From sequence record PZ445524.1: a stretch of 64,000 nt of DNA; one strand, written 5' to 3'. The translations under genes were made by a program, and so were the position numbers. The notes under the pieces are model-generated. The model worked only from the letters and a program-made list of their open reading frames with translations, had not been told where the DNA came from and did not search any database. Source of the DNA: a phage. Below, one piece after another: positions 1 to 64,000 of this stretch. Positions within the stretch are counted from its first letter, which is position 1. Every line of letters begins with the position of its first letter.

Positions 1-510
1 GTTCATATGAATTTTATATTGTTCAATAGGAAAATATTCAAATTCAATAACATTATCAACTTTCTTATGCGCAGCCTTAGCAATGTCTAAATTTATACCT
101 TGGGAAATCACTTTAATTGGTGATTTAATTAATAGCTCTTCTTCAGTGTACAAATATGCCCATGGTCTATTTTTAACATTTGGCCAAGACTGCGAAAACG
201 GCAAACGTATATCTGTAAATAAATAATAAATTTTACTTTTGTATTTTGCCATAAATTTTTGCGCAGATAAAATTGCTAAATTAGGTTTACCACCAAAAAA
301 GTTAATAGAAGAATTAACAACTATCAAACGGTCATAATCATTAACATCTACTTCATCAAAAGATTTAGTGTAAACACCATTTTTAAGAGAAATAATGTCG
401 ACATTAAGACCCATTTCAGAAATAACTTTAAAAAGATAAATAGTTTCAGAAGATGGAACAGTTTTAAAATTAATAACATTATTACCCATATTAATTATAG
501 CAATTTTCAT
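1..510 (-). CDS. bgt: DNA beta-glucosyltransferase, N-terminal ~170 aa; 3' end lies beyond window start
   Basis: Reverse-strand ATG at 508-510 gives MKIAIINMGNNVINFK..., matching the T4 Bgt N-terminus as recalled; sits downstream of gene 42 as in T4. Confidence 0.85.
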   Translation of the reverse strand, partial: MKIAIINMGNNVINFKTVPSSETIYLFKVISEMGLNVDIISLKNGVYTKSFDEVDVNDYDRLIVVNSSINFFGGKPNLAILSAQKFMAKYKSKIYYLFTDIRLPFSQSWPNVKNRPWAYLYTEEELLIKSPIKVISQGINLDIAKAAHKKVDNVIEFEYFPIEQYKIHMN

Positions 511-533
511 ATTATTCCTTTTATGTTAAACGA

Positions 534-1274
534 TTAAGCGTATTTTCCTACATAATCTTTTTTCGAAATATGTGTTTCGCCAGTATTCCACCAATGATCA
601 ACCAAGTAAAAATGACGAGAATACACATGTAGGCTTCCAACATTCCATATAATGGAACCTGCTTTATACTGGCGAGTTGAATCACCTGCATTCAAATCAG
701 ATACTAATTTATCTAATACGTATTTTTGCCATGCATAATCATTACGGAATCCGAAGACCACGTCATTTGAGCGCATGTTAACAACCGCATTGATTTTCTT
801 GTCACGAATCAGGTATTGTACTGTATTCGTGCACATAAAATCTGACATACCATCTTTATTATAGTCAAACTGCATAGATGGACGAGTATAAATCATGATA
901 CCACGTCGAGAATCAGGATTTTGACCAAGTTCAGCTAAACACATATCATACTGGGCATAGTTATCTTCTGACCAAATAGCCCAACCATAATTCGAGTTAA
1001 TTTCGCCTTTAGAAGATGCTACTTGTTGCCAAATCTTCGGTGTTTCACCCGGAATATCTTTAACGAACAAGCTCTTAGATTTATACCATTCAAGTTCACG
1101 CTGAATGTATTCATCATTAAGAGCGCCAAAAATAAACGGTTCATCTGCTACAAATGATGCGCCAATAATTTCAATAGTTTTAACACCAGTTTTATCAACT
1201 ACGAAATCTTTTTCTTTTAATGCAAGCCCCAAATGAAGACGGATTTCTTCAACTGTCATAGAGTCACTAATCAT
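534..1274 (-). CDS. 42: dCMP hydroxymethylase (gp42)
   Basis: 246-aa ORF, thymidylate-synthase-like fold, same length as T4 gp42; ATG at 1272-1274. Confidence 0.93.
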   Translation of the reverse strand: MISDSMTVEEIRLHLGLALKEKDFVVDKTGVKTIEIIGASFVADEPFIFGALNDEYIQRELEWYKSKSLFVKDIPGETPKIWQQVASSKGEINSNYGWAIWSEDNYAQYDMCLAELGQNPDSRRGIMIYTRPSMQFDYNKDGMSDFMCTNTVQYLIRDKKINAVVNMRSNDVVFGFRNDYAWQKYVLDKLVSDLNAGDSTRQYKAGSIIWNVGSLHVYSRHFYLVDHWWNTGETHISKKDYVGKYA

Positions 1275-1427
1275 TTAAACCTCAATTGATACATTCATAT
1301 TTAACTTGTAACAGTAATAAACCCCAACCTAAAATAATAGTTGGAATCATAAGAGGAACCGTTACACTATAGTATATACTTATTATAACCATCAAGATTA
1401 AAAGCAATGCTGCTATAATTTTGCTTT

Positions 1428-1679
1428 TCATTCCTTCTCTCTGATGATAATTACCTGATTTGGCTGTGCAGACTTTTTAGTTTCACCGGCAATTGACCAA
1501 ATAAATGTAATAAACCAACCAATAATTGACCAGTTAAACAGTAAAGATGTGAAAAAGATTCCTACTGTCGATTTTGACCCACGCATCAAGGCAATGAACC
1601 ATGGAAGCATGTATATAATAATAGCCAACACGCCTGAAACTAAAACCATAAAAATTGAACCTGCTACTAAAGTTTCCAT
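1428..1679 (-). CDS. imm: Superinfection immunity protein Imm
   Basis: 83-aa hydrophobic membrane protein in the T4 imm position between 43 and 42. Confidence 0.8.
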   Translation of the reverse strand: METLVAGSIFMVLVSGVLAIIIYMLPWFIALMRGSKSTVGIFFTSLLFNWSIIGWFITFIWSIAGETKKSAQPNQVIIIREKE

Positions 1680-1686
1680 GTTTTCC

Positions 1687-2067
1687 TCACTTAGTCAAAT
1701 TTTTTACACATGAATTATAAGAATTCACTACATACTCCATCGGAGCATTTTTACCGGTACGCCACTGGTAATTATTAGCCCAATTTGCCCAAAGCACAGC
1801 ACAGTAGTTTTCAATTTTTTCTTCGCGTGTAATTACATCCGAATTACGATATGCTTGAGCAGATTCATCTGGACGAATAGCTTCGTCAAAATTCGCCTGC
1901 ATTTGTTCTACTGTCTGTTTTGGAGCTTCTTTATAACACTTGACATTAGGATTATAAAATTTGCTTGAACAGTTTACAATTTTTCCTACATCAGACTGAT
2001 TTACTACCGGTCCTTGAGCTACACAACCAGCAAGACCTAATGCAATAACCAAAATAGCGATTTTCAT
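1687..2067 (-). CDS. Small lipoprotein (imm.1 position)
   Basis: Track start 2079 is TTG; in-frame ATG at 2065-2067 with GGAG 6 nt upstream gives MKIAILVIALGLAGC..., a signal peptide plus lipobox. Confidence 0.6.
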   Translation of the reverse strand: MKIAILVIALGLAGCVAQGPVVNQSDVGKIVNCSSKFYNPNVKCYKEAPKQTVEQMQANFDEAIRPDESAQAYRNSDVITREEKIENYCAVLWANWANNYQWRTGKNAPMEYVVNSYNSCVKNLTK

Positions 2068-2099
2068 TTCATTCTCCAAATCCGTATCAGTAGTTGATA

Positions 2100-2136
2100 G
2101 TTGTATAGTACCATAGAAGAACAGGGATGTAAACAG
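2100..2136 (-). promoter_or_regulatory. T4-type early sigma70 promoter (-35 GTTTAC, extended -10 TGGTACTAT)
   Basis: Minus-strand reading ctGTTTACatccctgttcttctaTGGTACTATac upstream of imm.1; the same cassette recurs near 27920 and 42064. Confidence 0.5.
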
Positions 2137-2221
2137 TTTTATGAAAAAAAATTTTTAGGGAATCCAAAGGGTCCAGAATCATCTCTTTTTCATAAGTATA
2201 GATTTATATTACTTGTATGAA

Positions 2222-2243
2222 AAAGGGACCTGGAGGTCCCTAG
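2222..2243 (-). terminator. Stem-loop gggacc-tgga-ggtccc followed by T-run, downstream of gene 43
   Basis: Perfect 6-bp GC-rich inverted repeat; minus-strand RNA has UUUUU after the stem. Confidence 0.5.
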
Positions 2244-2253
2244 ATTTATTCTA

Positions 2254-4950
2254 TCAGCCAAACAGGAAGTCTAACGAAGCTTTTTCTTCATAGTCCATGC
2301 CAGCCGATTCACACATACCCGCAAGCGGTTTAACAAACGATTTTTGGAACAAAGTTGAGTGGTCAATCCAAGATAGTACATCAGAACGAATTTCTTTTGG
2401 AAGTTCTGTACCCGATGGCCAAGCAATGCACTTGTCACCAAATGGATTTCCTTCACGTAATGGAAGAACCATTACCTTATTTCCATCCAAAATTGGAGCT
2501 ACACCCAGACCACTAACAGCTCGACGATAAGTTAGCACACCGCGAATATGGAACGGGCATTTAAATCCTGGCCAACCTTTATCATCATATTTCGCTATAT
2601 CGTTCGCAGTTTTTACTTCAGCAATAACTTTATAGTCAAGTTGACGATATTCTTTCTCGAAGTTCTTGTAGTATTCTTGGACAGACTCTTCACCTTCCTG
2701 AAGAATACGACGAATACTTTCTTCGAGAGCTTCTTGCACTGCTTTTGGTGTTGAACTCTGCTGAGTTTCCATACCCATGATTTTTAGATGCGGTTCAGCA
2801 AATCGTTTATCTTCCATATCATAAACGTTCAGAGCATAACGCTTTTTCGCTTTCCAAAATCCACCAACACCCTTTGAACCAAGTGGAGGGCAAGAAATAG
2901 CTTCACGGTCCATATGCATCAGATGCTCGCGGTTATTCATATAATCACATAACTCACGATATGCAACATCAATCATAGGTTCCATCTTTTTCTTACCGAA
3001 CTGATTCATAAATTCAACCAAATCGTTCTGCTCTTTGAATCGGTCAAGACCTACTTTTTCAATAACTTTATCTACACAAACATATACAGAATCAGTATCA
3101 CCTGCTGCAATGAAATCTTCGCCATTAGTTCCGCATACTTTATTCAGATATTCATTAATTTTACGAGCAATCCACTGAATACCGACTTGACCAAAAATTG
3201 TGATAGCAGTAGCATTTCGCAAATCATAGTAACGGAAATGAATATTACCAAGAGCACCATAAAGACTGTTAATGAGAATTTTACGGTTTAGCTGATTTGT
3301 ATTAGCAAGTGTAGCCGCTTTTTCACATTCTTCAATCAGACTATTGAGAACAGATTCGGTGTAATTCGATAGTTCATTTAAGAAATCATCACTGAACTTA
3401 ACATATCGTTCAACTTCTGGTTTAGTTGAACAAGACCCTGCGCCTTTCATAATAATCTTTTTAATAGCTTCGGCATTCATTTCTTCAGCGAACATTTTCT
3501 TTTTCCAATCTTTACGCTGGAAAAATACTTTAGCGATTTCCTTTGGAATGATACCTTCTTGATGCTTATCATACATCCATCCATTCGGAGAACAAGAATA
3601 TTCATCACTCGGTTTAGGAGCTGTTCCTGCGATATATTCATGAATTGGATGAACTTTAAACTGACCACGAATAGTCTCAGGACTAATGTTAACCTGACGA
3701 ATAATGCTCGGATACAGAGACGTCAAGTCAAAACTCATAATATATCGACGAGCAATTGGTTTAGGTTCAAATACAAATGCACCCGGAAAACTTTGTTTAA
3801 CGTGCGAACCTTGCTGAGGAATAACCTTATGTTCACCTTTCAATGAGTTAAAAATAATAGCATCCCAAGTTTTAATAGGACTCATTACGCCAGAAAAAGG
3901 CATTTTAGCGTAATAAGACATACTTAAAACTAGATCGATAAACCCGCGAATTTTATCGATTGCTTGAACTGATTCTACGTCAATGATGTTATAACTAATG
4001 TATCGTTGATGATTAGTCTCACGAAGTTTATTAATAGGACCGTCGTATGGTAATTTACCTTTTTTGGTTTCATGCTGAGCAACTGATTCCAAAGAGAATG
4101 ACGGCAAATTAGTAAAAGCGAATTTCTTGTACAAATCTAAATAATCAAGAATAGATACGCCATCAATAGAATAAATTTCTTTGCTACCGTACATATTTTG
4201 AATTAGTTTAGATTTTACCCGACCGATTGGAGAGAAGCGTTTCATACTGCGTTCACCCAGAATCATTTTAACGCGATTCATGATATACGGAACGTCAAAT
4301 CCCTCAATATTCCAACCAGTAAAAATAGCAGGTCGTTTCTGTTCCCAGAGATTGATATATTCCATGAGCATATCACGCTCATTATCGAATGGCATATAAA
4401 TTACTCGGTCAAGAATTTCTTGAGGAACTTCATCACCACCTTCACAGTCAAGCTTAGCAGCTAACTTTGCATCCCATTTTGATACTGAACCATACATTGA
4501 ATTCAAAAGGTCGAAAACATAAAAACGGTCATCAATTGAATCGTAATGAGTGATAGCATCAATTTCATATTCAGCTTTCATTGGGTCAGGAAATTTATCA
4601 CCAGTAACCTCAATGTCACAGTTAGCTACACGAACAAATTTTCGGTCATAAACAATTTCTGAACCATACGTATCACTGATATAAGCGAGTTTAAAATCGT
4701 TCATACCGAGAGCTTCGAGACCGATGTCTTCCATTCGCTTCATCCAATCTCGAGCATCTTTCATTGATGGAAATTTTTGAGGAGCGCAATTTTTACCATA
4801 GATGTCTTTGTACTTTGACTCTTCCTTACAATGCCTAAACATAGTCGGAAGATATTCTACTTCACGAGTACGTTCCTTTCCGTTTTCATCAATATAACGT
4901 TCAACAATGTTATTTCCGACTGTTTCAATAGAGATATAAAATTCTTTCAT
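2254..4950 (-). CDS. 43: DNA polymerase (gp43), family B
   Basis: 898-aa ORF, same length as T4 gp43; DTDS polymerase motif; exonuclease motifs; ATG at 4948-4950. Confidence 0.97.
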   Translation of the reverse strand: MKEFYISIETVGNNIVERYIDENGKERTREVEYLPTMFRHCKEESKYKDIYGKNCAPQKFPSMKDARDWMKRMEDIGLEALGMNDFKLAYISDTYGSEIVYDRKFVRVANCDIEVTGDKFPDPMKAEYEIDAITHYDSIDDRFYVFDLLNSMYGSVSKWDAKLAAKLDCEGGDEVPQEILDRVIYMPFDNERDMLMEYINLWEQKRPAIFTGWNIEGFDVPYIMNRVKMILGERSMKRFSPIGRVKSKLIQNMYGSKEIYSIDGVSILDYLDLYKKFAFTNLPSFSLESVAQHETKKGKLPYDGPINKLRETNHQRYISYNIIDVESVQAIDKIRGFIDLVLSMSYYAKMPFSGVMSPIKTWDAIIFNSLKGEHKVIPQQGSHVKQSFPGAFVFEPKPIARRYIMSFDLTSLYPSIIRQVNISPETIRGQFKVHPIHEYIAGTAPKPSDEYSCSPNGWMYDKHQEGIIPKEIAKVFFQRKDWKKKMFAEEMNAEAIKKIIMKGAGSCSTKPEVERYVKFSDDFLNELSNYTESVLNSLIEECEKAATLANTNQLNRKILINSLYGALGNIHFRYYDLRNATAITIFGQVGIQWIARKINEYLNKVCGTNGEDFIAAGDTDSVYVCVDKVIEKVGLDRFKEQNDLVEFMNQFGKKKMEPMIDVAYRELCDYMNNREHLMHMDREAISCPPLGSKGVGGFWKAKKRYALNVYDMEDKRFAEPHLKIMGMETQQSSTPKAVQEALEESIRRILQEGEESVQEYYKNFEKEYRQLDYKVIAEVKTANDIAKYDDKGWPGFKCPFHIRGVLTYRRAVSGLGVAPILDGNKVMVLPLREGNPFGDKCIAWPSGTELPKEIRSDVLSWIDHSTLFQKSFVKPLAGMCESAGMDYEEKASLDFLFG

Positions 4951-4968
4951 AGATATTCCTTAGTTTAT

Positions 4969-4987
4969 AGCCCGAGTTATTAGGCTC
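4969..4987 (-). promoter_or_regulatory. Probable gp43 translational operator hairpin
   Basis: mRNA reads GAGCCUAAUAACUCGGGCU then AAGGA and AUG; matches my recollection of the T4 gene 43 autoregulatory operator. Confidence 0.4.
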
Positions 4988-5008
4988 TTGATATATTATA
5001 CTCCAAAT

Positions 5009-5026
5009 AAGGGGCCGAAGCCCCTT
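5009..5026 (-). terminator. Intercistronic hairpin ggggc-cgaa-gcccc (UUCG loop in mRNA) after regA
   Basis: mRNA GGGGCUUCGGCCCC then U-rich tract, 5 nt after the regA stop. Confidence 0.5.
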
Positions 5027-5028
5027 GC

Positions 5029-5397
5029 TTAATTACCAATCGTATATTTAGGAACGAGTTTCCATTCATGTTTTTGTTTAAAAGAAATAACTCGGAAGTT
5101 ATTAGTTAAATCTTTCATAAAAGTTCTTTGACCAGGAACGATTTCAATCAGTCCCCAATCTTCTAACAGCCATGCAATCGAATCACGACGAACTTCATCT
5201 TCTTCTGTCATTTCAACTTGGCGACCATCCATACGAAGCATTTCTTTAAAATGAACGATATAGTATAGTCCTTTTTTCTGAAGAATATGACAGGACTGAT
5301 ACAGAACTTTATCTTTATTATTAGCAATTCCCATACGAGTCAAAGTTTCTTTTACTTTCAGAAAATCTTCAGGTTTTTTAAGAGTAATTTCAATCAT
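5029..5397 (-). CDS. regA: Translational repressor RegA
   Basis: 122-aa ORF, same length and position as T4 RegA (between 43 and 62). Confidence 0.9.
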   Translation of the reverse strand: MIEITLKKPEDFLKVKETLTRMGIANNKDKVLYQSCHILQKKGLYYIVHFKEMLRMDGRQVEMTEEDEVRRDSIAWLLEDWGLIEIVPGQRTFMKDLTNNFRVISFKQKHEWKLVPKYTIGN

Positions 5398-5398
5398 T

Positions 5399-5962
5399 TT
5401 ACCATTCCAATGCTAGTTTTTTGAGTTGTTTCTGTTCTTTTACGTTCTTAGTCACTTCTTTCAAAAAATCATCCGTGACTAAACCTTTTAGTTCTTTTAA
5501 TACTAAAGGAAGTTTTCCATTTTTAGTAAGAATTGATTTATAGTTAATTGCATCATTTGTATTAACTTGATACCGCTTAGCAAGTAACTTAATAATCAAT
5601 ACTTCGGTGGAATCTTCAACCAGTTTTGCCCATTTACCATATCTTTTACCACGAGGAACTGCAGCCATTAGATAATTAAAATGAGCTTCATCACTTAAGC
5701 CTGATCCAATTAAATTCATAGCATATACAGCTGGCATGCACTCTGGAAATTGTGATAATGCATTCTCAACCATGAATTTTGAATAATCTTTTTGAGCAAT
5801 AGAACATTTAGTTTTATTATTGATAGCTCCAATTATTTCAAAAAATTCATTTTCAGCTTTTTCTTTAAAAGAATCAGCAGCGGATTGGACAGCTGTCCAA
5901 TCTTTTGAATACCAAGCAACTTGATGCTCGTTTAATTGAATATCATCTTCAAATAAGCTCAT
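5399..5962 (-). CDS. 62: Clamp-loader small subunit (gp62)
   Basis: ATG at 5960-5962 gives 187 aa MSLFEDDIQ...; start overlaps gene 44 stop. Confidence 0.92.
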
Positions 5963-5963
5963 A

Positions 5964-6923
5964 TCACTTCCACTGCATTTCACATGCTAATTGAATGAAA
6001 AGATAAGCTAGATGCAATTCAGTATTAGCTGCAATACCATGATACTGATTATTTTCGCCGACAATTTCGTACATACGAATAATACTTTGTGGAGTTACAC
6101 GTGAATAGATTTCTTCGGCAAGTTTACCCACGAACCACGAATAATCAGCTGCATATTTTGGTGCTAAAGCTCTGAGTTGTTTAACATCTTTATTTTTGAG
6201 AGACTCAAGAACATCATCAATAGCACCACGATCGTTAGTAACCAGTGATAAAATACCAGCATCCAAAACACCTTTAGATGAATAACTATCGAGCTCGCCA
6301 ATAGTTTTACGAAAATCAGGAAAATTCTTTTTAACCAAAGCTGCTACAACTTTCATATCAGCTATAGCAATTCCTTCATGCTTACAGATTTCAGTCAATC
6401 GACGAATCATCTGCTTCATCATTTCAATTTTATCTTCATCGGTCGGTTGACCGAATGTAATAACTCGACAGCGTGACTGAAGTGGTTTAATAATACCATC
6501 AATATTGTTAGCAGTAATAATAATACTACAGTTTGAACTATAAGCTTCCATAAAGGAACGAAGATGTCGCTGAGACTCTGCTAACCCTGAGCGGTCAAAT
6601 TCATCAATAACGATTACTTTTTGACGACCATCAAATGAAGCGGCGCTGGCAAAATTAGTCAAAGGACCGCGAACGAAATCAATTTTACAGTCTGATCCAT
6701 TTACAAACATCATATCAGCATTTACATCATGACACAATGCTTTTGCTACAGTTGTTTTACCTGTTCCTGGAGAAGGAGAATGAAGAATAATATGTGGAAT
6801 CTTACCTTTACTTGTAATAGATTTAAAGGTTTCTTTATCAAAGGCGGGAAGAATACATTCATCGATAGTAGATGGACGATATTTCTGTTCAAGAATGTGT
6901 TCTTTTTCATTTACGGTAATCAT
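5964..6923 (-). CDS. 44: Clamp-loader ATPase subunit (gp44)
   Basis: ATG at 6921-6923 with GAGG SD gives 319 aa MITVNEKEH...; Walker A SPGTGKT. Confidence 0.95.
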
Positions 6924-6957
6924 AATTTCCTCATTCAAGTTTTAGTGTAAATTATAA

Positions 6958-6971
6958 AGGGCCGAAGCCCT
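6958..6971 (-). terminator. Intercistronic hairpin agggc-cgaa-gccct between genes 45 and 44
   Basis: UUCG-loop hairpin in mRNA; weak U-tract, so may be a stability or processing element rather than a terminator. Confidence 0.35.
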
Positions 6972-6974
6972 CTA

Positions 6975-7661
6975 TTAAAAATCGTGGGTAGAATCAGCTT
7001 CAAGAGCTACTACATAATTCGCATGTTCACCTTCAAATTTAGCAGCACCTTGTTTACCTTTTGCCCAGAGCAGAAGTTTATAATTTCCTGGTTGCATTTT
7101 CATATTTGCCATATTGATAATGAAATTAAATGTATTTTCACCATCATAATCACCAAGAGTCAAAGAATATTTAACACGGGTCAAAGCAGAATCTTCTACT
7201 TTATTAAAACCGTTAATTACGATTTTACCTTCTTTTACCGTGATAGCAATTGTATCAATTTGCAGACCACGAGATACACGCAACAGTTGTTGAAGGTCTT
7301 CAGCTTTAATTTCAGTAACAACAGATGCTACCGGGAATGGAATTGGTTTATTAGGAGCAACTACTGTACTCGGATCGGCTGCTGGCCAAAAAATTGTTGA
7401 ACGAGCATCAGCAATTTTAATATTTCCATCTTCTGACTGGGAAATTTCTGCATCATCATTAACTAGAGACAGAATACCGAGAAAACCGTTCAAATCGTAA
7501 ATTGCTACATCAAAATCAATAACGTCAGAAATATTTGCTTCCGCATAAGTTGTACCATTAACTGCACGAGTCATAATAAATTGACCTGATTTAAGCATAA
7601 TGCCAGAGTTAATAGTAGCGAAATTTTTAAGCAGAGCAGTAGTATCTTTAGACAGTTTCAT
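6975..7661 (-). CDS. 45: Sliding clamp (gp45)
   Basis: 228-aa ORF, same length and position as T4 gp45. Confidence 0.95.
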   Translation of the reverse strand: MKLSKDTTALLKNFATINSGIMLKSGQFIMTRAVNGTTYAEANISDVIDFDVAIYDLNGFLGILSLVNDDAEISQSEDGNIKIADARSTIFWPAADPSTVVAPNKPIPFPVASVVTEIKAEDLQQLLRVSRGLQIDTIAITVKEGKIVINGFNKVEDSALTRVKYSLTLGDYDGENTFNFIINMANMKMQPGNYKLLLWAKGKQGAAKFEGEHANYVVALEADSTHDF

Positions 7662-7716
7662 GTAATTTCCTTCAATTCAAATGAGATTTAATTTTATAAC
7701 TAATTTAATAAAGCAA

Positions 7717-8106
7717 TTAACGATTAAAATCAGCCGCAATTGTTTCCGCAACAATTTGAGCAGCAACAATTAGACGTTCATCTGCGTTACCGCAATAATC
7801 ATCTTCAAGACGTTCACCACATGAAGTCATAATAAATTTAGCACCGGCGTTTAGGGATTCTGTAGTATGTTTGCGCATCAGTTCAATCCATTTATTACTC
7901 ACTTCACAATCGATAGCTTCATAATATGCATGACGAGCAGGTGCAGATTTAATTTTGTTCTGAATAACTTCCATCGCGTTATCAGAAAGAGACAAAACCC
8001 ATGCTCGACGAATTTTATTTTGGTTTTGTGGATTTGATTCAGAACGCACGTGTTTTGGCTGAATATCTTTTACGTCAACAGTATAATTCACAGTAATTTT
8101 AGTCAT
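7717..8106 (-). CDS. rpbA: RNA polymerase-binding protein RpbA
   Basis: 129-aa ORF in the T4 rpbA position between 45 and 46. Confidence 0.8.
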
Positions 8107-8115
8107 AATACACCT

Positions 8116-8304
8116 TTAGTCATAATAATCAGTAACAGTCCAAGCTTCATTTCTATTGGACATTATTTTTGTATATTCTGCTTTAAATGCATTCCTAAGC
8201 ATAGATTCAGTAACTATATGCTCTTCATTAGAAAAATTATTTCTCAGAATATATCGTTTTATTTCAGGAATAGTTAATAGATGCTGTCCAGTTGAATATT
8301 CCAT
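8116..8304 (-). CDS. Hypothetical protein (45.2 position)
   Basis: 62-aa ORF between rpbA and gene 46. Confidence 0.55.
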   Translation of the reverse strand: MEYSTGQHLLTIPEIKRYILRNNFSNEEHIVTESMLRNAFKAEYTKIMSNRNEAWTVTDYYD

Positions 8305-8359
8305 GTTTTTCCTCCATAGAGATTATACTCTAATAAATTAAAGCATAATCTCTTATAAA

Positions 8360-10042
8360 TTAAACCATTACAGTAAATCGACCAACTTTCTTCATTTGAA
8401 GATGCTGACCATATTCTTGCGGGTCATGGTCTTTATGCGAAATTATAAAAACATTAGTGTTTTTCATTGAATTTATAATATTAGCTACACCTTTAATACC
8501 TTCGGCATCAAATGACCCATCAAACACTTCATCGAGTATTAATGTACTAATACTAACACCAGATACAGTAGAAGCAATATCACGCCAAGTAAATAAAAGA
8601 GCAATATCAATTCTTGCTTTTTCACCTTCACTAAATGAAGCATAACTAAAATCTTCGCGACCACGGGATTTAATTGTCTCATTAAATTCTTCATCTAATG
8701 TAAACACATAATCCGCTTCCATTATTTTAAGATAATGGTTAATCTGCTTATTAAATAATGGAATGTACTTTTTAATAATAGCACCTTTAATACCAGAATC
8801 TTTGAGCATATCAGTCAAAATTCCTCGGTGGTATTTTTCCATTACTAAATTAGTTTTTGTCTTAACAATTTTATCAAGTTCTTCTTGAAGCAGTGCTATT
8901 TCATCAGCATGGTCAATAAACTCAGAAGATGCTTTTTCTATAGCCGCTTTAACCTTTTTAGCTTTATCTACTGCTGCGATCAGAGATTGCTTTTTATTGC
9001 GAATATCATTTGCCAACGACTGCTGGGTTTTAATATTATCTCGGTATTCATCAACAAGAACTTTTAAATTATCACGATGTGTTGAAAGCTGTTCAAACGA
9101 ATGCGTACATTCAGAAACTTTATCTTTAATTTTAGAAACAACTTTATCACCGGAACTCAATTGCGACAAACAGGTTGGACATAATCCACCTTCGTGATAC
9201 ATATTAATGACTTTATTATATGAGTCAATTTTTGATTTAATTAAAACTGCTTCTTGACCGATTTTATTAAATGCATCAGTCGGGTCTTCATCTAAAACAA
9301 TATTAACTAATCTTTCATTAGCTTCTTCTATTTCCGATTTTAGCGTTCTAGCTTCTTTTGCCAAATCATCATACATATTTTGCAGACGAGTAAGGTTGTC
9401 ACCCGTTAATTTTTTCTGGCGTTCAACGTTATCATTATATATTTTAATTTGTTGGATAATACTATCTTTTTTAACATCAAGCACTTGGTTTTGTGAATTT
9501 AATTCGCGTATTAGTGCTTTATTAAGCTTATCCATTTCAGCTAATGTTCCTACCTCGAGCAGGTCTTCCACAAGCTTTCTTCGCGCAGGGGTCGACAAAC
9601 CCATGAAAGGGGTATACCCTGCTGTACCAAGGACAACAATCTGCTTGAAACTGGCATATGACATTCCGATAAGCTGTTCAAATTCTGCTTGGAAATCTTT
9701 ACTGCTGGCAGATTCATTAAGACGTGTACCGTTAACGGTGATTTCGAAAACGTTTGGTTTTTGTCCTCTTTTGATATAATACTTTTTCTCATCATATTCC
9801 ATCCACAGTTCAACTAAAAGTTCTTTCTTATTTGTGCTGTTTATTAATTGACCTTTCTTTACATCGCGAAATGGCTTGCCAAAAAGCCCAAATGTGATGG
9901 CTTCTAGCATAGTAGACTTACCACCGCCATTTCGTCCAGTAATAAGAGTTTTTTGAACCTTATCTAATTGAATGTCAACTCCATTTTGACCAACTGACAT
10001 TATATTTTTATATTTTACTCTATTAAGTTTAAAATTCTTCAC
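8360..10042 (-). CDS. 46: Recombination endonuclease subunit gp46 (Rad50/SbcC-like)
   Basis: 560-aa ORF; Walker A GRNGGGKST; long central coiled coil; CPTC zinc hook. Start is GTG at 10040-10042 with AAGGAA SD. Confidence 0.95.
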   Translation of the reverse strand: MKNFKLNRVKYKNIMSVGQNGVDIQLDKVQKTLITGRNGGGKSTMLEAITFGLFGKPFRDVKKGQLINSTNKKELLVELWMEYDEKKYYIKRGQKPNVFEITVNGTRLNESASSKDFQAEFEQLIGMSYASFKQIVVLGTAGYTPFMGLSTPARRKLVEDLLEVGTLAEMDKLNKALIRELNSQNQVLDVKKDSIIQQIKIYNDNVERQKKLTGDNLTRLQNMYDDLAKEARTLKSEIEEANERLVNIVLDEDPTDAFNKIGQEAVLIKSKIDSYNKVINMYHEGGLCPTCLSQLSSGDKVVSKIKDKVSECTHSFEQLSTHRDNLKVLVDEYRDNIKTQQSLANDIRNKKQSLIAAVDKAKKVKAAIEKASSEFIDHADEIALLQEELDKIVKTKTNLVMEKYHRGILTDMLKDSGIKGAIIKKYIPLFNKQINHYLKIMEADYVFTLDEEFNETIKSRGREDFSYASFSEGEKARIDIALLFTWRDIASTVSGVSISTLILDEVFDGSFDAEGIKGVANIINSMKNTNVFIISHKDHDPQEYGQHLQMKKVGRFTVMV

Positions 10043-10254
10043 AAAAGATTCCTTTTAATGTATCTTTTAGACCATTCTATCATATCATCATAATCTAAAA
10101 AGTATTCATCAAATTCAGCCATGCAAACAACACCTTGTGCTGTTTTTGATGTAATATAAATTATTCCAACATATCTAGAATCTTCTTCGATATAATCAAT
10201 ATTTGCTATGAATTCATCATTAATGTCAAATGTCGAAAACTTCACAGTATGCAT
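10039..10254 (-). CDS. Hypothetical small protein (46.1 position)
   Basis: Track ORF 10039-10302; likely start is the in-frame ATG at 10252-10254 (MHTVKF...), limiting overlap with the upstream ORF. Confidence 0.4.
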   Translation of the reverse strand: MHTVKFSTFDINDEFIANIDYIEEDSRYVGIIYITSKTAQGVVCMAEFDEYFLDYDDMIEWSKRYIKRNLL

Positions 10255-10489
10255 CCTTAATACAAGATACAGCCATATCTTGTAGTGATTTAGGTGTGTC
10301 ATTATCTAAAATGTTGAAGTTAAAAGATACAGCCCAGTCAGTGCAGACTGTAACCTTTTTAATACAATTATCTTCAACTTCTAGCGGTTCAAACCAGTAT
10401 TCAATAATTTCTTTATGCCCAATATCATCTTTTACTTCGCATTCAAAATGCTGACTCATCATAACATTTTTAAATTCATCAAAAGTCAT
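10226..10489 (-). CDS. Hypothetical small protein (46.2 position)
   Basis: 87-aa ORF between 47 and 46. Confidence 0.45.
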   Translation of the reverse strand: MTFDEFKNVMMSQHFECEVKDDIGHKEIIEYWFEPLEVEDNCIKKVTVCTDWAVSFNFNILDNDTPKSLQDMAVSCIKDAYCEVFDI

Positions 10490-11505
10490 TGTGTTGCCTC
10501 TACATATAGCTGATTTGCATATTGAATAAGTGCTTCACGGTCAGAATCAGTGATGTCTGGAATTGCATTAATATACTCTTCCATTAATGTCTGAAGCGAT
10601 TGAACTTCAACTTCTTCACTGTCATCTGACTCGACAGAGTTATCAATCTTTGACACAACTCGTAACGAATGCACAACTTTTTCTAGTTCAGATTCGAACT
10701 TCGTCAGATTTTTGTCTACTTCAGTTACTATAACACGTACTGATAGATTTGTAAAATCTTTATAGTCAATTTTTCCTTTAAATGGATAATGAATTCTACG
10801 ATGCCAGGTAGTATTGTTTGGAATAAATTCCATTCGTTCTGTTTCTGTATCAAACATCCAGAACCCACGAGGGTCATTCTCGTCACCTGCAGTTAGTGTC
10901 CATGGTGTCCCAATATATCTGACGTTTGCAGCCTCAGAAATAGTATGGAAGTGACCAGACCACACTTCTTTATAAGTCTTAAGGAAATCAGGTTCAAGAC
11001 CGTGAGATTTCATTCCTTTATAAAAATAAAATCCATTCAGTTCCCAGTGACCAACACAAAAAGAAGCAGATGAAGTTTTGATGTGCTCAAGAATTTCACC
11101 AGTATTTTCTTCGCACATCCAAGGAATCAAATCAATCAAACATCCGTCAAAATCTACTGTAGTAGGCTTATCATATACTTTAACATTAGGATATTTAGCC
11201 AAAAGCTCAGTAGAAGCATTTGGAGTTAAAGTATTTTTAAAGTGCATATCATGGTTTCCTACAACAGTATGCAGGGTAATACCAGCATCATCAAGCATTT
11301 GAACTATTTCACGAGCAAACTCCATAGTTTTATGCGTGATTGCTTTTCGCACATCAAAAATATCGCCGTATTGAATCCAGGTAGTAATTCCATTTTTCTT
11401 AGAATATTCTATCGCTTGCTTAATTCCATCCAACTGAATGGATTGAACCCACTCATCATCGGCTTTAACGCCTAAATGCCAATCACCTAAATTTAAAATT
11501 TTCAT
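10486..11505 (-). CDS. 47: Recombination endonuclease subunit gp47 (Mre11/SbcD-like)
   Basis: 339-aa ORF; calcineurin-like phosphoesterase motifs (GDWH, GNHD); same length as T4 gp47. Confidence 0.95.
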   Translation of the reverse strand: MKILNLGDWHLGVKADDEWVQSIQLDGIKQAIEYSKKNGITTWIQYGDIFDVRKAITHKTMEFAREIVQMLDDAGITLHTVVGNHDMHFKNTLTPNASTELLAKYPNVKVYDKPTTVDFDGCLIDLIPWMCEENTGEILEHIKTSSASFCVGHWELNGFYFYKGMKSHGLEPDFLKTYKEVWSGHFHTISEAANVRYIGTPWTLTAGDENDPRGFWMFDTETERMEFIPNNTTWHRRIHYPFKGKIDYKDFTNLSVRVIVTEVDKNLTKFESELEKVVHSLRVVSKIDNSVESDDSEEVEVQSLQTLMEEYINAIPDITDSDREALIQYANQLYVEATQ

Positions 11506-11666
11506 ATATCAAGAACCGTCATTGAAATGCAAAATAAAATTATTGAAATAAATCCATCTGGAGTGCTAAAGAACCCAATCCAACATGCTCTAGTGAATAG
11601 ATAAAATGCAAGAAAAAGTATCACATATCCAAGAAATATCATTATATCAAACTCCGTATAAAGCTA

Positions 11667-11683
11667 AAGGGCCGAAGCCCTTT
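11667..11683 (-). terminator. Hairpin aagggc-cgaa-gccctt overlapping the agt stop
   Basis: mRNA UAA then AGGGCUUCGGCCCUU then U-rich sequence. Confidence 0.45.
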
Positions 11684-12884
11684 ATTTTGTAATAATGTCA
11701 AACTGTTCTTTAAAGCAGAAGCTTGAATCTTGATGCTGATACAAAAATTCATATGCTTTTTCTCGCTCACGGTCATAAAGAGCTCGGTCAGATGACAGTT
11801 CTTTAATACGTTCAAATGTTGATTCCATGTCATTTTCATCAAACCAAATGATACCGCTATCATGCGAGGTCAAAGGAGTATTATCAACACGGAATTTTAA
11901 ATTTTCGCCAGTAGATTTCCAGAAAACAGGAATTGTACCGCAAGCACCTAATTCAAGATGAGTATATTCGAGTGAGCGTTGTAAGTATTTCTGGTTAAGT
12001 TTACTCAACTGATATCCAAAGCCAGATTTACTCATTCGTTCAAGCATTTCACTATTAATATAACAATCTAGGATTTGTGCCGGTTGATTCGGCGCGAGAT
12101 TCATTTTATCAATCTCACGATTACCGTAATATTCATACGGAATACCTTTTTCCTTAATTGCAATAAAAGCAGGGGAACGTTCAAGACCTTCCATTACAGT
12201 GGATTTACCAGAAGGTTTTAAGAATTTTTCGTGAAAATCAAACATCTGATAAAAACCTTTCCATGTAGTCGTACGACCAATCCAACGGTTGATGTTCATG
12301 TTAATTTCAGAAACATCTTTCCAATAAGTTGACCGAACCTTCGCAATATCCATAGGAGGCTGAAAGTTATATACTGTCGGTGCTTCTTCAATATCATCAA
12401 ACAGAGAAACAGTTTCTGGATACCATTCTTTCATCAGAACTTTATTAAAATCACCATTATCAGAATGGCTAAAAATAACATCAGCTCGACGAACAGTTTC
12501 TTCTAATCCCAAATTTCGACGCAAAGAAAGAACAGAATGATCATGCTGATAAACTACAACACGAATAGAAGGTTTAATATTATCTAAAAGTTTTTTATAG
12601 TTATTAATCGTGGCTTCTTGAACGGAAGTAGCAGGAACAGAATTAATAATTAGAATATCACAATCATTAATCAGTTTAAGTGCTTTATCGTATTCTTTAG
12701 CTAAAATAACTGGAATTGAAAATGATTTGTGGTCATGAGAACTTGTACGAGTAAATGATTTATCTTTAGCATAAACCAAAGTTACTTCATGACCATTTTT
12801 AATAAACCAATCACGTTGCTCGAGTGAGAATTTTGTTACACCACAACCTTCAAGACCCCGAGCCAGAAAAATGCATACTTTCAT
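11682..12884 (-). CDS. agt: DNA alpha-glucosyltransferase
   Basis: 400-aa ORF matching T4 Agt as recalled (MKVCIFLARGLEGCGVTKF...). Confidence 0.93.
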   Translation of the reverse strand: MKVCIFLARGLEGCGVTKFSLEQRDWFIKNGHEVTLVYAKDKSFTRTSSHDHKSFSIPVILAKEYDKALKLINDCDILIINSVPATSVQEATINNYKKLLDNIKPSIRVVVYQHDHSVLSLRRNLGLEETVRRADVIFSHSDNGDFNKVLMKEWYPETVSLFDDIEEAPTVYNFQPPMDIAKVRSTYWKDVSEINMNINRWIGRTTTWKGFYQMFDFHEKFLKPSGKSTVMEGLERSPAFIAIKEKGIPYEYYGNREIDKMNLAPNQPAQILDCYINSEMLERMSKSGFGYQLSKLNQKYLQRSLEYTHLELGACGTIPVFWKSTGENLKFRVDNTPLTSHDSGIIWFDENDMESTFERIKELSSDRALYDREREKAYEFLYQHQDSSFCFKEQFDIITK

Positions 12885-12938
12885 TTAATATCCTCTTTGT
12901 TTTGGTTCATTTTACCAAAAAATTTATAAAGCAATATA

Positions 12939-12952
12939 GGAGCCGAAGCTCC
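12939..12952 (-). terminator. Hairpin ggagc-cgaa-gctcc upstream of agt
   Basis: UUCG-loop hairpin in the intergenic region before agt. Confidence 0.35.
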
Positions 12953-13128
12953 TATCCACATAATACGCCATACAGAGGCTCGTTAGAACTTTTAAATTTT
13001 ATGCGCTTATATGTTATAGTTCCTTCTGCTTTAGCTTTATCATGAGACTCTTTAAAGCGTCTCATCATTTCCTCTTTAGAGGAACGAATTTTATTATAAT
13101 CTATTTCAGAAGTCTGGGTGTTCATCTT

Positions 13129-13335
13129 TCACAGTTGCCACCATTTTTTGACTTGATAAGAATCAACCCACACTTTCATATTAGGGTCTGCTCTTACAAT
13201 AGGAGGATTAACTTCTTTAATTGAACTATTACGGTATTCTTTTTCAGAAATTTTCACACAAAGATGACCATTCAAAGATTCAGTAAATCCTGCATTAATT
13301 TTAAGACGCTTGAATTTTACGCGTGTAAGCATCAA
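13129..13335 (-). CDS. Hypothetical small protein
   Basis: 68-aa ORF between 55 and agt; overlaps the upstream ORF, start uncertain. Confidence 0.35.
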   Translation of the reverse strand: MMLTRVKFKRLKINAGFTESLNGHLCVKISEKEYRNSSIKEVNPPIVRADPNMKVWVDSYQVKKWWQL

Positions 13336-13618
13336 TCATATCCTCAATCTGCGATCTAGTAGTCTTCCAAAGAATACTAATGAGTTCATCGTTATATGGC
13401 TGTTTTAGAATATCCCGACTTTTCTTGATAGCATATTCGTATTGAGCAAAATTATTATTTTCAGCTGCAATCTGAGCGTGCTTATAAAGACGATTCAGTT
13501 CGCGTTTGTTTTTAGACAATAACTTATTTGCTTTTCTTTCTGCTTCAAGACGGTTCTTTTCTTCAATAGAAGAAATAAGCTTTTCCACTTCATCATTAAT
13601 TTCGGGTTTATCAGTCAT
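13301..13618 (-). CDS. Hypothetical protein, helical
   Basis: 105-aa ORF, charged and helical; no recognised motif. Confidence 0.5.
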   Translation of the reverse strand: MTDKPEINDEVEKLISSIEEKNRLEAERKANKLLSKNKRELNRLYKHAQIAAENNNFAQYEYAIKKSRDILKQPYNDELISILWKTTRSQIEDMIDAYTRKIQAS

Positions 13619-13619
13619 A

Positions 13620-13838
13620 TTATTTCTCTAATATAAAATAAAAATCATCATCTGTTAAATGATACCGATAGTTTAATTCTACACCATTAGATTTAAAAGC
13701 GGTATCATACGGATTTTCTGGATCAATATCAATGTCAAGAGCTAAAACTTCCCTGAGATACATTTTAAGTAAATAGGGAATAGCTTCAACTTCAGGTATT
13801 TCTTCCAAGAATCCGGAGAGGTTAATCGTTAGCCTCAT
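13620..13838 (-). CDS. Hypothetical acidic small protein
   Basis: 72-aa ORF with ATG at 13836-13838; start overlaps the 3' end of gene 55. Confidence 0.45.
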
Positions 13839-14379
13839 ATAAAAAATCCAAACTAGGAGAATCGTCTACAACACTTTTCTTTTCAGCCCCCGGTGTTCTA
13901 TAGGTTGATTCTTCGTAATGCGTCATTTTATCGTAGATGTCTTGAATAAAAGTTTCATCTACTAACGCAACCATATCGTCGTCACGACTGTCATAGACAT
14001 TGTGAACGAAGTAACTATATTTCTTTGCAACTTCCTTACGTTCTTTTTTAATACGTTGGACGAATGCATTAAAACAAGCTTGAGTTATATACGCATGTGG
14101 GTTTTTATATTTCGTTTCATCAAAATTATGAAGCCCCTTAATAGAAGCTTCTATACCATCTGCAATCATTTCTTGTTTCCAAGACTGGGTGTATCCTGAA
14201 AAGTTGAAACGTTTAGATAAGCCTTCTGCAATAAGCATAATGGCTAATCCGATAGTATCATTCTGACGAACTACTTTATTTGGGTCTTTATTATTTGCTA
14301 ATTCTGTTTTCCAATCAATAATAGCTTGTAAAAGCTCTTTATTGTTTACGTAATTATATTTAGGCTTAGTTTCTGACAT
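13822..14379 (-). CDS. 55: Late-transcription sigma factor gp55
   Basis: ATG at 14377-14379 with GAGGTG SD gives 185 aa [11 protein letters not shown]..., matching T4 gp55 as recalled. Confidence 0.92.
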
Positions 14380-14457
14380 TTTCACCTCTTAGCTCAATTC
14401 ATAGATCTATTATATCATAATATTTGAAGATCTATCTTAAAGCATAGAGGATATCAG

Positions 14458-14727
14458 TTATCTAAGTAAGCAGTATGCTTGGAACACTTTCTCCATCATC
14501 TTTTTAAATTCATGAATATCTATATAATGACTAGTTAAATCAGCATGATATAAAAAGTCTAAAAACTTTTCATGTGTGCTAACATATTCACTTTCATTTA
14601 ATTCAGAAACATGACTTTCCCAATATCCAACACCAGTCTTATTTGGGAAAAATGAAATTTTCATGTATTGGTCAACATAGAAAATGCCATAATTTTCAAT
14701 AGTAATAGAAATATTAATAAATTTCAT
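14458..14727 (-). CDS. Hypothetical protein
   Basis: 89-aa ORF in the block between 55 and nrdH (T4 55.x positions). Confidence 0.45.
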   Translation of the reverse strand: MKFINISITIENYGIFYVDQYMKISFFPNKTGVGYWESHVSELNESEYVSTHEKFLDFLYHADLTSHYIDIHEFKKMMEKVFQAYCLLR

Positions 14728-14945
14728 ACATTCATCAACTTAGCCGCTTCAAGAGCTGCATCTAGTGAATCAAATTGATCGACATATTCAATCAGTTCGC
14801 CGTAATTAGCATATAACCACCATTGGCTAAATTCATACTCAAGGATGAATCCGTTTCCTTCAATTTGAGTTAAACCAATGCCATTTGTATTTACTTCATA
14901 TCCAGCAAGACGCAAATCGTTAATAAGAGCTTCGTTCATATTCAT
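14724..14945 (-). CDS. Hypothetical protein
   Basis: 73-aa ORF, start overlaps upstream stop. Confidence 0.45.
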   Translation of the reverse strand: MNMNEALINDLRLAGYEVNTNGIGLTQIEGNGFILEYEFSQWWLYANYGELIEYVDQFDSLDAALEAAKLMNV

Positions 14946-15268
14946 ACCTTAGTAATTTTCAGGTCTGCAAATTTTTTCTTGCGTTGATTTTTCATGCGAC
15001 GAATAGTTTTATCGGAAATTTCATGCTTTTGATAAGCTTTAGATTCTACACCAAAAGCTTTAACATCAAATTCTGACAAGATATATTGAACCAACAATTC
15101 ACGGACAGTATTGCGTCCAATCTTCTGATCATTCTGTTTCATCGTCTGATGAAGCTCTTTTTCCCATTTATCCAAAATTTGAGGAGTTACAATATCGCCT
15201 TTTTCTAGCAAAGAAACTACTTTATCATATGCGTAAGAATTAATGACGTTTTTAATTTGAATAGTCAT
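14942..15268 (-). CDS. Hypothetical protein
   Basis: 108-aa ORF with a basic C-terminal tail. Confidence 0.5.
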   Translation of the reverse strand: MTIQIKNVINSYAYDKVVSLLEKGDIVTPQILDKWEKELHQTMKQNDQKIGRNTVRELLVQYILSEFDVKAFGVESKAYQKHEISDKTIRRMKNQRKKKFADLKITKV

Positions 15269-15308
15269 ACATTATCCTCAATTACGTTAAAATTTTATCA
15301 TCCAAAAA

Positions 15309-15320
15309 GGGCCGAAGCCC
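15309..15320 (-). terminator. Hairpin gggc-cgaa-gccc after the 66-aa ORF
   Basis: mRNA GGGCUUCGGCCC directly after the stop codon. Confidence 0.4.
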
Positions 15321-15521
15321 TTAGCTAAACTTTTTGGCACCCTTCCAGCCTTCGTACATCATTGCGGCTGATATTAATATTGCTCCTGAGCAACTTGAAT
15401 ATTTGTGGTTCCAAAACCAATTCAGAAAAACTTCGTCATCAATACCTTGGGCTATCATATTTTCAAAGAACTGACGACGAGCTTCGGCAATTCGCTGCGA
15501 TAATTTAGATTCAGGATTCAT
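15321..15521 (-). CDS. Hypothetical small protein
   Basis: 66-aa ORF. Confidence 0.45.
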   Translation of the reverse strand: MNPESKLSQRIAEARRQFFENMIAQGIDDEVFLNWFWNHKYSSCSGAILISAAMMYEGWKGAKKFS

Positions 15522-15653
15522 TTAAATTTCCCAATTACCATTTTCATCAATAAATTTAATCCAGTCATTTACTGACCACTTAGTTGTATCGCCTTTTGGA
15601 GTAACATTTAAAGTATATAGTCCTTGCTTAAAAAGCATTCGTTTGATATTCAT
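15522..15653 (-). CDS. Hypothetical small protein (43 aa)
   Basis: Track ORF 15522-15737 overlaps the upstream gene; in-frame ATG at 15651-15653 (MNIKRMLF...) avoids the overlap. Confidence 0.3.
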   Translation of the reverse strand: MNIKRMLFKQGLYTLNVTPKGDTTKWSVNDWIKFIDENGNWEI

Positions 15654-15660
15654 ATTTTCC

Positions 15661-15954
15661 TCAGCTATAACGATAACACTCGTTTGATTTACGCTTAGCA
15701 ACCCGTTGAGAAGTATTATAATCAAAATCATCGTCAATGTAAACTGATTTTTTCAACTTTCTTACTTCACCGCGTAATTGACGATTTAACTCATCTTTAA
15801 CTTCTGAATCAATGCCTTTCATTCTACGCCATTTATCTGAGCGAAAAATGTTTTCAACCATATCTTTATGACTTACCCCATCAGGAGCTTTACGCTTTCC
15901 GAAATAGTCATAATCACGAACTTTCAAGTCTTTACGACGATACGTTTTACCCAT
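15661..15954 (-). CDS. Highly basic small protein
   Basis: Start moved to ATG 15952-15954 (MGKTYRRKDLKV...); 97 aa, very Lys/Arg rich. Confidence 0.45.
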   Translation of the reverse strand: MGKTYRRKDLKVRDYDYFGKRKAPDGVSHKDMVENIFRSDKWRRMKGIDSEVKDELNRQLRGEVRKLKKSVYIDDDFDYNTSQRVAKRKSNECYRYS

Positions 15955-16123
15955 GGAGTTTAATTTCCTTAGCAACTGAACTAAATACAGCACGATCACA
16001 AACCATGCGTTTGTTCCATTTAATCACAGTATAATGAACATCTAGATCATCGACTGCTGTAACAATAACGATATGTCCGTTAACACGATAATACTGATCA
16101 ATTTTAATCTCTTTATCAACCAT
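15947..16123 (-). CDS. Hypothetical small protein (58 aa)
   Basis: Found by hand, below the track cutoff: ATG 16121-16123 gives MVDKEIKIDQYYRVNGHIVIV...; stop overlaps the next ATG. Confidence 0.3.
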   Translation of the reverse strand: MVDKEIKIDQYYRVNGHIVIVTAVDDLDVHYTVIKWNKRMVCDRAVFSSVAKEIKLHG

Positions 16124-16151
16124 ATCAATTCCTCAAAGGCAATTCATGTGT

Positions 16152-16185
16152 TAATAATACCACAGTTTGAGCTCGTTGTAAACAA
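16152..16185 (-). promoter_or_regulatory. T4-type early promoter
   Basis: Minus strand GTTTAC, 18-nt spacer, TGGTATTAT. Confidence 0.45.
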
Positions 16186-16264
16186 CTTTGTGAAAATTAT
16201 TTTAGGGAATGATAAGAAGGGAACGATAGCTTAGAATGGTAATATACAGAATGTGAGAAAGAAA

Positions 16265-16277
16265 GGCCCAGAGGGCC
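16265..16277 (-). terminator. Hairpin ggccc-aga-gggcc after nrdH-like gene
   Basis: GC-rich inverted repeat directly after the stop. Confidence 0.35.
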
Positions 16278-16281
16278 CGTC

Positions 16282-16590
16282 TTAATCTTCTATGATATCT
16301 CTATCATATCCAAGTGAAATGAGAGTTTCTTTGAAGTGTTTAATGTTCTTTTGTCTAGAATCATTAATGAAAATGACTGGATAACGAATGTTAAGAGATG
16401 TGAATCCAGCGCGTTTAGCAAGAGATACAATCAGTGGACGATCATACTCAATCTTACCATTATTTGTAAGAACTTTATAGAAAGTAAAAGGAGCATTGAG
16501 CTCCTTTAGAAGTTTTGTAACTGATTGACATCCAGGACAACGACCTACTTCATCTGGAATTCCATAGACTTCAATCTTATTTTGTTTCAC
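16282..16590 (-). CDS. nrdH: Glutaredoxin/thioredoxin-like redox protein (NrdH-like)
   Basis: 102 aa with CPGC redox motif; GTG start at 16588-16590 with AAGGAA SD; T4 nrdH position. Confidence 0.65.
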   Translation of the reverse strand: MKQNKIEVYGIPDEVGRCPGCQSVTKLLKELNAPFTFYKVLTNNGKIEYDRPLIVSLAKRAGFTSLNIRYPVIFINDSRQKNIKHFKETLISLGYDRDIIED

Positions 16591-16592
16591 AA

Positions 16593-16805
16593 CTATTCCT
16601 TACTAAGAGCAGCATTCAGCTTGTTAGTAATTTTATCCAGACGCTCATTGAACTCACTAGAAGATAAGCCCTTTTCTGGAGAAATCAAACTAATCACGAA
16701 AAATATAGCAATAAAAGGAATAAGGAAAATAGCTCCAACTGCCATAAACAGAAAGAATGTTACAGTTGTAAGAAAATCAGCTAAACCTTTACGAAATTTA
16801 TACAT
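16593..16805 (-). CDS. Small membrane protein
   Basis: 70 aa with one long hydrophobic segment. Confidence 0.5.
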   Translation of the reverse strand: MYKFRKGLADFLTTVTFFLFMAVGAIFLIPFIAIFFVISLISPEKGLSSSEFNERLDKITNKLNAALSKE

Positions 16806-16923
16806 TTACCTTTACCTTTAATTAATTAACCAAGCATTGATAAGCACTAAACTATACTGGGAATAAAATTCTGGACCAAAATGAAAAATCATATCATTTA
16901 TAGTATCCATAATATAATTCAAT

Positions 16924-17394
16924 TTAATCATGTTTCCACACCCCATCGGTATTTGACCAAAGCCGCTGATTATCTGATCCTCGCCACAGCTTTTTAGTCG
17001 GAAGATTTTTCTCATACTTCCCATCAATAATAACATCAACATATTTAAGCATTTCTAGTTGTTTAATATCTTCAAACTTATATCCAGTCCACAACCAAAT
17101 GCTTTTATTGGGATAAAGATTTTTTACTGTTTGAACAATGCAATGAATAACATCTCGGTTATCAGGATAGAGAGGGTCACCTCCGGTTATAGTCAATCCT
17201 TCTATATAATCATTATTCAAACATTCAATTAATTGTTCTAGTGTTTCACCAGTGAATGGAACGCCATTTCTAGCATTCCATGTTGATTTATTATAACACC
17301 CTTCACATTTATGCAAACAGCCTGTAACGAAAAGAACGGTCCTGCAGCCAGGACCATTAATAAAATCGCAAGGATAAAATCTATCATAATTCAT
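16924..17394 (-). CDS. nrdG: Anaerobic ribonucleotide reductase activating protein NrdG (radical SAM)
   Basis: 156 aa with a radical-SAM-type cysteine cluster (CLHKCEGC); same length as T4 NrdG. Confidence 0.93.
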   Translation of the reverse strand: MNYDRFYPCDFINGPGCRTVLFVTGCLHKCEGCYNKSTWNARNGVPFTGETLEQLIECLNNDYIEGLTITGGDPLYPDNRDVIHCIVQTVKNLYPNKSIWLWTGYKFEDIKQLEMLKYVDVIIDGKYEKNLPTKKLWRGSDNQRLWSNTDGVWKHD

Positions 17395-19208
17395 TGGTGT
17401 TTAACCCTATGCATGATTTCTTTATTTTTGCCGAGATTAAATCCGCGTTCGTTCGGATTTCCCAAATAACCACACGTTCTTCTTATTGTGTTCATCTTTT
17501 TAGGATCAGTTTCTCCACAAATAGAACAAACAAATCCGTTTTCAGTAGGAGTCATTTCATGGGTACTTCCACATGTAAAACATTTATCTACTGGCATATT
17601 AACACCAAAATAATCTAAATGTTGTGCAGCATAATCCCACACGGCCTCAAGACCTTTCAAGTTATTTTTCATATCAGGAAGTTCAACATAAGAAATGTGA
17701 CCACCTGTCGCAATGAAATGATATGGCGCTTCACGAGAAATCTTTTCAAACGGAGTAATATTTTCTTCTACTGAAACATGGAAACTGTTAGTGTACCAAC
17801 CTTTATCGGTAACATCTTTTACGCTTCCATATTTTTCTGTATCGAGTTTACAGAAGCGATAACAAAGGTTTTCAGCAGGAGTCGAATATAAACTAAAAGC
17901 AAATCCAGTTCTTTCAGTCCACTGTTTAAGACGAGCATTCATTTTAGTTAAAATTTCTCGTCCAATATCACGACCGGCAAGAATATTCAATTCGTGAATA
18001 CCAATGTATCCTAAAGACACTGAACTTCTACCGTTTTTAAATAACTCAATTATGTCGTCATCAGGTTTAAGACGAACCCCGAATGCACCTTCTTGGTAAA
18101 GAATAGGAGCAACAGTAGCTTTAACTCCTTTTAAGGAACTAATTCTACACATCAAAGCTTCAAAACATAAATCCATTCGTTCATTAAATAGCTCAACAAA
18201 TTTCTGTTCATTGAACTGTGTTCCAATATAAGAATCTAACGCGATGCGAGGAAGATTCAGTGTTACAACACCAAGATTATTACGTCCATCAAGAATTTCA
18301 TTACCAGTCGAATCTTTCCATACGCTCAAGAAACTACGGCATCCCATCGGAGAAACAGGAACAGATGAACCAGTGATAGCTTTATTGTTCTTAGCTGAAA
18401 TAATATCAGGATACATCCTTTTGCTTGCACACTCTAGAGCAAGCTGCTTAATATCATAGTTCGGATCATCTTTATAAAGATTAACACCTTCTTCGACGAA
18501 CATAACAAGCTTAGGGAAAATAGGAGTTATCCCATCACGACCAAGACCTTTAATACGATTTTTCAGAATTGCTTTCTGAATCATTCGTTCAGTCCAGTCA
18601 GTTCCCGTACCAAATGTAATTGTTACAAAAGGTGTTTGCCCGTTTGAACTAAAGAGAGTATTTACTTCATATTCATAAGCTTGGAATGCATCGTATACGT
18701 CTTTTTCTGTTTTAGATTGAGCATAATTCAACGCATCAGCGATTTGCCATTTTTCTGCATCTTCAATATGTTTTGCATAGGTGCGTTTAACATAAGGAGA
18801 AAGTACTTTATCTACATTCGCAAAAGTCGTTCCGCCGTATTGGTGAGAAGCAACCTGTGCAGTAATTTGTGCCATAATTGCAGTAGCAACACCGATTGAT
18901 TTAGGAGTTTCAATCTGCGCATTACCAAGCTTAAATCCGTTCTCAAGCATTCCTTTTAAATCTACTAAACAGCAATTAGTAAATGGAAGAGCAGGGGAAT
19001 AATCAATATCATGGAAATGAATAATTCCGCTTTCATGCGCTTTCATAATAAAAGACGGGACCATATTTTTGGCAATGTGTTTAGACACAATACCAGCCAT
19101 AAGGTCCCGTTGAGTTGGAAAAACACGAGAATCTTTATTAGCATTCTCGTTTAAAAGGTCTTTATTAGTTTTATGAATCAATCCTTCAATTTCTTTTTCA
19201 ATTGTCAT
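17391..19208 (-). CDS. nrdD: Anaerobic ribonucleoside-triphosphate reductase NrdD, uninterrupted
   Basis: 605-aa continuous ORF; C-terminal glycyl-radical region (RRTCGYLGNP) and zinc-ribbon cysteines. Confidence 0.95.
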   Translation of the reverse strand: MTIEKEIEGLIHKTNKDLLNENANKDSRVFPTQRDLMAGIVSKHIAKNMVPSFIMKAHESGIIHFHDIDYSPALPFTNCCLVDLKGMLENGFKLGNAQIETPKSIGVATAIMAQITAQVASHQYGGTTFANVDKVLSPYVKRTYAKHIEDAEKWQIADALNYAQSKTEKDVYDAFQAYEYEVNTLFSSNGQTPFVTITFGTGTDWTERMIQKAILKNRIKGLGRDGITPIFPKLVMFVEEGVNLYKDDPNYDIKQLALECASKRMYPDIISAKNNKAITGSSVPVSPMGCRSFLSVWKDSTGNEILDGRNNLGVVTLNLPRIALDSYIGTQFNEQKFVELFNERMDLCFEALMCRISSLKGVKATVAPILYQEGAFGVRLKPDDDIIELFKNGRSSVSLGYIGIHELNILAGRDIGREILTKMNARLKQWTERTGFAFSLYSTPAENLCYRFCKLDTEKYGSVKDVTDKGWYTNSFHVSVEENITPFEKISREAPYHFIATGGHISYVELPDMKNNLKGLEAVWDYAAQHLDYFGVNMPVDKCFTCGSTHEMTPTENGFVCSICGETDPKKMNTIRRTCGYLGNPNERGFNLGKNKEIMHRVKHQ

Positions 19209-19678
19209 TTTAAACTCTTTCTAAGCTGCTTCTTGAATGAAGCTATTAATTGTGTTTTGGTGTCAGATTCATTATATTCAAATCCTCTTTGAAGCATCTC
19301 GGCCATCATTTCCTCTTTTCCTAAACGAGAAAATTCCTTTGATTTATCTCCAACAAAGTTAGGGTGAATATTATTTTGGGTGTAATCGGATTTTAAATAA
19401 GTAAGTAAATTTTCTAACCATTCAAGATAATCAACACCTTGTCCCTTTAAGCCAGAACGATTAAATTTATGCTTCATTTGACCTTCTGCGGCATTGCATA
19501 GATTACAAAGCAATCCACGTACCTTTCCTGCTTTTGGTCCATTTAATTCATGGTCATGATCGAGGTGATTAGCTTGAACATCAGGATTTAGTTCTCGTTG
19601 GCAAATTAAGCATTTACCGTTTTGTGCATCATAAAATTTCTGTTTTTCTTCTTTATATAATTTGCCAGTCAATAACAT
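19205..19678 (-). CDS. 49: Endonuclease VII (gp49), Holliday-junction resolvase
   Basis: 157 aa with CxxC zinc-binding cysteines and DHDH motif; stop overlaps nrdD start. Confidence 0.9.
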   Translation of the reverse strand: MLLTGKLYKEEKQKFYDAQNGKCLICQRELNPDVQANHLDHDHELNGPKAGKVRGLLCNLCNAAEGQMKHKFNRSGLKGQGVDYLEWLENLLTYLKSDYTQNNIHPNFVGDKSKEFSRLGKEEMMAEMLQRGFEYNESDTKTQLIASFKKQLRKSLK

Positions 19679-19719
19679 AATAAACCCTTACCTTAAATAG
19701 ATAAGGGTATTTATTATTT

Positions 19720-20205
19720 TCAAGTATTGTAAAACATTTGATGCAATCGCTTATATTGCCGAATCTTTTGGTCAGAAAAAGAAATTTGAGTTTCAAGCCA
19801 TTCAATATATTCTGCCGCAGCTTGCATCAAATTTCCTTCGTAATCATCAATATCTTTTTTCAACGCCGATTTAGCTAATGCGTATGAAATACGTTCACCT
19901 TGAAAACCGGCTTTAGGCTTCTGAATAACTTGATTAGTTCGCTCTACAACTTCTTCAATTTCGCCATTTTCGACTGATTCAGTATTCCACAAGCACCAAT
20001 ACGTAATTGGCTTATCATAGATGTTAATAATCTTTCCATCAGAAAGTTCAATTTCAATAATTCCAGTATCAGGTTCTATATCATCTTCACATTCTTTTGC
20101 AAGTTCACGAACTTTAAAGACAGTACCTGCACTAAGTTCCGGCCAGTAATTACACAGCCCTATATCAGCACGATTAATTCTAAACCACTTATCTACTGTA
20201 ATCAT
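19720..20205 (-). CDS. pin: Probable PinA-like protein (Lon protease inhibitor)
   Basis: Track start is TTG; ATG at 20203-20205 gives 161 aa, the recalled T4 PinA length, in the expected position after gene 49. Confidence 0.5.
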   Translation of the reverse strand: MITVDKWFRINRADIGLCNYWPELSAGTVFKVRELAKECEDDIEPDTGIIEIELSDGKIINIYDKPITYWCLWNTESVENGEIEEVVERTNQVIQKPKAGFQGERISYALAKSALKKDIDDYEGNLMQAAAEYIEWLETQISFSDQKIRQYKRLHQMFYNT

Positions 20206-20327
20206 GTCCCATCTCCATATCAATTAAGTCATTTATTGTAGGTTCATTGTATACTGTTTCTTCATCAGTGTAAACCGGTTCTTCCGGCTCTGGCTCTACA
20301 GTTTCCCATCTAGCCGCCCACCAGGGT

Positions 20328-20537
20328 TTAACCCCGAAGCTTATTAAGTTCTTCATAATCAATCCAGGATTCTAATCCTGATGGCAAATCAGATTCAATT
20401 TCCCAAAGAAGTTCTTCAATTTTATGAAGACGATCTAATTCTTCAGCTGGAATAGTAACCATTGATGGAGTTCTTGATACACTAATATCGTAAATCATAT
20501 TTACCCCAGTTTGACCATGCAATCGCCGTATTTCCAC
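20328..20537 (-). CDS. Hypothetical acidic small protein
   Basis: 69-aa ORF. Confidence 0.4.
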   Translation of the reverse strand: MEIRRLHGQTGVNMIYDISVSRTPSMVTIPAEELDRLHKIEELLWEIESDLPSGLESWIDYEELNKLRG

Positions 20538-20716
20538 TTAGAAATAGACTTTTCGCCATTAGAATAATAAACTTCGAGTTTAGCACGATTATTTTTAATT
20601 TGAATAACCTTGGCTGTCATCAAAGTTCCATATCCATAGTAAACTGCAACTTCATCACCTACATATACCGCGCTTCCGCGGTAATCATGGATATAATCAG
20701 TTCCTTCGAGCATCAT
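20501..20716 (-). CDS. Hypothetical small protein
   Basis: 71-aa ORF; overlaps neighbours, start uncertain. Confidence 0.4.
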   Translation of the reverse strand: MMLEGTDYIHDYRGSAVYVGDEVAVYYGYGTLMTAKVIQIKNNRAKLEVYYSNGEKSISKWKYGDCMVKLG

Positions 20717-20976
20717 TTAAAGTATTCCCGCAATTGGTCAAATCCACCAATATGACTTCCATCAGGAGCAAATACCTGAGGCATTGTCAAGCCGATTTGA
20801 GTATCACGACCTAGTTTAGTCAGAAGCTCAGCAATTTTCTCATCATCAAAAACACCTTTTTCCGGCATAATGTTGATAAATTCAAACGGCTGTTTCTTCA
20901 CAGTCAAAAGACGTTTTGCATTATCGCAATACACACATTTATGGATGTTGCTATCATAACCATATACTTTAAACAT
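20713..20976 (-). CDS. nrdC: Thioredoxin/glutaredoxin NrdC
   Basis: 87 aa with CVYC active site; matches T4 NrdC as recalled. Confidence 0.9.
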   Translation of the reverse strand: MFKVYGYDSNIHKCVYCDNAKRLLTVKKQPFEFINIMPEKGVFDDEKIAELLTKLGRDTQIGLTMPQVFAPDGSHIGGFDQLREYFK

Positions 20977-20977
20977 A

Positions 20978-21220
20978 TTATTCCTTAATTCCTAGTACTT
21001 GTTTAAAAGTCTCGTCGTAATCAAGACTTTGGCCCGTTTGTTCTTTATGTTTGTATATAATATCACTTACTTCTGATAGCATATTTTTATATGAACGAGT
21101 TAAAGCTGATTTAAGCACGCTGTATCTATCAGGAAATTTACCGTGTTCATTATAATAAGCTATTGCTAATTCACGGACTGCCTTTTCGGCAGTCTCCATA
21201 TATTCTTTACGCTTGGTCAT
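20978..21220 (-). CDS. Hypothetical protein (nrdC.1 position)
   Basis: Track ORF runs to 21379 inside the upstream gene; in-frame ATG at 21218-21220 ([10 protein letters not shown]...) gives 80 aa. Confidence 0.4.
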
Positions 21221-21503
21221 TTTCTTCTCGGTCAAATCGGTGTTTACAATGGCGACATTTATAACGAAGATTATTAGTCTGCCAATGGACCAATTGCACC
21301 TGTTCAGTTCCACATTCAGGGCAATTAGGAACGTATTTAGAAGCCCTTTCGCGACGTTTAACCATAGCCATAATGGCATCCCATGCTGGAGGTTTAAAAT
21401 CTAAATCGTCAGTAACTAGCAGTCCTTTATCAAACCCAGCGCATGGAGTCCATTCAGGAAAATCTGAAGCTTCGGCAATATCTTCTAATAGACGCTTTTT
21501 CAT
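21207..21503 (-). CDS. Zinc-ribbon protein
   Basis: 98 aa with CPEC...CRHC four-cysteine zinc-ribbon signature. Confidence 0.5.
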
Positions 21504-22426
21504 TTCAATACCTCAATAGCATTACGTAAACCATTTGCTTTTGCATTAAGAGCTTTTAACAATTTGGTGTGTTCTGCAATTTGGGCTTCAACTTCAATCA
21601 AACGAGCATTGAGATATTCGCGTTCTTCTTTCATAGTATCATTCCCATGATTGGATTTTGGTGTAGGTTTAAATTCACTAGGGTCCTTTAATTTAATAAC
21701 AAATTTAGTTTCAAACAGTGAAAGACCATAATTCATATTATCATCAAAGGATTTGACTACATCCATATCAGATAATAACACGCGTAAATTATAAGCCAAA
21801 GAACTAATAGTTTCATTGTGTTTATTAGCTTCGCGTGGTTTCATATACGGAAGATTTTTATATATCTCGTGCGGAGCACAAATGATAATTGACAATTCAA
21901 ATTGCCCATTCTGGGACGATGGAGTGAATTTAGCCGTAACCCAGTCTTTTACATTTACATTAATAGTACGGTTATCACCATGACAAAACAGTCTACGAGA
22001 ATGCTTAAAAAGCATATTCACATTATTATTAAATTCGTGTGAAAATTCACTAGCAAATTTTTCTTTACTATCTTTAGAAAACCATTCTTCTAAATAAGTT
22101 CTTTTCACGTCGTTAATAATATTAAATGTAACAACACTAGCATTTGATACATTAGTCTCAATGTAGCTTGGATACATAAATTTTTTAACATTATTAACAG
22201 CTATCACAGAAGATAGTAATCGGGAACGTTTGAACCACTCGAGCAAAGAACCAAGAGAATGTGAATATGCATTTTGTGTATCTTTACAAATATGGTTTTC
22301 CCATCCAATATAGTCTAAAAAATCACGAAGAATATTATTGATTACTGCTCTGTGTCCTATCTGATAATTACGATGTTTAGTAATAAGACTGTCAAAATAA
22401 TCAATATAATGTTTACGAGTTTTCAT
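21500..22426 (-). CDS. Hypothetical protein with C-terminal coiled coil (member 1 of 4)
   Basis: 308 aa; last ~40 residues heptad-like ([37 protein letters not shown]). Confidence 0.55.
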   Translation of the reverse strand: MKTRKHYIDYFDSLITKHRNYQIGHRAVINNILRDFLDYIGWENHICKDTQNAYSHSLGSLLEWFKRSRLLSSVIAVNNVKKFMYPSYIETNVSNASVVTFNIINDVKRTYLEEWFSKDSKEKFASEFSHEFNNNVNMLFKHSRRLFCHGDNRTINVNVKDWVTAKFTPSSQNGQFELSIIICAPHEIYKNLPYMKPREANKHNETISSLAYNLRVLLSDMDVVKSFDDNMNYGLSLFETKFVIKLKDPSEFKPTPKSNHGNDTMKEEREYLNARLIEVEAQIAEHTKLLKALNAKANGLRNAIEVLK

Positions 22427-22478
22427 GTTCTTCTCACTTGGTTAATGATTTATACTCCGAGCCATCCTTGGCTTTAAA

Positions 22479-23480
22479 TTACTTAATTAACTGTAAAGCT
22501 TGTTCCAGACGATCAAGACGATTAACAGATTCTTCCCAAATCCTTTTAGCCTGCTCATATTCTTTCTGCGCTTTATTAGAAATTTCTAGAACTTCTTTAT
22601 AAGCTTTTTCTAGTGCAATAACTTCTGGACGAATTTCTATCGGTTCAGGTGAATCATCAAGACATTCCATTAGTTCCTCAAGGGTAGTTTCTTCTTTAGG
22701 AGTATTCACAATTTCATCACATTTTTGTTGATAAATTTCTTTATCAGTAGGTGAGTACGCGCACTTTACTTCACGAAGACTAATTACAATTTTATATCCT
22801 TCCCAACCGCATATATTCTTAAAAGGATAAGTATGAATATTTTCTACTGTTTCCATACAAAGTAATGCGGTCTCTAATTGACGAGTTATAGTGCTAGCAA
22901 TTGAGAAAAATTTATTAATGTTCTTTTGGTTAGTTTCTGGTGTAAAAAATCCATAATTCACAAAAATAGATACTTTATTTTTATCAAGTTCATATTCTTT
23001 TATGATAATCATATCAGAAGCCAAAGGATGAATTTGACGATAATCGCCATAACATAATTTAGAAGCTGATTTTAGAATCTGTCCTTTGAAAAGTCTGAAA
23101 TTACTAATCCAACGACGAGTAAAAATATTCTCAGGGTCTTCTTTATTATTAAGATGATAAGAATTAACATCACCGAACCAATTATATCCTACTACATCTT
23201 TGGTTCGTTTAATTTCTTTCCCAAAATTACCAAGAATATCCCGATTAACCAAATATGAAAGAAGACGAGACTCTTTAAAGGTTTTCTTGATAAGATCTTT
23301 ATCTACACGGCTAGAAATTTTACGAATTTCATGAATAAATTTAGTAGAAGAAACAATACCTGCATCAACACTATTGAGCCATTGATTGATAATAGAAAGA
23401 ACGCTATTTTGGCCAAACATCGGTATAGCTTTATCATCAATAACGCTATTGAATGATTTGATATATTCGTTACGAGTCAT
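22479..23480 (-). CDS. Hypothetical protein with C-terminal coiled coil (member 2 of 4)
   Basis: Track start is TTG; ATG at 23478-23480 with GAGGAG SD gives 333 aa; C-terminal coiled coil. Confidence 0.55.
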   Translation of the reverse strand: MTRNEYIKSFNSVIDDKAIPMFGQNSVLSIINQWLNSVDAGIVSSTKFIHEIRKISSRVDKDLIKKTFKESRLLSYLVNRDILGNFGKEIKRTKDVVGYNWFGDVNSYHLNNKEDPENIFTRRWISNFRLFKGQILKSASKLCYGDYRQIHPLASDMIIIKEYELDKNKVSIFVNYGFFTPETNQKNINKFFSIASTITRQLETALLCMETVENIHTYPFKNICGWEGYKIVISLREVKCAYSPTDKEIYQQKCDEIVNTPKEETTLEELMECLDDSPEPIEIRPEVIALEKAYKEVLEISNKAQKEYEQAKRIWEESVNRLDRLEQALQLIK

Positions 23481-23506
23481 ATTAATCTCCTCAGTAGAAA
23501 GTAAGA

Positions 23507-23540
23507 ACATTATACCACATCCTTGTGGCAAAGTAAACTA
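23507..23540 (-). promoter_or_regulatory. T4-type early promoter (GTTTAC ... TGGTATAAT)
   Basis: Near-consensus -35 and extended -10 just upstream of the 22479-23480 gene. Confidence 0.5.
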
Positions 23541-24563
23541 GTTCAGTGCATTTAGTGCATTGTTCAGTTTAGAACGTTGCTTTGTCAGATTTTGAACCCT
23601 TGACTGAGCTTGTTTTAACACCTTTTCAGCTTCTAGCACTTCATTGGTCGCTTTAACGAGTTCAGCATCTACTGCTTTAAGAGACTTCTCAATCGCATCT
23701 GCATGCCATTTTTCAACAGGTTTAAGACTCGGATTTTCAACAGGAAGAAAATTCACTTTATTGAATTTCCATGCATCTTTATTACCTGAACTATACATCC
23801 AAAATTTAGGATCGTTTGATAAGTAATTGGATAAATTTAAATTTAAGTTATCTTGCACTTCCTGCTTTTTCTCTTGCGGGACTTCGTCCTTTCTCAAAAA
23901 TTCATATTTAAATGAAACGATCATATCAAGTTCATATGATGTTGTATCTAACTTAAATCGTTCAAAACGAGGTAAAATCTTAGATTGAACAGCAGCAACA
24001 ACATCCATATACTTAAATGCTTCTGTCAACTGTGATTTAAGGCATTCACAAATTGAAAGAGAATTTTTTGTATTAGGTTTAAAGCTAATTCGTGCAGTTC
24101 TATTATTTTCTTTTAACGGTCTTACTTCCATCTGAAGAGTATAACCATCAAATTTCAGATTCTTTAAGTTAATATCAGAGCCTTTTAATCGACTAGCAGT
24201 AGACAAAATTTGCTTTAATTGTCTACGGAATAGAGCAATAAATCTCCATTCAAGACGATAATGATTTGGATTGAAAAATCCAGATGATAAATCGACCTTA
24301 CTTTGACCAACGCCTTGAACAAATAGAGGATTTTTATAATCAATAGTTTTACAGAAATCGGTGAGCTGCTCACGAGCAGTCATTTGTGTAATATACCCCG
24401 CTTTACTAAAATGACGTAACCATTCACTGCTATTCATATATTTAAAGTGAATATCACGATTAACTTTATCAGGGTCTAAATTATTTTGGCACAAAAATGT
24501 CATAACATCACGAGTATAGCTGGCATTACGAACCATATCTTCAATTTGAGAACGAGTTTTCAT
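23538..24563 (-). CDS. Hypothetical protein with C-terminal coiled coil (member 3 of 4)
   Basis: 341 aa; C-terminal coiled coil. Confidence 0.55.
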   Translation of the reverse strand: MKTRSQIEDMVRNASYTRDVMTFLCQNNLDPDKVNRDIHFKYMNSSEWLRHFSKAGYITQMTAREQLTDFCKTIDYKNPLFVQGVGQSKVDLSSGFFNPNHYRLEWRFIALFRRQLKQILSTASRLKGSDINLKNLKFDGYTLQMEVRPLKENNRTARISFKPNTKNSLSICECLKSQLTEAFKYMDVVAAVQSKILPRFERFKLDTTSYELDMIVSFKYEFLRKDEVPQEKKQEVQDNLNLNLSNYLSNDPKFWMYSSGNKDAWKFNKVNFLPVENPSLKPVEKWHADAIEKSLKAVDAELVKATNEVLEAEKVLKQAQSRVQNLTKQRSKLNNALNALN

Positions 24564-24571
24564 GGTGTTCC

Positions 24572-25459
24572 TTAAGATTTAAGTAAATCAACAATTTTAA
24601 TTAACTTTTCACGCTCAGATTTAGCTTTACTACTCAATCCAGATAGTCTGAAAATTTCATCATCATATTGTTGAATAGAAATATTCAGCTCTTCAATCTG
24701 TTTATTAAAATAATCAATTTGTTCAGAATGTTTTTCGTTACTACGAAATGGTACAAGTTTTGTAGGCAATTTAGTTGAACTGGATTCATTCGGGCGATAA
24801 ATTAAAATGCAATTTGAACCAATCGGGCATTTAGCACCAGATGAATATTCTAACGTTCCAGCTTCTTTTAAAACTTCAAAAGCTAAACAGAGATGATGCC
24901 CCATATTAACATAATCTGTAGAGCGAGCTCTGATGTAATAATCATCTCCACGAGTACTAAATTTAAAGCATTTAAGGTCTTCTGTATTATTGGTCTTAAA
25001 AATCATTTGTTTATCTAGACCTTTAGCTAATCGAGCACCTAATGCTAATAATCGTCGTTGATTTTCCCACAAATCTGCGATCATTTGGTCGAATGATAAT
25101 TTCGGCATTAGTCGGCCATAAAGGTCATATCCTTTATTATAATTACGAAGGATTTCACTCGCGTTAATACGAGACAATGCTCCAATTTTATTAAGGGCTT
25201 TCATAATGCGATTAGATAAACTCATTCCAGACCCGTTTGTTCGCTGTAAATGTTTATCTAATCCAAACCCAATATCAACTTTAAATTTATCTAAAATTTC
25301 TGCATGAACATCTTTATCAATAACATTCAAATCCAAAGTTGGGTTAAATCTATGAAAAAATTTATCTGGCTCTCCACGACGAAGTACAGTCCATTCATTC
25401 AATTTTTTATTAACTAAAGATTTAATTACTGCATTGACATTATTAATTACTACTGACAT
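24572..25459 (-). CDS. Hypothetical protein with C-terminal coiled coil (member 4 of 4)
   Basis: Track start is TTG; ATG at 25457-25459 with GAGGAAAAT SD gives 295 aa; C-terminal coiled coil. Confidence 0.55.
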   Translation of the reverse strand: MSVVINNVNAVIKSLVNKKLNEWTVLRRGEPDKFFHRFNPTLDLNVIDKDVHAEILDKFKVDIGFGLDKHLQRTNGSGMSLSNRIMKALNKIGALSRINASEILRNYNKGYDLYGRLMPKLSFDQMIADLWENQRRLLALGARLAKGLDKQMIFKTNNTEDLKCFKFSTRGDDYYIRARSTDYVNMGHHLCLAFEVLKEAGTLEYSSGAKCPIGSNCILIYRPNESSSTKLPTKLVPFRSNEKHSEQIDYFNKQIEELNISIQQYDDEIFRLSGLSSKAKSEREKLIKIVDLLKS

Positions 25460-25466
25460 ATTTTCC

Positions 25467-25874
25467 TCACTCAATTTCAATTTTACTAAATATACAGAAT
25501 AAGATAGAACAGACTATATAAGCACCACACACAGATTGAACTAATACCATTCCAAAGAACCAAACAATATTATCAAACCATGTCTGTTTTACGTCGAAAG
25601 GACGTAAACTTACAGTAATATTATCACCTTTTTCTATTGAAGAATACATCTCCGGTGAAATATATTCGCTAAATCTATAACCGTCTTTGAGTTCATATAC
25701 AGCAATAAACGATAAACTAGACCCCTTTCCTTGAGTTCCTGTAAGGGTATTAACTACAGTAACATCATAATCTTTATAATGCATATAATCATTAATTGCG
25801 TAATAACCATATGCAATTACTATACATAAACAACATATCAATAAATTCAATCTTTTAATTATCAACTGTTTCAT
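25467..25874 (-). CDS. Membrane protein
   Basis: 135 aa with N-terminal and C-terminal hydrophobic helices. Confidence 0.5.
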   Translation of the reverse strand: MKQLIIKRLNLLICCLCIVIAYGYYAINDYMHYKDYDVTVVNTLTGTQGKGSSLSFIAVYELKDGYRFSEYISPEMYSSIEKGDNITVSLRPFDVKQTWFDNIVWFFGMVLVQSVCGAYIVCSILFCIFSKIEIE

Positions 25875-25904
25875 AATAATCTCAATTAAAAGGGCTTAGA
25901 ACCA

Positions 25905-25924
25905 TTATACCATCCTTGGTATAA
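25905..25924 (-). terminator. Hairpin ttatacca-tcct-tggtataa after the 175-aa ORF
   Basis: 8-bp inverted repeat a few nt after the stop. Confidence 0.3.
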
Positions 25925-25929
25925 AGCGG

Positions 25930-26457
25930 TTATGCGAGTACCGTCTTTAACCGTTCTTCAAACTTCCGAAGAGTGTTCTGGCGTTCAGCTCTTTGCTTTT
26001 TGTAAGTTTCAATACGCTCTGAAATGAGAGTGTATCGTTCATTTACTGATTCTTTCATAAAATCAGGAATTTCACGAGAAGCTTTAATCTCATCAAATTT
26101 ATCAATAACAGCTTGCTCTTCAGCAATTAAGTTATCATACATCAAAATATCTTTCTTGATGAACTCAATATCTTCTTGAGTTACACGAGATAATTTAGAT
26201 GCTTTATCCTTTTTGTACTGTTCATTAGTATCACGAGACCAGTGTAATGTACGATTTTTATTCGTATTTTTGTAAATTTCTACAATACCAATCTCATCGA
26301 TAATAACGATCCAATTCCAACGAGATTTGTAAATTTGCCCTCCGTCAACCGTGATTTCACCTCCGATTGAGATGTCATTAAAGAACTTGCTTTGTGCTTC
26401 AGATTTAAATTTACCATCGTTGTAATTTACCAGGTTGAAAATATCTTTAGCGTTCAT
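25930..26457 (-). CDS. Hypothetical protein
   Basis: 175-aa ORF with charged helical C-terminus. Confidence 0.5.
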   Translation of the reverse strand: MNAKDIFNLVNYNDGKFKSEAQSKFFNDISIGGEITVDGGQIYKSRWNWIVIIDEIGIVEIYKNTNKNRTLHWSRDTNEQYKKDKASKLSRVTQEDIEFIKKDILMYDNLIAEEQAVIDKFDEIKASREIPDFMKESVNERYTLISERIETYKKQRAERQNTLRKFEERLKTVLA

Positions 26458-26517
26458 TTTGTGTTCCTCCGTAGTTGATAGTTGTATAGTACCACAGAGG
26501 AACAGTCTTGTAAACCA

Positions 26518-26820
26518 CTAAAAGAAACTTCTTTCACAATTTTTTCCACTGAACCACGCGCTCACTGCTTTCTTAGTCTCAGGAGCAGTGTTATCCATAA
26601 ACCATTCAAAGGCAGCCTTTTTATGATTCTGGAGGGCTTCTCGGGCTTTAATCTGCTCACGGTCTATTAACACTAACATATGAGCCTTTCTTGTCACCAG
26701 GGGCTTCTTATGATTTTTTGAATACTCCCAATCATTTGTCCATCGCATCGTTGTTGCGAATTGAAGTACAGCTTCTTTAATCTTAGTTTCGTAAATTTCA
26801 CGAGCCTTTGAGTATAACAT
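26518..26820 (-). CDS. Hypothetical protein
   Basis: Track start 26832; ATGs also at 26823 and 26820; GGAGGT lies between the first and later ATGs, so 26820 is favoured. Confidence 0.4.
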   Translation of the reverse strand: MLYSKAREIYETKIKEAVLQFATTMRWTNDWEYSKNHKKPLVTRKAHMLVLIDREQIKAREALQNHKKAAFEWFMDNTAPETKKAVSAWFSGKNCERSFF

Positions 26821-26921
26821 CATTACCTCCATTTACCAGTTTAATTCTAGTCATCTTTTTGATGGCAGTCCATATAATCTATTTCTGAACTGCCTTTTTG
26901 TCACAGAAGGCCTCTTATGAA

Positions 26922-27890
26922 TTATTTCAGAAGAGTAACCTCAGCGATTTCTTCCCAACCGTTTTTGTCGGTCATAATAAAGTCAGCAAGATAAAGAGCA
27001 GTACGCAGTGAAACATTGCGTAAACGGTTAACATTGACTTTCATCCATGATAATGCTTTATAAGTTTCTTCATCAGAAAGACCGCGCTTTTGCATCATGT
27101 CAGTTGAAAGAATAACATCTTCAACCCTGACCATAATTTCTTCATTAGTGTGAACACCCAAATCCAAATAAACTGAGCGGGACACTAATGCTTGTAAATG
27201 TGGAGCAAGTTTAGTACCACGGTCTAATTCGCGGTCAATGTCAACGTTTGTGATAAAAACAATCGTTCCTTTAAATTCAAACTCACGCTCAATGCCTTTT
27301 TCTTCTAAATAAGAAGATGCAGTGCTCCAGCAGACTTTACGGGTCTCTCCAGTGTCCAGAGCAGCTTTCAGAAGATTAAGAATGTCCATATCAGAGAAAA
27401 CATCCACATCATCAATCAAAAGGACAGAATTCTCTTCACGATTATTCCAGAGCTGTTCATAAAGACCGATACCAGAGATTTTACCGTTAATGCTTTTATA
27501 TTCAATGTATCCAATATCATTTGCTTTATTTAAAGCTTTATCTAAAGAATACGTTTTACCAATACCTGCTGCTCCCGAGATAATTAATGAACGAATATTT
27601 CCGTTAATAATACCATTCGTCATCATTCCCATAACATTAAATCTTTTATTAATGCGGGTTTTCATATCTTCATATGATTCTTTAACTTCTTCAACTTTTA
27701 CACCATCATATGAAATGTCTGATTTGTAAACCCAAACACCACGACGTTTACCGTCAATTTCAACAAAAACTTTACCATCTCCTTGTGCATCTACTGGTGC
27801 ATTATCTGGGAACCATTCGCCTAAGAGCTCAAAAGTTCCAGAGATTTCTTTACCGAAGTAGATACCCTTATTGATAGTTACAGTTTTCAT
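26922..27890 (-). CDS. P-loop ATPase
   Basis: Track start is TTG; ATG at 27888-27890 with GGAG SD gives 322 aa; Walker A GAAGIGKT and Walker B LLIDDVD. Confidence 0.6.
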   Translation of the reverse strand: MKTVTINKGIYFGKEISGTFELLGEWFPDNAPVDAQGDGKVFVEIDGKRRGVWVYKSDISYDGVKVEEVKESYEDMKTRINKRFNVMGMMTNGIINGNIRSLIISGAAGIGKTYSLDKALNKANDIGYIEYKSINGKISGIGLYEQLWNNREENSVLLIDDVDVFSDMDILNLLKAALDTGETRKVCWSTASSYLEEKGIEREFEFKGTIVFITNVDIDRELDRGTKLAPHLQALVSRSVYLDLGVHTNEEIMVRVEDVILSTDMMQKRGLSDEETYKALSWMKVNVNRLRNVSLRTALYLADFIMTDKNGWEEIAEVTLLK

Positions 27891-27919
27891 TTTATTCTCC
27901 AAATCCGTATCAGTTGATA

Positions 27920-27956
27920 GTTGTATAGTACCATAAAGCTTTATGCTTGTAAACAG
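27920..27956 (-). promoter_or_regulatory. T4-type early promoter cassette (copy of the 2100-2136 element)
   Basis: Shares the leader ccgtatcag...ttgatagttgtatagtaccat...gtaaacagtttt with the elements at 2081-2165 and 42041-42127. Confidence 0.45.
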
Positions 27957-27984
27957 TTTTGTGAAAAATTTTTGAAATAAAAAA

Positions 27985-28002
27985 GGGAGCCCGAAGGCTC
28001 CC
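27985..28002 (-). terminator. Hairpin gggagcc-cgaa-ggctccc after the nucleotidyltransferase gene
   Basis: 7-bp GC stem with UUCG loop in mRNA, 2 nt after the stop, followed by U-rich tract. Confidence 0.5.
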
Positions 28003-28004
28003 TA

Positions 28005-29015
28005 TCATTTATAATAACTTCGGTGGTTTTCAAGATAGACCTTCTCAAGGAAGTCATCCCAGAAACCCATGTCTACTTTTTGCTGCATACCGTTCTTAGA
28101 AGCTTCAGTAGATGCTGCTTCTACTTGATCGACCACATCTTCCAAAAACTCTTGAACCGTTTTAAATGGATGTTTACCCAACTTCACGTCGAGAATAAAT
28201 GGAGCGTCTTTGAGTGGATAGACTAAGTCGCCAGTTTTGTAAATTTCCAATAGTTGAAGTCCACCACGACAAGCATGGCTCAGAGCTTTCCAGTCAATGC
28301 CTTCGTTGGCTTCGGCCTTACGAGCGCGTTCACCATATTCAGCATCTAATTTGTTCAGTGACTGCTTAAGCTCAATAAGAGAAAGAGTTGTCTGATATTT
28401 ACGACCCAACACAGTGTAGAACGTTTGTGGGCCTGTTTTCTCATGATTATGAAATACCCATTCACAGAACTCGTTCTCTGGAAGACGATGCTTAATATCT
28501 TCAACTTTAGTGCGACGCTGCTTAATAGAACCATCTTCTTGGTAATCAACCCATTGCTCAGGGATTTGATTAACTACTTTCAATACATCGCGTAATGCAG
28601 CCAAACGAGAACCCTTGACACCGTATTTAGAAGCTTGCTTGCGAACATATCCTAAATATGATTTCATGTTAGTCGTATAAAAACGAGAACGGTTGTCTTG
28701 AATAAACTTCCACACATCAGGCAAATCAGATTTAACCACTAGCTCAGGTGGAGTGTGAAGCATATCTAATGCTACAGTTTCACCATCTGCTGCTAATTTA
28801 AAGAAATACTTAAGACTGTATAGTTCATGGTCAATATCATCTTTAGTGTTTTTAGATGATGTGTTGTTAGTGTTTTTACTCATATGCTCTTTGACGTTTC
28901 CGATAAGAATATCGCGAGCAGGAGGAACAAAAATTTCTTTAAAATCTACATCAGATTCTGGGGTAGAAGTTCCATAAAGATGACTACCAAAATAAGACTT
29001 AACTACAGTTTTCAT
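28005..29015 (-). CDS. Polymerase-beta-superfamily nucleotidyltransferase-like protein
   Basis: N-terminal motif GSHLYGTSTPESDVDF (GS-x10-DxD) plus a later acidic residue (VALDMLH). Start ambiguous: track 29051 is TTG, ATGs at 29039, 29030, 29015; the start region overlaps the 3' end of the HNH gene. Confidence 0.55.
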   Translation of the reverse strand: MKTVVKSYFGSHLYGTSTPESDVDFKEIFVPPARDILIGNVKEHMSKNTNNTSSKNTKDDIDHELYSLKYFFKLAADGETVALDMLHTPPELVVKSDLPDVWKFIQDNRSRFYTTNMKSYLGYVRKQASKYGVKGSRLAALRDVLKVVNQIPEQWVDYQEDGSIKQRRTKVEDIKHRLPENEFCEWVFHNHEKTGPQTFYTVLGRKYQTTLSLIELKQSLNKLDAEYGERARKAEANEGIDWKALSHACRGGLQLLEIYKTGDLVYPLKDAPFILDVKLGKHPFKTVQEFLEDVVDQVEAASTEASKNGMQQKVDMGFWDDFLEKVYLENHRSYYK

Positions 29016-29778
29016 TATTAGACCTTTCATAATCTTCATTAAATTGTACAATCAATCGATGATAATTAGATTTTGGATATCCTAATTTACTTATATAAGT
29101 TCCGAATGACCCACGTTTAGGTCTATTTAATTTAATCCATAACTTATAAAGTAAGTCATAGTCTTGCCAATGTTTACCAGTTCTTTGTCTAATTTTAGAT
29201 GAATTTGATTGTTTCTTTTTAGTTTCAAAATTATTCAAAGATTTTTTGACTGCAGCAGAGTGTTTTTCTTTAACTCCCGGTCGTTTAAAAGCAGCTTTCA
29301 CCCCTTTAGATATTTTTTCTTTAACTTCCGGTTTGTTTTGTGCTTCTAACTGGGATTCTGAAATTTTAGCCCTTATTTCAGGAAGACTTAATGTTATCGA
29401 ACGTTTTTCTCTGTATTCATTAGACTTCCACATTTCTTTCATTGTATTAGAATGTATTTTTGAAAATTTTTCTCTAACTAACTGATATCCTCTTGAAGTT
29501 AATTTGAGATTTCTTCCTAAAGAATCTTCTCCAAAATTATAAAATGACCACCATGCATAAATTAATCCAGGCGAATTATAATGAATTTTAGCTAAAAGCC
29601 AATGGGCTATAAAATGCTCTCTAGCTGTTAATAAAACTAGATTATCAGAATCATCATTACCACCAATACAAGATGGAATAATATGATGCTTTTCCGTATA
29701 AAAATTTAATTTAGATTTATCTAATTTTCTGAGTTTTCCTTTCTTAATTAAATTATTATATACTTTAGTATAATTCAT
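28999..29778 (-). CDS. mobD: HNH homing endonuclease (MobD-like)
   Basis: 259 aa; HNH core EKHHIIPSCIGGNDDSDNLVLLTAREHFIAHW; repeated basic C-terminal modules (PEVKEKISKGVKAAFKRPGVKEKHSAAVKKS). Confidence 0.75.
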   Translation of the reverse strand: MNYTKVYNNLIKKGKLRKLDKSKLNFYTEKHHIIPSCIGGNDDSDNLVLLTAREHFIAHWLLAKIHYNSPGLIYAWWSFYNFGEDSLGRNLKLTSRGYQLVREKFSKIHSNTMKEMWKSNEYREKRSITLSLPEIRAKISESQLEAQNKPEVKEKISKGVKAAFKRPGVKEKHSAAVKKSLNNFETKKKQSNSSKIRQRTGKHWQDYDLLYKLWIKLNRPKRGSFGTYISKLGYPKSNYHRLIVQFNEDYERSNNENCS

Positions 29779-29852
29779 TGGTTCTTCGTCTCATTTAATT
29801 TTGCTTTGCATTTATAACACATGTCTGTTCCACTTGAAATAAACATATTTCC

Positions 29853-30410
29853 TCACTTTGAAATCATAGTTGGAATAACAGAATCAAGATAAGTCTTTAG
29901 TGCAATAGCTTCGTCTTTGTTTAATGTAATGATATGTGATCGAAAATCGTCAATTTGACGAATAGATACTATATCTCCCTCTTCATAGCATTTTGACACA
30001 TTTAAAATAGTTTCATCATTATGATTACAGGAGTTAGTAATAATAGCATTACATTTTTTAAACCATTTTAAATTATGTTTTCTTTTAGTAGAATCATAAA
30101 AATATTTAATGTTAGTTATAAAATTATCCCAATTATTAATTGATAAGCACATTGACTCGCTTTTAATATTAAATCCTGGGCATGAAGAATAAAAATGAAT
30201 TTTATGCTCATCATTAATGCTTACAATTTTATCAGTGTAAGCATATTCAATTTGGGTTAAACGAACAATTTCGCTAGGCGTAAAATATAACATGTCATCT
30301 TCTTGCGTCAAACGATACATGTTATTTACTTTTTCTATAGCCAATTCACCAAAAAGCGGACTAACTTCTAATACTAATCGTTTCATATTGATTCTCTTCG
30401 ACTCACTCAC
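29853..30410 (-). CDS. Hypothetical Cys-rich protein
   Basis: 185 aa with scattered cysteines; start may be GTG at 30410 or ATG at 30386. Confidence 0.45.
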   Translation of the reverse strand: MSESKRINMKRLVLEVSPLFGELAIEKVNNMYRLTQEDDMLYFTPSEIVRLTQIEYAYTDKIVSINDEHKIHFYSSCPGFNIKSESMCLSINNWDNFITNIKYFYDSTKRKHNLKWFKKCNAIITNSCNHNDETILNVSKCYEEGDIVSIRQIDDFRSHIITLNKDEAIALKTYLDSVIPTMISK

Positions 30411-30543
30411 AATTACATACTCCTTTGAATAATATCAATAATGTTGTTCACCAGATTATAAGTAAACATTGGGTAATTATATTGAATCATCACATACACA
30501 ACAAACAAAATTTTCATTCTCTTCTCCTTGACAGTTGACAAGA

Positions 30544-30577
30544 TTACTATACCATAACCTTGCCAACTTGTAAACCA
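30544..30577 (-). promoter_or_regulatory. T4-type early promoter (GTTTAC ... TGGTATAGT)
   Basis: Minus strand GTTTAC, 18 nt, TGGTATAGT. Confidence 0.45.
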
Positions 30578-30751
30578 TTAAATGACGTTTTCAATAAAAT
30601 TCTGAAGCTTTGTGTGAGCATCAACCATGATTTTCATTTCTTCCTTTGCGAAAGCTGTACCTCTTTCCCGAGAAGAACATTCATAGTCAGAAACTGCATT
30701 AGCATATTCTTCAATTAGCTTCATTAAAAACATCTGCTTTTCAGTTTTCAT
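30578..30751 (-). CDS. Hypothetical small protein (57 aa)
   Basis: Found by hand: ATG 30749-30751 with GGTGGAAT SD gives MKTEKQMFLMKLIEEYANAV... Confidence 0.3.
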   Translation of the reverse strand: MKTEKQMFLMKLIEEYANAVSDYECSSRERGTAFAKEEMKIMVDAHTKLQNFIENVI

Positions 30752-30935
30752 TATTCCACCTAATCATTTCAAGATATTGAACTAACTTAGCTTTAGATTT
30801 ATCCAAATCCTTTTTAGCTGCTTCTATACCGTCGTATGAATATCCTTCACAATGCTCAACTGCTAATTGGTATGAATCTATTTCAATATCACGTGCTAAT
30901 TTAATGATTTTTTCAAACTGTTCACGTGTTAGCAT
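30741..30935 (-). CDS. Hypothetical small protein
   Basis: 64-aa ORF. Confidence 0.4.
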   Translation of the reverse strand: MLTREQFEKIIKLARDIEIDSYQLAVEHCEGYSYDGIEAAKKDLDKSKAKLVQYLEMIRWNNEN

Positions 30936-30937
30936 AA

Positions 30938-31120
30938 TTAAACTCTCGTATTATGATCGATAATTTCATCAAGAAACATATCTAACGCTTCTAAAGCATT
31001 ATCAACTTTAGCTTCAAGTTCTTCAATACCTGATAAGGCAAAGTTAATGCGTTCCTCATCTGCTTTACGAATTAAAGCTACCAATTCCTTAATTTTATCA
31101 GCTTGTTCGATACTAATCAT
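30938..31120 (-). CDS. Hypothetical small acidic protein
   Basis: ATG at 31118-31120 (MISIEQADK...) overlaps the upstream stop by 1 nt. Confidence 0.4.
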   Translation of the reverse strand: MISIEQADKIKELVALIRKADEERINFALSGIEELEAKVDNALEALDMFLDEIIDHNTRV

Positions 31121-31308
31121 TATTCCACCACATATGAAAGAGAGAATATTGCACACGCCATGTGAGTTGCAACTTCATCACACATATTATAACGTTTCTT
31201 AAGAAGTTCTACAAGTTCTTCACTAGTAACTTCATCCATGTCGACGAAAAAATCACCATTAATGATGACGTAGATATTTCCTTCTTGATTGAGTGCTTCA
31301 ATTTTCAT
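31120..31308 (-). CDS. Hypothetical small protein
   Basis: ATG at 31306-31308 with AGAGGAGAA SD ([10 protein letters not shown]...). Confidence 0.4.
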
Positions 31309-31332
31309 GATGTTCTCCTCTTTATCCGATGG

Positions 31333-31368
31333 TTGTATAGTACCACAGCTCAAACGGAAAGTAAACCG
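31333..31368 (-). promoter_or_regulatory. T4-type early promoter
   Basis: Minus strand GTTTAC and TGGTACTAT, upstream of the 31120-31308 gene. Confidence 0.45.
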
Positions 31369-31382
31369 GTAAAATGAAAAAA

Positions 31383-31398
31383 GTCTCCCGAAGGAGAC
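31383..31398 (-). terminator. Hairpin gtctcc-cgaa-ggagac
   Basis: mRNA GUCUCCUUCGGGAGAC, 5 nt after the stop of the 128-aa ORF. Confidence 0.45.
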
Positions 31399-31403
31399 TA
31401 ATG

Positions 31404-31790
31404 TTATTCGAGGGAAAGAAGATACTTACTCTGGTAAAACATTCCAGTAATATCATCTATCGTGCTTTGGATGGCTGGAGGCATTTCTTTATAAATGCTG
31501 TTAGATTGGTCTAGTATGCGATCAATCATTTTAATTGTGTCGGTAGGAAGTTTACTAGCATCTGGAATTGAAGGTGTGTATTTTCTACCAGAATACCCCA
31601 AATATTGCTCACCAAATTTATCAATCAAATCTGGCAACTCGGAGAAAATAAAATCGTATGCTTTGTGTCTAGCATAACTTTTAGTTTCAAAATGTGCAGA
31701 ATGAAAATAAGCTTGTGCAGCCATTAATAAACCTAAGTATTCATCTGCCTTTGAAGGTTTTCCACTTTGTGAAAAGTCGCTGAATTTCAT
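31404..31790 (-). CDS. Hypothetical protein (immediately downstream of rI)
   Basis: 128-aa ORF; start overlaps rI stop. Confidence 0.5.
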
Positions 31791-32080
31791 TCAGTCTCCA
31801 ATTTAATGTTCATAATTCTAGCGTATGATTGTGCCATCTCCGCGCCTCGTTCTATACATTCAAAATCAGAAGAGCACGGGTCATTTTTATAGGTCGTTCT
31901 CATAAAACTATAGAATTGTTCAGACGATTCTACGCTTTTATTTTCAAAAAGCATATAAACGTGCCTAATACCAGATTCCATAAATTTATCAAAATGAGGA
32001 TCGACATTCGCTTCAATCGATGGAGATAAAACAAATGACAATCCTAGCATGGCAAATAGTGCCGTTGCTTTTAAGGCCAT
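31787..32080 (-). CDS. rI: Lysis-inhibition regulator RI (antiholin)
   Basis: 97 aa with signal-anchor MALKATALFAMLGLSFVLSPSIEA; matches T4 RI as recalled. Confidence 0.8.
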   Translation of the reverse strand: MALKATALFAMLGLSFVLSPSIEANVDPHFDKFMESGIRHVYMLFENKSVESSEQFYSFMRTTYKNDPCSSDFECIERGAEMAQSYARIMNIKLETE

Positions 32081-32092
32081 AAAGGCCTCCTA

Positions 32093-32305
32093 TCATTTTT
32101 GCCCTGTATTTACTTTATGCCGATGCACGGCCTTAACTTTATCAAGGTATTTTTCAAAATTTCGCAATCTAGTATAGTCTGCCGGAGATTGGTTGAGTGA
32201 TACTTCTCGACGCAAAGCTGAAATGATATTTCCAACTTCCCTACGAATTTCATCTAATTGAAGCACAGTAAGATTGCGAAGTTGCTTTTCAGTTAATTGT
32301 AGCAT
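32093..32305 (-). CDS. Hypothetical basic small protein
   Basis: 70-aa ORF between tk and rI. Confidence 0.45.
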
Positions 32306-32347
32306 ATATACCCCTTTAGTTAGATAAACCTATTTATAACTTTTGCA

Positions 32348-32929
32348 CTAACCGAGCTTTTTAGTTAATTCATTCCAATGTTTTCTACACAAAGAAACAT
32401 AAATTTCATCACCAATACAGATTTGATTACCTTCTTTAACGGGTGTTCCATCTTCCATTAATCGAGCTGTCATAATAGCTTTTTTACCACAATGACAAAC
32501 TGCCTTTAGTTCAATAAGTTTATCTGCAATCGCCAAAAGTTCTTTAGAACCTTCAAACAATTTTCCAGCGAAATCAGTCCTTAATCCATAAGCCATAACA
32601 GGAACATTATATGTATCAACAATTCGACTCAATTGATGCACCTGTTCAGTTTTTAAAAACTGGGCTTCATCTACAAATACGCAATGAATATCTTTTTGTG
32701 CTTCAGCCCATTTATAGAACTCGAAAATATCCATATCATCTGTAATAATATTTGCTTCCTGCCTAATTCCAATGCGAGAAACGACTTCACAGACAGAATC
32801 GCGAGTATCAATAGCAGGCTTAAGAACTAATACACTCATTCCACGTTCTTTATAATTATGTGCAGCAGTCAAAAGAGAAGCAGATTTTCCAGCATTCATT
32901 GCTGCATAAGTAAAAATTAAACTCGCCAT
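32348..32929 (-). CDS. tk: Thymidine kinase
   Basis: 193 aa; P-loop AAMNAGKS and C-terminal zinc-ribbon cysteines; same length as T4 Tk. Confidence 0.95.
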   Translation of the reverse strand: MASLIFTYAAMNAGKSASLLTAAHNYKERGMSVLVLKPAIDTRDSVCEVVSRIGIRQEANIITDDMDIFEFYKWAEAQKDIHCVFVDEAQFLKTEQVHQLSRIVDTYNVPVMAYGLRTDFAGKLFEGSKELLAIADKLIELKAVCHCGKKAIMTARLMEDGTPVKEGNQICIGDEIYVSLCRKHWNELTKKLG

Positions 32930-32930
32930 T

Positions 32931-33119
32931 TTAATCCTTAGTTAAATTTTCTAAATATGTTTTTAAATCATTTTCAGCTTTATCGATAGATTTTACTAAT
33001 TCGTAATATGTTTCGGCATCTCCATATTCAGAAGATATTTCAAAAGACAAATCCTTTTCTAAACTAATAATTTCACCAACTAAAAATAATATTTCGTTCT
33101 TTTGTTCGCGAGTAATCAT
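32931..33119 (-). CDS. Hypothetical small acidic protein
   Basis: 62-aa ORF (tk.1 position). Confidence 0.4.
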   Translation of the reverse strand: MITREQKNEILFLVGEIISLEKDLSFEISSEYGDAETYYELVKSIDKAENDLKTYLENLTKD

Positions 33120-33307
33120 AAGGAATTTATATAATCAATGAGTTCTTGTTCTTTATTATCGAATTCTTTAGAAAGTTCTTCGTACTCGTTTGCACTAAAA
33201 GGACCGCATTCATTACAAACTTTTTCCAATTCACTATTTTTATCCATAACTTCGTGGATAAGAGAAAAGAGTTTGTCTTTTTGTTCTTTACTTAAACTCA
33301 TAACCAT
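33116..33307 (-). CDS. Hypothetical small acidic protein
   Basis: 63-aa ORF. Confidence 0.4.
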   Translation of the reverse strand: MVMSLSKEQKDKLFSLIHEVMDKNSELEKVCNECGPFSANEYEELSKEFDNKEQELIDYINSL

Positions 33308-33525
33308 GTCACCTTTAAGCAGTATTCTTCTACATGCTGTTTACGACCTTTCTTATCAATAAAGGTATATTCAACGAATGTTCCAATGTAGTCTTTATCT
33401 ACATCATGTGGACTATTAATTGGACATTTAGTACGGCAAATGCGTTCCCATTGACGAATAATTACTGCCTTATTCTTTGGGTCATATGGATGTGGATAAT
33501 GTATATTCATAATAATGGTTCCCAA
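33298..33525 (-). CDS. Hypothetical small protein
   Basis: 75-aa ORF. Confidence 0.4.
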   Translation of the reverse strand: MGTIIMNIHYPHPYDPKNKAVIIRQWERICRTKCPINSPHDVDKDYIGTFVEYTFIDKKGRKQHVEEYCLKVTWL

Positions 33526-33974
33526 TCAACAATCACAATTTCTAATTTAGAGGAATATGTATCTAAAATCCCCTCAATAATATCCCAGTTCCCTTTACCT
33601 ATGCCTGCACCAATCCTAGGCATATAGATTGTAGGTTTAATCAGTTTATTTTCACCAAACTCATTTAATTCTAACATACAATTCATTAAAGCGGAATATT
33701 CAAAATTTGGCCCTGGTTGAAATTGAGTATAAAGATTAAAGCAGTAAGCTTTATGAGTCCTAAAGTATTTTTCATAGACTGAATAAGAACCAAGTTTAGT
33801 TACATCACCCCATTCAGTCTGTAATTTATCAGCTTCCAAAATTTTAGGGAAAGCTTTGGTTAATTGACCTGCGACTCCAGCTTTCATCGTATGAAAACAA
33901 TTGCATCCATGCGCAATATTTTTACCTTCAGTGAAAAGGGCGACAATATCGCCCTTGATATATTTTACAATCAT
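33507..33974 (-). CDS. Macro-domain-like protein (putative ADP-ribose binding or processing)
   Basis: 155 aa; N-terminal GDIVALFTEGKNIAHGCNCFHTMKAGVAGQL and later IGAGIGKG resemble the two Gly-rich macro-domain loops. Confidence 0.6.
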   Translation of the reverse strand: MIVKYIKGDIVALFTEGKNIAHGCNCFHTMKAGVAGQLTKAFPKILEADKLQTEWGDVTKLGSYSVYEKYFRTHKAYCFNLYTQFQPGPNFEYSALMNCMLELNEFGENKLIKPTIYMPRIGAGIGKGNWDIIEGILDTYSSKLEIVIVDWEPLL

Positions 33975-34318
33975 TTAGTACTCAATCCTCGATTATAAGA
34001 ATCTACCAAACGGTCAACCATTGAATGACAAGCGGCTTTATCTTTCTCCTCCGCAACTGAACATTCTAAGGTATTCCACTTTTTAGCATATCGTTTTAAT
34101 AATGTATCGTTTTTGTATCTGCTTGATTTATCTCTTTCTCCGTCTTTATATGCATATATTAATTTCTGTGCAAATTCAGCTTGGCATGCTTTATTTTTCC
34201 CACAATAATCTGCCGCAGTGCGGTTTACATATTCTCTAATTTCAGTATATGATGTATCTGCTGACGCAGAAGCAGAAAATGAAATTAATCCTATACATAA
34301 AACCAAAATTTTAGTCAT
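33971..34318 (-). CDS. Secreted small protein (vs position)
   Basis: 115 aa with signal peptide MTKILVLCIGLISFSASASA; lies immediately downstream of the SLT-like gene. Confidence 0.45.
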   Translation of the reverse strand: MTKILVLCIGLISFSASASADTSYTEIREYVNRTAADYCGKNKACQAEFAQKLIYAYKDGERDKSSRYKNDTLLKRYAKKWNTLECSVAEEKDKAACHSMVDRLVDSYNRGLSTK

Positions 34319-34856
34319 TTACTATTTCCAAAAGTTTATTATTTTTAAGGTAATTAGCCTTTTCTAGGACTTCAGAAGCATATTTAGAACCAGCTTTAAC
34401 ATTCCATCCCGAATTATAAGAGGATATTGCTTTTCTTATATCGCCCTTATGTATATTTAACCAATAAGAAAGTTCAATGTACGCCCAGGAAGCTGAATTG
34501 GATCGTTTATTCAACATTCTTTTTATTTCAGCATCGGTCATATTATAACCAAGTTCCTTAACTCTTGCTCGCATAGTAGGCAAATAATTTTGGAACATTC
34601 CGTAGGCGTGATGCTTTGGTTTAGATTTTAAATTAACTCCGCCAGAGCTTTCTTGCCATAAAATAGCAGCCATTATATGACCTAATCCGCTCTTGTGGAT
34701 ATTTTTGTGTGTTTTATATTTTCCATCCTTAGAAAATTGTTCCCCGAATTGATACGCGTAACGCATGTTATCGAGTTGGACATTACTGAAAGTATGCTCG
34801 GAGCTATGTGCCATCATTGAAATGGCCAATAGACCAGCGAGTAGTGCTTTTCTCAT
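34311..34856 (-). CDS. Secreted protein with lytic-transglycosylase-like motif
   Basis: 181 aa with signal peptide; ILWQESSGG resembles the SLT-domain E-S catalytic motif. Confidence 0.4.
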   Translation of the reverse strand: MRKALLAGLLAISMMAHSSEHTFSNVQLDNMRYAYQFGEQFSKDGKYKTHKNIHKSGLGHIMAAILWQESSGGVNLKSKPKHHAYGMFQNYLPTMRARVKELGYNMTDAEIKRMLNKRSNSASWAYIELSYWLNIHKGDIRKAISSYNSGWNVKAGSKYASEVLEKANYLKNNKLLEIVND

Positions 34857-34863
34857 GCTTACC

Positions 34864-35325
34864 TCATTGAGTTTTAATTACTGCTTTAGAAGCCTTTCCT
34901 GGTAAACGACGACTGTTGATAATTGCCATCCTACATTGAAGTGACGGGTCTTTGAACTTCGCGTTAGGTTTACAAACTGTAAATCCAAGCCAAAGATTTC
35001 CATCTGTGATTTCTAAACGTCCAGGACGATATTCAACCCCATCAATAAAATCCTCGTCAATGTCAGGACGCGGAGGCATACTCAGGAATTCATTAACTTC
35101 TAAAACATGGTCTTTTATTTTATGGAATAATTCAAAAACGTATGTCTCATCAATCTCCCGTTGAATTGCGCGATCAAGAAGATGCTGAGAATATTTTAGA
35201 TGAAACGATGAGACTCCTGCTGCTTTTGATGCCTCACGAATCTCATTGTTAATTTGACGAAACTCCGACTCAAAGTGACGACGAAGCTTATTTCGACGGA
35301 TAAAAACTTCTGTATTGATAGTCAT
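34864..35325 (-). CDS. regB: Endoribonuclease RegB
   Basis: 153 aa; matches T4 RegB as recalled (MTINTEVFIRRNKLRRHFE...). Confidence 0.9.
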   Translation of the reverse strand: MTINTEVFIRRNKLRRHFESEFRQINNEIREASKAAGVSSFHLKYSQHLLDRAIQREIDETYVFELFHKIKDHVLEVNEFLSMPPRPDIDEDFIDGVEYRPGRLEITDGNLWLGFTVCKPNAKFKDPSLQCRMAIINSRRLPGKASKAVIKTQ

Positions 35326-35384
35326 GTTATTCTCCTCTTAACTGATAGAAAAATTATACCACAGTCAAGAGGAAAAGTAAACAG

Positions 35385-35663
35385 TTATTCTTTAAATCTA
35401 ATCAATTTATTCATAGACTTTGAAACTTCTGCACGAACCTCATGTAGATTTTTGAGCTGTTCAAGACGCTGCGTATAGTAAGCAATTTCATCTTCTTCGA
35501 GACAGTCCTGTGAATCTTCTTTAAGATAACGTGCATAGTCCTGGAAAGCGTTACGAACTACTTCCTGGAAATCATCAAGACTTTGAATTTTCTTAGGAGC
35601 AGCAGATACACGACGAGGGGCAGTATAATACTCATAACCAAACCCTGCGCTTAATTGAGCCAT
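35385..35663 (-). CDS. Hypothetical protein
   Basis: Start moved to ATG 35661-35663 ([10 protein letters not shown]...), overlapping the upstream stop. Confidence 0.4.
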
Positions 35664-35959
35664 TAGTATTTTTCCTCTGGTTGGAACACTGCACGACAAG
35701 CCCACATACTGGCTTCTTTGAGTTTCGTTTTAGCAATAGTTAACTGATCGAGGCTTTCGGCGTAATTCTTCGCGAGTTCATCATCTTCACAGCTATCAAA
35801 TGCTTCCCAAAATTCATCGTATAAAGCATCAAAGATAAGTCCTAAACGAACTTCAGCGTCTTTAATAGCATTTACTTTACCGATTTTTTCGTCGGTGTGT
35901 GGCTTATAACCTTTAATATCTTCAATCATATTTGACTTCCTCACCAGTGCATAAATCAT
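35663..35959 (-). CDS. Hypothetical protein in the T4 vs.4 (Acb2) position
   Basis: Position-based only (vs.4 slot after regB). Track start is TTG; ATG at 35957-35959, or ATG at 35927-35929 which has a GAGGA SD. Confidence 0.4.
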
Positions 35960-36143
35960 ATTCAACTAAACGAATAGGTTCATGAATGCCATATCCCTGA
36001 ACAGAAATTTCTGTCGTAGGATAAATTCCATCAATATCGCCCATATTCCACGCTTCATTAAATTGCTGTTCGCCTGAATTACTAAACCACTCGGCGAAAG
36101 CATTTAGAACATCTTTAGAACCTTCAATAATTATCTTTGCCAT
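35922..36143 (-). CDS. Hypothetical acidic small protein
   Basis: 73-aa ORF; start overlaps the grcA-like stop. Confidence 0.4.
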   Translation of the reverse strand: MAKIIIEGSKDVLNAFAEWFSNSGEQQFNEAWNMGDIDGIYPTTEISVQGYGIHEPIRLVEYDLCTGEEVKYD

Positions 36144-36505
36144 TACAAACTCTCGGTGAAGGTACGAGCGATAACGTCGCGCTGCTGTTCCGGAGTCAGA
36201 GAGTTAAAGCGAACTGCATAACCGGATACACGGATGGTCAGCTGCGGATATTTTTCCGGATGCTTAACTGCATCTTCCAGAGTTTCACGACGCAGAACGT
36301 TAACGTTCAGGTGCTGACCACCTTCAATTTTAACTGTAGGCTGTGACTCAATTTCAATTTCACGGGCATGCAAACCATAGAAAATTTCTGGGTCTACAAA
36401 AGAGTCCTCTTTAAAGGTTTTAGAGACAATAATTCGTGCTTGAATACCATCTTCAAAATAAATAGTACCTTTATGTGTGCCTTCAAGAATTTGATATGCT
36501 TTCAT
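36143..36505 (-). CDS. grcA: Autonomous glycyl-radical cofactor (GrcA/YfiD-like; T4 Y06I homolog)
   Basis: 120 aa; the C-terminal ~59 residues ([60 protein letters not shown]) match E. coli GrcA as I remember it; the 3' half is visibly more GC-rich than its surroundings. Confidence 0.88.
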
Positions 36506-36512
36506 ATAAACC

Positions 36513-36839
36513 TCAATTAGAAAATAAATTTATCCAAGATTGTTCTTTAATTAAAAATGGCTCAGAATCATATGCCATTAAACTTTGCGTAATTAGTCCT
36601 TTAAAAGGCCCATCAATAAATTCCATGGTAAAATATGGAATTTTATTCATTAGCCGTGCATTAGGAGCAGTACACAAAACTCTGCATCCTTTGAATACGC
36701 CTTTTTGCAATTTGTATTGCTTAGGATAAAATTCGCTTAAAATGTTATTTTTTGCCAAAATTTCAAAATGATTCACCAATTTATTTTTAATAGTTTTTGG
36801 CGAAAAATAAAGATATTCGAAAAGCTGAGTGTCTGTCAT
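36513..36839 (-). CDS. Hypothetical protein
   Basis: Start moved to ATG 36837-36839 (MTDTQLFEY...), overlapping the upstream stop. Confidence 0.4.
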
Positions 36840-37378
36840 CATTGCATTCCGATTACGAAAAACTGTGGACGAGTAATACCACCAATACAACATTTAATAT
36901 TACAGCAGCAGTGTACAGTGTCAATATGGACACTATAAATTTTATCCATATCAGGAGATTTAACAGGCTCATCAATTATATACAAAATTCGCGAAAGCTT
37001 TAAACCTCTGAACTTGCTTCCTTTATTACCGATAAAACTGCGCACAGAATCAGTAAATAAACGAAAACGTATATCATCATTAGAATAACGCGAAAATTCC
37101 TTTTTGATGCTATTTGCAGAAATTTTAGCGTAAGCTGAAGTATTAGAAAGAACAATAACTGTTCCGCCATCATACAACCAATTAGCGGCAAAATTAGTTA
37201 CTGCAGTTGATTTACCGGATTGACGTCCACCATCTAGTCGAAGTGTGCAATACTGCTTAAGTAAGTCTTCAAATGGTGGGATATAATCGTTTTTACAAAT
37301 TTCTTCTACTCTAGCATCAGAATGGTGTGTAAAAGCATTCATCAGGGATAGATAAGGACCAGTTAAAAATGTTCTCAT
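36839..37378 (-). CDS. P-loop NTPase-like protein
   Basis: Walker A GGRQSGKST and Walker B ILYIIDE; start ambiguous (ATGs at 37426, 37408, 37378; only the last has a weak SD). Confidence 0.45.
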   Translation of the reverse strand: MRTFLTGPYLSLMNAFTHHSDARVEEICKNDYIPPFEDLLKQYCTLRLDGGRQSGKSTAVTNFAANWLYDGGTVIVLSNTSAYAKISANSIKKEFSRYSNDDIRFRLFTDSVRSFIGNKGSKFRGLKLSRILYIIDEPVKSPDMDKIYSVHIDTVHCCCNIKCCIGGITRPQFFVIGMQ

Positions 37379-37555
37379 TTTATTCTCTCTAAATTTGGGC
37401 CATTCCATGGCGCATGAATTGTCCATTTCTGTATTTACCCATTACCGCACTTGGGCTTGACCTTATTACAGGTTGGCGGGAATCCCTCACAAAATCATGA
37501 GGTCCAGGTTGTTCCCATGTTATTTAAATGTAAATAGGTCTGAGTATTCGCTTTA

Positions 37556-38134
37556 TTAGGAATTACGGGCTGCATTAGCAACGGCATACGCGTACTGAAT
37601 ATTAGCGTCTTTAAACTTACCTTTAGAGGTATCTATTTCTGCCTTAAAGCCGCCTTTAGTCATAACATCGGCAAATTCTTTACGGAAAGCCATTGCATCA
37701 AGACCTTTCCATGATGATTTATGCTTAGCAAATTCAAGACCTGCGAAGTTAACAGCCTTAGCTAATTTATTATCAATAACCCATTTACCGGCTTTAGGCA
37801 CAAACTTCGGGCCTTTCTGTTTAGAGAACAGTTTTAAATTCCAGCGGCGAAGGTCTGCATCAGCTTTAACAAATTCTGAGTCTAAGTTACTAGCAACAAC
37901 ATCTTCAATATGAGCAAATTTAAGTCCGTCAACTTCAATATTTAAATCGGTACGCCAGCGAAGTCCTTCCCATGCGAAGGCTTTAAAGTCGGAAGCCTTT
38001 GTAGCTAAGTACCGTTCAATAGGAGCTGTTTTAGGGTCAAAGCCGTTTCCCGATCGGTAGGTCCACTCATCTTTGTTAATGCCTTTGGCCTTTACTACAG
38101 AAGCTTCGGCAATAAATTCTTGATATGTTTTCAT
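37556..38134 (-). CDS. ipIII: Internal protein III
   Basis: 192 aa beginning with the capsid-targeting leader MKTYQEFIAEA. Confidence 0.8.
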   Translation of the reverse strand: MKTYQEFIAEASVVKAKGINKDEWTYRSGNGFDPKTAPIERYLATKASDFKAFAWEGLRWRTDLNIEVDGLKFAHIEDVVASNLDSEFVKADADLRRWNLKLFSKQKGPKFVPKAGKWVIDNKLAKAVNFAGLEFAKHKSSWKGLDAMAFRKEFADVMTKGGFKAEIDTSKGKFKDANIQYAYAVANAARNS

Positions 38135-38150
38135 GCGTTTCCTTTAATTT

Positions 38151-38468
38151 TTATTCTTTAGGGAAGTTTTTAGAATATGCATCATAAAGCTTATTTCCAA
38201 TACGGCGGAAAACTCTAGCCGCAAAACGATTTTCTGGGTTTTTAATCATGATTTGCATCATATAAGTACCCGCGTCAGAAAGAGCTTCTTCATAGTACCC
38301 GTTAATTTCTTTAAGAGTCCTACGTTTACCACCAGGACCATCAACAGTGATTTTCCATTTACCTGTAGAAGTGCGACTTGGCGGCTCAACTTGTTCAATC
38401 CAAATATAACCGCCTTCTACACGTTGTCCTGCAGCAGATTCTGCAATAAATTCTTGATATGTTTTCAT
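38151..38468 (-). CDS. ipII: Internal protein II
   Basis: 105 aa beginning MKTYQEFIAES. Confidence 0.75.
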   Translation of the reverse strand: MKTYQEFIAESAAGQRVEGGYIWIEQVEPPSRTSTGKWKITVDGPGGKRRTLKEINGYYEEALSDAGTYMMQIMIKNPENRFAARVFRRIGNKLYDAYSKNFPKE

Positions 38469-38556
38469 GTGTTTCCTTTAAATATTTTAATTAGTAATTT
38501 GTCTCTTCAAGCAACTGTGAATATACTATCACAATTCTAGGAGAAAGTAAACAACT

Positions 38557-39087
<531 letters not shown>

Positions 39088-39528
39088 TTAAAAGAGGTTG
39101 TTCATTATTCGGTAAAGTGAAGGACCCATCACATATTGCCACTGAGTACGAGGAATAAGAGCAAAAGCGTCCATCTCTGGAATCATAACGCCATCTTTAT
39201 TTTCAAAATAAGACTCGCAACGGCAATTTCTAAACATCTCATGCTCTACTGGAATCGTATAATAAAATAACTGTAGGTCTTTATTACTAGAATATTTAAA
39301 TACACCTAGGTCTTCTAGAAGGTCTGGATTATAATTGCTAAAACCAGTCTCTTCTAAGCATTCTCTTCGTGCTGCATCTAATGCGCTTAAATCAGAACAT
39401 TCTACACGACCTTTTGGAATATCCCAACGATGTGCCATCATTCCAGGCTTACGAGAACCAGTAACCCGACCCATAAATAAATCTTTATCTTCTGTCATAA
39501 AGATAATACCAGCTGATAATGTTTTCAT
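39088..39528 (-). CDS. nudE: Nudix hydrolase NudE
   Basis: Nudix box (RECLEETGF); ATG at 39526-39528 with AGGAA SD; track extends to a TTG at 39543. Confidence 0.85.
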   Translation of the reverse strand: MKTLSAGIIFMTEDKDLFMGRVTGSRKPGMMAHRWDIPKGRVECSDLSALDAARRECLEETGFSNYNPDLLEDLGVFKYSSNKDLQLFYYTIPVEHEMFRNCRCESYFENKDGVMIPEMDAFALIPRTQWQYVMGPSLYRIMNNLF

Positions 39529-39887
39529 TTTAATTTCCTGCAATCACTCACAAACTCTTTCATTGATTCATTTTCAATATAAGACATGTAGCTATTATAT
39601 TCCTTTAATTGTATTTTGTAATCCTTTTTTCTTTGCCAATTTATTTTAAAATTATCATAATGAAAATATAGCATGATACCAAAGAATGAAAATAATGAAA
39701 TCGCTATAGTAAAACGAAGTTCACTCCAAACCTCTGTTATAATTACTGTGCCGTCGATGTTTAAAATAAGACAGTCAATTAACAATCCAAAAAGACTACC
39801 TGCAAGAGCTGCAGCCAACGCCACAGCAAAAATTAAAAATGACTCAGGAAACGAATATTTGACTTTATTTAATTTTGGCTTTTGCAT
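39525..39887 (-). CDS. Small membrane protein
   Basis: 120 aa with two predicted transmembrane helices. Confidence 0.5.
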   Translation of the reverse strand: MQKPKLNKVKYSFPESFLIFAVALAAALAGSLFGLLIDCLILNIDGTVIITEVWSELRFTIAISLFSFFGIMLYFHYDNFKINWQRKKDYKIQLKEYNSYMSYIENESMKEFVSDCRKLK

Positions 39888-40261
39888 CGTGATTCCTTAA
39901 CAAATTTCATAATTTCATTAAATTCATACATATCAAGTTTAAGCTGATGTTCCCTTTTAATCTTTTTACATTGGGCTTTCCAATCGCGTACACGTTTACG
40001 ATAATGTCTTCCTTGATACCAATATCCTATCCAGTTTACAGGTACTAATAAAAATGGAACTATTAATGGAAGAATTAGCATTAACACAAGTATTTCGCCA
40101 GAATCAATATCAGTCATAACATCTAAAACACCTCCAATAATCAATAGAATTACAAATGATATGAGTATCACAGGACCTATTAATACATCAGTAGAAATTA
40201 TCTGACGCTTTAATTCATACTTCAACGGTTTACTTGGAAGGTATAGTGATGGTTTTGACAT
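39869..40261 (-). CDS. Small membrane protein
   Basis: Track start is TTG; ATG at 40259-40261; two hydrophobic helices. Confidence 0.45.
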   Translation of the reverse strand: MSKPSLYLPSKPLKYELKRQIISTDVLIGPVILISFVILLIIGGVLDVMTDIDSGEILVLMLILPLIVPFLLVPVNWIGYWYQGRHYRKRVRDWKAQCKKIKREHQLKLDMYEFNEIMKFVKESRCKSQN

Positions 40262-40838
40262 ATTCTCTACATTCCTTAACAAATTTTTCTAGTAATAAAT
40301 CACTTTCAAAATTAGGATTTTCCACTAATTTATCAAAAAGACCATCAACAATATTCAAGATATTTCTTTTACTAAGAATACGTTTATTTTCATGCTTCGT
40401 TTCAGAATCAACTATAAGAGTAAAGAAATATTTCTTTCCCTGAAATTTTACTGTAGTATCAATATAGAATAAATTTGACTTTTGTAAGTTACGTTTAAAC
40501 CATGCGTCACTTAAACTATAAACACCGAGATAATCAAAATCGTCGTTTAAATAACAAACTGTCCATTCAGGGGAAATGAAATCAGTAAATTCAACATCAA
40601 AATCACATGTCAATAAATGAATTGATTCAATGCTGTTAATAAGTATTCCAGGACGTATTAAAGACTTTTTACCTCTGGAAAATCTTCCAGAAAGACTTTC
40701 ATCAGTTTCATATGAAGAACCCCAATAATAATTACGTCCTTCTGCCATACGTTTAAGAGCATTTAGCAATTGGTCTGGAACATCAACTTGCCTTTGGAAC
40801 TCTTCAAACATTGAATTGAAATCACTTTGCATTTTCAT
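40230..40838 (-). CDS. Hypothetical protein
   Basis: 202-aa ORF. Confidence 0.5.
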   Translation of the reverse strand: MKMQSDFNSMFEEFQRQVDVPDQLLNALKRMAEGRNYYWGSSYETDESLSGRFSRGKKSLIRPGILINSIESIHLLTCDFDVEFTDFISPEWTVCYLNDDFDYLGVYSLSDAWFKRNLQKSNLFYIDTTVKFQGKKYFFTLIVDSETKHENKRILSKRNILNIVDGLFDKLVENPNFESDLLLEKFVKECREYVKTITIPSK

Positions 40839-40859
40839 TCCTATTTACTCCAAGTAATA

Positions 40860-40873
40860 GGGGCCGAAGCCCC
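40860..40873 (-). terminator. Hairpin ggggc-cgaa-gcccc
   Basis: UUCG-loop hairpin 7 nt after the stop of the 197-aa gene. Confidence 0.45.
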
Positions 40874-40879
40874 TTATCA

Positions 40880-41473
40880 TTATTTCAGAGAATTAATATA
40901 TTCCTGAACATCGGCAGAGGTAGTTTCAACCCCAGAAATATTGCCATTAAATGTTTCAACTCGAGCAAGAGTATCTTCAATATCAACCTTAGTCAGTGCT
41001 GCAATTTCAACTACATCATCAGCAGTACTAATTCCAAGTGCATTCGCTGCACGAGTTTCACGGATATATTCCAATTTAACTGCAAGTTCTTGGCGAGCAT
41101 CATCTAACTCAACTACTTTCTTAGCGATTTCAATTCGCATTTCAGCATAACCATCAGCTTTAGTAGTCAGCTGTTCAGCTGTTCGACGATATAGCAAACC
41201 GAGTTTAGCATGCATTGTTACATCTTGACCTTCGGAAAGAAGCTTGCGAATTTCACGCTCTTTTGATTCAGCCTGCTTATTCTTTTCGACAATAAGTTCA
41301 CGAATACGCTTTTCTTCATTAATAGATTTAACAGAAGCAGTTTTTAGATCTTTAATTTTATCAAGCAGTTTTGCTGCTGCGGCAGTATACTGTTCTTCAA
41401 CAGATAAATTTTTAGCCATAGCAGAACCAAGTTTAGTGCGAATAAACTCAACAATTTTCTTCAGTGTGTTCAT
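40880..41473 (-). CDS. All-alpha coiled-coil protein
   Basis: 197 aa, heptad-rich and charged throughout. Confidence 0.5.
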
Positions 41474-41516
41474 AGTATTTCCTTAGGTTAATTAAGATTT
41501 AAAATCCATGAGAGTA

Positions 41517-41693
41517 TTATACTCCGGATAGGTTGTAAACTATTTCAACATCGCCTTTTGCTGCTTTATAACCTTCAGCCCAAGATACAACCGAGTTTTT
41601 ATCCGAAGATTCAAATTCTGGCATTGGGCTTTCGCCAATGTTCACGCAGTATGTTTCTTCATTTTCGTCAAACCAAATAATTAAAGTAGTCAT
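41517..41693 (-). CDS. Hypothetical small protein (58 aa)
   Basis: Found by hand: MTTLIIWFDENEETYCVNIGESPMPEF... Confidence 0.3.
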   Translation of the reverse strand: MTTLIIWFDENEETYCVNIGESPMPEFESSDKNSVVSWAEGYKAAKGDVEIVYNLSGV

Positions 41694-41762
41694 TTATTTC
41701 TCCGTTTTCTGTATTTGTTTTGATAAGTCTATAATAACACCGTCCTTGGCGTTTGTACACAA

Positions 41763-42026
41763 TTATTTCATATTATTGAAATATTCTTCTGCGATTTCAT
41801 CGTTATCATGGTAAACTTTAGAAGACAGTTTAACATAACCTTCAGCAGTGAACATGTTAATCACAACCTTTACAGTATACCACTGACCATCTTCATTACC
41901 CATTACTGCGTAAGTTTCAAACATCGGATGGTCAGGACCGATAACTTTAATATCATTCACTGTACGACCAAAATCTTCTGAAACACATTTCATAAAGAAG
42001 TTGAACAGTTCACCGTAATTATCCAT
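41763..42026 (-). CDS. Hypothetical protein
   Basis: Track start is TTG; ATG at 42024-42026 preceded by the same GGAGAATAAA leader seen at 27890 and 2067. Confidence 0.45.
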   Translation of the reverse strand: MDNYGELFNFFMKCVSEDFGRTVNDIKVIGPDHPMFETYAVMGNEDGQWYTVKVVINMFTAEGYVKLSSKVYHDNDEIAEEYFNNMK

Positions 42027-42063
42027 TTTATTCTCCAAGTTGTTTTCTGTATCAGTAGTTGAT

Positions 42064-42100
42064 AGTTGTATAGTACCATGGAAGAACAGGGATGTAAACA
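42064..42100 (-). promoter_or_regulatory. T4-type early promoter cassette (near-identical copy of 2100-2136)
   Basis: About 80 bp nearly identical to 2088-2165. Confidence 0.5.
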
Positions 42101-42227
42101 GTTTTGTGAAAAATTTTTAGGGAATTCTAGGGCGGGGAGGGGCAATTAAAAGATAGGATAATATATTATAAAGGGTATAAACTAAATGACGCCTAGAGAG
42201 GTCTGGAAAGGCCTAGATACCAAAAAG

Positions 42228-42246
42228 CCCTATCATTTAGATAGGG
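42228..42246 (-). terminator. Intrinsic terminator ccctatc-loop-gataggg with U-tract
   Basis: 7-bp stem then CUUUUUG on the minus strand, 9 nt after the stop of the 187-aa gene. Confidence 0.5.
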
Positions 42247-42254
42247 ATTTAAAA

Positions 42255-42818
42255 TTATTTACCTAGTTTAGCTATTATAGCTTCGGCAGCAGCTTTTAGC
42301 TTAGATGCAGTGTTAATACGATTTTTAATTTCAGTATAAGCATCGCCAAGAACATCAAGGCTATCAGAATAAACACTTACACTATTGCGTTCGCTATTTG
42401 AAATAGAACCTTTAGTTTTACGATCAAAATCGGTATACACGTCTTGAAGATCGCGGGCTGCCTTCTTTGCATCATCCAATGCATCAAGAGCTTTATTCAA
42501 AGCATTAACATATTTTTTAGTGTCAAACATATTCTTAGAAATTTTGACAGGTGCGCGTTCAGGAGTAGCTAAGGCAGATTTAGGAACCTGTTTACCAGAT
42601 GCCAGTTTCTTAGAAATTTTGAAAAATGCTTTATTGAAATTATTTTCTTGACTCATCGTAAAAGAACTATTATCGATGTTATACATTTCAATAGCTTTAG
42701 CTTTCCACTTAAGAAAATCGCCCCGGTCTTTTGGGTCCAAGTGGAAGAATACTTTAGTAAGATCTGCTTCAGATGGTAATTTTGCTGCTTCGGTTAAAAA
42801 TTCTGCATAGGTTTTCAT
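42255..42818 (-). CDS. Internal-protein-like protein with capsid-targeting leader (187 aa)
   Basis: N-terminus MKTYAEFLTEAAK follows the MKT(Y/F)xEF(I/L)xE leader pattern of T4 internal proteins. Confidence 0.55.
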   Translation of the reverse strand: MKTYAEFLTEAAKLPSEADLTKVFFHLDPKDRGDFLKWKAKAIEMYNIDNSSFTMSQENNFNKAFFKISKKLASGKQVPKSALATPERAPVKISKNMFDTKKYVNALNKALDALDDAKKAARDLQDVYTDFDRKTKGSISNSERNSVSVYSDSLDVLGDAYTEIKNRINTASKLKAAAEAIIAKLGK

Positions 42819-42897
42819 TTAAAATCCTTGAAATAATTTATTGGTTATTAATTATTTATTATTGTAACAGCATTCTCCGAGTGATTCAAACTAAAAA

Positions 42898-42919
42898 GCC
42901 CCAACCTTTCGGTCGGGGC
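42898..42919 (-). terminator. Intrinsic terminator closing the tRNA/stable-RNA operon
   Basis: mRNA GCCCCGACC-GAAA-GGUUGGGGC then UUUUU. Confidence 0.55.
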
Positions 42920-42925
42920 TAAGCC

Positions 42926-43236
42926 TTGCGGCAACCTTGTCGGGGTTCCACCTGCTAAGGCAAGTGTTTGTACGAAACGCCGGGACTTGAACCCGGTTAT
43001 TGAGTAGTTGACGCTACTCAATATTTTTAAAAGGCCATATCTCGACCATATCCGAACGTTCCGTCAAAAACGCTACTCGGCTTATGGCAAAGATATTTCC
43101 TCGAATCGATAATTCGGTGCGCCGTTTCTGCTGTGATGTAAGGGGATATTAACAAATCGTAAAGATTTATTAAGACCAGTCCTTACTCAGGGAACATCAG
43201 TCCGACGACTTACCGGTAGCGACCCGGTTTCTTGTC
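42926..43236 (-). ncRNA. Stable small RNA region downstream of tRNA-Arg (T4 rnaC/rnaD equivalent), boundaries unresolved
   Basis: No ORF; lies between tRNA-Arg and the terminator; contains a 9-bp hairpin and a T-arm-like GGGTTCAAGTCCC element. Confidence 0.4.
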
Positions 43237-43313
43237 TGGTCGAGGCAGAAGGATTCTAACCTTCAACCTACGGATTAGAAATCCGTTGCTCTATACAATT
43301 GAGCTATGCCCCG
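43237..43313 (-). tRNA. tRNA-Arg (anticodon UCU), CCA encoded
   Basis: Cloverleaf built by hand: acceptor CGGGGCA/TGCCTCG, anticodon loop TTTCTAA, T-loop GTTAGAATCC. Confidence 0.85.
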
Positions 43314-43316
43314 TAA

Positions 43317-43982
43317 TTAAAATTTCATTTTTCGACCTTTAAACCATCCTTCTGGAATTGGGTCAGTTTTCTTAATACGTTTAGAAACTTTTTCATCTAA
43401 TGAATGAATCCACATCATACCAAATTGGGAATTCTTTTCGCCCTGTTGATGTTTATTTCTGGCGTGAGATTCTTTCATTTTATTAATAGTTTCAGGAGTA
43501 TGATGCTTATTTAAAAATCTGCTATTATTTAAAAATTTTTCCCTGTATTCAGGAGTTGACCACAAGCGTTTAAATACATTTGAACCATGTTTACGATATT
43601 TTTCTTGAAGTAAAATATCATTTTTAAAACGTGACTTAAACGATTTAGCTCCTTTTAAGCTAGCATCTTTCTTCTGGTTTAGCATCCCAGGAATATTTAC
43701 ATGATCCCATCCACCTTCACCACCAAGTTTTAAATTATACACATCTGGTCTATTTAAAAACTCTTCTGTGACAATATTTTTCTCGGCTTCAAGCATAGAT
43801 TCTTTATCATCAAAATACTCTAATATTTCTTTAGAAAAATTTTCTATACCATATTTATCTTGGGCTCTTTTTAATAATTTACCAGAACCCATATATCCAT
43901 CATCTAAATTTTCGGTAGAATGCGCACCAATATAAATTTTATTATTAATTTTATTTGTTATTTTATAAGTGTAATGGAACAT
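43317..43982 (-). CDS. segB: GIY-YIG homing endonuclease SegB
   Basis: 221 aa; GIY-YIG motif (YTYKITNKINNKIYIGAHST); sits between tRNA subclusters as in T4. Confidence 0.85.
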   Translation of the reverse strand: MFHYTYKITNKINNKIYIGAHSTENLDDGYMGSGKLLKRAQDKYGIENFSKEILEYFDDKESMLEAEKNIVTEEFLNRPDVYNLKLGGEGGWDHVNIPGMLNQKKDASLKGAKSFKSRFKNDILLQEKYRKHGSNVFKRLWSTPEYREKFLNNSRFLNKHHTPETINKMKESHARNKHQQGEKNSQFGMMWIHSLDEKVSKRIKKTDPIPEGWFKGRKMKF

Positions 43983-44023
43983 AAATATCTCCTATTTCTA
44001 AGAGTATTTATGTTCCCAAAATA

Positions 44024-44095
44024 TGGCCCTGGGTGGAATTGAACCACCATCTGGCGATTATGAGTCGCTTGCTTGAACCTTCCAGCTACAGGGCC
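44024..44095 (-). tRNA. tRNA-Ile (anticodon CAU), CCA not encoded
   Basis: Acceptor GGCCCTG/CAGGGCC; anticodon loop CTCATAA; T-loop GGTTCAATTCC. Confidence 0.8.
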
Positions 44096-44096
44096 T

Positions 44097-44172
44097 TGGT
44101 GCTGATTGACGGAATCGAACCGCCGACCTTCTCATTACAAGTGAGTTGCTCTACCTACTGAGCTAAATCAGC
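44097..44172 (-). tRNA. tRNA-Thr (anticodon UGU), CCA encoded
   Basis: Acceptor GCTGATT/AATCAGC; anticodon loop CTTGTAA; T-loop GGTTCGATTCC. Confidence 0.85.
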
Positions 44173-44174
44173 AA

Positions 44175-44261
44175 CGGAGGCGATAGGATTTGAACCTATG
44201 AGTCGCCGGAGCGACTGCCGGTTTTCAAGACCGGTGCATTAAACCACTCTGCCACGCCTCC
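44175..44261 (-). tRNA. tRNA-Ser (anticodon UGA), long variable arm, CCA not encoded
   Basis: Acceptor GGAGGCG/CGCCTCC with G discriminator; anticodon loop CTTGAAA; long extra arm. Confidence 0.85.
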
Positions 44262-44263
44262 AG

Positions 44264-44337
44264 TCTCCGCGGCAGGATTTGAACCTGCGACATTCTGCTC
44301 CCAAAGCAGACGCTCTACCAAACTGAGCTACACGGAG
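44264..44337 (-). tRNA. tRNA-Pro (anticodon UGG), CCA not encoded
   Basis: Anticodon stem TCTGC/GCAGA with loop TTTGGGA; T-loop GGTTCAAATCC. Confidence 0.85.
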
Positions 44338-44347
44338 TAAATTAAAT

Positions 44348-44421
<74 letters not shown>

Positions 44422-44426
44422 AAATT

Positions 44427-44513
44427 TGGTGCGAGAAGTGGGACTCGAACCCACAAGGAAATCATTCCGCAGCATTTTAAGTGCTGTGCCTTTACCAATT
44501 TGACCATTCTCGC
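44427..44513 (-). tRNA. tRNA-Leu (anticodon UAA), long variable arm, CCA encoded
   Basis: Acceptor GCGAGAA/TTCTCGC; anticodon loop CTTAAAA; long extra arm. Confidence 0.85.
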
Positions 44514-44514
44514 G

Positions 44515-44587
44515 CTGGGAATAAAGGACTCGAACCTTTGCATCCTGGAATCAAAATCCAGTGCCTTACCAACTTGGCTAATTCCCA
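44515..44587 (-). tRNA. tRNA-Gln (anticodon UUG), CCA not encoded
   Basis: Acceptor TGGGAAT/ATTCCCA; anticodon loop TTTTGAT; only 1 nt separates it from tRNA-Leu. Confidence 0.85.
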
Positions 44588-44656
44588 ATTATTAACAAAG
44601 GCTCTCTAACAAGAACCCTTGATGATAGAGGGTATTAATCAGTGCGGTATGAGTTA

Positions 44657-44681
44657 ATAATAACAAATAATTCTTAAAGCA
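44657..44681 (-). promoter_or_regulatory. Candidate MotA-dependent middle promoter for the tRNA operon
   Basis: Minus strand aTGCTTTAa (MotA-box-like), 12 nt, TATTAT, about 70 nt upstream of tRNA-Gln. Confidence 0.4.
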
Positions 44682-44684
44682 TAT

Positions 44685-44972
44685 TTACCATTTATGATGA
44701 TATGTATTTACGATACATTCAAGACCCAAAGGATTCTTGAAAATATCATATTCAAGAGGACCTTTTTCCGTTTCAATAAAGAAATCAAAATTTACTGTAT
44801 TAAATTTACGGTCTTCCTTTACTAATTTAACTTGAGAAGATGAACGGTCAATGTAAACCTTTTCAACTTCAAAACATGTTAAAATTCCATAATCATCAAT
44901 CAAGGCTTTAGCTGCGTCTTGATCATATTTATATCCATTTTCAATGGACGATACTTTCGCATAAAGAATCAT
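44685..44972 (-). CDS. Hypothetical protein
   Basis: 95-aa ORF upstream of the tRNA cluster. Confidence 0.45.
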   Translation of the reverse strand: MILYAKVSSIENGYKYDQDAAKALIDDYGILTCFEVEKVYIDRSSSQVKLVKEDRKFNTVNFDFFIETEKGPLEYDIFKNPLGLECIVNTYHHKW

Positions 44973-44974
44973 TA

Positions 44975-45385
44975 TCAGCCTCTATCAACAATAGCATGAG
45001 TATGGGCATTTACAATTTGCCACCAATCGAAACGATTGGAACCATAATCTGGTTTATTTTCATTTTCTTTAATGATATCACGCAGTTTATCTTCTGTTTC
45101 AGCATACGCAATTAAATCATCATATCCGCCACAAGGATAATAATTATCACCTGCGAATAAAAGAAAATTTACCTTAGATGGATTTACGTAATAATGGTCT
45201 TTAGGATATTTAGTTCCTCTCCAATCAGTTACTTCAACATAACGGTAAGAAAATCCATTTTTACTTTCAATCCAACTCCACGCTTCAAAAGGAGTATTAA
45301 AAACTTTATCAGGTATTAAATTACCTTCAAAATGAGAAGGATTTGCATAATCCCCAGCATAAACATAGTATTCGTTAATACTCAT
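44975..45385 (-). CDS. Hypothetical aromatic-rich protein
   Basis: 136-aa ORF rich in Tyr and Trp. Confidence 0.5.
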   Translation of the reverse strand: MSINEYYVYAGDYANPSHFEGNLIPDKVFNTPFEAWSWIESKNGFSYRYVEVTDWRGTKYPKDHYYVNPSKVNFLLFAGDNYYPCGGYDDLIAYAETEDKLRDIIKENENKPDYGSNRFDWWQIVNAHTHAIVDRG

Positions 45386-45571
45386 CTATTCACCTTTAGA
45401 AATTTTATCCATAACAATAGCGATTAAACCAATTAAAAATGCTACTACAAGTGAAAACACATTTTCTGATGTAGTTAATAATCCGCATATAAATCCAACA
45501 AACATTGAAAAACTAAAAGCGGAAGCAGAAATTGCAATAGCAACATTTCGAATTAATTCACAACGTTTCAT
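45386..45571 (-). CDS. Small two-helix membrane protein (61 aa)
   Basis: ATG at 45569-45571 with GAGGAG SD (MKRCELIRNVAIAISASAFSF...); two hydrophobic segments. Confidence 0.45.
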   Translation of the reverse strand: MKRCELIRNVAIAISASAFSFSMFVGFICGLLTTSENVFSLVVAFLIGLIAIVMDKISKGE

Positions 45572-45632
45572 TTTATTCTCCTCAGTAGTTGATAGGGTAA
45601 TAATATCACTATTAAAACCCAATGTAAACAAT

Positions 45633-45857
45633 TTATTCAACACCAGCGGCTTTCAAAAGTTTTTTAAGATTGGCAACACCTTGAGCAGAAAATGTGACCT
45701 TGCCACCTTTTTCACTGATAGAACCAACCAATTTAGCAAGTTTATCATTAGGAATTTTTTTAAAATCAGCCAATGTTCCATCAAAGGTTTTTGAAACAAA
45801 AGGCAGTTCGTCTTCATGTCTTTTAGCTTCTGCAATAAATTCTTGATATGTTTTCAT
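45633..45857 (-). CDS. ipI: Internal protein I-like (capsid-targeted, 74 aa)
   Basis: Starts MKTYQEFIAEAKRH (ATG 45855-45857); in the T4 ipI position upstream of 57B. Body not verified against T4 IPI. Confidence 0.6.
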   Translation of the reverse strand: MKTYQEFIAEAKRHEDELPFVSKTFDGTLADFKKIPNDKLAKLVGSISEKGGKVTFSAQGVANLKKLLKAAGVE

Positions 45858-45892
45858 TTTAGTTTCCATTTGGATGTTTTGTTTTGATAGGG

Positions 45893-45926
45893 TAATAATA
45901 TCACCACCCTATCTAAAAGTAAACAG
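45893..45926 (-). promoter_or_regulatory. T4-type early promoter of the ipI-like gene
   Basis: Minus strand GTTTAC, about 18 nt, TGATATTAT within the conserved ttttgatagggtaata element. Confidence 0.45.
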
Positions 45927-45934
45927 TTTATAAA

Positions 45935-46243
45935 CTATTTTATTCCGCGTGATGCAATTGTGTTCTGTCGTTTAACACCAGTTTGTTTAAAGTCATGATT
46001 GTCGATTTGATCGGTACGAGCAACTCCGAATGATGATTTGATTTTAGCTTTAGATCCTTTAGTTATAGAAATAAACATCTCGGAAGCCCCTTTCTTAAAG
46101 TCCGAGGCGATTACTTCAACGCCGTTCTTAGCAAGTGACTTCAGAATTGCCTCTGCATACTCATCGTCAAGACTCGTCTGAGTATTAATAACGAATGTCT
46201 TTGGCGCAGCCGCTTCATTGATAAATTCTTTAAATGTTTTCAT
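45935..46243 (-). CDS. Internal-protein-like protein with capsid-targeting leader (102 aa)
   Basis: Starts MKTFKEFINEAAA; basic body. Confidence 0.55.
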   Translation of the reverse strand: MKTFKEFINEAAAPKTFVINTQTSLDDEYAEAILKSLAKNGVEVIASDFKKGASEMFISITKGSKAKIKSSFGVARTDQIDNHDFKQTGVKRQNTIASRGIK

Positions 46244-46271
46244 TTTATTTTCCTAATTAATTTTGATAGGG

Positions 46272-46305
46272 TAATAGTATCACTACTAAAACCACATGTA
46301 AACAA
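46272..46305 (-). promoter_or_regulatory. T4-type early promoter (IP cassette)
   Basis: Minus strand GTTTAC, 18 nt, TGATACTAT; the 5' leader is nearly identical to that of the next gene. Confidence 0.45.
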
Positions 46306-46315
46306 CTTTGTGAAA

Positions 46316-46573
46316 TTATTTTAAATCTTCTAATCGTTTCTTCATCTTAGAACCGTTCTTAGCGATTTCGCCTGCATCAGAGCATAATGCTAAAAGCGCT
46401 TTAACTTTAGTTTGGTCTCCTTTAAAAGATGAAGGATCCACAGCAGCAGCAAGTTCTTTAATACGAGAGAAAAGACGCTCAGCTTCAGCTAAAGCCATTC
46501 CAAGCTTTACTTCCATACCGTGGGAAGATTCAGTGATAGTAGTTTTTGTAGCAAACTCTTTGAAAGTTTTCAT
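46316..46573 (-). CDS. Internal-protein-like protein with capsid-targeting leader (85 aa)
   Basis: Starts MKTFKEFATKTTITE. Confidence 0.55.
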   Translation of the reverse strand: MKTFKEFATKTTITESSHGMEVKLGMALAEAERLFSRIKELAAAVDPSSFKGDQTKVKALLALCSDAGEIAKNGSKMKKRLEDLK

Positions 46574-46601
46574 TTTATTTTCCTAATTAATTTTGATGAG
46601 G

Positions 46602-46635
46602 TAATAGTATCACTACCTCATCAGTATGTAAACAA
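46602..46635 (-). promoter_or_regulatory. T4-type early promoter (IP cassette)
   Basis: Same element as 46272-46305 with a few substitutions. Confidence 0.45.
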
Positions 46636-46645
46636 CTTTGTGAAA

Positions 46646-47342
<697 letters not shown>

Positions 47343-47343
<1 letters not shown>

Positions 47344-48068
47344 TATAGTACCTTTAGTGTATTTTTAATTTTAGAAAAAAGTTCTTCAAGAGAACCATCG
47401 TTTGTAATTACTAAATCGCCATCACGAATTGGCAATCCAGCTTCTGTAATATGTGTATCATTGGATTTTTGACCAGGACGAACTACATGAATTACTGTAG
47501 CACCCATCGCCCTAGCCGCATCCATTTCATGATCTTGACGGGTATCAGGAACGATATAATAATCATAACCTGAGTTAAATTTATCAAGATAATCTAAAGC
47601 AAATAATTTTACCCAGTACATGCGGTCGAAGTTATTAACAATCAAATCCGTACCTAGGGCTTGCATCAGACGACGGACTGACCATTGATCTTCAATATTA
47701 TTTATAACGTCAATAATCTTGTTAAATGCTACGGAATTAACTGATTCTTGTCCTTCGTCATCAAAAACAAACACACCTTTAATTGGGCTTTTACCATTAA
47801 GATAGCAAAATGCTTGTTCCATAATCGTGATTACTTCTGATTTAGTCAGATTTAAATTAGTCTCACGATCATAGTCAATTCCTTCAAACTCTTTACGAGT
47901 TAAGCAAGGATAGTCAGTGTTTGCTGCAAATACTCCCCATGCATAAGCCAATGCATCCTTAATAGGACCAGCAAGTTGGTATTTAACTGCAGAATAATTG
48001 CTCATGATAAAATCAGCAGTAGTATCTTTTCCACTACGCTTTACACCGCTTAAAAAGATTAGTTTCAT
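47343..48068 (-). CDS. 1: Deoxynucleoside monophosphate kinase (gp1)
   Basis: ATG at 48066-48068 with GAGGAG SD gives 241 aa; P-loop GVKRSGKDT. Confidence 0.93.
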
Positions 48069-48117
48069 GTGTTTCTCCTCAAATTTAATTAAGATTATAA
48101 CACACAAAACTGAAGCA

Positions 48118-48648
48118 TTAAACTTCTGCTATAATTTTTCCATCTTTTTCTACTTGAAAATAGGTGTAAGGAATCGTTGCTGTACATACTAAAGCCGGGT
48201 CTGAATCTTCCGTATAGCTAAATTCTACTTCAGATAGGTCAGAAACCCAAGGCTTATAAAAATTTATTGACATCACGATTTCAGTTTTGCTATTATCTAA
48301 GATGTAAAGCGTAATGTACTCAGGACCTGTTTTTTGGGCAGTATTTTCACCTGTAAGATAGTTGCTAGTTCCTAGCATCCATTCATACATTCCTATCCAC
48401 GACTTAAGCTCTTCATCAACTATAAATCTCACGATGAGTGGATCATACTCGAATGTAGCACCTGGACGTTGTGCTCGGCCCAGTCCAAACGGCCCAGTCA
48501 CGGTATCAGTAACAGGTATTCTAATTCCTGGAATAGGAACTGACTGAGCATTTAAAGTAAAAGCAGATGTAGTATTACTATGTGGTATTGATACTACAAA
48601 GTTAGTTGTATTTGCTTGGTTAAAAATTTGTTGCAGAGCTTGCGACAT
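48118..48648 (-). CDS. 3: Tail completion/sheath stabiliser gp3
   Basis: ATG at 48646-48648 with GAGG SD gives 176 aa MSQALQQIFNQ... Confidence 0.9.
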   Translation of the reverse strand: MSQALQQIFNQANTTNFVVSIPHSNTTSAFTLNAQSVPIPGIRIPVTDTVTGPFGLGRAQRPGATFEYDPLIVRFIVDEELKSWIGMYEWMLGTSNYLTGENTAQKTGPEYITLYILDNSKTEIVMSINFYKPWVSDLSEVEFSYTEDSDPALVCTATIPYTYFQVEKDGKIIAEV

Positions 48649-48754
48649 ATATTCCTCATAATGCTTTATAATTGTTGGTGGTATAATGGGTCTAAGTCCC
48701 TTCCATTCAATTCCATTTAGAACAAACAACAGAAAAGAATGGAAGATAATAGAA

Positions 48755-49579
48755 TTAAATATTTGACCAGACTTTGTTTGCAGAGAAACGTTTTCCTTTT
48801 GAAACGAACTGCTGAAGTGGCATCAACACAACGTTCGCCCAGTCTTTCGGGGCGATTTCAACAAGGCTACCCATAATATTACCAGGTATATATGCCTTAA
48901 TCATTTGGTCTGCACCCCTAAATCCTTTCACTTGACTCCAATCAATTTTTAATTTCGTTTTATTAGTAATAGTAGGTGTATTTGCATATTGCTTTAAAAG
49001 CTCTTCTAGAAATTGCTGACGAGCTTTAGGTGGAATATAGTGCAAGTTTAATCCGTACATTAAATTATGCTTACCTAAACCAAGGTAAATTATCAAAGGA
49101 AATTTATCCCAGTAAGGAAGAGTTTCCTTGTGTTTAGCATCATAAGCAAAAGCATATATTCGTCCCGGTTGCGGGCGAACAACTTTATGTCCTTTTACTT
49201 GCTTAATAGTTTCAGCAAACCACTTTCTTGTTTTATTATTAATTGCTGCACCTTCATTACGAATTTTATCACGCAATGTTTGTCTGAATGAATTTATCAT
49301 AAGCAGTTGTCTTTCTTGCTTATTGAGTTTATTCATTGGTTTTGATTCAAGCTTTTGAATCTTTTCAGCCGTTTTAATTCCTGAAGCATATTTTGACATT
49401 GCTGAAGTAAACGTAGAGTATTTGATTCCTCTTTCTTCAGCAAATTGCTTTCCTGTCATTCCTTTTGCTTTGGCCTTTTTATATTCAAGACCTATCTGAA
49501 TCCATTTCTTTTCGTTTAATGATTGCTTAACCTTTGGAACTTGGGGAGTGCTTTCATTAATTATTTGAAAAATAGCCAT
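48755..49579 (-). CDS. 2: DNA end-protector protein gp2
   Basis: 274-aa basic protein in the T4 gene 2 position. Confidence 0.9.
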
Positions 49580-50031
49580 TATGCCCCCTTAAAGCCAAGA
49601 GCTCGTAATCCATCTTCTGTTAGAATTCTAAATTTTATTCCACGCTTTTCAGCTAAAGATTGTGCTGCTTTCCATTTGTCGGTATTAACAGAATATGTAT
49701 AAATTTCATTCATAAATCTTTTTTTCGCTGCGGTTGTTAGATGTGCTGGTTTAACTGGTGGTTGTGTTTCTTTTTTAGGTTTTATTTCAATAAAAAATTC
49801 TTGCCCAGAAGAATCTTTCATCCAAATATCCATGAAGTATCTACGTTTTTTCCCTTCTGCATTACAAAAATAAGGAATTACTGCTGTTTCACTACCCCAT
49901 GCAATAATTTCTGGATTTTTATCTAACCATTCAAAAAAGAATTTTTCCCAATTTGATCTATACGTAATTTTTTTAGGGTCACCTCTATACTTTGATATAT
50001 TTTTAGGAACCCATTTTCCAGAATATGCCAT
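49579..50031 (-). CDS. 4: Head completion protein gp4
   Basis: 150-aa ORF; stop overlaps gene 2 start. Confidence 0.9.
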
Positions 50032-50042
50032 TGGATTCTCCT

Positions 50043-50050
50043 TATAAATA
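50043..50050 (+). promoter_or_regulatory. T4 late promoter TATAAATA for gene 53
   Basis: Exact TATAAATA about 29 nt upstream of the gene 53 ATG. Confidence 0.7.
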
Positions 50051-50057
50051 GATAATA

Positions 50058-50065
50058 TATTTATA
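50058..50065 (-). promoter_or_regulatory. T4 late promoter TATAAATA (minus strand) for gene 4
   Basis: Plus strand TATTTATA is the reverse complement of TATAAATA, about 27 nt upstream of the gene 4 ATG. Confidence 0.65.
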
Positions 50066-50078
50066 AACAGGAGGGCCC

Positions 50079-50669
50079 ATGCTCTTTACATTTTTTGATC
50101 CGATTGAATATGCGGCCAAAACGGTGAATAAAAACGCGCCGACTATTCCTATGACAGATATTTTTAGAAACTATAAAGACTATTTTAAACGCGCTCTTGC
50201 GGGATACCGCTTACGTACTTATTATATCAAAGGTTCACCACGCCCGGAAGAATTAGCAAATGCTATATACGGAAATCCACAGCTGTATTGGGTTTTATTG
50301 ATGTGTAATGATAATTATGACCCGTATTATGGATGGATTACTTCACAAGAAGCTGCTTATCAGGCATCTATACAAAAATACAAAAATGTAGGTGGAGACC
50401 AAATAGTATATCATGTGAATGAGAACGGTGAAAAATTTTATAATTTAATATCATACGATGATAATCCATATGTTTGGTATGATAAAGGCGATAAAGCTAG
50501 AAAATATCCTCAATACGAAGGAGCACTTGCTGCGGTCGATACGTATGAAGCTGCTGTTCTTGAAAATGAAAAACTTCGTCAAATAAAAATAATAGCAAAA
50601 TCAGACATCAATTCATTTATGAACGACCTTATACGTATAATGGAGAAATCTTATGGAAATGATAAGTAA
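50079..50669 (+). CDS. 53: Baseplate wedge protein gp53
   Basis: 196-aa ORF, same length and position as T4 gp53. Confidence 0.92.
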   Translation: MLFTFFDPIEYAAKTVNKNAPTIPMTDIFRNYKDYFKRALAGYRLRTYYIKGSPRPEELANAIYGNPQLYWVLLMCNDNYDPYYGWITSQEAAYQASIQKYKNVGGDQIVYHVNENGEKFYNLISYDDNPYVWYDKGDKARKYPQYEGALAAVDTYEAAVLENEKLRQIKIIAKSDINSFMNDLIRIMEKSYGNDK

Positions 50670-52380
50670 TAACCTTAATTGGTTTGTTGGTGTTGTTGAA
50701 GATAGAATGGACCCATTAAAATTAGGTCGTGTTCGTGTTCGTGTGGTTGGTCTGCATCCACCTCAAAGAGCACAAGGTGATGTAATGGGTATTCCAACTG
50801 AAAAATTACCATGGATGTCAGTTATTCAACCTATAACTTCTGCAGCAATGTCAGGAATTGGAGGTTCTGTTACAGGGCCAGTAGAAGGAACTAGAGTTTA
50901 TGGTCATTTTTTAGACAAATGGAAAACTAACGGAATTGTCCTTGGTACGTATGGTGGAATAGTTCGCGAAAAACCGAATAGACTTGAAGGATTTTCTGAC
51001 CCAACTGGGCAGTATCCTAGACGTTTAGGAAATGATACTAACGTACTAAACCAAGGCGGAGAAGTAGGATATGATTCGTCTTCTAACGTTATCCAAGATA
51101 GTAACTTAGACACTGCAATAAATCCCGATGATAGACCACTATCAGAAATTCCAACTGATGATAATCCAAATATGTCAATGGCTGAAATGCTTCGCCGTGA
51201 TGAAGGATTAAGACTAAAAGTTTATTGGGATACTGAAGGATATCCGACAATTGGTATTGGTCATCTTATCATGAAGCAGCCAGTTCGTGATATGGCTCAA
51301 ATTAATAAAGTTTTATCAAAACAAGTTGGTCGTGAAATTACTGGAAACCCAGGTTCTATTACAATGAAAGAAGCGACGACTTTATTTGAACGTGATTTGG
51401 CTGATATGCAACGGGACATTAAATCACATTCTAAAGTAGGACCAGTCTGGAAAGCTGTCAACCGTTCTCGTCAAATGGCGTTAGAAAATATGGCATTTCA
51501 GATGGGTGTTGGTGGTGTAGCTAAATTTAACACAATGTTAACTGCTATGTTAGCAGGAGATTGGGAAAAAGCATATAAAGCCGGTCGTGATTCATTGTGG
51601 TATCAACAAACAAAAGGCCGTGCATCCCGTGTTACCATGATTATTCTTACGGGGAATTTGGAATCATATGGTGTTGAAGTGAAAACACCAGCTAGGTCTT
51701 TATCTGCAATGGCTGCTACTGTAGCTAAATCTTCTGACCCTGCTGACCCTCCTATTCCAAATGACTCGAGAATTTTATTCAAAGAACCAGTTTCTTCATA
51801 TAAAGGTGAATATCCTTATGTGCATACAATGGAAACTGAAAGCGGACATATTCAGGAATTTGATGATACCCCTGGGCAAGAACGATACAGATTAGTTCAT
51901 CCAACTGGAACTTATGAAGAAGTATCACCGTCAGGAAGAAGAACAAGAAAAACTGTTGATAATTTGTATGATATAACCAACGCTGATGGTAATTTTTTGG
52001 TAGCCGGTGATAAAAAGACTAACGTCGGTGGATCAGAAATTTATTATAACATGGATAATCGTCTTCATCAAATAGATGGAAGTAATACAATATTTGTACG
52101 TGGCGATGAAACTAAGACAGTTGAAGGTAATGGAACTATCCTAGTCAAAGGTAATGTTACTATTGTAGTTGAAGGCAATGCTGACATTACAGTTAAAGGA
52201 GATGCTACCACTTTAGTTGAAGGAAATCAAACTAATACAGTAAATGGAAACCTTTCTTGGAAAGTTGCCGGGACAGTTGATTGGGACGTTGGTGGTGATT
52301 GGACAGAAAAAATGGCATCTATGAGTTCTATTTCATCTGGTCAATACACAATTGATGGATCGAGGATTGACATTGGCTAA
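50653..52380 (+). CDS. 5: Baseplate hub spike and tail lysozyme gp5
   Basis: 575 aa; lysozyme domain (MAEMLRRDEGLRLKVYWDTEGYPTIGIGHL) and C-terminal VxGxxxxx beta-helix repeats. Confidence 0.97.
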   Translation: MEMISNNLNWFVGVVEDRMDPLKLGRVRVRVVGLHPPQRAQGDVMGIPTEKLPWMSVIQPITSAAMSGIGGSVTGPVEGTRVYGHFLDKWKTNGIVLGTYGGIVREKPNRLEGFSDPTGQYPRRLGNDTNVLNQGGEVGYDSSSNVIQDSNLDTAINPDDRPLSEIPTDDNPNMSMAEMLRRDEGLRLKVYWDTEGYPTIGIGHLIMKQPVRDMAQINKVLSKQVGREITGNPGSITMKEATTLFERDLADMQRDIKSHSKVGPVWKAVNRSRQMALENMAFQMGVGGVAKFNTMLTAMLAGDWEKAYKAGRDSLWYQQTKGRASRVTMIILTGNLESYGVEVKTPARSLSAMAATVAKSSDPADPPIPNDSRILFKEPVSSYKGEYPYVHTMETESGHIQEFDDTPGQERYRLVHPTGTYEEVSPSGRRTRKTVDNLYDITNADGNFLVAGDKKTNVGGSEIYYNMDNRLHQIDGSNTIFVRGDETKTVEGNGTILVKGNVTIVVEGNADITVKGDATTLVEGNQTNTVNGNLSWKVAGTVDWDVGGDWTEKMASMSSISSGQYTIDGSRIDIG

Positions 52381-52414
52381 TATACTTCCAATGAGCGCTG
52401 ATTTAGGAGAATCC

Positions 52415-52909
52415 ATGGAAGGTTCTTCTATCGACGTCACCTTTACCGCTCAATTAGAAACAGGTGAAACGTTAGTATCTATAAATATAACTAGTTACGA
52501 AGAAACTCCTGGGGTTTTAGTAGAAGAAAATCGCTTATATGGAACATATGAATCTGTGTTTGGATTTGGAAATGACGCGTTGAAATATCGACTAGGCGAT
52601 GAATTTAAAACTGCTGCTTCATGGGAAGAACTTCCTACTGATTCTGACACTCAGTTGTATTTGTGGAAAGCTCCTCAGAATCTCCAGAAGACATTCACTT
52701 ACGAAGTAACATTAATATATGACTACCAAGAACAAAGTGAATCTGGGGGTTCTGGCAGTAATTCTAGGTCATCTTCTGATACTACTGAACCGACAGATCC
52801 TCCTGCTCCAGTAAGAAAAACTCTCGTTAAAAATTATACTAAAACTATAGTTGGAAATTGGAGTCGTTGGGCTAATAAACTGAGAAGCTATGTGTATGAG
52901 AGGCCATAA
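52415..52909 (+). CDS. 5.1: Baseplate-associated protein gp5.1
   Basis: ATG at 52415 with AGGAG SD; track ORF begins at 52352 inside gene 5. Confidence 0.7.
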
Positions 52910-53203
52910 ATGTCAGGATTAAGTTATGATAAGTGTGTTACTGCTGGCCATGAAGCGTGGCCTCCAACAGTTGTGAATGCTACACAAAGTAAAGTATTCA
53001 CTGGAGGAATTGCTGTTCTAGTAGCAGGCGATCCAATTACAGAACATACAGAAATTAAAAAGCCATATGAAACACATGGCGGAGTGACACAACCCAGAAC
53101 TTCTAAGGTATATGTCACTGGAAAGAAAGCTGTTCAAATGGCTGATCCAATATCATGTGGTGATACTGTGGCTCAGGCATCATCTAAAGTATTCATTAAA
53201 TAG
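52910..53203 (+). CDS. 5.4: PAAR-repeat spike-tip protein gp5.4
   Basis: 97-aa ORF immediately after 5.1, same length and position as T4 gp5.4. Confidence 0.85.
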
Positions 53204-53211
53204 GATTTAAA

Positions 53212-55194
53212 ATGGCAAATACCCCTGTAAATTATCAATTAACAAGAACAGCAAATGCTATTCCCGAGATATTCGTCGGGGGTACGTTTGCTGAAATAAA
53301 ACAAAACCTCATTGAATGGCTTAATGGCCAAAATGAATTTTTGGATTATGATTTTGAAGGCTCAAGATTAAACGTTCTGTGTGACCTTTTGGCTTATAAT
53401 ACACTGTACATTCAGCAGTTTGGTAATGCTGCTGTGTATGAAAGCTTTATGCGTACTGCTAACTTACGAAGTTCAGTTGTTCAAGCTGCACAAGATAACG
53501 GATATTTACCTACTTCAAAATCCGCTGCGCAGACCGAAATTATGTTAACATGCACTGACGCATTGAATAGGAATTACATTACTATTCCTCGCGGAACTCG
53601 CTTTTTAGCATATGCAAAAGATACTTCTGTTAATCCATATAACTTCGTTTCTACCGAAGACGTTATTGCTATTCGTGATAAAAATAACCAATATTTTCCG
53701 CGTTTAAAATTGGCCCAGGGGCGTATAGTAAGAACTGAAATCATTTATGATAAATTAACACCTATTATCATTTATGATAAAAATATTGATAGAAACCAGG
53801 TTAAATTATATGTTGATGGAGCGGAATGGATTAACTGGACGAGAAAGTCAATGGTTCATGCTGGTTCAACATCAACGATTTACTATATGCGTGAAACTAT
53901 TGATGGAAACACTGAATTCTATTTTGGTGAAGGTGAAATTTCTGTTAATGCTTCTGAAGGAGCTTTGACCGCTAATTATATCGGAGGTCTTAAACCTACT
54001 CAGAACTCTACGATTGTTATTGAGTACATCAGTACTAATGGCGCTGACGCGAACGGAGCAGTCGGATTTTCATACGCAGATACATTAACAAATATAACTG
54101 TCATCAATATTAATGAAAATCCAAACGATGACCCAGATTTTGTTGGGGCAGATGGAGGCGGTGATCCAGAAGATATTGAGCGTATTCGCGAATTGGGTAC
54201 TATTAAACGCGAAACCCAACAACGATGCGTAACTGCGACTGACTATGATACATTCGTTTCAGAGAGATTTGGTTCTATTATTCAGGCAGTTCAAACTTTC
54301 ACTGATTCTACTAAACCTGGGTATGCATTTATTGCTGCTAAACCTAAATCAGGATTGTATTTAACTACTGTGCAACGTGAAGATATTAAAAATTATCTCA
54401 AAGACTATAATTTAGCTCCTATTACGCCATCAATTATTTCTCCTAATTATCTTTTTATTAAGACTAATTTAAAAGTCACATATGCTTTAAATAAGCTGCA
54501 AGAATCCGAACAGTGGCTCGAAGGTCAAATAATTGATAAAATTGATCGTTATTATACCGAAGATGTAGAAATTTTTAACTCGTCTTTCGCCAAGTCTAAG
54601 ATGTTGACATATGTAGATGATGCAGATCATTCTATCATTGGTTCATCAGCGACAATTCAAATTGTTCGTGAAGTACAAAACTTCTATAAAACACCTGAAG
54701 CAGGTATTAAATACAATAATCAAATAAAAGATCGTTCTATGGAATCTAATACGTTTTCATTTAATTCTGGACGAAAGGTTGTAAATCCTGATACTGGTTT
54801 AGAAGAAGATGTATTATATGACGTTCGCATAGTATCAACAGACCGAGATTCTAAAGGAATTGGTAAAGTTATTATTGGTCCATTTGCTTCTGGCGATGTT
54901 ACAGAAAATGAAAACATTCAGCCGTATACAGGCAACGATTTTAACAAATTAGCAAATTCTGATGGACGCGACAAATACTATGTTATCGGTGAAATAAATT
55001 ATCCAGCTGATGTGATTTATTGGAATATCGCTAAAATTAATTTAACATCTGAAAAATTTGAAGTTCAAACTATTGAATTATATTCTGACCCAACCGATGA
55101 TGTTATCTTTACTCGCGATGGTTCACTGATTGTATTTGAAAATGACTTACGTCCACAATACTTAACTATCGATTTGGAGCCTATATCACAATGA
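53212..55194 (+). CDS. 6: Baseplate wedge protein gp6
   Basis: 660-aa ORF, T4 gp6 length and position. Confidence 0.95.
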   Translation: MANTPVNYQLTRTANAIPEIFVGGTFAEIKQNLIEWLNGQNEFLDYDFEGSRLNVLCDLLAYNTLYIQQFGNAAVYESFMRTANLRSSVVQAAQDNGYLPTSKSAAQTEIMLTCTDALNRNYITIPRGTRFLAYAKDTSVNPYNFVSTEDVIAIRDKNNQYFPRLKLAQGRIVRTEIIYDKLTPIIIYDKNIDRNQVKLYVDGAEWINWTRKSMVHAGSTSTIYYMRETIDGNTEFYFGEGEISVNASEGALTANYIGGLKPTQNSTIVIEYISTNGADANGAVGFSYADTLTNITVININENPNDDPDFVGADGGGDPEDIERIRELGTIKRETQQRCVTATDYDTFVSERFGSIIQAVQTFTDSTKPGYAFIAAKPKSGLYLTTVQREDIKNYLKDYNLAPITPSIISPNYLFIKTNLKVTYALNKLQESEQWLEGQIIDKIDRYYTEDVEIFNSSFAKSKMLTYVDDADHSIIGSSATIQIVREVQNFYKTPEAGIKYNNQIKDRSMESNTFSFNSGRKVVNPDTGLEEDVLYDVRIVSTDRDSKGIGKVIIGPFASGDVTENENIQPYTGNDFNKLANSDGRDKYYVIGEINYPADVIYWNIAKINLTSEKFEVQTIELYSDPTDDVIFTRDGSLIVFENDLRPQYLTIDLEPISQ

Positions 55195-58100
55195 CAGTAA
55201 AAGCACCTTCAGTCACTAGTCTCAGAATTTCCAAGTTATCCGCAAATCAGGTGCAAGTACGCTGGGATGACGTTGGTGCTAATTTCTACTATTTTGTAGA
55301 AATCGCTGAGACAAAAACAGACTCGGGGGAAAATCTCCCGAGTAATCAATACAAATGGATTAACTTAGGATATACAGCAAATAATAGTTTCTTTTTTGAT
55401 GATGCTGATCCATTAACAACATACATTATTAGAGTAGCCACAGCTGCGCAAGATTTTGAGCAGTCTGATTGGATTTATACCGAAGAGTTTGAAACTTTTG
55501 CTACAAATGCTTATACATTTCAAAACATGATTGAAATGCAATTAGCCAATAAATTCATTCAGGAAAAATTTACTCTTAATAATTCTGATTATGTTAATTT
55601 TAATAATGATACTATAATGGCTGCATTGATGAATGAATCGTTCCAATTCAGCCCATCATATGTTGATGTTTCATCAATAAGTAATTTTATTATTGGTGAA
55701 AATGAGTATCATGAAATACAAGGTTCCATTCAGCAAGTATGTAAGGATATTAATCGAGTTTATTTGATGGAATCAGAAGGGATTCTATATCTTTTTGAGC
55801 GCTATCAGCCTGTAGTTAAAGTATCCAATGATAAAGGACAAACCTGGAAAGCTGTGAAGCTCTTCAATGACCGTGTAGGATATCCTTTATCTAAGACAGT
55901 ATATTACCAATCTGCGAACACAACATACGTTCTAGGATACGACAAGGTCTTCTATGGCCGTAAATCGACTGACGTTAGATGGTCAGCAGATGATGTCAGA
56001 TTCAGTTCACAGGATATAACATTTGCTAAATTAGGAGACCAACTTCATTTAGGATTCGATGTTGAAATCTTCGCTACTTATGCTACTTTACCAGCGAATG
56101 TATACCGTATAGCTGAGGCTATTACTTGCACGGATGATTATATCTATGTTGTTGCCAGAGATAAAGTTAGATACATAAAAACGAGTAATGCACCTATAGA
56201 TTCTGATCCATTATCCCCAACATATTCGGAAAGACTTTTTGAACCTGACACAATGACTATAACCGGAAATCCTAAAGCAGTATGCTATAAAATGGATTCT
56301 GTTGGTGATAAAGTTTTTGCTCTTATTATTGGTGAAGTTGAAACATTAAATGCCAATCCGAGAACATCAAAAATAATTGATTCCGCTGATAAAGGAATAT
56401 ATGTTTTAAACCATGATACGAAAACGTGGAAAAGAGTTTTTGGTAATACTGAAGAAGAAAGAAGACGTATTCAACCCGGATATGCGAATATGTCAACTGA
56501 CGGTAAATTAGTTTCTCTGTCTTCGAGTAATTTTAAATTTTTAAGTGATAATGTTGTTAATGACCCTGAAACTGCAGCAAAATATCAGTTAATTGGTGCT
56601 GTCAAATATGAATTTCCTCGTGAATGGTTAGCTGATAAGCATTATCATATGATGGCATTTATAGCGGATGAAAAATCTGATTGGGAGACTTTTACTCCTC
56701 AACCAATGAAATACTACGCAGAACCGTTCTTTAACTGGTCTAAAAAATCTAACACACGCTGTTGGATAAACAACTCTGATAGAGCTGTAGTAGTTTATGC
56801 GGATTTAAAATACACCAAAGTTATAGAAAATATTCCGGAAACATCACCAGATAGATTAGTACATGAATACTGGGATGATGGCGATTGCACTATAGTAATG
56901 CCAAATGTTAAATTCACTGGATTTAAAAAATACGCATCAGGAATGCTTTTCTATAAAGCCTCCGGTGAAATAATTTCTTACTATGATTTTAACTATCGTG
57001 TGAGAGATACAGTAGAAATTATTTGGAAGCCAACTGAAGTATTTTTAAAAGCATTTTTACAAAACCAAGAGCATGAGACTCCTTGGTCACCAGAAGAAGA
57101 GCGTGGATTAGCTGACCCCGATTTAAGGCCATTAATTGGCACAATGATGCCTGATTCTTATTTGTTACAGGATTCGAATTTTGAGGCATTTTGCGAAGCA
57201 TATATTCAATATCTTTCTGATGGATATGGAACTCAGTATAACAATTTACGAAATTTAATTCGTAATCAGTATCCTAGAGAAGAGCATGCATGGGAATATT
57301 TGTGGTCAGAGATATATAAAAGAAACATTTATTTAAATGCTGATAAACGCGATGCTGTTGCGAGATTCTTTGAATCACGTAGCTATGATTTTTATTCTAC
57401 TAAAGGAATTGAAGCATCATACAAGTTTCTTTTTAAAGTTCTTTATAATGAAGAAGTTGAAATTGAAATTGAATCTGGGGCTGGTACTGAATATGACATA
57501 ATCGTTCAATCTGATTCTTTGACTGAAGATTTAGTAGGACAAACGATTTATACGGCAACAGGAAGATGTAATGTTACTTATATAGAAAGAAGCTATTCTA
57601 ATGGTAAATTGCAATGGACCGTAACTATTCATAATCTTTTGGGAAGATTAATTGCTGGTCAAGAAGTTAAAGCAGAAAGACTCCCTAGTTTTGAAGGCGA
57701 AATTATTCGTGGCGTTAAAGGAAAGGATTTGCTTCAAAACAATATAGACTATATTAATAGAAGTAGATCATACTATGTAATGAAAATTAAATCCAATTTA
57801 CCTTCTTCCCGCTGGAAATCTGACGTTATTCGTTTTGTTCATCCAGTAGGATTTGGATTTATAGCAATTACCCTTTTAACAATGTTTATTAATGTTGGTT
57901 TAACTCTTAAACATACAGAGACTATAATTAATAAATACAAAAACTATAAATGGGATTCTGGATTGCCTACTGAATATGCCGACAGAATAGCTAAATTAAC
58001 TCCAACCGGTGAAATTGAGCATGATTCAGTAACAGGCGAAGCAATTTATGAGCCTGGCCCAATGGCTGGTGTAAAATATCCTCTTCCTGATGACTATAAT

Positions 58101-58289
58101 GCTGAAAATAATAATTCAATATTTCAAGGTCAATTGCCGTCTGAACGACGTAAATTAATGAGTCCTTTATTTGATGCATCTGGAACAACATTTGCGCAAT
58201 TTAGAGATTTAGTTGATAAACGTCTAAAAGATAATATAGGAAATCCAAGAGACCCTGAAAATCCAACACAGGTTAAAATAGATGAATGA
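55191..58289 (+). CDS. 7: Baseplate wedge protein gp7
   Basis: 1032-aa ORF, T4 gp7 length and position. Confidence 0.95.
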   Translation: MTVKAPSVTSLRISKLSANQVQVRWDDVGANFYYFVEIAETKTDSGENLPSNQYKWINLGYTANNSFFFDDADPLTTYIIRVATAAQDFEQSDWIYTEEFETFATNAYTFQNMIEMQLANKFIQEKFTLNNSDYVNFNNDTIMAALMNESFQFSPSYVDVSSISNFIIGENEYHEIQGSIQQVCKDINRVYLMESEGILYLFERYQPVVKVSNDKGQTWKAVKLFNDRVGYPLSKTVYYQSANTTYVLGYDKVFYGRKSTDVRWSADDVRFSSQDITFAKLGDQLHLGFDVEIFATYATLPANVYRIAEAITCTDDYIYVVARDKVRYIKTSNAPIDSDPLSPTYSERLFEPDTMTITGNPKAVCYKMDSVGDKVFALIIGEVETLNANPRTSKIIDSADKGIYVLNHDTKTWKRVFGNTEEERRRIQPGYANMSTDGKLVSLSSSNFKFLSDNVVNDPETAAKYQLIGAVKYEFPREWLADKHYHMMAFIADEKSDWETFTPQPMKYYAEPFFNWSKKSNTRCWINNSDRAVVVYADLKYTKVIENIPETSPDRLVHEYWDDGDCTIVMPNVKFTGFKKYASGMLFYKASGEIISYYDFNYRVRDTVEIIWKPTEVFLKAFLQNQEHETPWSPEEERGLADPDLRPLIGTMMPDSYLLQDSNFEAFCEAYIQYLSDGYGTQYNNLRNLIRNQYPREEHAWEYLWSEIYKRNIYLNADKRDAVARFFESRSYDFYSTKGIEASYKFLFKVLYNEEVEIEIESGAGTEYDIIVQSDSLTEDLVGQTIYTATGRCNVTYIERSYSNGKLQWTVTIHNLLGRLIAGQEVKAERLPSFEGEIIRGVKGKDLLQNNIDYINRSRSYYVMKIKSNLPSSRWKSDVIRFVHPVGFGFIAITLLTMFINVGLTLKHTETIINKYKNYKWDSGLPTEYADRIAKLTPTGEIEHDSVTGEAIYEPGPMAGVKYPLPDDYNAENNNSIFQGQLPSERRKLMSPLFDASGTTFAQFRDLVDKRLKDNIGNPRDPENPTQVKIDE

Positions 58290-59286
58290 TTCAAGTGTTA
58301 TCTATCGTGCGATAGTTACTTCAAAATTTAGAACAGAAAAAATGTTGAATTTTTATAATTCAATTGGAAGTGGTCCAGATAAAAACACTATCTTTATCAC
58401 ATTTGGAAGATCAGAACCATGGTCATCAAATGAAAATGAGGTGGGCTTTGCCCCACCTTATCCAACCGATTCTGTATTAGGCGTAACTGACATGTGGACG
58501 CATATGATGGGAACAGTAAAAGTTCTTCCATCAATGCTTGATGCAGTTATTCCTCGTCGAGATTGGGGAGATACTAGATATCCGGATCCATACACATTTA
58601 GAATTAACGATATTGTAGTGTGTAACTCAGCTCCTTACAATGCTACTGAATCAGGCGCAGGCTGGTTAGTATATCGTTGTTTAGATGTTCCTGATACCGG
58701 AATGTGTTCAATCGCATCTTTAACTGATAAAGATGAATGCCTTAAGTTAGGTGGAAAATGGACTCCTTCTGCTAGGTCAATGACTCCGCCTGAAGGCCGA
58801 GGAGATGCTGAAGGAACAATTGAACCTGGAGACGGATATGTTTGGGAATATCTATTTGAGATTCCGCCTGATGTATCTATAAATAGATGTACGAATGAAT
58901 ATATCGTGGTTCCTTGGCCTGAGGAATTAAAAGAAGACCCGACTAGATGGGGGTATGAAGATAATCTCACTTGGCAACAAGATGATTTTGGATTAATTTA
59001 CCGTGTTAAGGCAAATACTATCCGTTTTAAAGCATATTTAGATTCAGTTTATTTTCCTGAAGCTGCATTGCCAGGAAATAAAGGATTTAGACAAATATCA
59101 ATAATCACGAATCCTCTTGAAGCTAAAGCTCATCCAAATGACCCAAACGTTAAAGCTGAAAAGGATTATTATGACCCAGAAGATTTAATGAGGCATTCGG
59201 GTGAAATGATTTACATGGAAAATAGGCCACCTATTATTATGGCAATGGATCAAACAGAAGAAATCAATATTCTGTTTACATTTTAA
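58282..59286 (+). CDS. 8: Baseplate wedge protein gp8
   Basis: 334-aa ORF, T4 gp8 length and position. Confidence 0.95.
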   Translation: MNDSSVIYRAIVTSKFRTEKMLNFYNSIGSGPDKNTIFITFGRSEPWSSNENEVGFAPPYPTDSVLGVTDMWTHMMGTVKVLPSMLDAVIPRRDWGDTRYPDPYTFRINDIVVCNSAPYNATESGAGWLVYRCLDVPDTGMCSIASLTDKDECLKLGGKWTPSARSMTPPEGRGDAEGTIEPGDGYVWEYLFEIPPDVSINRCTNEYIVVPWPEELKEDPTRWGYEDNLTWQQDDFGLIYRVKANTIRFKAYLDSVYFPEAALPGNKGFRQISIITNPLEAKAHPNDPNVKAEKDYYDPEDLMRHSGEMIYMENRPPIIMAMDQTEEINILFTF

Positions 59287-59291
59287 ATTAA

Positions 59292-59316
59292 GGGAGCCCA
59301 TGGGCTCCCTTTTTCT
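59292..59316 (+). terminator. Intrinsic terminator after gene 8
   Basis: Palindrome gggagccc-a-tgggctccc followed by TTTTTC. Confidence 0.6.
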
Positions 59317-59317
59317 T

Positions 59318-59325
59318 TATAAATA
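59318..59325 (+). promoter_or_regulatory. T4 late promoter TATAAATA for gene 9
   Basis: Exact TATAAATA about 25 nt upstream of the gene 9 ATG. Confidence 0.7.
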
Positions 59326-59349
59326 CTATAAACTCATAAGGAAACCGCT

Positions 59350-60216
59350 ATGTTCATTCAAGAACCAAAGAAATTGATTGATACCGGCGAAATTGGTAAC
59401 GCTTCTACTGGTGATATCTTATTCGACGGTGGTAATAAAATTAATAGTGATTTTAACGCAATTTATAATGCGTTTGGCGATCAGCGTAAAATGGCAGTAG
59501 CAAACGGCACTGGAGCAGATGGTCAAATTATTCATGCTACTGGATATTATCAAAAACACTCTATTGCAGAGTACGCAACTCCAGTAAAAGTTGGCACTAG
59601 GCATGATATTGATACCTCTACTGTAGGTGTTAAAGTTATCATTGAAAGAGGCGAACTCGGCGATTGTGTTGAATTCATTAACTCTAATGGATCAATATCA
59701 GTTACTAATCCTTTGACAATTCAAGCTATTGATTCAATTAAAGGTGTTTCAGGTAATTTAGTAGTAACTAGCCCATATAGTAAAGTAACTTTACGCTGTA
59801 TTTCATCTGATAATTCTACGTCGGTTTGGAATTATTCTATTGAAAGTATGTTTGGACAAAAGGAATCACCAGCTGAAGGTACATGGAATATTTCTACATC
59901 TGGATCAGTTGACATTCCATTATTTCATCGTACTGAATACAATATGGCTAAATTGCTAGTTACGTGCCAATCGGTAGATGGAAGAAAAATTAAAACAGCA
60001 GAAATAAATATTCTTGTGGATACTGTTAATTCAGAGGTAATTTCTTCTGAATATGTTGTCATGCGAGTTGGGAATGAAACCGAAGAAGACGAAATCGCTA
60101 ATATTGCATTTAGTATTAAAGAAAACTATGTAACGGCGACTATAAGTTCTTCAACTGTCGGTATGAGAGCAGCAGTTAAAGTTATCGCTACGCAGAAAAT
60201 CGGGGTGGCTCAATAA
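59350..60216 (+). CDS. 9: Baseplate protein gp9 (long tail fibre socket)
   Basis: 288-aa ORF, T4 gp9 length and position. Confidence 0.95.
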   Translation: MFIQEPKKLIDTGEIGNASTGDILFDGGNKINSDFNAIYNAFGDQRKMAVANGTGADGQIIHATGYYQKHSIAEYATPVKVGTRHDIDTSTVGVKVIIERGELGDCVEFINSNGSISVTNPLTIQAIDSIKGVSGNLVVTSPYSKVTLRCISSDNSTSVWNYSIESMFGQKESPAEGTWNISTSGSVDIPLFHRTEYNMAKLLVTCQSVDGRKIKTAEINILVDTVNSEVISSEYVVMRVGNETEEDEIANIAFSIKENYVTATISSSTVGMRAAVKVIATQKIGVAQ

Positions 60217-62024
60217 TGAAACAAAATATTAATATCGGTAATGTTGTAGATGATGGTACCGGTGACTACCTGCGTAAAGGTGGTATAAAAATAAATGAAA
60301 ACTTTGATGAGCTTTATTATGAACTTGGTGATGGTGATGTTCCATATTCAGCCGGTGCCTGGAAAACTTATGATGCTTCATCTGGGCAAACACTAAAAGC
60401 TGAATGGGGAAAATCATACGCTATTAATACCTCTTCTGGAAGAGTGACTATAAATCTTCCAAAAGGAACAGTTAATGATTACAACAAGGTAATTAGAGCT
60501 AGAGACGTATTTGCTACATGGAACATCAACCCAGTTACTTTAGTAGCTGCTTCCGGTGATACGATTAAAGGGTCTGCAGTACCAGTTGAAATTAATGTTC
60601 AATTCAGTGATTTAGAACTAGTGTATTGTGCCCCAGGACGTTGGGAATATGTCAAAAATAAACAAATTGACAAAATTACCAGTTCAGACATTAGTAATGT
60701 AGCTCGTAAAGAATTTTTAGTCGAAGTCCAAGGACAAACGGACTTTTTAGATGTTTTCCGTGGAACTAGTTATAATGTAAATAACATCAGAGTAAAACAT
60801 CGCGGTAACGAATTGTATTACGGTGATGTGTTTAGCGAAAACAGCGATTTTGGCTCTCCGTGCGAAAATGAAGGAGAACTAGTTCCTCTTGATGGATTTA
60901 ATATTCGATTAAGACAGCCTTGTAATATTGGTGACACTGTTCAAATTGAAACATTTATGGATGGTGTATCGCAGTGGAGAAGTTCATATACAAGACGTCA
61001 AATTAGATTGTTAGATTCAAAATTAACGTCAAAAACTTCTTTAGAAGGAAGCATTTACGTTACTGATTTATCAACAATGAAATCAATTCCATTTTCTGCT
61101 TTTGGATTAATTCCAGGAGAACCTATTAATCCTAACTCTCTTGAGGTTCGTTTTAATGGAATTTTACAAGAATTGGCTGGAACAGTTGGAATGCCATTAT
61201 TTCATTGTGTTGGTGCCGATTCAGACGATGAAGTAGAATGCTCTGTTTTAGGTGGAACTTGGGAACAATCTCATACCGATTATTCAATTGAAACTGATGA
61301 AAACGGCATACCGGAAATTTTACATTTCGATAGAGCATTTGAGCATGGTGACATTATCAATATCACCTGGTTTAATAATGATTTGGGTACATTATTAACA
61401 AAAGACGAGATTATTGATGAAACTGATAATCTCTATGTATCGCAAGGACCGGGAGTAGATATTTCTGGTGATGTAAATTTAACAGACTTCGATAAAATTG
61501 GTTGGCCAAATGTAGAAGCAGTTCAATCTTATCAACGCGAATTTAATGCTGTTTCAAATATCTTTGATACGATTTATCCTATTGGAACTATATATGAAAA
61601 CGCTGTTAATCCAAATAACCCTGTTACATATATGGGATTCGGCTCATGGAAATTATTTGGGCAAGGAAAAGTTTTAGTTGGATGGAATGAAGATATTTCG
61701 GATCCGAATTTTGCTCTAAATAACAACGATTTAGATTCTGGTGGAAATCCTTCGCATACTGCAGGTGGAACAGGTGGTTCTACTTCGGTTACATTGGAAA
61801 ATGCTAATCTTCCTGCAACTGAAACAGATGAAGAAGTTCTAATAGTTGATGAAAATGGATCAGTCATTGTTGGTGGGTGTCAATACGATCCAGATGAATC
61901 CGGTCCAATTTACACTAAATACCGTGAAGCTAAAGCATCTACTAACTCTACTCACACTCCGCCAACATCAATAACTAACATTCAACCATATATTACAGTT
62001 TATCGTTGGATAAGGATTGCATAA
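60216..62024 (+). CDS. 10: Baseplate protein gp10
   Basis: 602-aa ORF, T4 gp10 length and position. Confidence 0.95.
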
Positions 62025-62683
62025 TGAGTTTACTTAATAATAAAGCGGGAGTTATTTCCCGCTTAGCCGATTTTCTTGGTTTTAGACCTAAAGCTGGTAA
62101 TATAGATGTAATGAATCGTCAATCAGTTGGGTCAGTGACAATTTCTCAATTAGCGAAAGGATTTTATGAACCAAACGTAGAATCAGCTATTAATGACGTT
62201 CATAATTTTTCTATAAAAGACGTTGGTACAATTATTACTAATAAAACTGGTGTTTCTCCTGAGGGTGTTTCTCAAACTGATTATTGGGCATTTTCTGGAA
62301 CTGTAACAGACGATTCTCTTCCTCCGGGTTCTCCTGTTACGGTATTAGTATTTGGTCTTCCAGTTTCAGCAACAACTGGAATGACGGCAATTGAGTTTGT
62401 TGCAAAAGTTCGTGTTGCCCTTCAAGAAGCTATTGCGTCATTTACTGCTATCAACTCATATAAAGACCATCCAACAGATGGTAGTAAATTAGAAGTTACT
62501 TATTTAGATAATCAAAAACATGTATTAAGCACATATTCTACATATGGAATAACTATTTCGCAGGAAATTATTTCTGAGTCTAAACCTGGCTATGGTACAT
62601 GGAATTTATTAGGCGCACAAACTGTAACTTTAGATAATCAGCAGACTCCTACAGTATTTTATCATTTTGAGAGAACAGCATGA
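62024..62683 (+). CDS. 11: Baseplate protein gp11
   Basis: ATG at 62024 overlapping the gene 10 stop gives 219 aa [10 protein letters not shown]... Confidence 0.93.
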
Positions 62684-64000
62684 GTAATAATACATATCAA
62701 CACGTTTCTAATGAATCTCGTTATGTAAAATTTGATCCTACCGATACGAATTTTCCACCAGAGATTACTGATGTTCAGGCTGCTATAGCAGCCATTTCTC
62801 CTGCTGGCGTAAATGGAGTTCCTGATGCATCGTCAACAACAAAGGGAATTTTATTTCTTGCCACTGAACAGGAAGTTATAGATGGAACTAATAATACCAA
62901 AGCAGTTACACCAGCAACGTTGGCAACAAGATTATCATATCCAAACGCAACTGAAACTGTTTACGGATTAACAAGATATTCAACCAATGATGAAGCCATT
63001 GCCGGAGTTAATAATGAATCTTCTATAACTCCAGCTAAATTTACTGTTGCTCTTAATAATGCGTTTGAAACACGAGTTTCAACTGAATCCTCTAATGGTG
63101 TTATTAAAATTTCATCTCTACCGCAAGCATTAGCTGGTGCAGATGATACTACTGCAATGACTCCATTAAAAACACAGCAGTTAGCTATTAAATTAATTGC
63201 GCAAATTGCTCCTTCTGAAACTACAGCTACAGAGTCTGACCAGGGTGTTGTTCAATTAGCAACAGTAGCACAGGTTCGTCAGGGAACTTTAAGAGAAGGC
63301 TATGCAATTTCTCCTTATACGTTTATGAATTCATCTGCTACTGAAGAATATAAAGGCGTAATTAAATTAGGAACACAGTCAGAAGTTAACTCGAATAATG
63401 CTTCCGTTGCAGTTACTGGCGCAACTCTTAATGGTCGTGGTTCTACAACGTCAATGAGAGGCGTAGTTAGATTAACAACAACGGCTGGTTCACAGAGTGG
63501 AGGCGATGCTTCATCAGCCTTAGCTTGGAATGCTGATGTTATCCACCAAAGAGGCGGTCAAACGATTAATGGAACACTTCGCATTAATAATACGCTCACG
63601 ATAGCTTCAGGTGGAGCAAATATTACCGGAACAGTTAACATGACCGGTGGTTATATTCAAGGTAAGCGTGTCGTAACACAAAATGAAATTGATAGAACTA
63701 TTCCTGTCGGAGCTATTATGATGTGGGCCGCTGATAGTCTTCCTAGTGATGCTTGGCGTTTTTGCCACGGTGGAACCGTTTCAGCGTCAGATTGTCCATT
63801 ATATGCTTCTAGAATTGGAACAAGATATGGCGGAAGCTCATCAAATCCTGGATTACCTGATATGCGTGGTCTTTTTGTTCGTGGCTCTGGTCGTGGCTCT
63901 CACTTAACAAATCCAAATGTTAATGGTAATGACCAGTTTGGTAAACCTAGATTAGGTGTAGGTTGTACTGGTGGATATGTTGGTGAAGTACAGAAACAAC
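62680..64000 (+). CDS. 12: Short tail fibre protein gp12, N-terminal ~440 aa; continues beyond window end
   Basis: ATG at 62680 overlapping the gene 11 stop; [31 protein letters not shown]... matches the T4 gp12 N-terminus as recalled. Confidence 0.93.

Follow-up and report, generated by a model that had tools for sequence, protein, structure and literature searches.

The dispersed repeats in this stretch of phage DNA (64,000 nt, hereafter the window) are very probably immediate-early expression cassettes of the T4 type, the form that the promoter-early stem-loop (PeSL) element takes in T-even phages. Their promoter and leader anatomy would make each repeat a complete immediate-early expression module, and indel junctions in related phages fall in or directly beside each of the three main copies, which we call A, B, and C. 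As the PeSL phenomenon has been published for T4 and PST (PMC4122927), the finding of the cassettes is already known; the mosaic exchanges at the imm.1-, e.8-, and nrdC.9-type copies, together with a negative enrichment test, may be new details.

Judged from its sequence, the window is a mosaic Tequatrovirus, about 97 to 98% identical to T4. A 2-kb query around the site at 2,041 to 2,165 was 98% identical to T4 over imm, imm.1, and gene 43, with ~500 other Tequatrovirus records also matching. A 25-kb query returned T4 as its best match (92% coverage, 96.8% identity) and no record identical to the window among its matches. Local BLAST chains showed the window to be collinear with T4, PST, RB14, RB32, and G2133, and flank divergence among the compared genomes was only 2 to 5%. 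Because the genes of the window up to ~50 kb lie on the minus strand, the cassettes are read as reverse complements. Compared to T4, the window is without mobB, mobC, the nrdD intron with I-TevII, and segC (absences at 12875-12900, 17374-17394, 18670-18673, and 52906-52911); these junctions are clean, and none lies at a promoter cassette. A mobD-like ORF (28999-29778) and a segB-like ORF (43317-43982) are kept.

Copies A, B, and C all lie on the minus strand. Copy A reads ATTCCCTAAAAATTTTTTTTCATAAAACT-GTTTACA-TCCCTGTTCTTCTATGG-TACTAT-ACAACTATCAACTACTGATACGGATTTGGAGAATGAAATG up to the imm.1 start, and copy C repeats it from ATTCCC to GATAC apart from a T-run that is 3 nt shorter and two substitutions, continuing beyond GATAC as AGAAAACAACTTGGAGAATAAAATG and then e.8. 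Near-identical elements of about 80 bp had been predicted at 2088-2165 and 42047-42127, and the aligned homology (2084-2163 versus 42049-42125) indeed extends over ~80 nt with only the 2 substitutions and the single 3-nt T-run indel, ending sharply at both sides. A 65-nt pattern with two degenerate positions matched exactly at 2084-2148 and 42049-42113, nowhere else in the window, and not once in 100 dinucleotide shuffles. A third copy, expected near 27896-27975, was located at 27888-27983; its UP tract, extended -10, and A-type leader are common with A, and its spacer (AAGCATAAAGCTTTA) is different. The genes downstream of the three copies, imm.1, nrdC.10, and e.8, are unrelated to one another. 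The 21-nt core GTTGATAGTTGTATAGTACCA occurs exactly at 2093, 26474, 27913, and 42058, compared to 0 occurrences expected by chance, and was never found in shuffled sequence; copy D, in front of an nrdC.9-like gene, also shares this core. A repeat search grouped six copies as one family, D1.

Table 1. Features of the early-promoter cassettes and neighboring elements in the window
Feature	Coordinates	Strand	Details
Cassette A hairpin, terminator-like, after gene 43	2224..2241	-	AGGGACCTCCAGGTCCCT + TTTTT; 91 nt upstream of -35
Cassette A AT-rich UP-like tract	2135..2165	-	ATTCCCTAAAAATTTTTTTTCATAAAACT; start of A/C homology
Cassette A core promoter	2105..2134	-	-35 GTTTACA 2128-2134; 17-nt spacer; TG-extended -10 TACTAT 2105-2110
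Cassette A leader	2065..2104	-	ACAACTATCAACTACTGATACGGATTTGGAGAATGAAATG; SD GGAG 2074-2077; imm.1 ATG 2065-2067
imm.1 CDS	1687-2067	-	T4 annotation; Pfam DUF5481
Cassette B hairpin, terminator-like, after nrdC.11	27984..28003	-	AGGGAGCCTTCGGGCTCCCT + TTTTTT; 31 nt upstream of -35
Cassette B promoter	27888..27983	-	UP-like tract; -35 GTTTACA 27948-27954; -10 TACTAT 27925-27930
Cassette B leader end		-	SD GGAG 27897-27900; nrdC.10 ATG 27888-27890
Hairpin of upstream 187-aa ORF	42228..42246	-	CCCTATCTAAATGATAGGG + CTTTTT; 130 nt upstream of cassette C
Cassette C promoter	42024..42127	-	UP-like tract; -35 GTTTACA 42093-42099; A-identical spacer; -10 TACTAT 42070-42075
Cassette C leader		-	...GATACAGAAAACAACTTGGAGAATAAAATG; SD 42033-42036; e.8 ATG 42024-42026
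Accessory ORF, 187 aa, PHROG 2280	42255..42818	-	In window and RB14; absent from T4, PST, G2133
Cassette D, nrdC.9-like gene, same family	26455..26529	-	1439 nt from B, same orientation; D and B flank nrdC.10
Distant D1 family member	31313..31380	-	Promoter with TACTATACAACC, hairpin ahead
Four tandem Ip-type early-promoter cassettes	45570..46661	-	G of GTTTAC at 45629, 45924, 46303, 46633

The similarity reaches beyond the short -35/-10 consensus, as the ~80-nt block shared by A and C includes the nonconsensus spacer. Fourteen early promoters of the window with standard 17-nt spacing align gap-free in one register (the e.6 promoter at 41540, with its shorter spacer, was excluded). Among these 14, the 13-nt spacer has a mean pairwise identity of 0.34, compared to 13/13 identical positions between A and C, and the 15 nt after the -10 have a mean of 0.49, compared to 15/15. 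We regard A and C, and in part B and D, as paralogous copies, since what they have in common goes far beyond the class consensus. The expectation that related copies of the leader would precede other genes also stood, with the leader end, GGAGAATAAAATG, matching 16 times on the minus strand versus once on the plus strand at up to 2 mismatches. A position-weight-matrix scan built from the 14 promoters found no further copies in the window, but this matrix was overfitted and fixed in spacing, so that the null scan is no evidence of absence.

Outside the window, an 85-nt query had 4093 matches in 552 phage records, or about seven in each genome. Nearly all of these records belong to Tequatrovirus, and Salmonella phage STML-198 has a 48-nt partial match. 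The exact 21-nt core stands ahead of at least 8 different genes in T4-like contigs of IMG/VR, including a motB-like gene and two others outside the window; that scan comprised 21 stretches on 8 contigs, a sample suited to the diversity of downstream genes and too small for statistics.

A consensus scan identified TTTACA-17-TACTAT with the TG extension in all three copies on the minus strand. The AT-rich tract ahead of the -35 reads CCCTAAAAATTTTT(TTT)CAYAAAACT in A and C and TTTTTTATTTCAAAAATTTTTCACAAAACT in B, and GGAG stands 6 to 7 nt ahead of the ATG in imm.1, nrdC.10, and e.8. Gene 43 lies directly upstream of cassette A by the T4 annotation, and some related records annotate a "promoter" at the orthologous site. 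The stem-loop of cassette B is an 8-bp GC-rich hairpin followed by a T-run, and in A and C other sequence lies between the terminator-like hairpin and the promoter. Two further elements were seen near the cassettes. A perfect 14-nt palindrome (CATAAAGCTTTATG, 27932-27945) lies within the cassette B spacer and is kept in all relatives examined. Between the gene 43 terminator and cassette A, a conserved 60-nt stretch (2165-2223) contains TATAAATC and a second sigma70-like match, TTTTCA-17-TATACT, and may be another imm.1 promoter, either late or weak early.

In the mechanism that we propose, host sigma70 RNA polymerase would bind the UP-like tract, the GTTTACA -35, and the TG-extended TACTAT -10 across the 17-nt spacer. 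Transcription would start a few bases downstream of the -10, giving the 35- to 45-nt leader of the cassettes. Because this leader carries both the Shine-Dalgarno (SD) motif GGAG and an optimal RegB/S1 cleavage site (GGAGAAUAAAA), the message would be translated at once and then inactivated, while the upstream terminator-like hairpin would separate the module from the preceding gene. The same 65- to 100-nt block, repeated before unrelated genes, would offer homology or microhomology to T4's very active recombination system. The comparison with relatives shows different ORF inserts joined inside the cassette, either between the -10 and the SD/ATG or in a duplicated hairpin/UP/-35 block. It also shows that patches have passed between paralogous copies, in the form of spacer haplotypes and, in RB14, of a whole leader.

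The strong RegB/S1 cleavage site of T4 early mRNA leaders has the consensus GG*AGRAYARAA (Uzan & Miller 2010, PMC3014915). In B and C the SD, GGAGAATAAAA, fits this consensus without mismatch, and exact sites are located at 27890-27900 (B), 42026-42036 (C), and 45571-45581 (one further cassette); the corresponding site of cassette A, GGAGAATGAAA, has one mismatch. We infer that the leaders of B and C would be RegB sensitive, a prediction made here from sequence. Folding from the -35 to the ATG was no more stable than that of shuffles for A, B, or C (z of +0.7, +1.1, and -0.8), and no Rfam family was found at these three cassettes.

Elsewhere in the window, 5 of the 15 early-promoter cassettes form a strong hairpin (z of -4.6 or lower versus shuffles) in which the spacer pairs with the leader and the -10 lies in the loop (minus strand, 26455-26515, 30515-30575, 35325-35382, 45860-45924, and 46573-46633). 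This spacer-leader hairpin is absent from A, B, and C. Two haplotypes of the arms exist in the Ip-type cassettes, GATAGGGT/ACCCTATC and GATGAGGT/ACCTCATC, and both are fully paired. The spacer of cassette D is complementary to its own SD, and in the nrdC.9-like and regB cassettes the 3' arm of the hairpin covers the SD, so that read-through RNA would hide the ribosome-binding site and RNA from the proximal promoter would not. In one cassette out of three the spacer is complementary to the leader or SD, an arrangement that would make translation depend on the proximal early promoter.

The original prediction treated the cassettes as plausible recombination sites that mark where accessory genes were inserted or exchanged, and the junctions found in relatives at A, B, and C support it. 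Site B, the gap between nrdC.11 and nrdC.10, is the clearest case. Roughly 40% of the full-length megablast matches sampled have an insert there, a spread sample of these matches contained four insert sizes (about +260, +434, +480, and +620 bp), and three inserts were examined as sequences, those of G2133, PYps15T, and JK38. G2133 has a 565-bp extra stretch with a 161-aa ORF. The alignments to its left and right have 53 nt in common (window 27949-28001), which span the hairpin, UP tract, and -35, so that this block stands at each end of the insert. PYps15T, with two inserted ORFs, and JK38, with one, follow the window across the resident hairpin and promoter through ...ACAACTATCAA, then diverge, and rejoin it at (T)TGGAGAATAAAATGAAAA, so that their junctions fall after the -10 (...CTATCAA) and at the SD/ATG; each of these inserts brings a second early promoter. 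The ORF of G2133 (29264-29749) is a Mod-like ADP-ribosyltransferase paralogue, 25 to 32% identical to modB of other genera. It is found in G2133, T2, and ~44 Tequatrovirus records, always at site B, and is absent from the window and T4. A break at window position 27914 in phage PM123 was excluded from the junctions, being due in part to the end of a linear record.

At site A, phages of the U115 type carry a 233-bp insert with two small ORFs, bounded on one side by the cassette ATGAAAAT and on the other by a second ATGAAAAT, which is now the imm.1 start. At site C, a 643-bp segment of the window is absent from T4, PST, and G2133, and the junction is the hairpin upstream of the cassette. The 187-aa ORF in this region lies between two terminator hairpins (42219-42246 and 42862-42890) that both end in GGGCTTTTT; T4, PST, and G2133 have one hairpin and no ORF at this place, and RB32 has a different ORF between duplicated hairpins. 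The RB32 ORF near site C is annotated as flanked by a 34-bp imperfect direct repeat. Downstream of C, T4, RB32, and G2133 have a replacement of the e.7 slot (41489-41731), and its left junction lies in the e.6 promoter.

How much of the variation in gene content falls at cassettes was assessed with indels of at least 60 bp between the window and T4, PST, RB14, RB32, and G2133, merged into 48 distinct breakpoints over the first 50 kb. Depending on padding, 4 to 10 of the 48 lay in or within 100 nt of the 15 cassettes (p of 0.01 to 0.1), a weak enrichment over random positions. Most breakpoints were at gene boundaries. Cassette junctions had breakpoints in 6 of 15 cases versus 23 of 77 other gene junctions (Fisher odds ratio of 1.6, p of 0.31), and within junction space the five genomes gave no preference for cassettes (binomial p of ~0.9). 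Many of the other indels were homing-endonuclease genes (mobB, mobC, the I-TevII intron, segC) or ORFs inside operons. Cassettes thus serve as junctions without being the dominant or a statistically preferred class in this sample; given rough gene calls and five genomes, the missing enrichment is a caution rather than a refutation.

Exchange between the copies themselves was followed in A and C copies aligned from six genomes. At imm.1, the window, PST, and RB14 have the e.8-type spacer ATCCCTG, and T4, RB32, and G2133 have a D-like one, AAGACTG. RB14 carries the whole e.8-type leader at imm.1, including a 6-nt indel, and in PST the same upstream CAT variant occurs in both the A and C copies. 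Orthologous A copies differ from one another at 2 to 11 positions in ~80 nt, as many as paralogues do. With 3 differences in this alignment, A and C of the window are the closest pair of the six genomes; those of T4 have 8 and differ in the spacer. Averaged over the six genomes, A and C were not systematically homogenized within a genome (7.5 differences within versus 7.6 between, permutation p of 0.57), which argues for occasional patch transfer rather than continuous homogenization. The near-identity of A and C in the window is one lineage-specific state of this patch exchange. Megablast matches could not separate the RB14-type hybrid imm.1 leader from normal alleles and e.8 copies. Citing the e.8 leader at RB14 imm.1 and the two spacer haplotypes as support for ectopic patch donation, we tentatively suggest that dispersed cassettes may repeatedly swap patches over tens of kilobases by ectopic gene conversion, making hybrid promoters and leaders that would rewire accessory-gene expression and RegB sensitivity.

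Selection could in principle account for the repeats, if it kept every copy, independently of the others, at the best sequence for a very strong early promoter with a RegB-sensitive leader, the copies had no special role in recombination, and indels simply fell at gene boundaries. The consensus of T4 early promoters does extend beyond the -35 and -10 (PMC2988021), and both the lack of enrichment over other gene junctions and the lack of within-genome homogenization fit such an account. We nevertheless consider it unlikely. A and C are identical over a spacer that is otherwise so variable between promoters, and orthologues fall into two discrete spacer haplotypes. The RB14 imm.1 copy with its complete e.8-type leader and 6-nt indel, the insert junctions on cassette motifs, and the duplicated 53-nt block of G2133 also speak against it.

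That the repeats are ends or attachment sites of mobile elements, served by a dedicated site-specific recombinase or homing nuclease in the manner of integron attC sites instead of by general recombination, is highly improbable. The integron analogy was drawn by the PeSL authors, and several different inserts do occur at site B. However, the junctions vary in position (after the -10, at the SD/ATG, in the UP/hairpin block, and in terminator tails), the examined inserts lack terminal inverted repeats and bring along no gene for a nuclease or recombinase, and the homing-endonuclease indels of the window are not at cassettes. It is hardly credible that a structured cis-regulatory RNA, whether riboswitch-like or a protein-binding leader, explains the conservation: the leader ACAACTATCAACTACTGATAC is conserved beyond the promoter and other cassettes of the window form strong hairpins, but A, B, and C fold no more stably than shuffles and match no Rfam family. 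Immediate-early cassettes that also act as substrates for general recombination remain the reading that we prefer.

PeSLs were defined in RB49 and phi1 as a promoter plus a stem-loop, with ORF shuffling via recombination and mini-circles (Arbiol et al. 2010, PMC2839356), and were then reported for PST/T4 and nt-1/KVP40 (Comeau, Arbiol & Krisch 2014, PMC4122927). The PST/T4 consensus, TTTACW-N17-TAYWAT with an AT-rich upstream region and an SD and ATG at the 3' end (PMC4122927), fits A, B, and C. Like PeSLs, the cassettes of the window combine an AT-rich tract, early promoter, SD, and ATG with a stem-loop upstream, are dispersed before small nonessential ORFs, and have indels between close relatives beside them. 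Their junctions between the -10 and the SD/ATG lie in the zone where mini-circle crossovers were sequenced (PMC2839356). Two features differ. The hairpin is adjacent in canonical PeSLs but lies 91 and 130 nt from the -35 in A and C (31 nt in B), and the breakpoint association in the window is statistically no stronger than at other gene junctions; the PeSL papers claim a preferential association with breakpoints, although this does not strictly define the element, and their authors left site-specific recombination open. The predicted resemblance to PeSLs holds for the promoter, AT tract, SD/ATG, and indel association; for the adjacent stem-loop it holds at B and only loosely at A and C.

T4 early promoters have been described as UP/-35/TGn/-10 "uber" promoters with extra consensus (Hinton 2010, PMC2988021). 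The cassettes share with them the GTTTAC -35, 17-nt spacer, TG-extended -10, and A/T-rich upstream tract, as well as a position upstream of prereplicative genes (imm.1, nrdC.10, and e.8, assigned from the T4 annotation), but A, C, and partly B and D have in addition an identical spacer and a 20-nt block after the -10.

For T-even internal-protein loci, conserved promoter/leader/targeting-sequence elements are described by Repoila et al. 1994, as cited in PMC2839356 and PMC4122927. To the extent that these citing papers portray them, such loci are similar in that early-promoter repeats bracket small swappable ORFs, and the Ip locus of the window (45.6-46.7 kb) has four in tandem. They differ in that the Ip-type copies form a distinct subfamily, GTGATAYTATTACCCTATCA, in which inverted repeats often surround the -10, and include a coding capsid-targeting sequence, whereas A, B, and C stand before non-Ip genes 25 to 40 kb apart. 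In our repeat search the Ip-locus cassettes fell into the related subfamily D2/D4/D5. The internal-protein loci of the window (45570-46661 and 38095-38486) have tandem early-promoter cassettes 295 to 379 nt apart and capsid-targeting coding repeats, ATGAAAACATATCAAGAATTTATTGCAGAA (families D3 and D5, with a 109-nt repeat at 88%), and their gene content differs in every relative compared.

Current understanding is unchanged by these cassettes. A systematic treatment of patch exchange or of spacer-leader pairing would be a modest addition to the published PeSL picture, and the absence of a breakpoint excess relative to other gene junctions helps to gauge the share of genome plasticity that cassettes explain. 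For annotation, a cassette indicates where an early transcription unit begins and where gene content is likely to vary most, in this case at imm.1, between nrdC.10 and nrdC.11, in the e.6-e.8 region, and at the Ip locus. The finding is also an example of how small accessory genes are shuffled in T4-like phages around a core that stays conserved. Such a gene either moves together with a standard "plug", made up of promoter, leader, and ribosome-binding site, or inserts downstream of one and would thus be expressed at once, and the repeated plugs would in turn provide handholds for recombination.

Follow-up and report, generated by a model that had tools for sequence, protein, structure and literature searches.

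The four tandem genes analyzed here, which correspond to nrdC.3, nrdC.4, nrdC.5 and nrdC.6 of phage T4, appear from profile comparisons to be diverged paralogs of a single Straboviridae-specific family, and we propose, at a probability of roughly 0.6, that their products form a diversified set of nonenzymatic, oligomeric inhibitors of host immunity. The anti-Dsr1 activity of NrdC.5 was already known; described here are the kinship of nrdC.3 to nrdC.6, their common domain layout and their C-terminal heptad tail.

The window, that is, the whole 64,000-nucleotide stretch of record PZ445524.1 under analysis, comes from the genome of a Tequatrovirus (T4-like phage). All four of the consecutive minus-strand ORFs that the original prediction had listed (308, 333, 341 and 295 aa) were recovered, and synteny together with 90-98% identity assigns them to the T4 genes: nrdC.3 at 21500-22426 (308 aa, 90.3% identity with T4 NrdC.3), nrdC.4 at 22479-23480 (333 aa, 98.2%), nrdC.5 at 23538-24563 (341 aa, 97.3%; the orthologue of the T4 anti-Dsr1 gene) and nrdC.6 at 24572-25459 (295 aa), the most diverged member, whose placement draws on PHROG 2257, on Pfam PF26899 among its homologues and on bridging sequences. 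The nrdC.4 start was set at the ATG at 23480, preceded by a GAGGAG Shine-Dalgarno sequence and giving 333 aa; a longer reading from a TTG start at 23531 would run into the promoter. At the level of existing domain families, NrdC.5 matches Pfam DUF7235 (PF23882) over its entire length (402 bits against a gathering score of 30 bits, E = 2.5e-120; protein residues 1-341, model positions 1-307 of 307), and no other Pfam domain was found in the four proteins by Pfam search. NrdC.3, NrdC.4 and NrdC.6 gave no DUF7235 match at E ≤ 1 and, judged by this search, lie outside that family as it is defined. PHROG 1435 is matched by both nrdC.4 (E = 2.3e-168) and nrdC.3 (E = 1.9e-101), which thus constitute one family, while nrdC.6 matches PHROG 2257 (E = 9.3e-151) and PF26899 is annotated on all 105 of its homologues. 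PF26897 is annotated on all nrdC.4 homologues as well as on P0056, a natural NrdC.5/NrdC.3 fusion, and was matched by none of the four proteins in a local Pfam search.

Two readings of the array had been offered at the outset, a diverged paralogous family or unrelated heads joined to a shared oligomerization tail, and profile-profile alignment supports the former. HHalign links the nrdC.3 and nrdC.4 families (98.2%, E = 5.5e-14, 213 columns), a merged nrdC.3/nrdC.4/Roth66 profile with nrdC.5 (90.1%, E = 1.6e-6, 237 collinear columns), and nrdC.6 plus four relatives with both nrdC.5 (95.6%, E = 1.1e-8) and nrdC.3/nrdC.4 (94.7%, E = 5.8e-8), all above reversed alignments and unrelated families used as controls (E = 0.08-0.8). 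An nrdC.6-only profile compared with nrdC.3 or nrdC.4 alone scores weakly (E = 0.003-0.007), so that the connection of nrdC.6 to these two requires intermediate sequences. Such sequences exist in other T4-like genera: the bridging protein P0236 matches the family HMMs of nrdC.6 (3.9e-16), nrdC.5 (1.9e-9) and nrdC.4 (6e-5), P0242 those of nrdC.5 (3e-10), nrdC.4 (1.9e-8) and nrdC.3 (2.9e-5), and the two match each other by BLAST at 1e-12 across 259 aa. When a four-family profile was scanned against all ORFs of the window and of 10 loci, members outside the model were set apart, with E ≤ 2.4e-4 as compared to 0.038 for the best nonmember ORF. The notion that unrelated heads independently gained or exchanged a common coiled-coil tail does accord with the insignificant BLASTP scores of head pairs (nrdC.3 versus nrdC.4 being marginal at E = 0.003), with the division into three separate Pfam/PHROG families, and with a best nrdC.3-nrdC.6 profile match that falls in the tail; it is nevertheless scarcely tenable, as nrdC.6 residues 86-146 match nrdC.5 residues 49-128 within the globular part, the other profile matches extend over 213-237 collinear columns, the bridging proteins match several families at full length, and motifs outside the tail are held in common and align in independent MAFFT runs. 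Secondary-structure elements follow one another in matching order in the AlphaFold2 model of NrdC.6 (pLDDT 77.7, pTM 0.65) and in the far less confident one of NrdC.5 (pLDDT 42.8). Queried with the former, Foldseek returns proteins of 300-335 aa from other Straboviridae genera (E = 2e-7 to 8e-4). On this sequence evidence NrdC.3 to NrdC.6 are best described as diverged copies of one ancestral gene that make up one small superfamily.

The shared architecture can be followed along the chain. A helical N-terminal part, often beginning M-(K)-T-R-x-x-Y-I, holds the motif F-K-x-S-[RG]-x-L-S-x3-A-x3-L-x2-F; next come a helix that closes with A-[SR]-[RK]-L-x-x-G-D-x-R, the beta hairpin into which it leads, a further helix with A-L-x-x-M-D-V-V, and additional strands. 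A variable and probably disordered linker then leads into the last element, a heptad helix of 44-58 residues ending (Q/E)R-x-K-L-x-x-A-[IL]-x-x-L-K. The superfamily alignment has no invariant column and its three near-invariant positions are Leu, Ala and Pro; since no polar or catalytic residues are conserved across the family, the proteins are presumably not enzymes. Many GenBank records name the products thioredoxin, and the genes do adjoin nrdC, nrdD and nrdG, yet a thioredoxin-like or nucleotide-metabolic role can be given practically no weight: the label stems from nrdC.N, a locus name that reflects only position, the RefSeq counterparts of these records read 'hypothetical protein', Pfam searches at E ≤ 1 gave no match to thioredoxin or to glutaredoxin, and fold searches gave none to a Trx-like fold.

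A heptad-like C-terminal helix is indeed present in each protein, as the original prediction had it, although at 44-58 residues it exceeds the 35-45 then claimed. In the family alignments the hydrophobic period is 3.45-3.50 residues, the signal of every one of the four families being stronger at 3.5 than at 3.6, and LIVMF residues occupy 45-65% of a/d positions but 9-17% of the others. By this pattern each tail qualifies as a predicted coiled coil, taken here to mean 3.5-residue hydrophobic periodicity through at least four to five heptads of a proline-free helix. On the minus strand, the NrdC.3 helix (residues ~265-308; 21503-21634) has a period of 3.45 and an a/d share of 0.54 versus 0.17 and ends in LRNAIEVLK, while that of NrdC.4 (~284-333; 22482-22631; period 3.45, 0.45 versus 0.17, end LEQALQLIK) is the weakest. 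The NrdC.5 helix (282-341; 23541-23720; period 3.50, 0.65 versus 0.09, end LNNALNALN) is modeled by AlphaFold2 as one unbroken helix over residues 282-340 (pLDDT 67-93), the sole confident part of that model, and NrdC.6 is modeled with two helices (242-271 and 277-294; 24575-24736; period 3.45, 0.65 versus 0.17, end LIKIVDLLKS). The terminal motif common to all four is L-x-x-A-[IL]-x-x-L-K. By a cruder single-sequence scan, the tail windows of NrdC.3, NrdC.5 and NrdC.6 outscore 199-200 of 200 shuffles; in NrdC.4 the top window is residues 185-212 rather than the tail and is equaled by 16 of 200 shuffles, hence our view of its heptads as weaker. In a fold search, the two terminal helices of the NrdC.6 monomer model resemble helical hairpins, and the tail may consequently fold back on itself.

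Out of 1.84 billion representative proteins, only 32 clusters belong to the superfamily, whose named members are all from Straboviridae. At the syntenic position there is one copy in other genera and 2 to 4 in the E. coli-infecting ones. Copy number is thus variable, and natural deletions and fusions occur (two copies in fPS-2, the NrdC.5/NrdC.3 fusion P0056, a frameshifted nrdC.5 in RB69); nrdC.3 to nrdC.6 are further scored as nonessential in T4 and Bas37 on laboratory hosts. All of this would suit a scenario where NrdC.5 alone is useful and nrdC.3, nrdC.4 and nrdC.6 are redundant duplicates heading for loss, but we consider it very unlikely: intact full-length ORFs are present in 550-700 phage records for each gene, the paralogs are old (<25% identical to each other) and yet kept across four genera, and the most widely retained is nrdC.6 (742 records) rather than nrdC.5. 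Purifying selection is likewise evident from dN/dS values of 0.07-0.44 for nrdC.3 to nrdC.6, which stay well under 1 and do not demonstrate positive selection, as compared to 0-0.08 for gp49, nrdC, nrdC.8, nrdC.10 and nrdC.11; the four genes evolve faster in amino acids than their neighbors. In some nrdC.3 alleles the central ~200 aa are exchanged for an RB69-like version while the N terminus and tail are kept, which suggests domain swapping between genera.

An early promoter within the array, anticipated from the sequence, is borne out by a T4-type element on the minus strand at 23537-23509, upstream of nrdC.4 (and nrdC.3), which reads GTTTACT-17 nt-TG-g-TATAAT and agrees well with the T4 early-promoter form; the equivalent site in fPS-65 is annotated as 'predicted early promoter'. 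A second early-promoter-like site lies upstream of nrdC.8 (minus strand, 26486-26514; TTTACA-17-TACTAT with TG), where fPS-2 and fPS-65 both carry a predicted early promoter, and transcription from it probably extends into nrdC.7, nrdC.6 and nrdC.5. Upstream of nrdC.7, a promoter-like site with a MotA-box-like GCTTTA element (minus strand, 25858-25885) coincides with a 'predicted middle promoter' annotated in fPS-65 and is possibly a middle promoter feeding nrdC.7 to nrdC.5.

That nothing in the sequences reveals a function is true of the raw sequence and not of the literature, where NrdC.5 is a genetically defined anti-Dsr1 factor. T4 nrdC.5 restores infection of E. coli carrying dsr1, a SIR2-domain defense (eLife 2022, PMC9391042), the evidence being complementation with a plasmid copy (Srikant, Guegler & Laub, PMC9391042); no report on NrdC.5-Dsr1 binding, structure or mechanism was found in the literature searched. 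The window gene at 23538-24563 is the orthologue of T4 NrdC.5, at the same genomic position, early and nonessential. That study treats nrdC.5 as a single uncharacterized gene and does not address its kinship with nrdC.3, nrdC.4 and nrdC.6, the layout or the tail. The four genes are T4 orthologues, yet not ones with known unrelated functions: the anti-Dsr1 function fits a paralog family. NrdC.3, NrdC.4 and NrdC.6, as paralogs of a protein that disarms Dsr1, by analogy make good candidate inhibitors of further bacterial defense systems.

The genomic neighborhood is in keeping with such a role. Both nrdC.1, reported as anti-Septu, and nrdC.8, the gene called bas37_0203 in Bas37 and reported as anti-Druantia III (both in preprint 10.1101/2025.11.20.689424), are found in the window at 99-100% identity. 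NrdC.1, NrdC.8/Bas37_0203 and the anti-OLD protein Gp49.2 (PMC13096335) derive from the same hyperplastic early region between gene 49 and tk as NrdC.3 to NrdC.6 and together make it an anti-defense island, and like NrdC.3 to NrdC.6 they are nonessential and Straboviridae-restricted; they differ in being single-copy proteins of 80-175 aa that are not homologous to this family (HHalign of nrdC.8 with the four families one by one, E = 0.09-0.13). Farther afield, DSAD1 of an SPbeta-group phage counters the sirtuin defense DSR2 by direct binding (PMC10981675, PMC11087589), the mechanism that by analogy may apply to the NrdC.5 family; searches for sequence or fold similarity between DSAD1 and NrdC.3 to NrdC.6 were negative. 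The T4 internal proteins IPI, IPII and IPIII are likewise a small T-even-specific paralog set of varying content with members directed against different defenses, IPI acting against a type IV restriction system and IPIII against a system of ECOR17. They are, however, capsid-packaged and share an N-terminal targeting motif, whereas NrdC.3 to NrdC.6 lack that motif, have early promoters used after injection and carry a C-terminal heptad helix instead.

In the mechanism we favor, NrdC.3 to NrdC.6 would be oligomeric binders produced early in infection, with at least two copies joined through the tail; binding and neutralizing a host immune protein would fall to the central alpha/beta region. The partner of NrdC.5 would be Dsr1, and those of NrdC.3, NrdC.4 and NrdC.6 other defense proteins or other Dsr1 variants. 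The competing view that the family is real but serves early in infection to bind nucleic acid of phage or host, or else a shared host factor, with NrdC.5 overcoming Dsr1 by an indirect route such as concealment of its trigger molecule, strikes us as fairly unlikely while deserving serious weight: DSR1 is called 'poorly characterized' in the literature, the tail and N terminus are conserved in all paralogs and genera, as would suit a shared partner, and among the HIDEN-SEQ rows listed nrdC.3 to nrdC.6 have no significant conditional phenotype, the nearest case there being bas37_0201 (nrdC.6; log2FC -0.73, p = 0.057, q = 0.81). This view would also accommodate the basic pI of 9.1-9.4 in three of the four proteins. 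Such a charge would also fit nucleic-acid binding in place of protein binding.

Under the favored mechanism of early, oligomeric immune-protein binders, gene duplication and central-domain exchange would widen the range of infectable hosts. A more specific version, which we put forward only tentatively and regard as rather unlikely in its full form, casts the proteins as modular anti-immune adaptors where a constant scaffold of N terminus and tail carries an exchangeable central domain that picks the defense target, and where the constant scaffold may let co-expressed paralogs build mixed oligomers. If this were true, T-even phages would broaden their host range through gene duplication and cross-genus swaps of the central domain, with each paralog neutralizing a different defense system, NAD-depleting or other.

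Alignment to the annotated T4 record identifies the four tandem minus-strand genes as nrdC.3 (21500-22426, 308 aa), nrdC.4 (22479-23480, 333 aa), nrdC.5 (23538-24563, 341 aa) and nrdC.6 (24572-25459, 295 aa), whose products are respectively 90.3%, 98.2%, 97.3% and 94.4% identical to the T4 proteins; their sizes and positions had been called correctly in the original prediction. The genes are found in a variable early-gene region, with gene 49/nrdC on one side and nrdC.10/nrdC.11 on the other, and the stretch shares 95-97% DNA identity with more than 460 Tequatrovirus (T4-like) genomes. For nrdC.4 the ATG start at 23480 features a GAGGAG ribosome-binding site, and the longer reading from an alternative TTG would overlap the promoter, while the 295-aa start of nrdC.6 (MSVVINN) is backed by conservation of the same N-terminus in other genera. 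A thioredoxin identity is rejected, as none of the four proteins features a thioredoxin domain; the ‘thioredoxin’ product name given to nrdC.1 to nrdC.11 in many GenBank genomes is propagated from positional locus names.

The heptad-like C-terminal helices proposed for all four products are borne out by periodicity in the family alignments, where conserved tail hydrophobics recur with a period of 3.45-3.50 and account for 45-65% of a/d positions vs. 9-17% elsewhere, the weakest pattern being that of NrdC.4. AlphaFold2 models NrdC.5 residues 282-340 as a single unbroken helix, the sole confident part of that model, and places NrdC.6 helices at 242-271 and 277-294. As to whether such tails join unrelated heads or mark a diverged paralogous family, profile-profile matches and intermediate sequences linking all four proteins decide for the latter. 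Pairwise BLASTP among the four was uninformative save for a marginal nrdC.3-nrdC.4 match, and HMMER-only iteration from nrdC.4 over local ORFs converged on nrdC.3, nrdC.4 and Roth66 without ever reaching nrdC.5 or nrdC.6; we therefore turned to profile-profile comparison and more diverse sequences. nrdC.3 and nrdC.4, which fall in one PHROG, align across 213 N-terminal columns with a probability of 98.2% (E 5.5e-14), and the two merged with Roth66, the HMMER-recruited Klebsiella-phage relative, match the nrdC.5 family at 90.1% (E 1.6e-6) over 237 collinear columns. The nrdC.6 profile alone was only suggestive (E 0.003-0.007), scoring about twice as high as reversed-alignment and unrelated-family controls (E 0.1-0.8). 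When the four-family profile was searched against 1.84 billion representative proteins with a cut-off of E 0.001, 32 clusters passed, all full-length ones being 284-348 aa, and several of these are true intermediates by their family HMM scores: the protein P0236 hits nrdC.6 at 3.9e-16, nrdC.5 at 1.9e-9 and nrdC.4 at 6e-5, the protein P0242 hits nrdC.5 at 3e-10, nrdC.4 at 1.9e-8 and nrdC.3 at 2.9e-5, and the two match each other at 1e-12 across 259 residues. Enlarged by four such relatives, the nrdC.6 profile reached 95.6% (E 1.1e-8) against nrdC.5 and 94.7% (E 5.8e-8) against nrdC.3/nrdC.4, with the match in the globular part and outside the tail. Together, these comparisons indicate that nrdC.3, nrdC.4, nrdC.5 and nrdC.6 are paralogs. 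The combined profile cleanly separates members from every other ORF in the window and ten related loci, and does so also for other-genus sequences left out of its building; it finds no fifth copy in the 64-kb window. PDB sequence searches with three profiles gave no match, and an IMG/VR search with the nrdC.6 alignment returned close relatives only. nrdC.8 (175 aa, helical C-terminus) was considered as a fifth member and rejected: HHalign E values were 0.09-0.13 for each of the four families, and 8 of 200 shuffles equalled its weak heptad score.

In independent alignments the same motifs line up across the four families and relatives from phages of Klebsiella, Enterobacter and Yersinia: M-(K)-T-R-x-x-Y-I at the N-terminus; F-K-x-S-[RG]-x-L-S-x3-A-x3-L-x2-F; A-S-R-L-x-x-G-D-x-R at the end of a helix that precedes a beta hairpin; A-L-x-x-M-D-V-V in a further helix; P-V…(W/K)-H-[AS]-[DE]-x-I after a variable linker; and the terminal motif (Q/E)R-x-K-L-x-x-A-[IL]-x-x-L-K, located 8-10 residues before the C-terminal end. 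In the NrdC.6 model (pLDDT 77.7, pTM 0.65), the N-terminal half is helical and is followed by a beta-beta-alpha-beta-beta unit and, beyond a disordered linker, by the terminal helices, and the low-confidence NrdC.5 model presents its elements in the same order; the globular part of NrdC.5 was not resolved by AlphaFold2 from a shallow alignment of 23 sequences, mostly more than 87% identical. Foldseek matches in BFVD include proteins of IME523, Mineola and Acj9, which may correspond to the syntenic genes taken from related phages. Since no column of the superfamily alignment is invariant, and the three that come close are Leu, Ala and Pro, we infer that NrdC.3 to NrdC.6 are binding proteins rather than enzymes.

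Every named superfamily member belongs to a T4-like phage. One recognizable copy occupies the same position, immediately upstream of nrdC.2/nrdC, in Karamvirus, Klebsiella T4-likes and Tegunavirus, and copy number differs among the coliphage genera: four in T4-type Tequatrovirus (nrdC.3 to nrdC.6), and three in both RB69 (Mosigvirus; nrdC.3, nrdC.5, nrdC.6) and Dhakavirus and Gaprivervirus (nrdC.4, nrdC.5, nrdC.6); Yersinia phage fPS-2 has two (nrdC.3, nrdC.6). Two further proteins of about 330 aa, from phiR1-RT (L007 12224-13210) and the Acinetobacter phage KARL-1 (L022 18396-19427), may be very distant members: by eye they show family-like motifs, their C-terminus is helical and heptad-like, and the profile support is weak (E 0.007-0.05, and 5e-4 against one family); the KARL-1 protein, member-like in position, size, tail and alignment by eye, was missed by the superfamily HMM and hit by the nrdC.3 HMM only (5e-4), and its membership is tentative. 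Among Tequatrovirus sequences, nrdC.3 to nrdC.6 have a dN/dS of 0.07-0.44, as compared with 0-0.08 for gp49, nrdC, nrdC.8, nrdC.10 and nrdC.11; the array is thus less constrained than its neighbors, yet purifying selection persists. In otherwise 95%-identical Tequatroviruses, nrdC.3 comes in two allele classes, of 90-99% and about 62% identity, and the second combines a Tequatrovirus N-terminus and tail with a central stretch of some 200 residues that is 83-100% identical to RB69 (window 21500-22426 compared with L005 6897-7826 and the RB69 locus L002 6998-7942), a composition that points to a domain swap between genera.

Several individual sequences depart from the standard architecture. The reference nrdC.5 of RB69 (L002 5973-6875 and 6601-7000) has an apparent frameshift near its 3′ end, such that the annotated C-terminus is devoid of heptads and another frame reads through LDKAQAKLRDAQSVVTNLQLQYSKLFNAMNALKS to a stop, the canonical family tail; either a sequencing error or a real truncation would account for it. 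In the 378-aa NrdC.6 of Shigella phage Sf25 (P0121), residues 176-258 occur twice in tandem, an internal 83-residue duplication that reaches from the end of the alpha/beta unit through the linker into the beginning of the tail helix. A 299-aa protein from a 167-kb contig (P0056) is a natural fusion of NrdC.5 residues 145-273 with NrdC.3 residues 134-308 at NKVN/NNVN microhomology, and nrdC.4 and parts of its neighbors are therefore deleted in that phage.

The strong early promoter proposed within 23507-23540 holds: 23537-23509 reads GTTTACT-17-TGgTATAAT, a match to the T4 early form, and the equivalent site is annotated in fPS-65 as a predicted early promoter. On the window minus strand, a spacer CCA(C)AAGGATG(T)GG precedes a TATAAT-like element upstream of nrdC.3, nrdC.4 and nrdC.7 (at about 22440-22478, 23509-23537 and 25858-25885, respectively), the nrdC.3 copy resembling a degraded version, and the duplication unit may have included the promoter. 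Between nrdC.11 and nrdC.10 (27984-28003), the minus strand also carries a strong terminator-like hairpin, AGGGAGCC-TTCG-GGCTCCCT followed by a T-run, which corresponds to a terminator annotated in fPS-2.

[quoted passage not shown] The literature searched held no later work on the NrdC.5 mechanism, and DSR1 is still called poorly characterized. Of the flanking genes, the HIDEN-SEQ preprint reports T4 nrdC.1 as a Septu inhibitor and bas37_0203, the nrdC.8 of phage Bas37 (KarlGJung), as a Druantia type III inhibitor (10.1101/2025.11.20.689424); window NrdC.1 (20981-21220) is 100% identical to T4 NrdC.1, and window NrdC.8 (25933-26457) 99.4% identical to Bas37_0203. A few genes on, T4/T6 encode the OLD inhibitor Gp49.2 (PMC13096335); the window has no counterpart of T4 49.2 or 49.3. 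By the tables of the HIDEN-SEQ preprint, none of the genes nrdC.3 to nrdC.6 is essential in T4 or Bas37, and the comparisons covered here give no significant conditional effect for them (10.1101/2025.11.20.689424). We interpret the array as one of early-expressed, tandem diverged paralogs of an anti-defence protein within an anti-defence island. We propose that the proteins would self-associate through the tail and owe their target specificity to the central domain, with NrdC.5 acting on Dsr1 and NrdC.3, NrdC.4 and NrdC.6 presumably on different defence proteins or variants. An indirect mechanism, e.g., trigger masking or nucleic-acid binding, is the main rival; the basic pI of three members would fit it, and we consider it unlikely relative to direct binding of defence proteins. 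An Ocr-like acidic DNA mimic is rejected given the basic character of three of the four.

Neither the genes nor the NrdC.5 phenotype is new, and PHROG and Pfam groupings already imply the nrdC.3/nrdC.4 relationship. The literature searched contained neither one family uniting the four genes with the single-copy genes of other genera, nor a domain map of constant scaffold and exchangeable center, nor the prediction, made here, that NrdC.3, NrdC.4 and NrdC.6 are counter-defence factors, which is concrete, easily tested, and would not astonish a T4 specialist.

T4 is the best-studied large lytic phage, and some 50% of its genes still lack an assigned function. nrdC.3, nrdC.4 and nrdC.6, together with their single-copy relatives in other T4-like genera, are now tied to a demonstrated counter-defence gene, and the map of constant N-terminus and tail around a swappable center can guide structural work on how NrdC.5 stops Dsr1. 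In the context of phage therapy, differences in host range between Tequatroviruses that are otherwise 95% identical may be partly explained by the copy number and allele type of the array.

Follow-up and report, generated by a model that had tools for sequence, protein, structure and literature searches.

Eight C(UUCG)G hairpins recur directly behind stop codons in the 64,000-nucleotide stretch of phage DNA analysed here (record PZ445524.1, hereafter the window), well beyond what chance would produce, and they belong to a class already known in phage T4. The explanation that we consider best, with a probability of about 75%, is that these hairpins serve as gene-end punctuation of graded strength at the RNA level. 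A shared role in forming transcript 3' ends, in stabilising mRNA or in both, as put forward in the first-pass annotation, is the standard reading of the T4 hairpins and is partly supported: sense orientation, location at gene ends, stable stems and compensatory changes all fit it, but the role is not uniform among sites. Its restriction to early genes fails, because T4 has these hairpins behind late genes as well (23, 37, soc and hoc).

Hairpins at gene ends

The minus strand of the window contains eight hairpins of the C(UUCG)G type, all perfectly paired, with stems of 6-9 bp (Table 1). All of them start at -4 to +5 nt relative to the upstream ORF's stop codon, which four of them include in the stem; under a model of uniform placement within intergenic spacers, the joint chance of such adjacency is ~4e-6. 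The first-pass annotation had thus placed the eight correctly, to within ~5 nt and directly after stop codons, but had spoken of at least nine, where the window holds exactly eight. The three hairpins that it called related, at 2225, 16265 and 42228, are real, terminator-like and 3-12 nt from a stop codon, but their loops (UCCA, UCU and UAAAU) are neither UUCG nor UNCG. The 187-aa ORF upstream of the last of these is present in the window and absent from T4. Missing from the earlier list was a strong GAAA-tetraloop terminator downstream of a tRNA/small-RNA cluster (42897-42920). The late-gene terminator at 59290-59311 has the same stem as the hairpin at 27984 and a different loop.

CTTCGG occurs 32 times in the window, against 13.0 +/- 3.4 in shuffles, and C(UUCG)G hairpins with at least six pairs are observed eight times, where a dinucleotide shuffle yields 0.005 on average and none of 200 shuffles gave more than 1. 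Of the minus strand's 38 tetraloop hairpins, UUCG caps eight and every other loop sequence appears at most once; the 15 plus-strand copies of CTTCGG are never flanked by more than three pairs. Apart from the shortness of the motif, nothing favours a compositional or chance artefact, and the excess over shuffles, the status of UUCG as the sole repeated loop and the conservation of all eight hairpins in T4, two of them with covariation across genera, leave that explanation a negligible probability.

The RNA folding proposed as a check came out well in energy and less clearly in significance. Folded in context, seven of the eight sites have the C(UUCG)G hairpin as their minimum-free-energy structure, and the energies of the isolated hairpins, from -8.8 to -15.7 kcal/mol, indicate a GC-rich hairpin in the nascent RNA at every site; at 15307 a competing fold keeps the inner five of six pairs. 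Context energies run from -10.8 to -17.7 kcal/mol, but the corresponding z-scores are only -1.3 to -4.3 (modest, -1.3 to -2.0, at four sites), because shuffles of short GC-rich segments fold as well. For segments this short, z-scores of single sites discriminate weakly, and the hairpin census of the whole window against dinucleotide shuffles is the stronger test.

Table 1. Hairpins, terminators, promoter elements and RegB-type motifs in the window; stem arms are written on either side of the loop, and energies are those of the isolated hairpin unless marked.
Feature	Position	Strand	Sequence	Stem and energy	T4 position	Remarks
C(UUCG)G hairpin	5009-5026	minus	AAGGGGC-UUCG-GCCCCUU	7 bp, -12.1 kcal/mol	29952-29969	begins 2 nt past regA stop codon; ends 58 nt ahead of gene 43 start
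C(UUCG)G hairpin	6954-6975	minus	AUAGAGGGC-UUCG-GCCCUUUAU	9 bp, -12.2 kcal/mol; context z -4.28	31899-31914	overlaps gene 45 stop codon; 30 nt to gene 44 start
C(UUCG)G hairpin	11665-11684	minus	UAAAGGGC-UUCG-GCCCUUUA	8 bp, -11.0 kcal/mol	36607-36626	a-gt stop codon UAA within stem
C(UUCG)G hairpin	12936-12955	minus	AUAGGAGC-UUCG-GCUCCUAU	8 bp, -11.5 kcal/mol	38715-38734	a-gt.2 (DUF5486) stop codon UAG within stem; GGAG sequestered in 5' arm
C(UUCG)G hairpin	15307-15322	minus	AAGGGC-UUCG-GCCCUU then UUU	6 bp, -8.8 kcal/mol		five consecutive U from G-C core; overlaps stop codon of 66-aa DUF5490 ORF (T4 55.3 homologue); 55.2 start codon 38 nt downstream
C(UUCG)G predicted terminator	27974-28003 (hairpin 27984-28003)	minus	AGGGAGCC-UUCG-GGCUCCCU then UUUUUAUUUC	8 bp, -15.7 kcal/mol; context -17.7 kcal/mol, z -3.7	55414-55433	begins 1 nt past nrdC.11 stop codon
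C(UUCG)G predicted terminator	31372-31399 (hairpin 31382-31399)	minus	AGUCUCC-UUCG-GGAGACU then UUUUUCAUUU	7 bp, -10.3 kcal/mol	58797-58814	begins 4 nt past rI.-1 stop codon
C(UUCG)G hairpin	40859-40874	minus	AGGGGC-UUCG-GCCCCU	6 bp, -11.2 kcal/mol	69291-69306	begins 5 nt past e.6 stop codon; 20 nt to e.5 start; GGAG 7 nt downstream
Hairpin, terminator-like	2224-2241	minus	AGGGACC-UCCA-GGUCCCU then UUUUCAUACA			12 nt past gene 43 stop codon
Triloop hairpin, terminator-like	16264-16278	minus	GGGCCC-UCU-GGGCCU then UUCUUUCU	z -3.3		3 nt past nrdH stop codon
Pentaloop hairpin	42228-42246	minus	CCCUAUC-UAAAU-GAUAGGG then CUUUUUGG			8 nt past stop codon of 187-aa ORF
GAAA-tetraloop terminator	42897-42920	minus	AGCCCCGACC-GAAA-GGUUGGGGCU then UUUUAGUUUG	-24.9 kcal/mol, z -4.2		
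Late-gene terminator	59290-59311	plus	AAGGGAGCC-CAUG-GGCUCCCUU then UUUCUUUAUA	z -3.9		between genes 8 and 9
Early-promoter match	27924-27954	minus	GTTTACA-N-TGGTACTATA			30 nt downstream of 27984 terminator, with which it forms a PeSL-type cassette
Early-promoter match	31336-31366	minus	GTTTACT-N-TGGTACTATA			16 nt downstream of 31382 terminator; upstream of mobD.5
Middle-promoter-like element	11641-11665	minus	AGCTTTA (MotA-box-like), 12 bp, TATAAT			overlaps last base of 3' arm of hairpin 11665
Middle-promoter-like element	12909-12933	minus	TGCTTTA (MotA box), 12 bp, TAAAAT			begins 2 nt after hairpin 12936
RegB-consensus-like motif	4994-5004	minus	GGAGUAUAAUA			4 nt 3' of hairpin 5009; 9/11 match to GGAGAAUAAAA
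RegB-consensus-like motif	15293-15303	minus	GGAUGAUAAAA (GGAUAAUAAAA in T4)			3 nt after hairpin 15307

A hairpin class known from T4

The window belongs to a Tequatrovirus that is ~98% identical to T4 and covers about 24.9–91.9 kb of the T4 map, where hairpins occupy the orthologous positions of all eight sites. It was reportedly from such intercistronic hairpins of T4 that Tuerk et al. discovered the UUCG tetraloop in 1988. As that work is quoted in later papers, CUUCGG hairpins are 'especially abundant' in T4, 'predominantly in intergenic regions', and can halt reverse transcriptase (PMC8948821, PMC4371310); the form quoted in the first of these has 2-8 flanking pairs, with G-U permitted. 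Each of the eight sites has a UUCG loop closed by a C-G pair, which none of the three related hairpins has, complementary arms (stems of 6-9 pairs, including 4-6 G-C pairs) and a location between ORFs on the coding strand of a T4-type phage. They belong to the intercistronic C(UUCG)G hairpins known from T4-type phages, a class with a short G+C stem, a cap formed by the unusually stable UUCG tetraloop and a sense-strand position directly past the stop codon. Loop, C-G closure, complementarity and intergenic place being all shared, these are the same objects as those of 1988, from which they show no essential difference. Window and T4 differ at the 45/44 and 55.3/55.2 sites, where G-U has become G-C and both window stems are one G-C pair stronger, and at 12936, where the hairpin precedes a-gt in the window and mobB in T4.

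A search of Rfam at gathering thresholds found only eight tRNAs and no family covering the hairpins, and the T4 records NC_000866 and AF158101 list no curated terminator or promoter features at these regions. No genome-wide map of T4 3' ends or termination was found in the searchable literature. The exact 14-mer AGGGCTTCGGCCCT occurs in more than 120 IMG/VR contigs of all sizes; judged from these matches the motif is widespread in phages, which says nothing on mechanism.

Graded U-tails and read-through

The sites differ in the U-tract after the stem, which holds 7/8 U at 27984 and 6/8 U at 31382, is intermediate at 15307, weak at 5009, 6954 and 11665, and poor at 12936 and 40859. U-tail scores extend from the top 0.1% of background (27984, 31382) down to about the top 9% (12936, 40859), and only 27984 and 31382 among the eight UUCG sites are predicted to be canonical intrinsic terminators. 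According to PMC2988022, a T4 terminator consists of a GC stem, a 4-nt loop and poly(U). With canonical Rho-independent terminators of E. coli and T4 the window hairpins share a GC-rich stem, a 4-nt loop, sense orientation and a place just past the stop codon, and 27984 and 31382 share the strong U-tract as well; unlike them, six of the eight lack a U-tract of 7-8 nt, and three of these six require read-through. At those three (6954, 15307 and 40859) the next start codon follows 20-38 nt downstream, too near for a promoter to fit, so that transcription must largely read through these leaky hairpins to reach genes 44/62, 55.2 and e.5.

How unusual the six weaker tails appear hinges on whether the outer A-U pairs are assigned to the stem or to the tail. 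Scored from the full stem, five lie at background fractions of 0.20-0.45 and 15307 at 0.04; with the G-C core as starting point, four of these tails fall in the top 0.4-2.6% of background. The first count, together with the reliance of downstream genes on read-through and the RegB-type motifs found 3-9 nt downstream at three sites (PMC1702504), would suit six hairpins that cause no termination whatever and act purely post-transcriptionally, as end-points of decay or processing that keep the upstream cistron stable, like REP-type or 3' stem-loop stabilisers. The second count argues against so strict a reading, as does the T4 mobE terminator, whose weak poly(U) still stops ~30% of transcripts (PMC2988022); a post-transcriptional role is in any case compatible with partial termination and does not exclude it. 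We regard the strict version as a real but minority possibility, and the weak-tail hairpins as most likely both partial terminators and barriers to 3'-exonucleases. As with the 3' stem-loop and REP-type stabilisers of polycistronic bacterial mRNAs, a stable intercistronic hairpin stands just 3' of a cistron needed in excess, such as gene 45 relative to genes 44 and 62, but unlike REP-type elements the window hairpins are much shorter, single and capped by a specific tetraloop.

Promoter cassettes and selection on RNA structure

Promoter-terminator cassettes of T4-like phages, termed PeSL and PmSL, were reportedly described by Arbiol et al. in 2010, and again by Comeau et al. in 2014 (PMC4122927). 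For the PST/T4 pair, the PeSL consensus is TTTACW-N17-TAYWAT and the published stem consensus, AGNA-loop-TCNT, is loose and without preference for UUCG loops; PmSL cassettes, made of a stem-loop, a Mot box and a -10 element, have been described for phage nt-1 (PMC4122927). The PeSL order of stem-loop, sigma70-type early promoter, Shine-Dalgarno and start codon is found at two UUCG sites, 27984 and 31382, and at two hairpins with other loops, 2224 and 42228, and is lacking at the other six UUCG sites; strict early promoters follow no UUCG hairpin other than 27984 and 31382. The mobD.5 promoter, behind the latter, appears in T4 as a primer-extension stop (PMC1702504). By sequence pattern, 11665 and 12936 have the PmSL order, with a Mot box and a -10 at the proper distance, whereas 6954, 15307 and 40859 have no promoter partner. 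Behind 5009 the pattern search gave neither an early- nor a MotA-type promoter, a -10-like TATAAT being all that is present.

The loops themselves were also considered as disguised MotA boxes, six of the eight hairpins reading GCTTCGGC, a sequence similar to the Mot-box core GCTT(T/C)A. This candidate was rejected: no -10 lies consistently 11-13 bp past the loop (nearest TAnnnT at 15, 13, none, none, 15 and 18), and the true Mot boxes near 11665 and 12936 stand apart from the loops, 3' of the hairpin.

A function mainly at the DNA level would make the stem-loops of PeSL/PmSL cassettes homology patches for the shuffling of modules between T4-type phages. Consistent with it are the cassette architecture at 27984 and 31382 (early promoter) and at 11665 and 12936 (Mot box and -10; PMC4122927), a promoter cassette of ~95 nt that is nearly identical at 2040-2157 and 42000-42125, and identical hairpin sequences at unrelated loci of the T4 genome. 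A further point is the boundary of mobB presence and absence ~36-60 nt downstream of hairpin 12936, seen in one genome pair, window versus T4; the promoter-like element at 12909-12933 precedes mobB in T4 and a-gt in the window, where mobB is absent. In the same single pair, extra DNA (42230-42890) adjoins hairpin 42228.

Homology, however, would be strand-neutral, whereas in T4, 19 of 20 hairpins carry UUCG in the transcript that is sense to the local genes (p = 2e-5). At both the 45/44 and pre-gene-43 junctions the hairpin is present in eight other genera, with compensatory changes in 7/8 and 6/8 stem pairs, respectively, in alignments that were hand-anchored on the loop and so lean towards structure. 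The pre-gene-43 hairpin is retained even where regA is replaced upstream by other ORFs. Since the stems covary with pairing kept and the loop stays UUCG, selection acts on RNA structure and not on sequence identity: the hairpins are structurally selected. Given also that 6954 and 40859 stand without a promoter partner, a mainly DNA-level function is improbable, and recombination is best viewed as a by-product of repeated regulatory cassettes.

RegB-type motifs near weak-tail hairpins

The RegB/S1 consensus GGAGAAUAAAA (PMC1702504) is GGAG/U followed by a 7-nt A-rich stretch free of C. The match to it is 9/11 at 5009 and 15307 and 7/11 at 11665 and 40859, and the three weak-tail sites with motifs 3-9 nt 3' of the hairpin include 11665 and 15307. 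The motif at 4994-5004 has A at positions 6, 8 and 11 and contains the TATAAT hexamer mentioned above; GGAGUAUAAU is kept upstream of gene 43 in at least four to five other Tevenvirinae genera, including Mosig-, Dhaka-, Karam- and Jiaodavirus. Within the middle-promoter-like element behind 11665, the GGAG at 11652-11655 is the Shine-Dalgarno of ORF 47.1. RegB is reported to cut the GGAG of ORF 47.1 moderately in T4, and a GGAU of ORF 55.2 (PMC1702504); the 55.3/55.2 spacer holds two GGAU motifs, either of which could match the reported cut. As GGAG is a common Shine-Dalgarno in T4, its occurrence close to a hairpin may be incidental where the spacer is short.

Weak-tail hairpins might be something other than terminators in the main, and might form with a RegB-type site a few nucleotides downstream a conserved two-part RNA-processing module, in which a RegB cut would leave an exonuclease-proof 3' end on the upstream message and uncouple or inactivate the downstream one, and contact with the stop codon may tune ribosome release or re-initiation, as in gene 60. 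The hairpin and GGAGUAUAAU upstream of gene 43 offer an example of such an arrangement. We hold this module to be a long shot. A role for RNase III was rejected, stems of 6-9 bp being, as is generally known, too short to be its substrates.

Stop-codon contact and translation

The bypass hairpin of T4 gene 60 (T4 2834-2857) is likewise of the C(UUCG)G type and begins at a stop codon (PMC3014915). It lies inside a coding gap, acts together with the nascent peptide and with GGA codons that match at take-off and landing, and in a published model blocks the A site to release factor (PMC3014915). By analogy, the window hairpins might modulate translation termination or ribosome recycling, or block coupling or re-initiation onto the next cistron. 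The close and non-random placement of all eight at stop codons, four of which they include, would agree with such an action, and uncoupling would make sense for the downstream genes 44 and 43, which are under translational repressors of their own, RegA and gp43. Unlike the gene 60 hairpin, each window hairpin is followed by an ordinary Shine-Dalgarno and start codon. In other genera, however, 5-31 nt separate hairpin and stop codon at the 45/44 junction, so that tight adjacency is not conserved there, and adjacency is also explained by compact spacers whose 3' part is occupied by promoter and Shine-Dalgarno, and by UAA supplying A-U pairs to the stem. A translational function is quite unlikely on this balance.

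Probable graded punctuation of transcription units

In bacterial mRNA decay, hairpins act as barriers to exonucleases, and punctuation at the RNA level would combine this property with termination in proportions that vary from site to site. At 27984 and 31382, the U-tract of 7-8 nt would make a full Rho-independent terminator that closes the transcription unit, and the strong early promoter 16-30 nt downstream would restart transcription. At 5009, 6954, 11665, 12936, 15307 and 40859, host RNA polymerase would mostly read through, with termination partial at best. Host 3'-exonucleases degrade T4 mRNAs (PMC3014915), and the formed hairpin would be a roadblock for the 3'-to-5' enzymes PNPase, RNase II and RNase R. 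It would thereby fix a stable 3' end of the upstream cistron just past the stop codon, either after termination or after an endonucleolytic cleavage downstream, which at some sites may be made by RegB at the adjacent GGAG/GGAU and A-rich motif. From termination efficiencies, exonuclease protection and a RegB link of this kind, which we infer, neighbouring cistrons of one polycistronic mRNA would come to unequal abundance, as for gene 45 versus genes 44 and 62.

As a discovery the finding has little weight, the same observation having been made in T4 in 1988 and hairpin-plus-promoter cassettes having been described in 2010-2014. Its value lies in annotation, to which it would bring two firm transcription-unit boundaries (27984 and 31382), several leaky gene-end hairpins and the promoters that follow them.

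Census of C(UUCG)G hairpins

Extending base pairing outward by script from every CTTCGG in the window yields eight perfect C(UUCG)G hairpins, all on the minus strand and referred to here by their start coordinates (see table); none of the 15 plus-strand CTTCGG in the window has more than three flanking pairs. The first-pass annotation had counted at least nine hairpins of this type, more than the window holds, but rightly placed them at stop codons: measured from the upstream ORF's stop codon, all eight begin at −4 to +5 nt, and four carry the UAA or UAG inside the stem. Under uniform placement within intergenic spacers, such adjacency has a joint probability of ~4e-6.

The hexamer CTTCGG occurs 32 times in the window, against 13.0 ± 3.4 in shuffles. 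More telling is a count of every perfect tetraloop hairpin that has six or more pairs, three or more of them G-C: the minus strand carries 38, compared with 17.7 ± 4.3 in 200 dinucleotide shuffles, and C(UUCG)G accounts for eight of these, where the shuffles predict 0.005. No other loop is seen more than once among the 38. When the sites are folded in 46–52 nt of context, the minimum free energy structure is the hairpin at seven of the eight, only the inner five pairs being retained at 15307. Context energies range from −10.8 to −17.7 kcal/mol (z-scores −1.3 to −4.3), so that the weak folding named in the annotation as grounds for rejection is not what we found. Three further hairpins, described there as related, exist and resemble terminators, yet none has a loop of the UUCG type. 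The inventory of eight UUCG and three non-UUCG terminator-like hairpins is confirmed.

Features of the window, with tail scores and adjacent RegB-type motifs for the UUCG hairpins
Feature	Coordinates	Strand	Stem or loop	Location or remark	T4 position	Weighted T score of U-tail	Background at least as high	RegB-type motif after hairpin
UUCG hairpin	5009–5026	minus	7 bp, −12.1 kcal/mol	regA stop to gene 43	29952	2.96	2.1%	GGAGUAUAAUA, 4 nt
UUCG hairpin	6954–6975	minus	9 bp, −12.2 kcal/mol	gene 45 stop to gene 44	31899	3.19	1.3%	
UUCG hairpin	11665–11684	minus	8 bp, −11.0 kcal/mol	a-gt stop to 47.1	36607	2.89	2.6%	GGAGUUUGAUA, 9 nt
UUCG hairpin	12936–12955	minus	8 bp, −11.5 kcal/mol	a-gt.2 stop to a-gt (mobB in T4)	38715	2.13	~9%	
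UUCG hairpin	15307–15322	minus	6 bp, −8.8 kcal/mol	55.3 homologue stop to 55.2	40823	3.84	0.4%	GGAUGAUAAAA, 3 nt
UUCG hairpin	27984–28003	minus	8 bp, −15.7 kcal/mol	nrdC.11 stop to nrdC.10	55414	4.99	top 0.1%	
UUCG hairpin	31382–31399	minus	7 bp, −10.3 kcal/mol	rI.-1 stop to mobD.5	58797	4.81	top 0.1%	
UUCG hairpin	40859–40874	minus	6 bp, −11.2 kcal/mol	e.6 stop to e.5	69291	2.11	~9%	GGAGUAAAUAG, 7 nt
Related hairpin	2224–2241		loop UCCA	terminator-like				
Related hairpin	16264–16278		loop UCU	terminator-like				
Related hairpin	42228–42246		loop UAAAU	terminator-like				
Promoter-leader cassette	2040–2157	minus		~95 nt				
Promoter-leader cassette	42000–42125	minus		~95 nt				
Related cassette copy	27890–27960			after hairpin 27984				
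Early promoter	26485–26515	minus		2 nt after stop codon				
Cassette differences from T4	~12875–12900, ~17374–17394, ~18670–18673, 42230–42890			local alignment				
187-aa ORF	42255–42818			in non-T4 DNA				
55.3 homologue ORF	15321–15521				40799–41038			
Eight tRNA genes	43240–44587	minus		counterpart of T4 tRNA cluster				
Terminator	42897–42920	minus	GAAA tetraloop, very stable	further downstream of tRNA genes				
Late-gene terminator	59290–59311	plus	loop CAUG	between genes 8 and 9				

Comparison with T4

The window has a G+C content of ~34%, and its genes lie on the minus strand to ~50 kb and switch to the plus strand beyond. Local alignment against T4 26–93 kb shows collinearity with T4 ~24.9–91.9 kb at 91–99% identity (97.7–97.9% between the 4-kb stretch around hairpin 27984 and NC_000866 53428–57430), and T4 gene names are therefore transferable. 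The orthologous T4 positions carry hairpins at all eight sites. Absent from the window are mobB, mobC and the nrdD intron with I-TevII, the mobB difference sitting just downstream of hairpin 12936; conversely, the ~660 bp of extra DNA at 42230–42890 are not found in T4 and encode a 187-aa ORF with no Pfam match above cut-off. Just ahead of hairpin 15307, window and T4 differ by a 1-nt indel: the 55.3 homologue of the window (66 aa, covering positions 1–62 of the 62 in the DUF5490 model) stops in the hairpin, whereas the annotation of T4 gene 55.3 (79 aa) reads through it. Either a frameshift or an annotation artefact may account for the C-terminal extension in T4.

The same search in the full T4 sequence, joined from five pieces and requiring at least five pairs, returned ~20 C(UUCG)G hairpins (plus strand 2, minus strand 18). 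Relative to the local genes, 19 of these 20 read in the sense direction (p = 2e-5), which argues for a function in RNA, not DNA, and ~15 have an annotated stop codon within 6 nt. One, at T4 2834–2857, is the gene 60 translational-bypass hairpin (PMC3014915). The proposed restriction to early genes does not hold, as hairpins also follow the late genes 23 and soc (both with a U-tract), 37 and hoc. T4 UUCG hairpins were described by Tuerk et al. 1988, as summarised in a 2022 paper (PMC8948821), and a study of RegB (PMC1702504) states that "the stabilizing UUCG tetraloop" is often found in T4 intergenic stem-loops such as terminators, and that these stem-loops often sequester GGAG. Given such accounts, the observation in the window is the classical one; gene-end UUCG hairpins are an already known, textbook case.

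The loop-proximal second pair divides the T4 hairpins into two groups: C-C(UUCG)G-G hairpins mostly have strong U-tracts (T4 15303, 55414, 58797, 106536, 130339) and G-C(UUCG)G-C hairpins mostly weak tails (T4 29952, 31899, 36607, 38715, 40823, 69291, 159625). The split in the window is 2 to 6, with no exception. Identical T4 hairpins also occur at unrelated loci, AAGGGGCTTCGGCCCCTT after both regA and hoc (29952, 110165) and AAGGACTCCTTCGGGAGTCCTTTT after both soc and 30.9 (15303, 130339), suggesting gene-end copying or a very narrow sequence optimum. Within the window, the stem GGGAGCC/GGCUCCC is common to the early terminator 27984 and to the late-gene terminator between genes 8 and 9, with loops UUCG and CAUG respectively.

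U-tails and downstream promoters

U-tails were graded by a proximity-weighted T score, our own construction after the d'Aubenton-Carafa scheme, against a background of 5000 random positions; tabulated scores are counted from the G-C core of the stem. Counting from the full stem instead leaves all but one of the six weaker sites in the ordinary range, at background fractions of 0.20–0.45; the exception is 15307 (0.04). A strict T4 early promoter, GTTTAC-N15–17-GGTACTATA, a pattern matched five times in the window but never in shuffles, follows only the strong-tail hairpins among the eight, 30 nt downstream of 27984 and 16 nt downstream of 31382. A mobD.5 promoter has also been observed experimentally in T4 (PMC1702504). 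The fifth match, at 26485, has no hairpin before it, so that a stem-loop partner does not accompany every early promoter in the window.

Among the weaker sites, 11665 and 12936 each have a Mot-box-like element 0–2 nt past the hairpin, spaced 12 bp from a −10 hexamer. At 6954, 15307 and 40859, the next start codon lies 30, 38 and 20 nt away, too short a distance for a promoter, so that transcription of genes 44/62, 55.2 and e.5 has to pass the hairpin, which is leaky by necessity. For comparison, ~30% of transcripts end at a T4 terminator whose poly(U) tract is weak (PMC2988022). The coupling of strong tails to restart promoters, and of weak tails to dependent downstream genes, supports a reading as graded terminators. 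Of the shared role first proposed for these hairpins, the gene-end function is well supported at the RNA level; their uniformity is not, since U-tails and promoters differ.

These arrangements recall the PeSL described for the PST/T4 pair (stem-loop, early promoter TTTACW-N17-TAYWAT, Shine-Dalgarno and start codon) and PmSL, its Mot-box version (PMC4122927): 27984 and 31382 share the layout of the former, 11665 and 12936 that of the latter. A near-identical ~95-nt cassette that matches published PeSL elements follows each of the non-UUCG hairpins 2224 and 42228, comprising an A/T-rich stretch, an early promoter GTTTACATCCCTGTTCTTC(T/C)ATGGTACTATA, a leader CAACTATCAACTACTGATAC and GGAGAAT(G/A)AAATG. 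Its Shine-Dalgarno equals the RegB consensus GGAGAAUAAAA, and hairpin 27984 has a related copy of the cassette behind it. Repeats of this kind would plausibly allow recombination, as a by-product.

Conservation across genera

Anchoring on the conserved block 45-44-62-regA-43, we compared representatives of eight other genera (Moonvirus, Jiaodavirus, Karamvirus, Mosigvirus, Dhakavirus, Tulanevirus, Hadassahvirus and Yersinia phage MHG19), at 64–73% identity to the window. All eight have a stable hairpin shortly 3' of the gene 45 stop codon, with loops UUCG in four, GAAA in two and others in two. All eight also have one directly 3' of the last ORF before gene 43 (loop UUCG in six), even where that ORF is an inserted hypothetical gene and not regA (KM16, KMB17, UGJNEcP3, MHG19, AbTZA1). 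Compensatory changes affect 7/8 pairs at the 45/44 junction and 6/8 before gene 43, with 82% and 95% of cells paired; no shuffle in 500 reached the observed covariation score or paired-cell percentage, and the covariation signal collapses when partners are slid by one to three columns. As these alignments are anchored on the loop and hence lean towards structure, the independent fact is that each genome carries a hairpin at the corresponding junction. Together, strand bias and covariation indicate that the hairpins themselves are kept for an RNA function. Five of the eight window hairpins share the 14-mer AGGGCTTCGGCCCT as their stem-loop core, and exact copies of it occur in more than 120 IMG/VR viral contigs of 4 to 293 kb among the matches listed, which indicates that the same hairpin is used well beyond T4-like genomes.

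RegB-type motifs and mRNA 3' ends

RegB-type motifs lie close to four window hairpins. GGAG is also a common Shine-Dalgarno sequence. The T4 counterpart of the motif at 15307, GGAUAAUAAAA, follows the strict consensus except for U at position 4, and the 55.2 spacer holds two GGAU motifs, either being a candidate for a reported cut. According to PMC1702504, RegB targets GGAG/U when an A-rich heptamer lacking C comes next (consensus GGAGAAUAAAA), and in T4 it cuts the GGAG of ORF 47.1 moderately, as well as one GGAU of ORF 55.2. Upstream of gene 43, GGAGUAUAAU is kept in four further genera, with related forms in two more; in Tevenvirinae genera it (GGAUGAUAAAA in Moonvirus KM16) has the UUCG hairpin on one side and the hairpin of the gp43 translational operator on the other. 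A Mot box precedes it in some genomes, such as ATTGCTTTA in MHG19. GGAGUAUAAU could serve as a −10 element, as a RegB site, or as both.

After a RegB cut beside a hairpin, the upstream cistron would end in a tetraloop hairpin, and such a 3' end should resist the host 3'-exonucleases that degrade T4 mRNA (PMC3014915). That the hairpins chiefly form a conserved processing module with RegB sites, or act in translation termination as their contact with stop codons suggests, is improbable. We favor, with a probability of about three in four, a reading as graded intrinsic terminators doubling as exonuclease-resistant 3'-end structures, two of them full terminators in PeSL cassettes and six leaky.

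Follow-up and report, generated by a model that had tools for sequence, protein, structure and literature searches.

The RlaP family of nucleotidyltransferases owes its name to a neighbourhood of RNA-ligase or RNA end-healing genes. Short RlaPs of Pseudomonas add one or two NMPs to RNA 3'-OH ends, favour Mn2+ and the 3' end of the 5' half in a mimic of cleaved tRNA, and partly restore aminoacylation of a tRNA without one anticodon-loop nucleotide; their product suits ligases that join 5'-P and 3'-OH ends (PMC12776372). Characterised RlaPs modified RNA, not protein or DNA, with little NTP specificity, and full-length tRNAs were also labelled (PMC12776372). Untemplated addition gives the correct nucleotide in only a fraction of the molecules (PMC12776372).

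Phage T4 encodes both Pnk (PseT) and Rnl1, which heal and seal tRNA in the conflict with the anticodon nuclease PrrC; RNA repair and phage counter-defence both have their founding example in this pathway. The lesion left by RloC was proposed in 2008 to defy T4 repair (PMC2610378), and RlaP has been predicted to restore the nucleotides lost to RloC-type nucleases (PMC7824862). A role of RlaP in RNA repair was already predicted by Burroughs and Aravind in 2016, as cited in PMC12776372 and PMC7824862, and the same prediction was made in Iyer et al. 2021 and Carruthers et al. 2025.

The nrdC.11 locus in a T4-type phage

The window analysed here, a stretch of 64,000 nucleotides from sequence record PZ445524.1, is DNA of a T4-type phage, with 97.6% identity to T4 over the 4 kb surrounding the gene under study (mobD.1, mobD, nrdC.11, nrdC.10, and nrdC.9). 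Its sequence identifies the gene as the T4 nrdC.11 orthologue (Table 1). The RefSeq product of T4 nrdC.11 is “nucleotidyltransferase”, and the protein matched PHROG 388 of the same name with an E-value of 6e-136. A COG3541 nucleotidyltransferase match was assigned to nrdC.11 in 2006 (PMC1524935), and a 2025 preprint named T4 NrdC.11 a member of RlaP in sequence-network cluster 5 (PMC12776372). It is thus a known T4 gene with an existing RlaP and RNA-repair assignment; the earlier note had recognised neither the gene nor this assignment. Searching the literature under the gene's name and its identifiers turned up no functional study of NrdC.11. The longest mechanical ORF at the locus begins with a TTG at 29051, whereas the T4 annotation uses the ATG (29013–29015 here), which has an AAAGG Shine–Dalgarno sequence about 8 nt upstream; the TGA occupies 28005–28007.

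The start of nrdC.11 lies within the end of a homing-endonuclease gene, as the earlier note had described; this gene is mobD, which shares 17 nt with nrdC.11 and also carries the nrdC.11 ribosome-binding site. Comparison with relatives lacking mobD placed the cassette boundaries at about 29020–29827. Among 78 related viral loci mobD was present in one, and in the relatives without it another upstream ORF likewise overlaps the nrdC.11 ATG. The hairpin terminator claimed to follow the gene directly was also found, with a GC-rich stem of 8 bp, a UUCG loop and a U6 tract (free energy −17.3 kcal/mol; z = −3.5 versus shuffled sequences). By contrast, the claim that nrdC.11 forms its own transcription unit was not supported. 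A sigma-70 scan revealed no convincing promoter between mobD and the ATG, no late-promoter TATAAATA was found near nrdC.11, and the start codon lies inside mobD or, in relatives, in another ORF; mobD has been described as a promoter-less cassette on a polycistronic transcript, or alternatively as a gene whose expression is driven from within the 3' end of its upstream neighbour (PMC2988022). mobD and nrdC.11 are probably co-transcribed. A promoter-like site accompanies the terminator between nrdC.11 and nrdC.10. NrdC.10 was considered as a functional partner and rejected as unsupported, because the linkage follows close relatedness and because these two elements lie between the genes.

Table 1 Coordinates of features at the nrdC.11 locus in the window.
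Feature	Position	Strand	Remarks
nrdC.11 coding sequence	28005..29015	minus	336 aa and TGA stop; ORF and translation
N-terminal nucleotidyltransferase domain, ~aa 1–135	28611..29015	minus	sole part alignable with canonical RlaP
Subfamily-specific C-terminal module, aa 136–336	28008..28610	minus	helices, beta-rich insert, helical bundle
Active-site signature G10-S11-x10-D22-x-D24 (GSHLYGTSTPESDVD)	28944..28988	minus	homologue conservation
D62, predicted third catalytic carboxylate	28830..28832	minus	D in 116/125 and E in 8/125 homologues
D84, further always-acidic position	28764..28766	minus	D in 90/125 and E in 35/125 homologues
mobD, HNH homing-endonuclease gene, upstream mobile cassette	28999..29778	minus	Pfam HNH E = 0.0029, below gathering score
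Overlap of mobD 3' end and nrdC.11 start, 17 nt	28999..29015	minus	same arrangement in T4
Intrinsic terminator, hairpin GGGAGCC-UUCG-GGCUCCC and U6	27974..28003	minus	one base after stop; hairpin and U6 at 28003..27984

Active site, fold and subfamily of NrdC.11

The GS-x10-DxD signature reported in the earlier note was present at the N-terminus. The bare motif is not significant alone, because it occurs twice in the 31,240 residues of the window's stop-free segments of at least 60 aa; the second copy (51696..51740, minus strand) looks fortuitous. In NrdC.11 the motif was validated by a Pfam match, by conservation and by a confidently predicted fold. The protein matched RlaP (PF10127) with an E-value of 3.3e-11, scoring 43.8 bits where the cut-off is 23, and precomputed PF10127 matches exist for nearly all of its homologues. 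Among 125 homologues, G10 and S11 were kept in 124, and D22 and D24 in every one. In the alignment with canonical short RlaP, D62 pairs with the invariant Asp of “lDinGWD” and D84 with the invariant Glu of “EWL”.

A nucleotidyltransferase fold was predicted with confidence (AF2 pLDDT 90.8), and its alpha/beta core superposes on solved members of the Pol-beta superfamily. The structural neighbours included aminoglycoside and lincosamide nucleotidyltransferases and MNT/HEPN pairs; ANT(4'), AAD(9) and the uncharacterised nucleotidyltransferase-like protein 3c18 have a similar core fold and no sequence similarity to NrdC.11. Sequence searches of the PDB with the single sequence or a 125-sequence profile gave no match with E-value limits as loose as 10 and 1, in a copy that apparently lacked the PfRlaP crystal structure, and searches of NCBIfam and PADLOC gave none. 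NrdC.11 is thus predicted to be a catalytically intact Pol-beta-fold nucleotidyltransferase. The superfamily claim of the earlier note was borne out: the profile and structure searches that it had proposed placed the protein in RlaP with this fold, and the catalytic acidic residues, whose loss among homologues would have spoken against it, are conserved.

The same superfamily includes the class I and II CCA-adding enzymes, which likewise act on tRNA 3' ends, and one suggested role was the maturation of four phage tRNAs. Of the window's eight tRNA genes, four (Gln, Pro, Ser, and Ile/cat) indeed have no encoded CCA. If NrdC.11 served in CCA addition or repair, it would complete these tRNAs or mend CCA ends trimmed by host defences, and partial CCA repair is chemically possible, given that characterised RlaPs add one or two nucleotides with little NTP specificity and also label full-length tRNAs. 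However, NrdC.11 matched neither the CCA-adding nor the poly(A)-polymerase families in Pfam or NCBIfam (E ≤ 0.01), no CCA-adding enzyme was among the PDB matches listed, and the head-neck-body-tail architecture of these enzymes is absent. In T4, the processing of pre-tRNAs reportedly depends on the host tRNA nucleotidyltransferase. As host enzymes carry out CCA addition, this role is highly unlikely for NrdC.11.

The fold also bears on a second suggestion, that the gene makes or modifies nucleotide signals in conflict with host immunity. NrdC.11 would then produce or mimic a nucleotide or oligonucleotide signal, as a template-independent anti-Hailong oligonucleotide synthase resembling HalB, as a cGAS/CD-NTase-like enzyme or as a decoy. 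HalB of Hailong (PDB 9dbh) is a defence nucleotidyltransferase that makes oligodeoxyadenylate. Its identity to NrdC.11 is 14%, with no detectable sequence relationship, and the likeness lies in the common nucleotidyltransferase core, as it does for kanamycin nucleotidyltransferase and 3c18. HalB is a protein of 217 aa that performs protein-primed DNA synthesis with a channel partner, HalA, none of which was seen for NrdC.11. No CD-NTase or cGAS structure was among the matches listed, PADLOC and PDB searches by sequence or profile were negative, no effector-like or HalA-like gene adjoins nrdC.11, and the cellular neighbours of its subfamily (see below) are RNA-repair genes rather than defence islands. 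The signalling role is without support in these comparisons and very improbable.

Within RlaP, the NrdC.11 protein differs from the canonical form. The short RlaPs of Pseudomonas and NrdC.11 have a homologous N-terminal domain with the same GS…DxD and third Asp, and they share an overall plan in which a helical C-terminal region comes after the nucleotidyltransferase domain. NrdC.11 is longer (336 versus about 250 aa), and the short form is in sequence-network cluster 1a, not 5. The PF10127 match was limited to aa 7–134, corresponding to profile positions 24–142 of 249, and the profile–profile alignment with short RlaP (hhalign Prob 95%) ended at aa 135; the C-terminal ~200 aa could not be aligned with canonical short RlaP. 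This part is helical with a beta-rich insert at ~aa 154–208, and its helical bundle contains the invariant residues R230, D241, H247, R250, and P267; the full-length architecture of characterised RlaPs is not matched. Because the RlaP matches stop at ~aa 135, we classify NrdC.11 by sequence as a divergent “long” RlaP subfamily with its own C-terminal module, and not as a canonical RlaP.

Genomic context of long RlaP genes

The neighbours within 8 kb were scanned at 80 cellular loci encoding long-subfamily orthologues (32–54% identity over the full length). RtcB was found at nine, Pnkp, Hen1 and Ro60 at four each, and RtcA at two; at least one of these five was present at 14 of the 80 loci, with Pfam confirmation for a sample, where a rough estimate of chance expectation is less than one. 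Examples are one locus with RtcR, Ro60, RtcB, RtcA, long RlaP, short RlaP, Hen1, AAA_5, DUF2201 and Pnkp (L045), a second with Hen1, Pnkp, and long and short RlaP (L088), and a third with RtcB and both RlaP forms (L082). No RNA-repair neighbour was seen at the remaining 66 loci, many of which are on short contigs. The association of long RlaP with RNA-repair genes is real but not obligatory. Three bacterial or metagenomic homologue contigs had prophage-like or uninformative neighbourhoods, and it took the systematic survey of all 80 loci to reveal the RNA-repair signal.

Long RlaP adjoins short RlaP at 17 or more of the 80 cellular loci, often directly upstream of it, and de novo clustering of the neighbours revealed no other family at more than seven loci. 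Because the two forms occur in tandem, their jobs probably differ. The context is different in viruses: an RNA ligase lay within 8 kb at two of the 78 related viral loci. In the window and in T4, nrdC.11 lies between mobD and nrdC.10, which are unrelated to RNA repair. T4 nrdC.11 adjoins no RNA ligase, unlike the genes that gave the family its name, and is about 78–80 kb from pseT and rnlA.

These neighbourhoods bear on a further alternative, in which NrdC.11 nucleotidylates other targets, namely intact RNA, protein or a small molecule, perhaps together with the ATPase-like NrdC.10. Candidate reactions are 3' tailing of intact host tRNAs or other RNAs in the manner of MenT and AbiEii, which would shut off the host or stabilise RNA, AMPylation of a protein like that performed by MNT antitoxins, and modification of a small molecule like that catalysed by aminoglycoside nucleotidyltransferases. 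The layout of a nucleotidyltransferase domain and a helical bundle is indeed shared with the aminoglycoside and lincosamide enzymes and MNT/HEPN; the subfamily-specific C-terminal module would allow other substrates; the tandem long and short genes imply non-redundant activities; and nrdC.10 lies within about 2 kb downstream of nrdC.11 in 37 of the 78 related viral loci. The last of these was confined to closer relatives (about 60% NrdC.11 identity or more), did not extend to Aeh1, to Vibrio phages or to many others, and looks like inherited synteny, and the two genes are separated by the terminator and promoter-like site. The characterised RlaPs acted on RNA only, the genes that share operons with the long-type orthologues encode enzymes that heal and seal RNA ends, and the kanamycin and aminoglycoside nucleotidyltransferases, with small-molecule substrates, have a genomic context unlike that of NrdC.11. 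We consider this alternative rather improbable.

A possible fill step in T4 tRNA repair

From the gene identity, family, fold, conserved catalytic residues and cellular RNA-repair operon context observed here, we infer an activity, substrate and biological role for T4-type NrdC.11. By analogy with the short RlaPs, it is somewhat probable that NrdC.11 adds nucleotides to RNA 3'-OH ends as a “fill” step between Pnk and Rnl1. The enzyme would use NTPs to extend broken RNA, above all tRNA halves, at the 3'-OH by one or a few untemplated nucleotides. Two metals held by D22, D24, and D62 would take part in catalysis, and the conserved basic C-terminal residues R230, K243, H247, R250, and K278 may hold the NTP or the RNA end. 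Pnk would make 3'-OH and 5'-P ends, NrdC.11 would restore the trimmed 3' nucleotides, and Rnl1 would seal. Such a step would let the phage reverse ribotoxins that cut and remove nucleotides, e.g., RloC.

The T4 heal-and-seal system belongs to the same type of phage and the same kind of conflict, and the chemistry fits: RlaP needs the 3'-OH that Pnk makes and leaves a 3'-OH that Rnl1 uses. PrrC lesions need no fill-in, unlike the task proposed for NrdC.11. The activity of the short RlaPs is not simply transferable to NrdC.11, because the C-terminal 200 aa, which would determine the substrate, could not be aligned. More tentatively, NrdC.11 may be a functionally distinct “long” RlaP and the missing third enzyme of a pathway that heals (Pnk), fills (NrdC.11), and seals (Rnl1), a reading we hold possible but doubtful. 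It draws on the separate C-terminal module, on the intact catalytic residues of both forms and on their tandem occurrence in RtcB and Pnkp/Hen1 operons.

The additions made here to the existing assignment are modest: the T4 enzyme is placed in a separate long subfamily, that subfamily itself occurs in RNA-repair operons, and it is often paired with short RlaP. If the proposal is true, T4-type phages could undo the damage done by RloC and other anticodon nucleases that excise nucleotides, enzymes that had been proposed to be repair-proof; a fill-in step provided by NrdC.11 would close this arms-race loop and give a function to a widespread phage gene. The fragment from nrdC.11 to mobD.3 was lost spontaneously from viable T4 mutants (PMC9825161), which fits an accessory counter-defence role.

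Counted by genus, phage records with NrdC.11 and Rnl1 were nearly equal in number: 641 and 639 for Escherichia, 295 and 287 for Klebsiella, 83 and 83 for Shigella, and 69 and 69 for Acinetobacter, respectively, a co-occurrence confounded by common ancestry within the Straboviridae. About 1,500 sequenced phage genomes carry nrdC.11, often under the wrong label “thioredoxin”.

Identity and transcription of nrdC.11

A 4-kb query around nrdC.11 was 97.6% identical to phage T4 across nrdC.9, nrdC.10, nrdC.11, mobD and mobD.1. The T4 RefSeq counterpart is nrdC.11 (55435..56445, product "nucleotidyltransferase"), which likewise overlaps mobD by 17 nt. The protein in the window was 99% identical to a 751-sequence cluster that includes phage T2 and 99.7% identical to a phage PinkRuby protein. 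Its identity and family assignment are practically certain and, because the gene is the annotated T4 nrdC.11, the finding is a rediscovery. The gene and its family were already known: orthologues were assigned to nucleotidyltransferase COG3541 in 2006 (PMC1524935), and "T4NrdC.11" is explicitly marked within cluster 5 of the sequence network in a preprint of December 2025 that deals with the RlaP family (Pfam PF10127; PMC12776372). The RNA-end fill-in hypothesis has also been stated by others. Our additions are that the T4 enzyme belongs to a long subfamily of its own, which itself occurs in RtcB and Pnkp/Hen1 operons, often beside a canonical, short RlaP. Many homologues are wrongly labelled 'thioredoxin' in GenBank and UniRef, a label that apparently spread from the gene name nrdC.x, and one carries the label 'putative HNH homing endonuclease'.

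The ORF, its GS-x10-DxD signature, the overlap with an HNH-type gene and the hairpin terminator were all found as described in the earlier note. The ATG lies 17 nt within the 3' end of mobD, and the terminator (GGGAGCC-UUCG-GGCUCCC, then U6; −17.3 kcal/mol, z = −3.5 against shuffles) stands 1 base past the stop. The note had also made the gene its own transcription unit, which was unsupported: no convincing promoter was found between mobD and the ATG, and the Shine-Dalgarno sequence lies within mobD. In the T4 literature, mobD appears either as a cassette that lacks a promoter and is part of a polycistronic message, or as a gene driven from the upstream gene's 3' end (PMC2988022). Given this and the lack of a convincing promoter, nrdC.11 is most likely the final gene of a transcript beginning upstream of mobD.

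Comparison with close relatives, including locus L092, indicated that the mobD segment is a replaceable cassette, whose homology breakpoints lie 25 nt past the stop of mobD.1 and 4 nt ahead of the nrdC.11 start codon. mobD was present in just one of 78 related viral loci. Phages with a 99%-identical NrdC.11 carry two ORFs at this site, one y05I-like (173 aa) and one for a predicted membrane protein of 153 aa, the stop of which likewise overlaps the nrdC.11 ATG. Both Pfam domains of the y05I-like family are recognised in mobD.1, and a mobD.1 paralogue fills the mobD site in related phages. Downstream, the terminator and a promoter-like site separate nrdC.11 from nrdC.10, which was found in 1,313 phage records and within ~2 kb downstream of nrdC.11 in 37/78 viral loci, exclusively those of closer relatives.

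Coordinates and gene content of the features discussed (window positions unless another source is named)
Feature	Position	Strand	Description
nrdC.11	28005..29015	minus	336 codons; ATG at 29015, TGA 28005-28007
mobD	28999..29778		HNH-type gene
mobD cassette	~29020-29827		replaceable segment
L092, close relative	7016-8001		compared with the mobD cassette
mobD.1	29853-30410	minus	y05I-like putative transcription factor family; PF24449 3e-43, PF24448 9e-21
Promoter-like site	27953..27925		past the nrdC.11 terminator; TTTACA, 17 nt, TACTAT, upstream TG
nrdC.10	26922-27902	minus	326 aa; AAA/STAND-like P-loop matches, sub-threshold only
tRNA cluster	43237-44587	minus	eight tRNA genes
Second GS-x10-DxD match	51696-51740	minus	GSEDLATVAAIADKD
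L045, uncultured Nitrosospira, CAADGK010000054.1	1807-16626		RtcR-Ro60-RtcB-RtcA-long RlaP-short RlaP-Hen1-AAA_5-DUF2201-Pnkp
L088, cellular locus			Hen1-Pnkp-long RlaP-short RlaP
L082, cellular locus			RtcB-long RlaP-short RlaP
L005, Bacillus phage vB_BauM_KLEB27-3	118-5601		short nucleotidyltransferase gene group

Family, fold and predicted catalytic residues

The N-terminus of NrdC.11 (MKTVVKSYFGSHLYGTSTPESDVDFKEIF) contains G10-S11, ten further residues and D22-x-D24. The bare GS-x10-DxD pattern alone was not significant, as the window as a whole has two copies of it among 31,240 residues in long stop-free segments; identity, family, fold and conservation evidence make the NrdC.11 motif real. 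The sole other exact match, within a 70-aa stop-free segment, is probably fortuitous.

NrdC.11 matched PF10127 ("RNA repair pathway DNA polymerase beta family") with 43.8 bits (cut-off 23), the match being limited to residues 7-134, or profile positions 24-142 of 249, and matched PHROG 388 "nucleotidyltransferase" over its full length (6e-136). The family is large: a word-index search yielded 2,524 proteins, and homologues occurred in 1,573 phage records. Among 50%-identity cluster representatives, 3,396 matched at E ≤ 1e-3 and 828 at E ≤ 1e-30, most of them full-length.

In our alignment of 125 homologues with identity down to ~22%, L13, G15, S21, D22, D24, Y123, R230, D241, H247, R250 and P267 were invariant, and G10 and S11 were kept in 124. 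Position 62 was D in 116 and E in eight, and position 84 was D or E in all 125. The AlphaFold2 model made with this alignment was confident (pLDDT 90.8, pTM 0.76); its N-terminal domain is alpha/beta, and a helical linker, a beta-rich insert (~154-208) and a C-terminal helical bundle complete it. The earlier assignment to the Pol-beta nucleotidyltransferase superfamily was right, in that the model predicts such a fold and homologues retain the acidic residues.

Profile-profile comparison of the long-RlaP alignment with 15 short paralogues gave a match (Prob 95%, E = 3.6e-8) over residues 1-135 only. D62 aligned with the invariant Asp of the short-RlaP motif "lDinGWD", so that the predicted catalytic triad is D22, D24 and D62; D84 aligned with an invariant Glu. 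The catalytic domain is thus common to both types, whereas the C-terminal module is NrdC.11's own; every long-type sequence has this module, in which a segment at residues 151-170 varies.

Long RlaP genes in cellular genomes

Because the C-terminal 200 residues lay outside the match to the PF10127 model, full-length relatives were surveyed. Scanning a single genome for each species gave 141 places, and the best 80 of these 141 loci (32–54% identity over the whole length) came from Desulfobacterales, Nitrospirota, Alphaproteobacteria, Chlamydiales, archaea and others. Two signals emerged when every ORF neighbouring the 80 loci was clustered in an unbiased way. A shorter paralogue of ~255 aa, a canonical RlaP (PF10127 full-length, E = 3e-51), lay directly downstream of the long gene in at least 17 loci (pairs at L013, L016, L029-L031, L039, L040, L045, L061, L062, L064, L066, L072, L077, L078, L083 and L088), and the commonest unrelated neighbour family was RtcB. 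The long-then-short tandem recurs across diverse bacteria with catalytic residues kept in both proteins, which suggests that the two nucleotidyltransferases are non-redundant or form a heteromer.

When a single locus supplied the protein queries for a directed tblastn search within 8 kb of the long gene, RtcB was detected in 9, Pnkp, Hen1 and Ro60 in 4 each and RtcA in 2 of the 80 loci, at least one of them being present in 14; Pfam agreed for a sample of these loci. These counts are lower bounds, since many contigs are short. By our own estimate, rather than a computed control, less than one of the 80 loci would be expected to show this by chance, because a genome holds at most a few genes of this kind and 16 kb amounts to well below 1% of a bacterial genome. 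The Nitrosospira locus is an unusually complete RNA-repair island, on one strand except for RtcR; its AAA_5 protein is a MoxR-like ATPase and its DUF2201 protein vWA metallopeptidase-like.

In the Bacillus phage locus, a 252-aa nucleotidyltransferase matching only the N-terminal domain of NrdC.11 is encoded between two metallophosphoesterase genes, with a polynucleotide kinase gene ~3 kb away; this group looks like a phage RNA-repair module.

Candidate functions of NrdC.11

The earlier interpretation was supported in part: the superfamily stood, both suggested roles seem unlikely, and the separate transcription unit lacked support. The first was maturation of phage tRNAs lacking CCA. Four such tRNA genes were confirmed (Gln, Pro, Ser and Ile(cat)), the Leu, Gly, Thr and Arg genes encoding CCA; ARAGORN called the CAT-anticodon tRNA Met, though it is the counterpart of T4 tRNA-Ile. 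However, NrdC.11 matched no CCA-adding family in Pfam or NCBIfam, and the presence of its orthologues in bacterial RNA-repair operons also counts against this role, which we consider very improbable. The second, synthesis of a signalling nucleotide or oligonucleotide, is equally hard to credit. The best structural match was HalB, which makes oligo-dA in Hailong defence, but the likeness was confined to the common nucleotidyltransferase core (14% identity) and no sequence relationship was detectable in PDB searches with the single sequence or the family profile. PADLOC gave no match, nrdC.11 has no partner gene beside it, and no CD-NTase-like structure was among the matches listed.

T4 Pnk and Rnl1 undo PrrC cleavage of tRNA-Lys, and their genes (pseT and rnlA) lie ~78–80 kb from nrdC.11. 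Biochemistry of the RlaP family comes solely from two Pseudomonas short RlaPs, which labelled RNA and not DNA or protein, needed a 3'-OH, preferred Mn2+ and showed little base specificity in adding one or two NMPs (PMC12776372). On a cleaved-tRNA mimic they favoured the 3' end of the 5' half, and they partly regained aminoacylation of a tRNA missing one anticodon-loop nucleotide (PMC12776372). Their product fits 5'-P/3'-OH ligases better than RtcB (PMC12776372). The T4 Pnk/Rnl1 pathway is of that ligase type. RloC also removes the wobble nucleotide, proposed as a means of overcoming Pnk/Rnl1 repair (PMC2610378), and RlaP has been predicted to put back nucleotides lost as in such lesions (PMC7824862). 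Together these make a fill step the best explanation: NrdC.11 would add nucleotides to RNA ends after healing by Pnk and before sealing by Rnl1. We lean somewhat towards this role. Phage-record counts of NrdC.11 and Rnl1 per genus were nearly equal, a weak support confounded by shared ancestry. Also weakly in favour, viable T4 mutants spontaneously lost an nrdC.11-mobD.3 fragment (PMC9825161), which fits a conditional counter-defence gene.

Against fill-in, NrdC.11 and the Pseudomonas enzymes lack homology in their C-terminal modules, the bacterial tandem implies differing roles for long and short RlaPs, nrdC.11 is unlinked to repair genes in T4, and an RNA ligase was nearby in just 2/78 viral loci. 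The divergent C-terminus is compatible with action on another substrate (intact RNAs, protein or a small molecule), which is disfavoured by the RNA-repair operon context and by the RNA-only activity of characterised RlaPs and seems unlikely.
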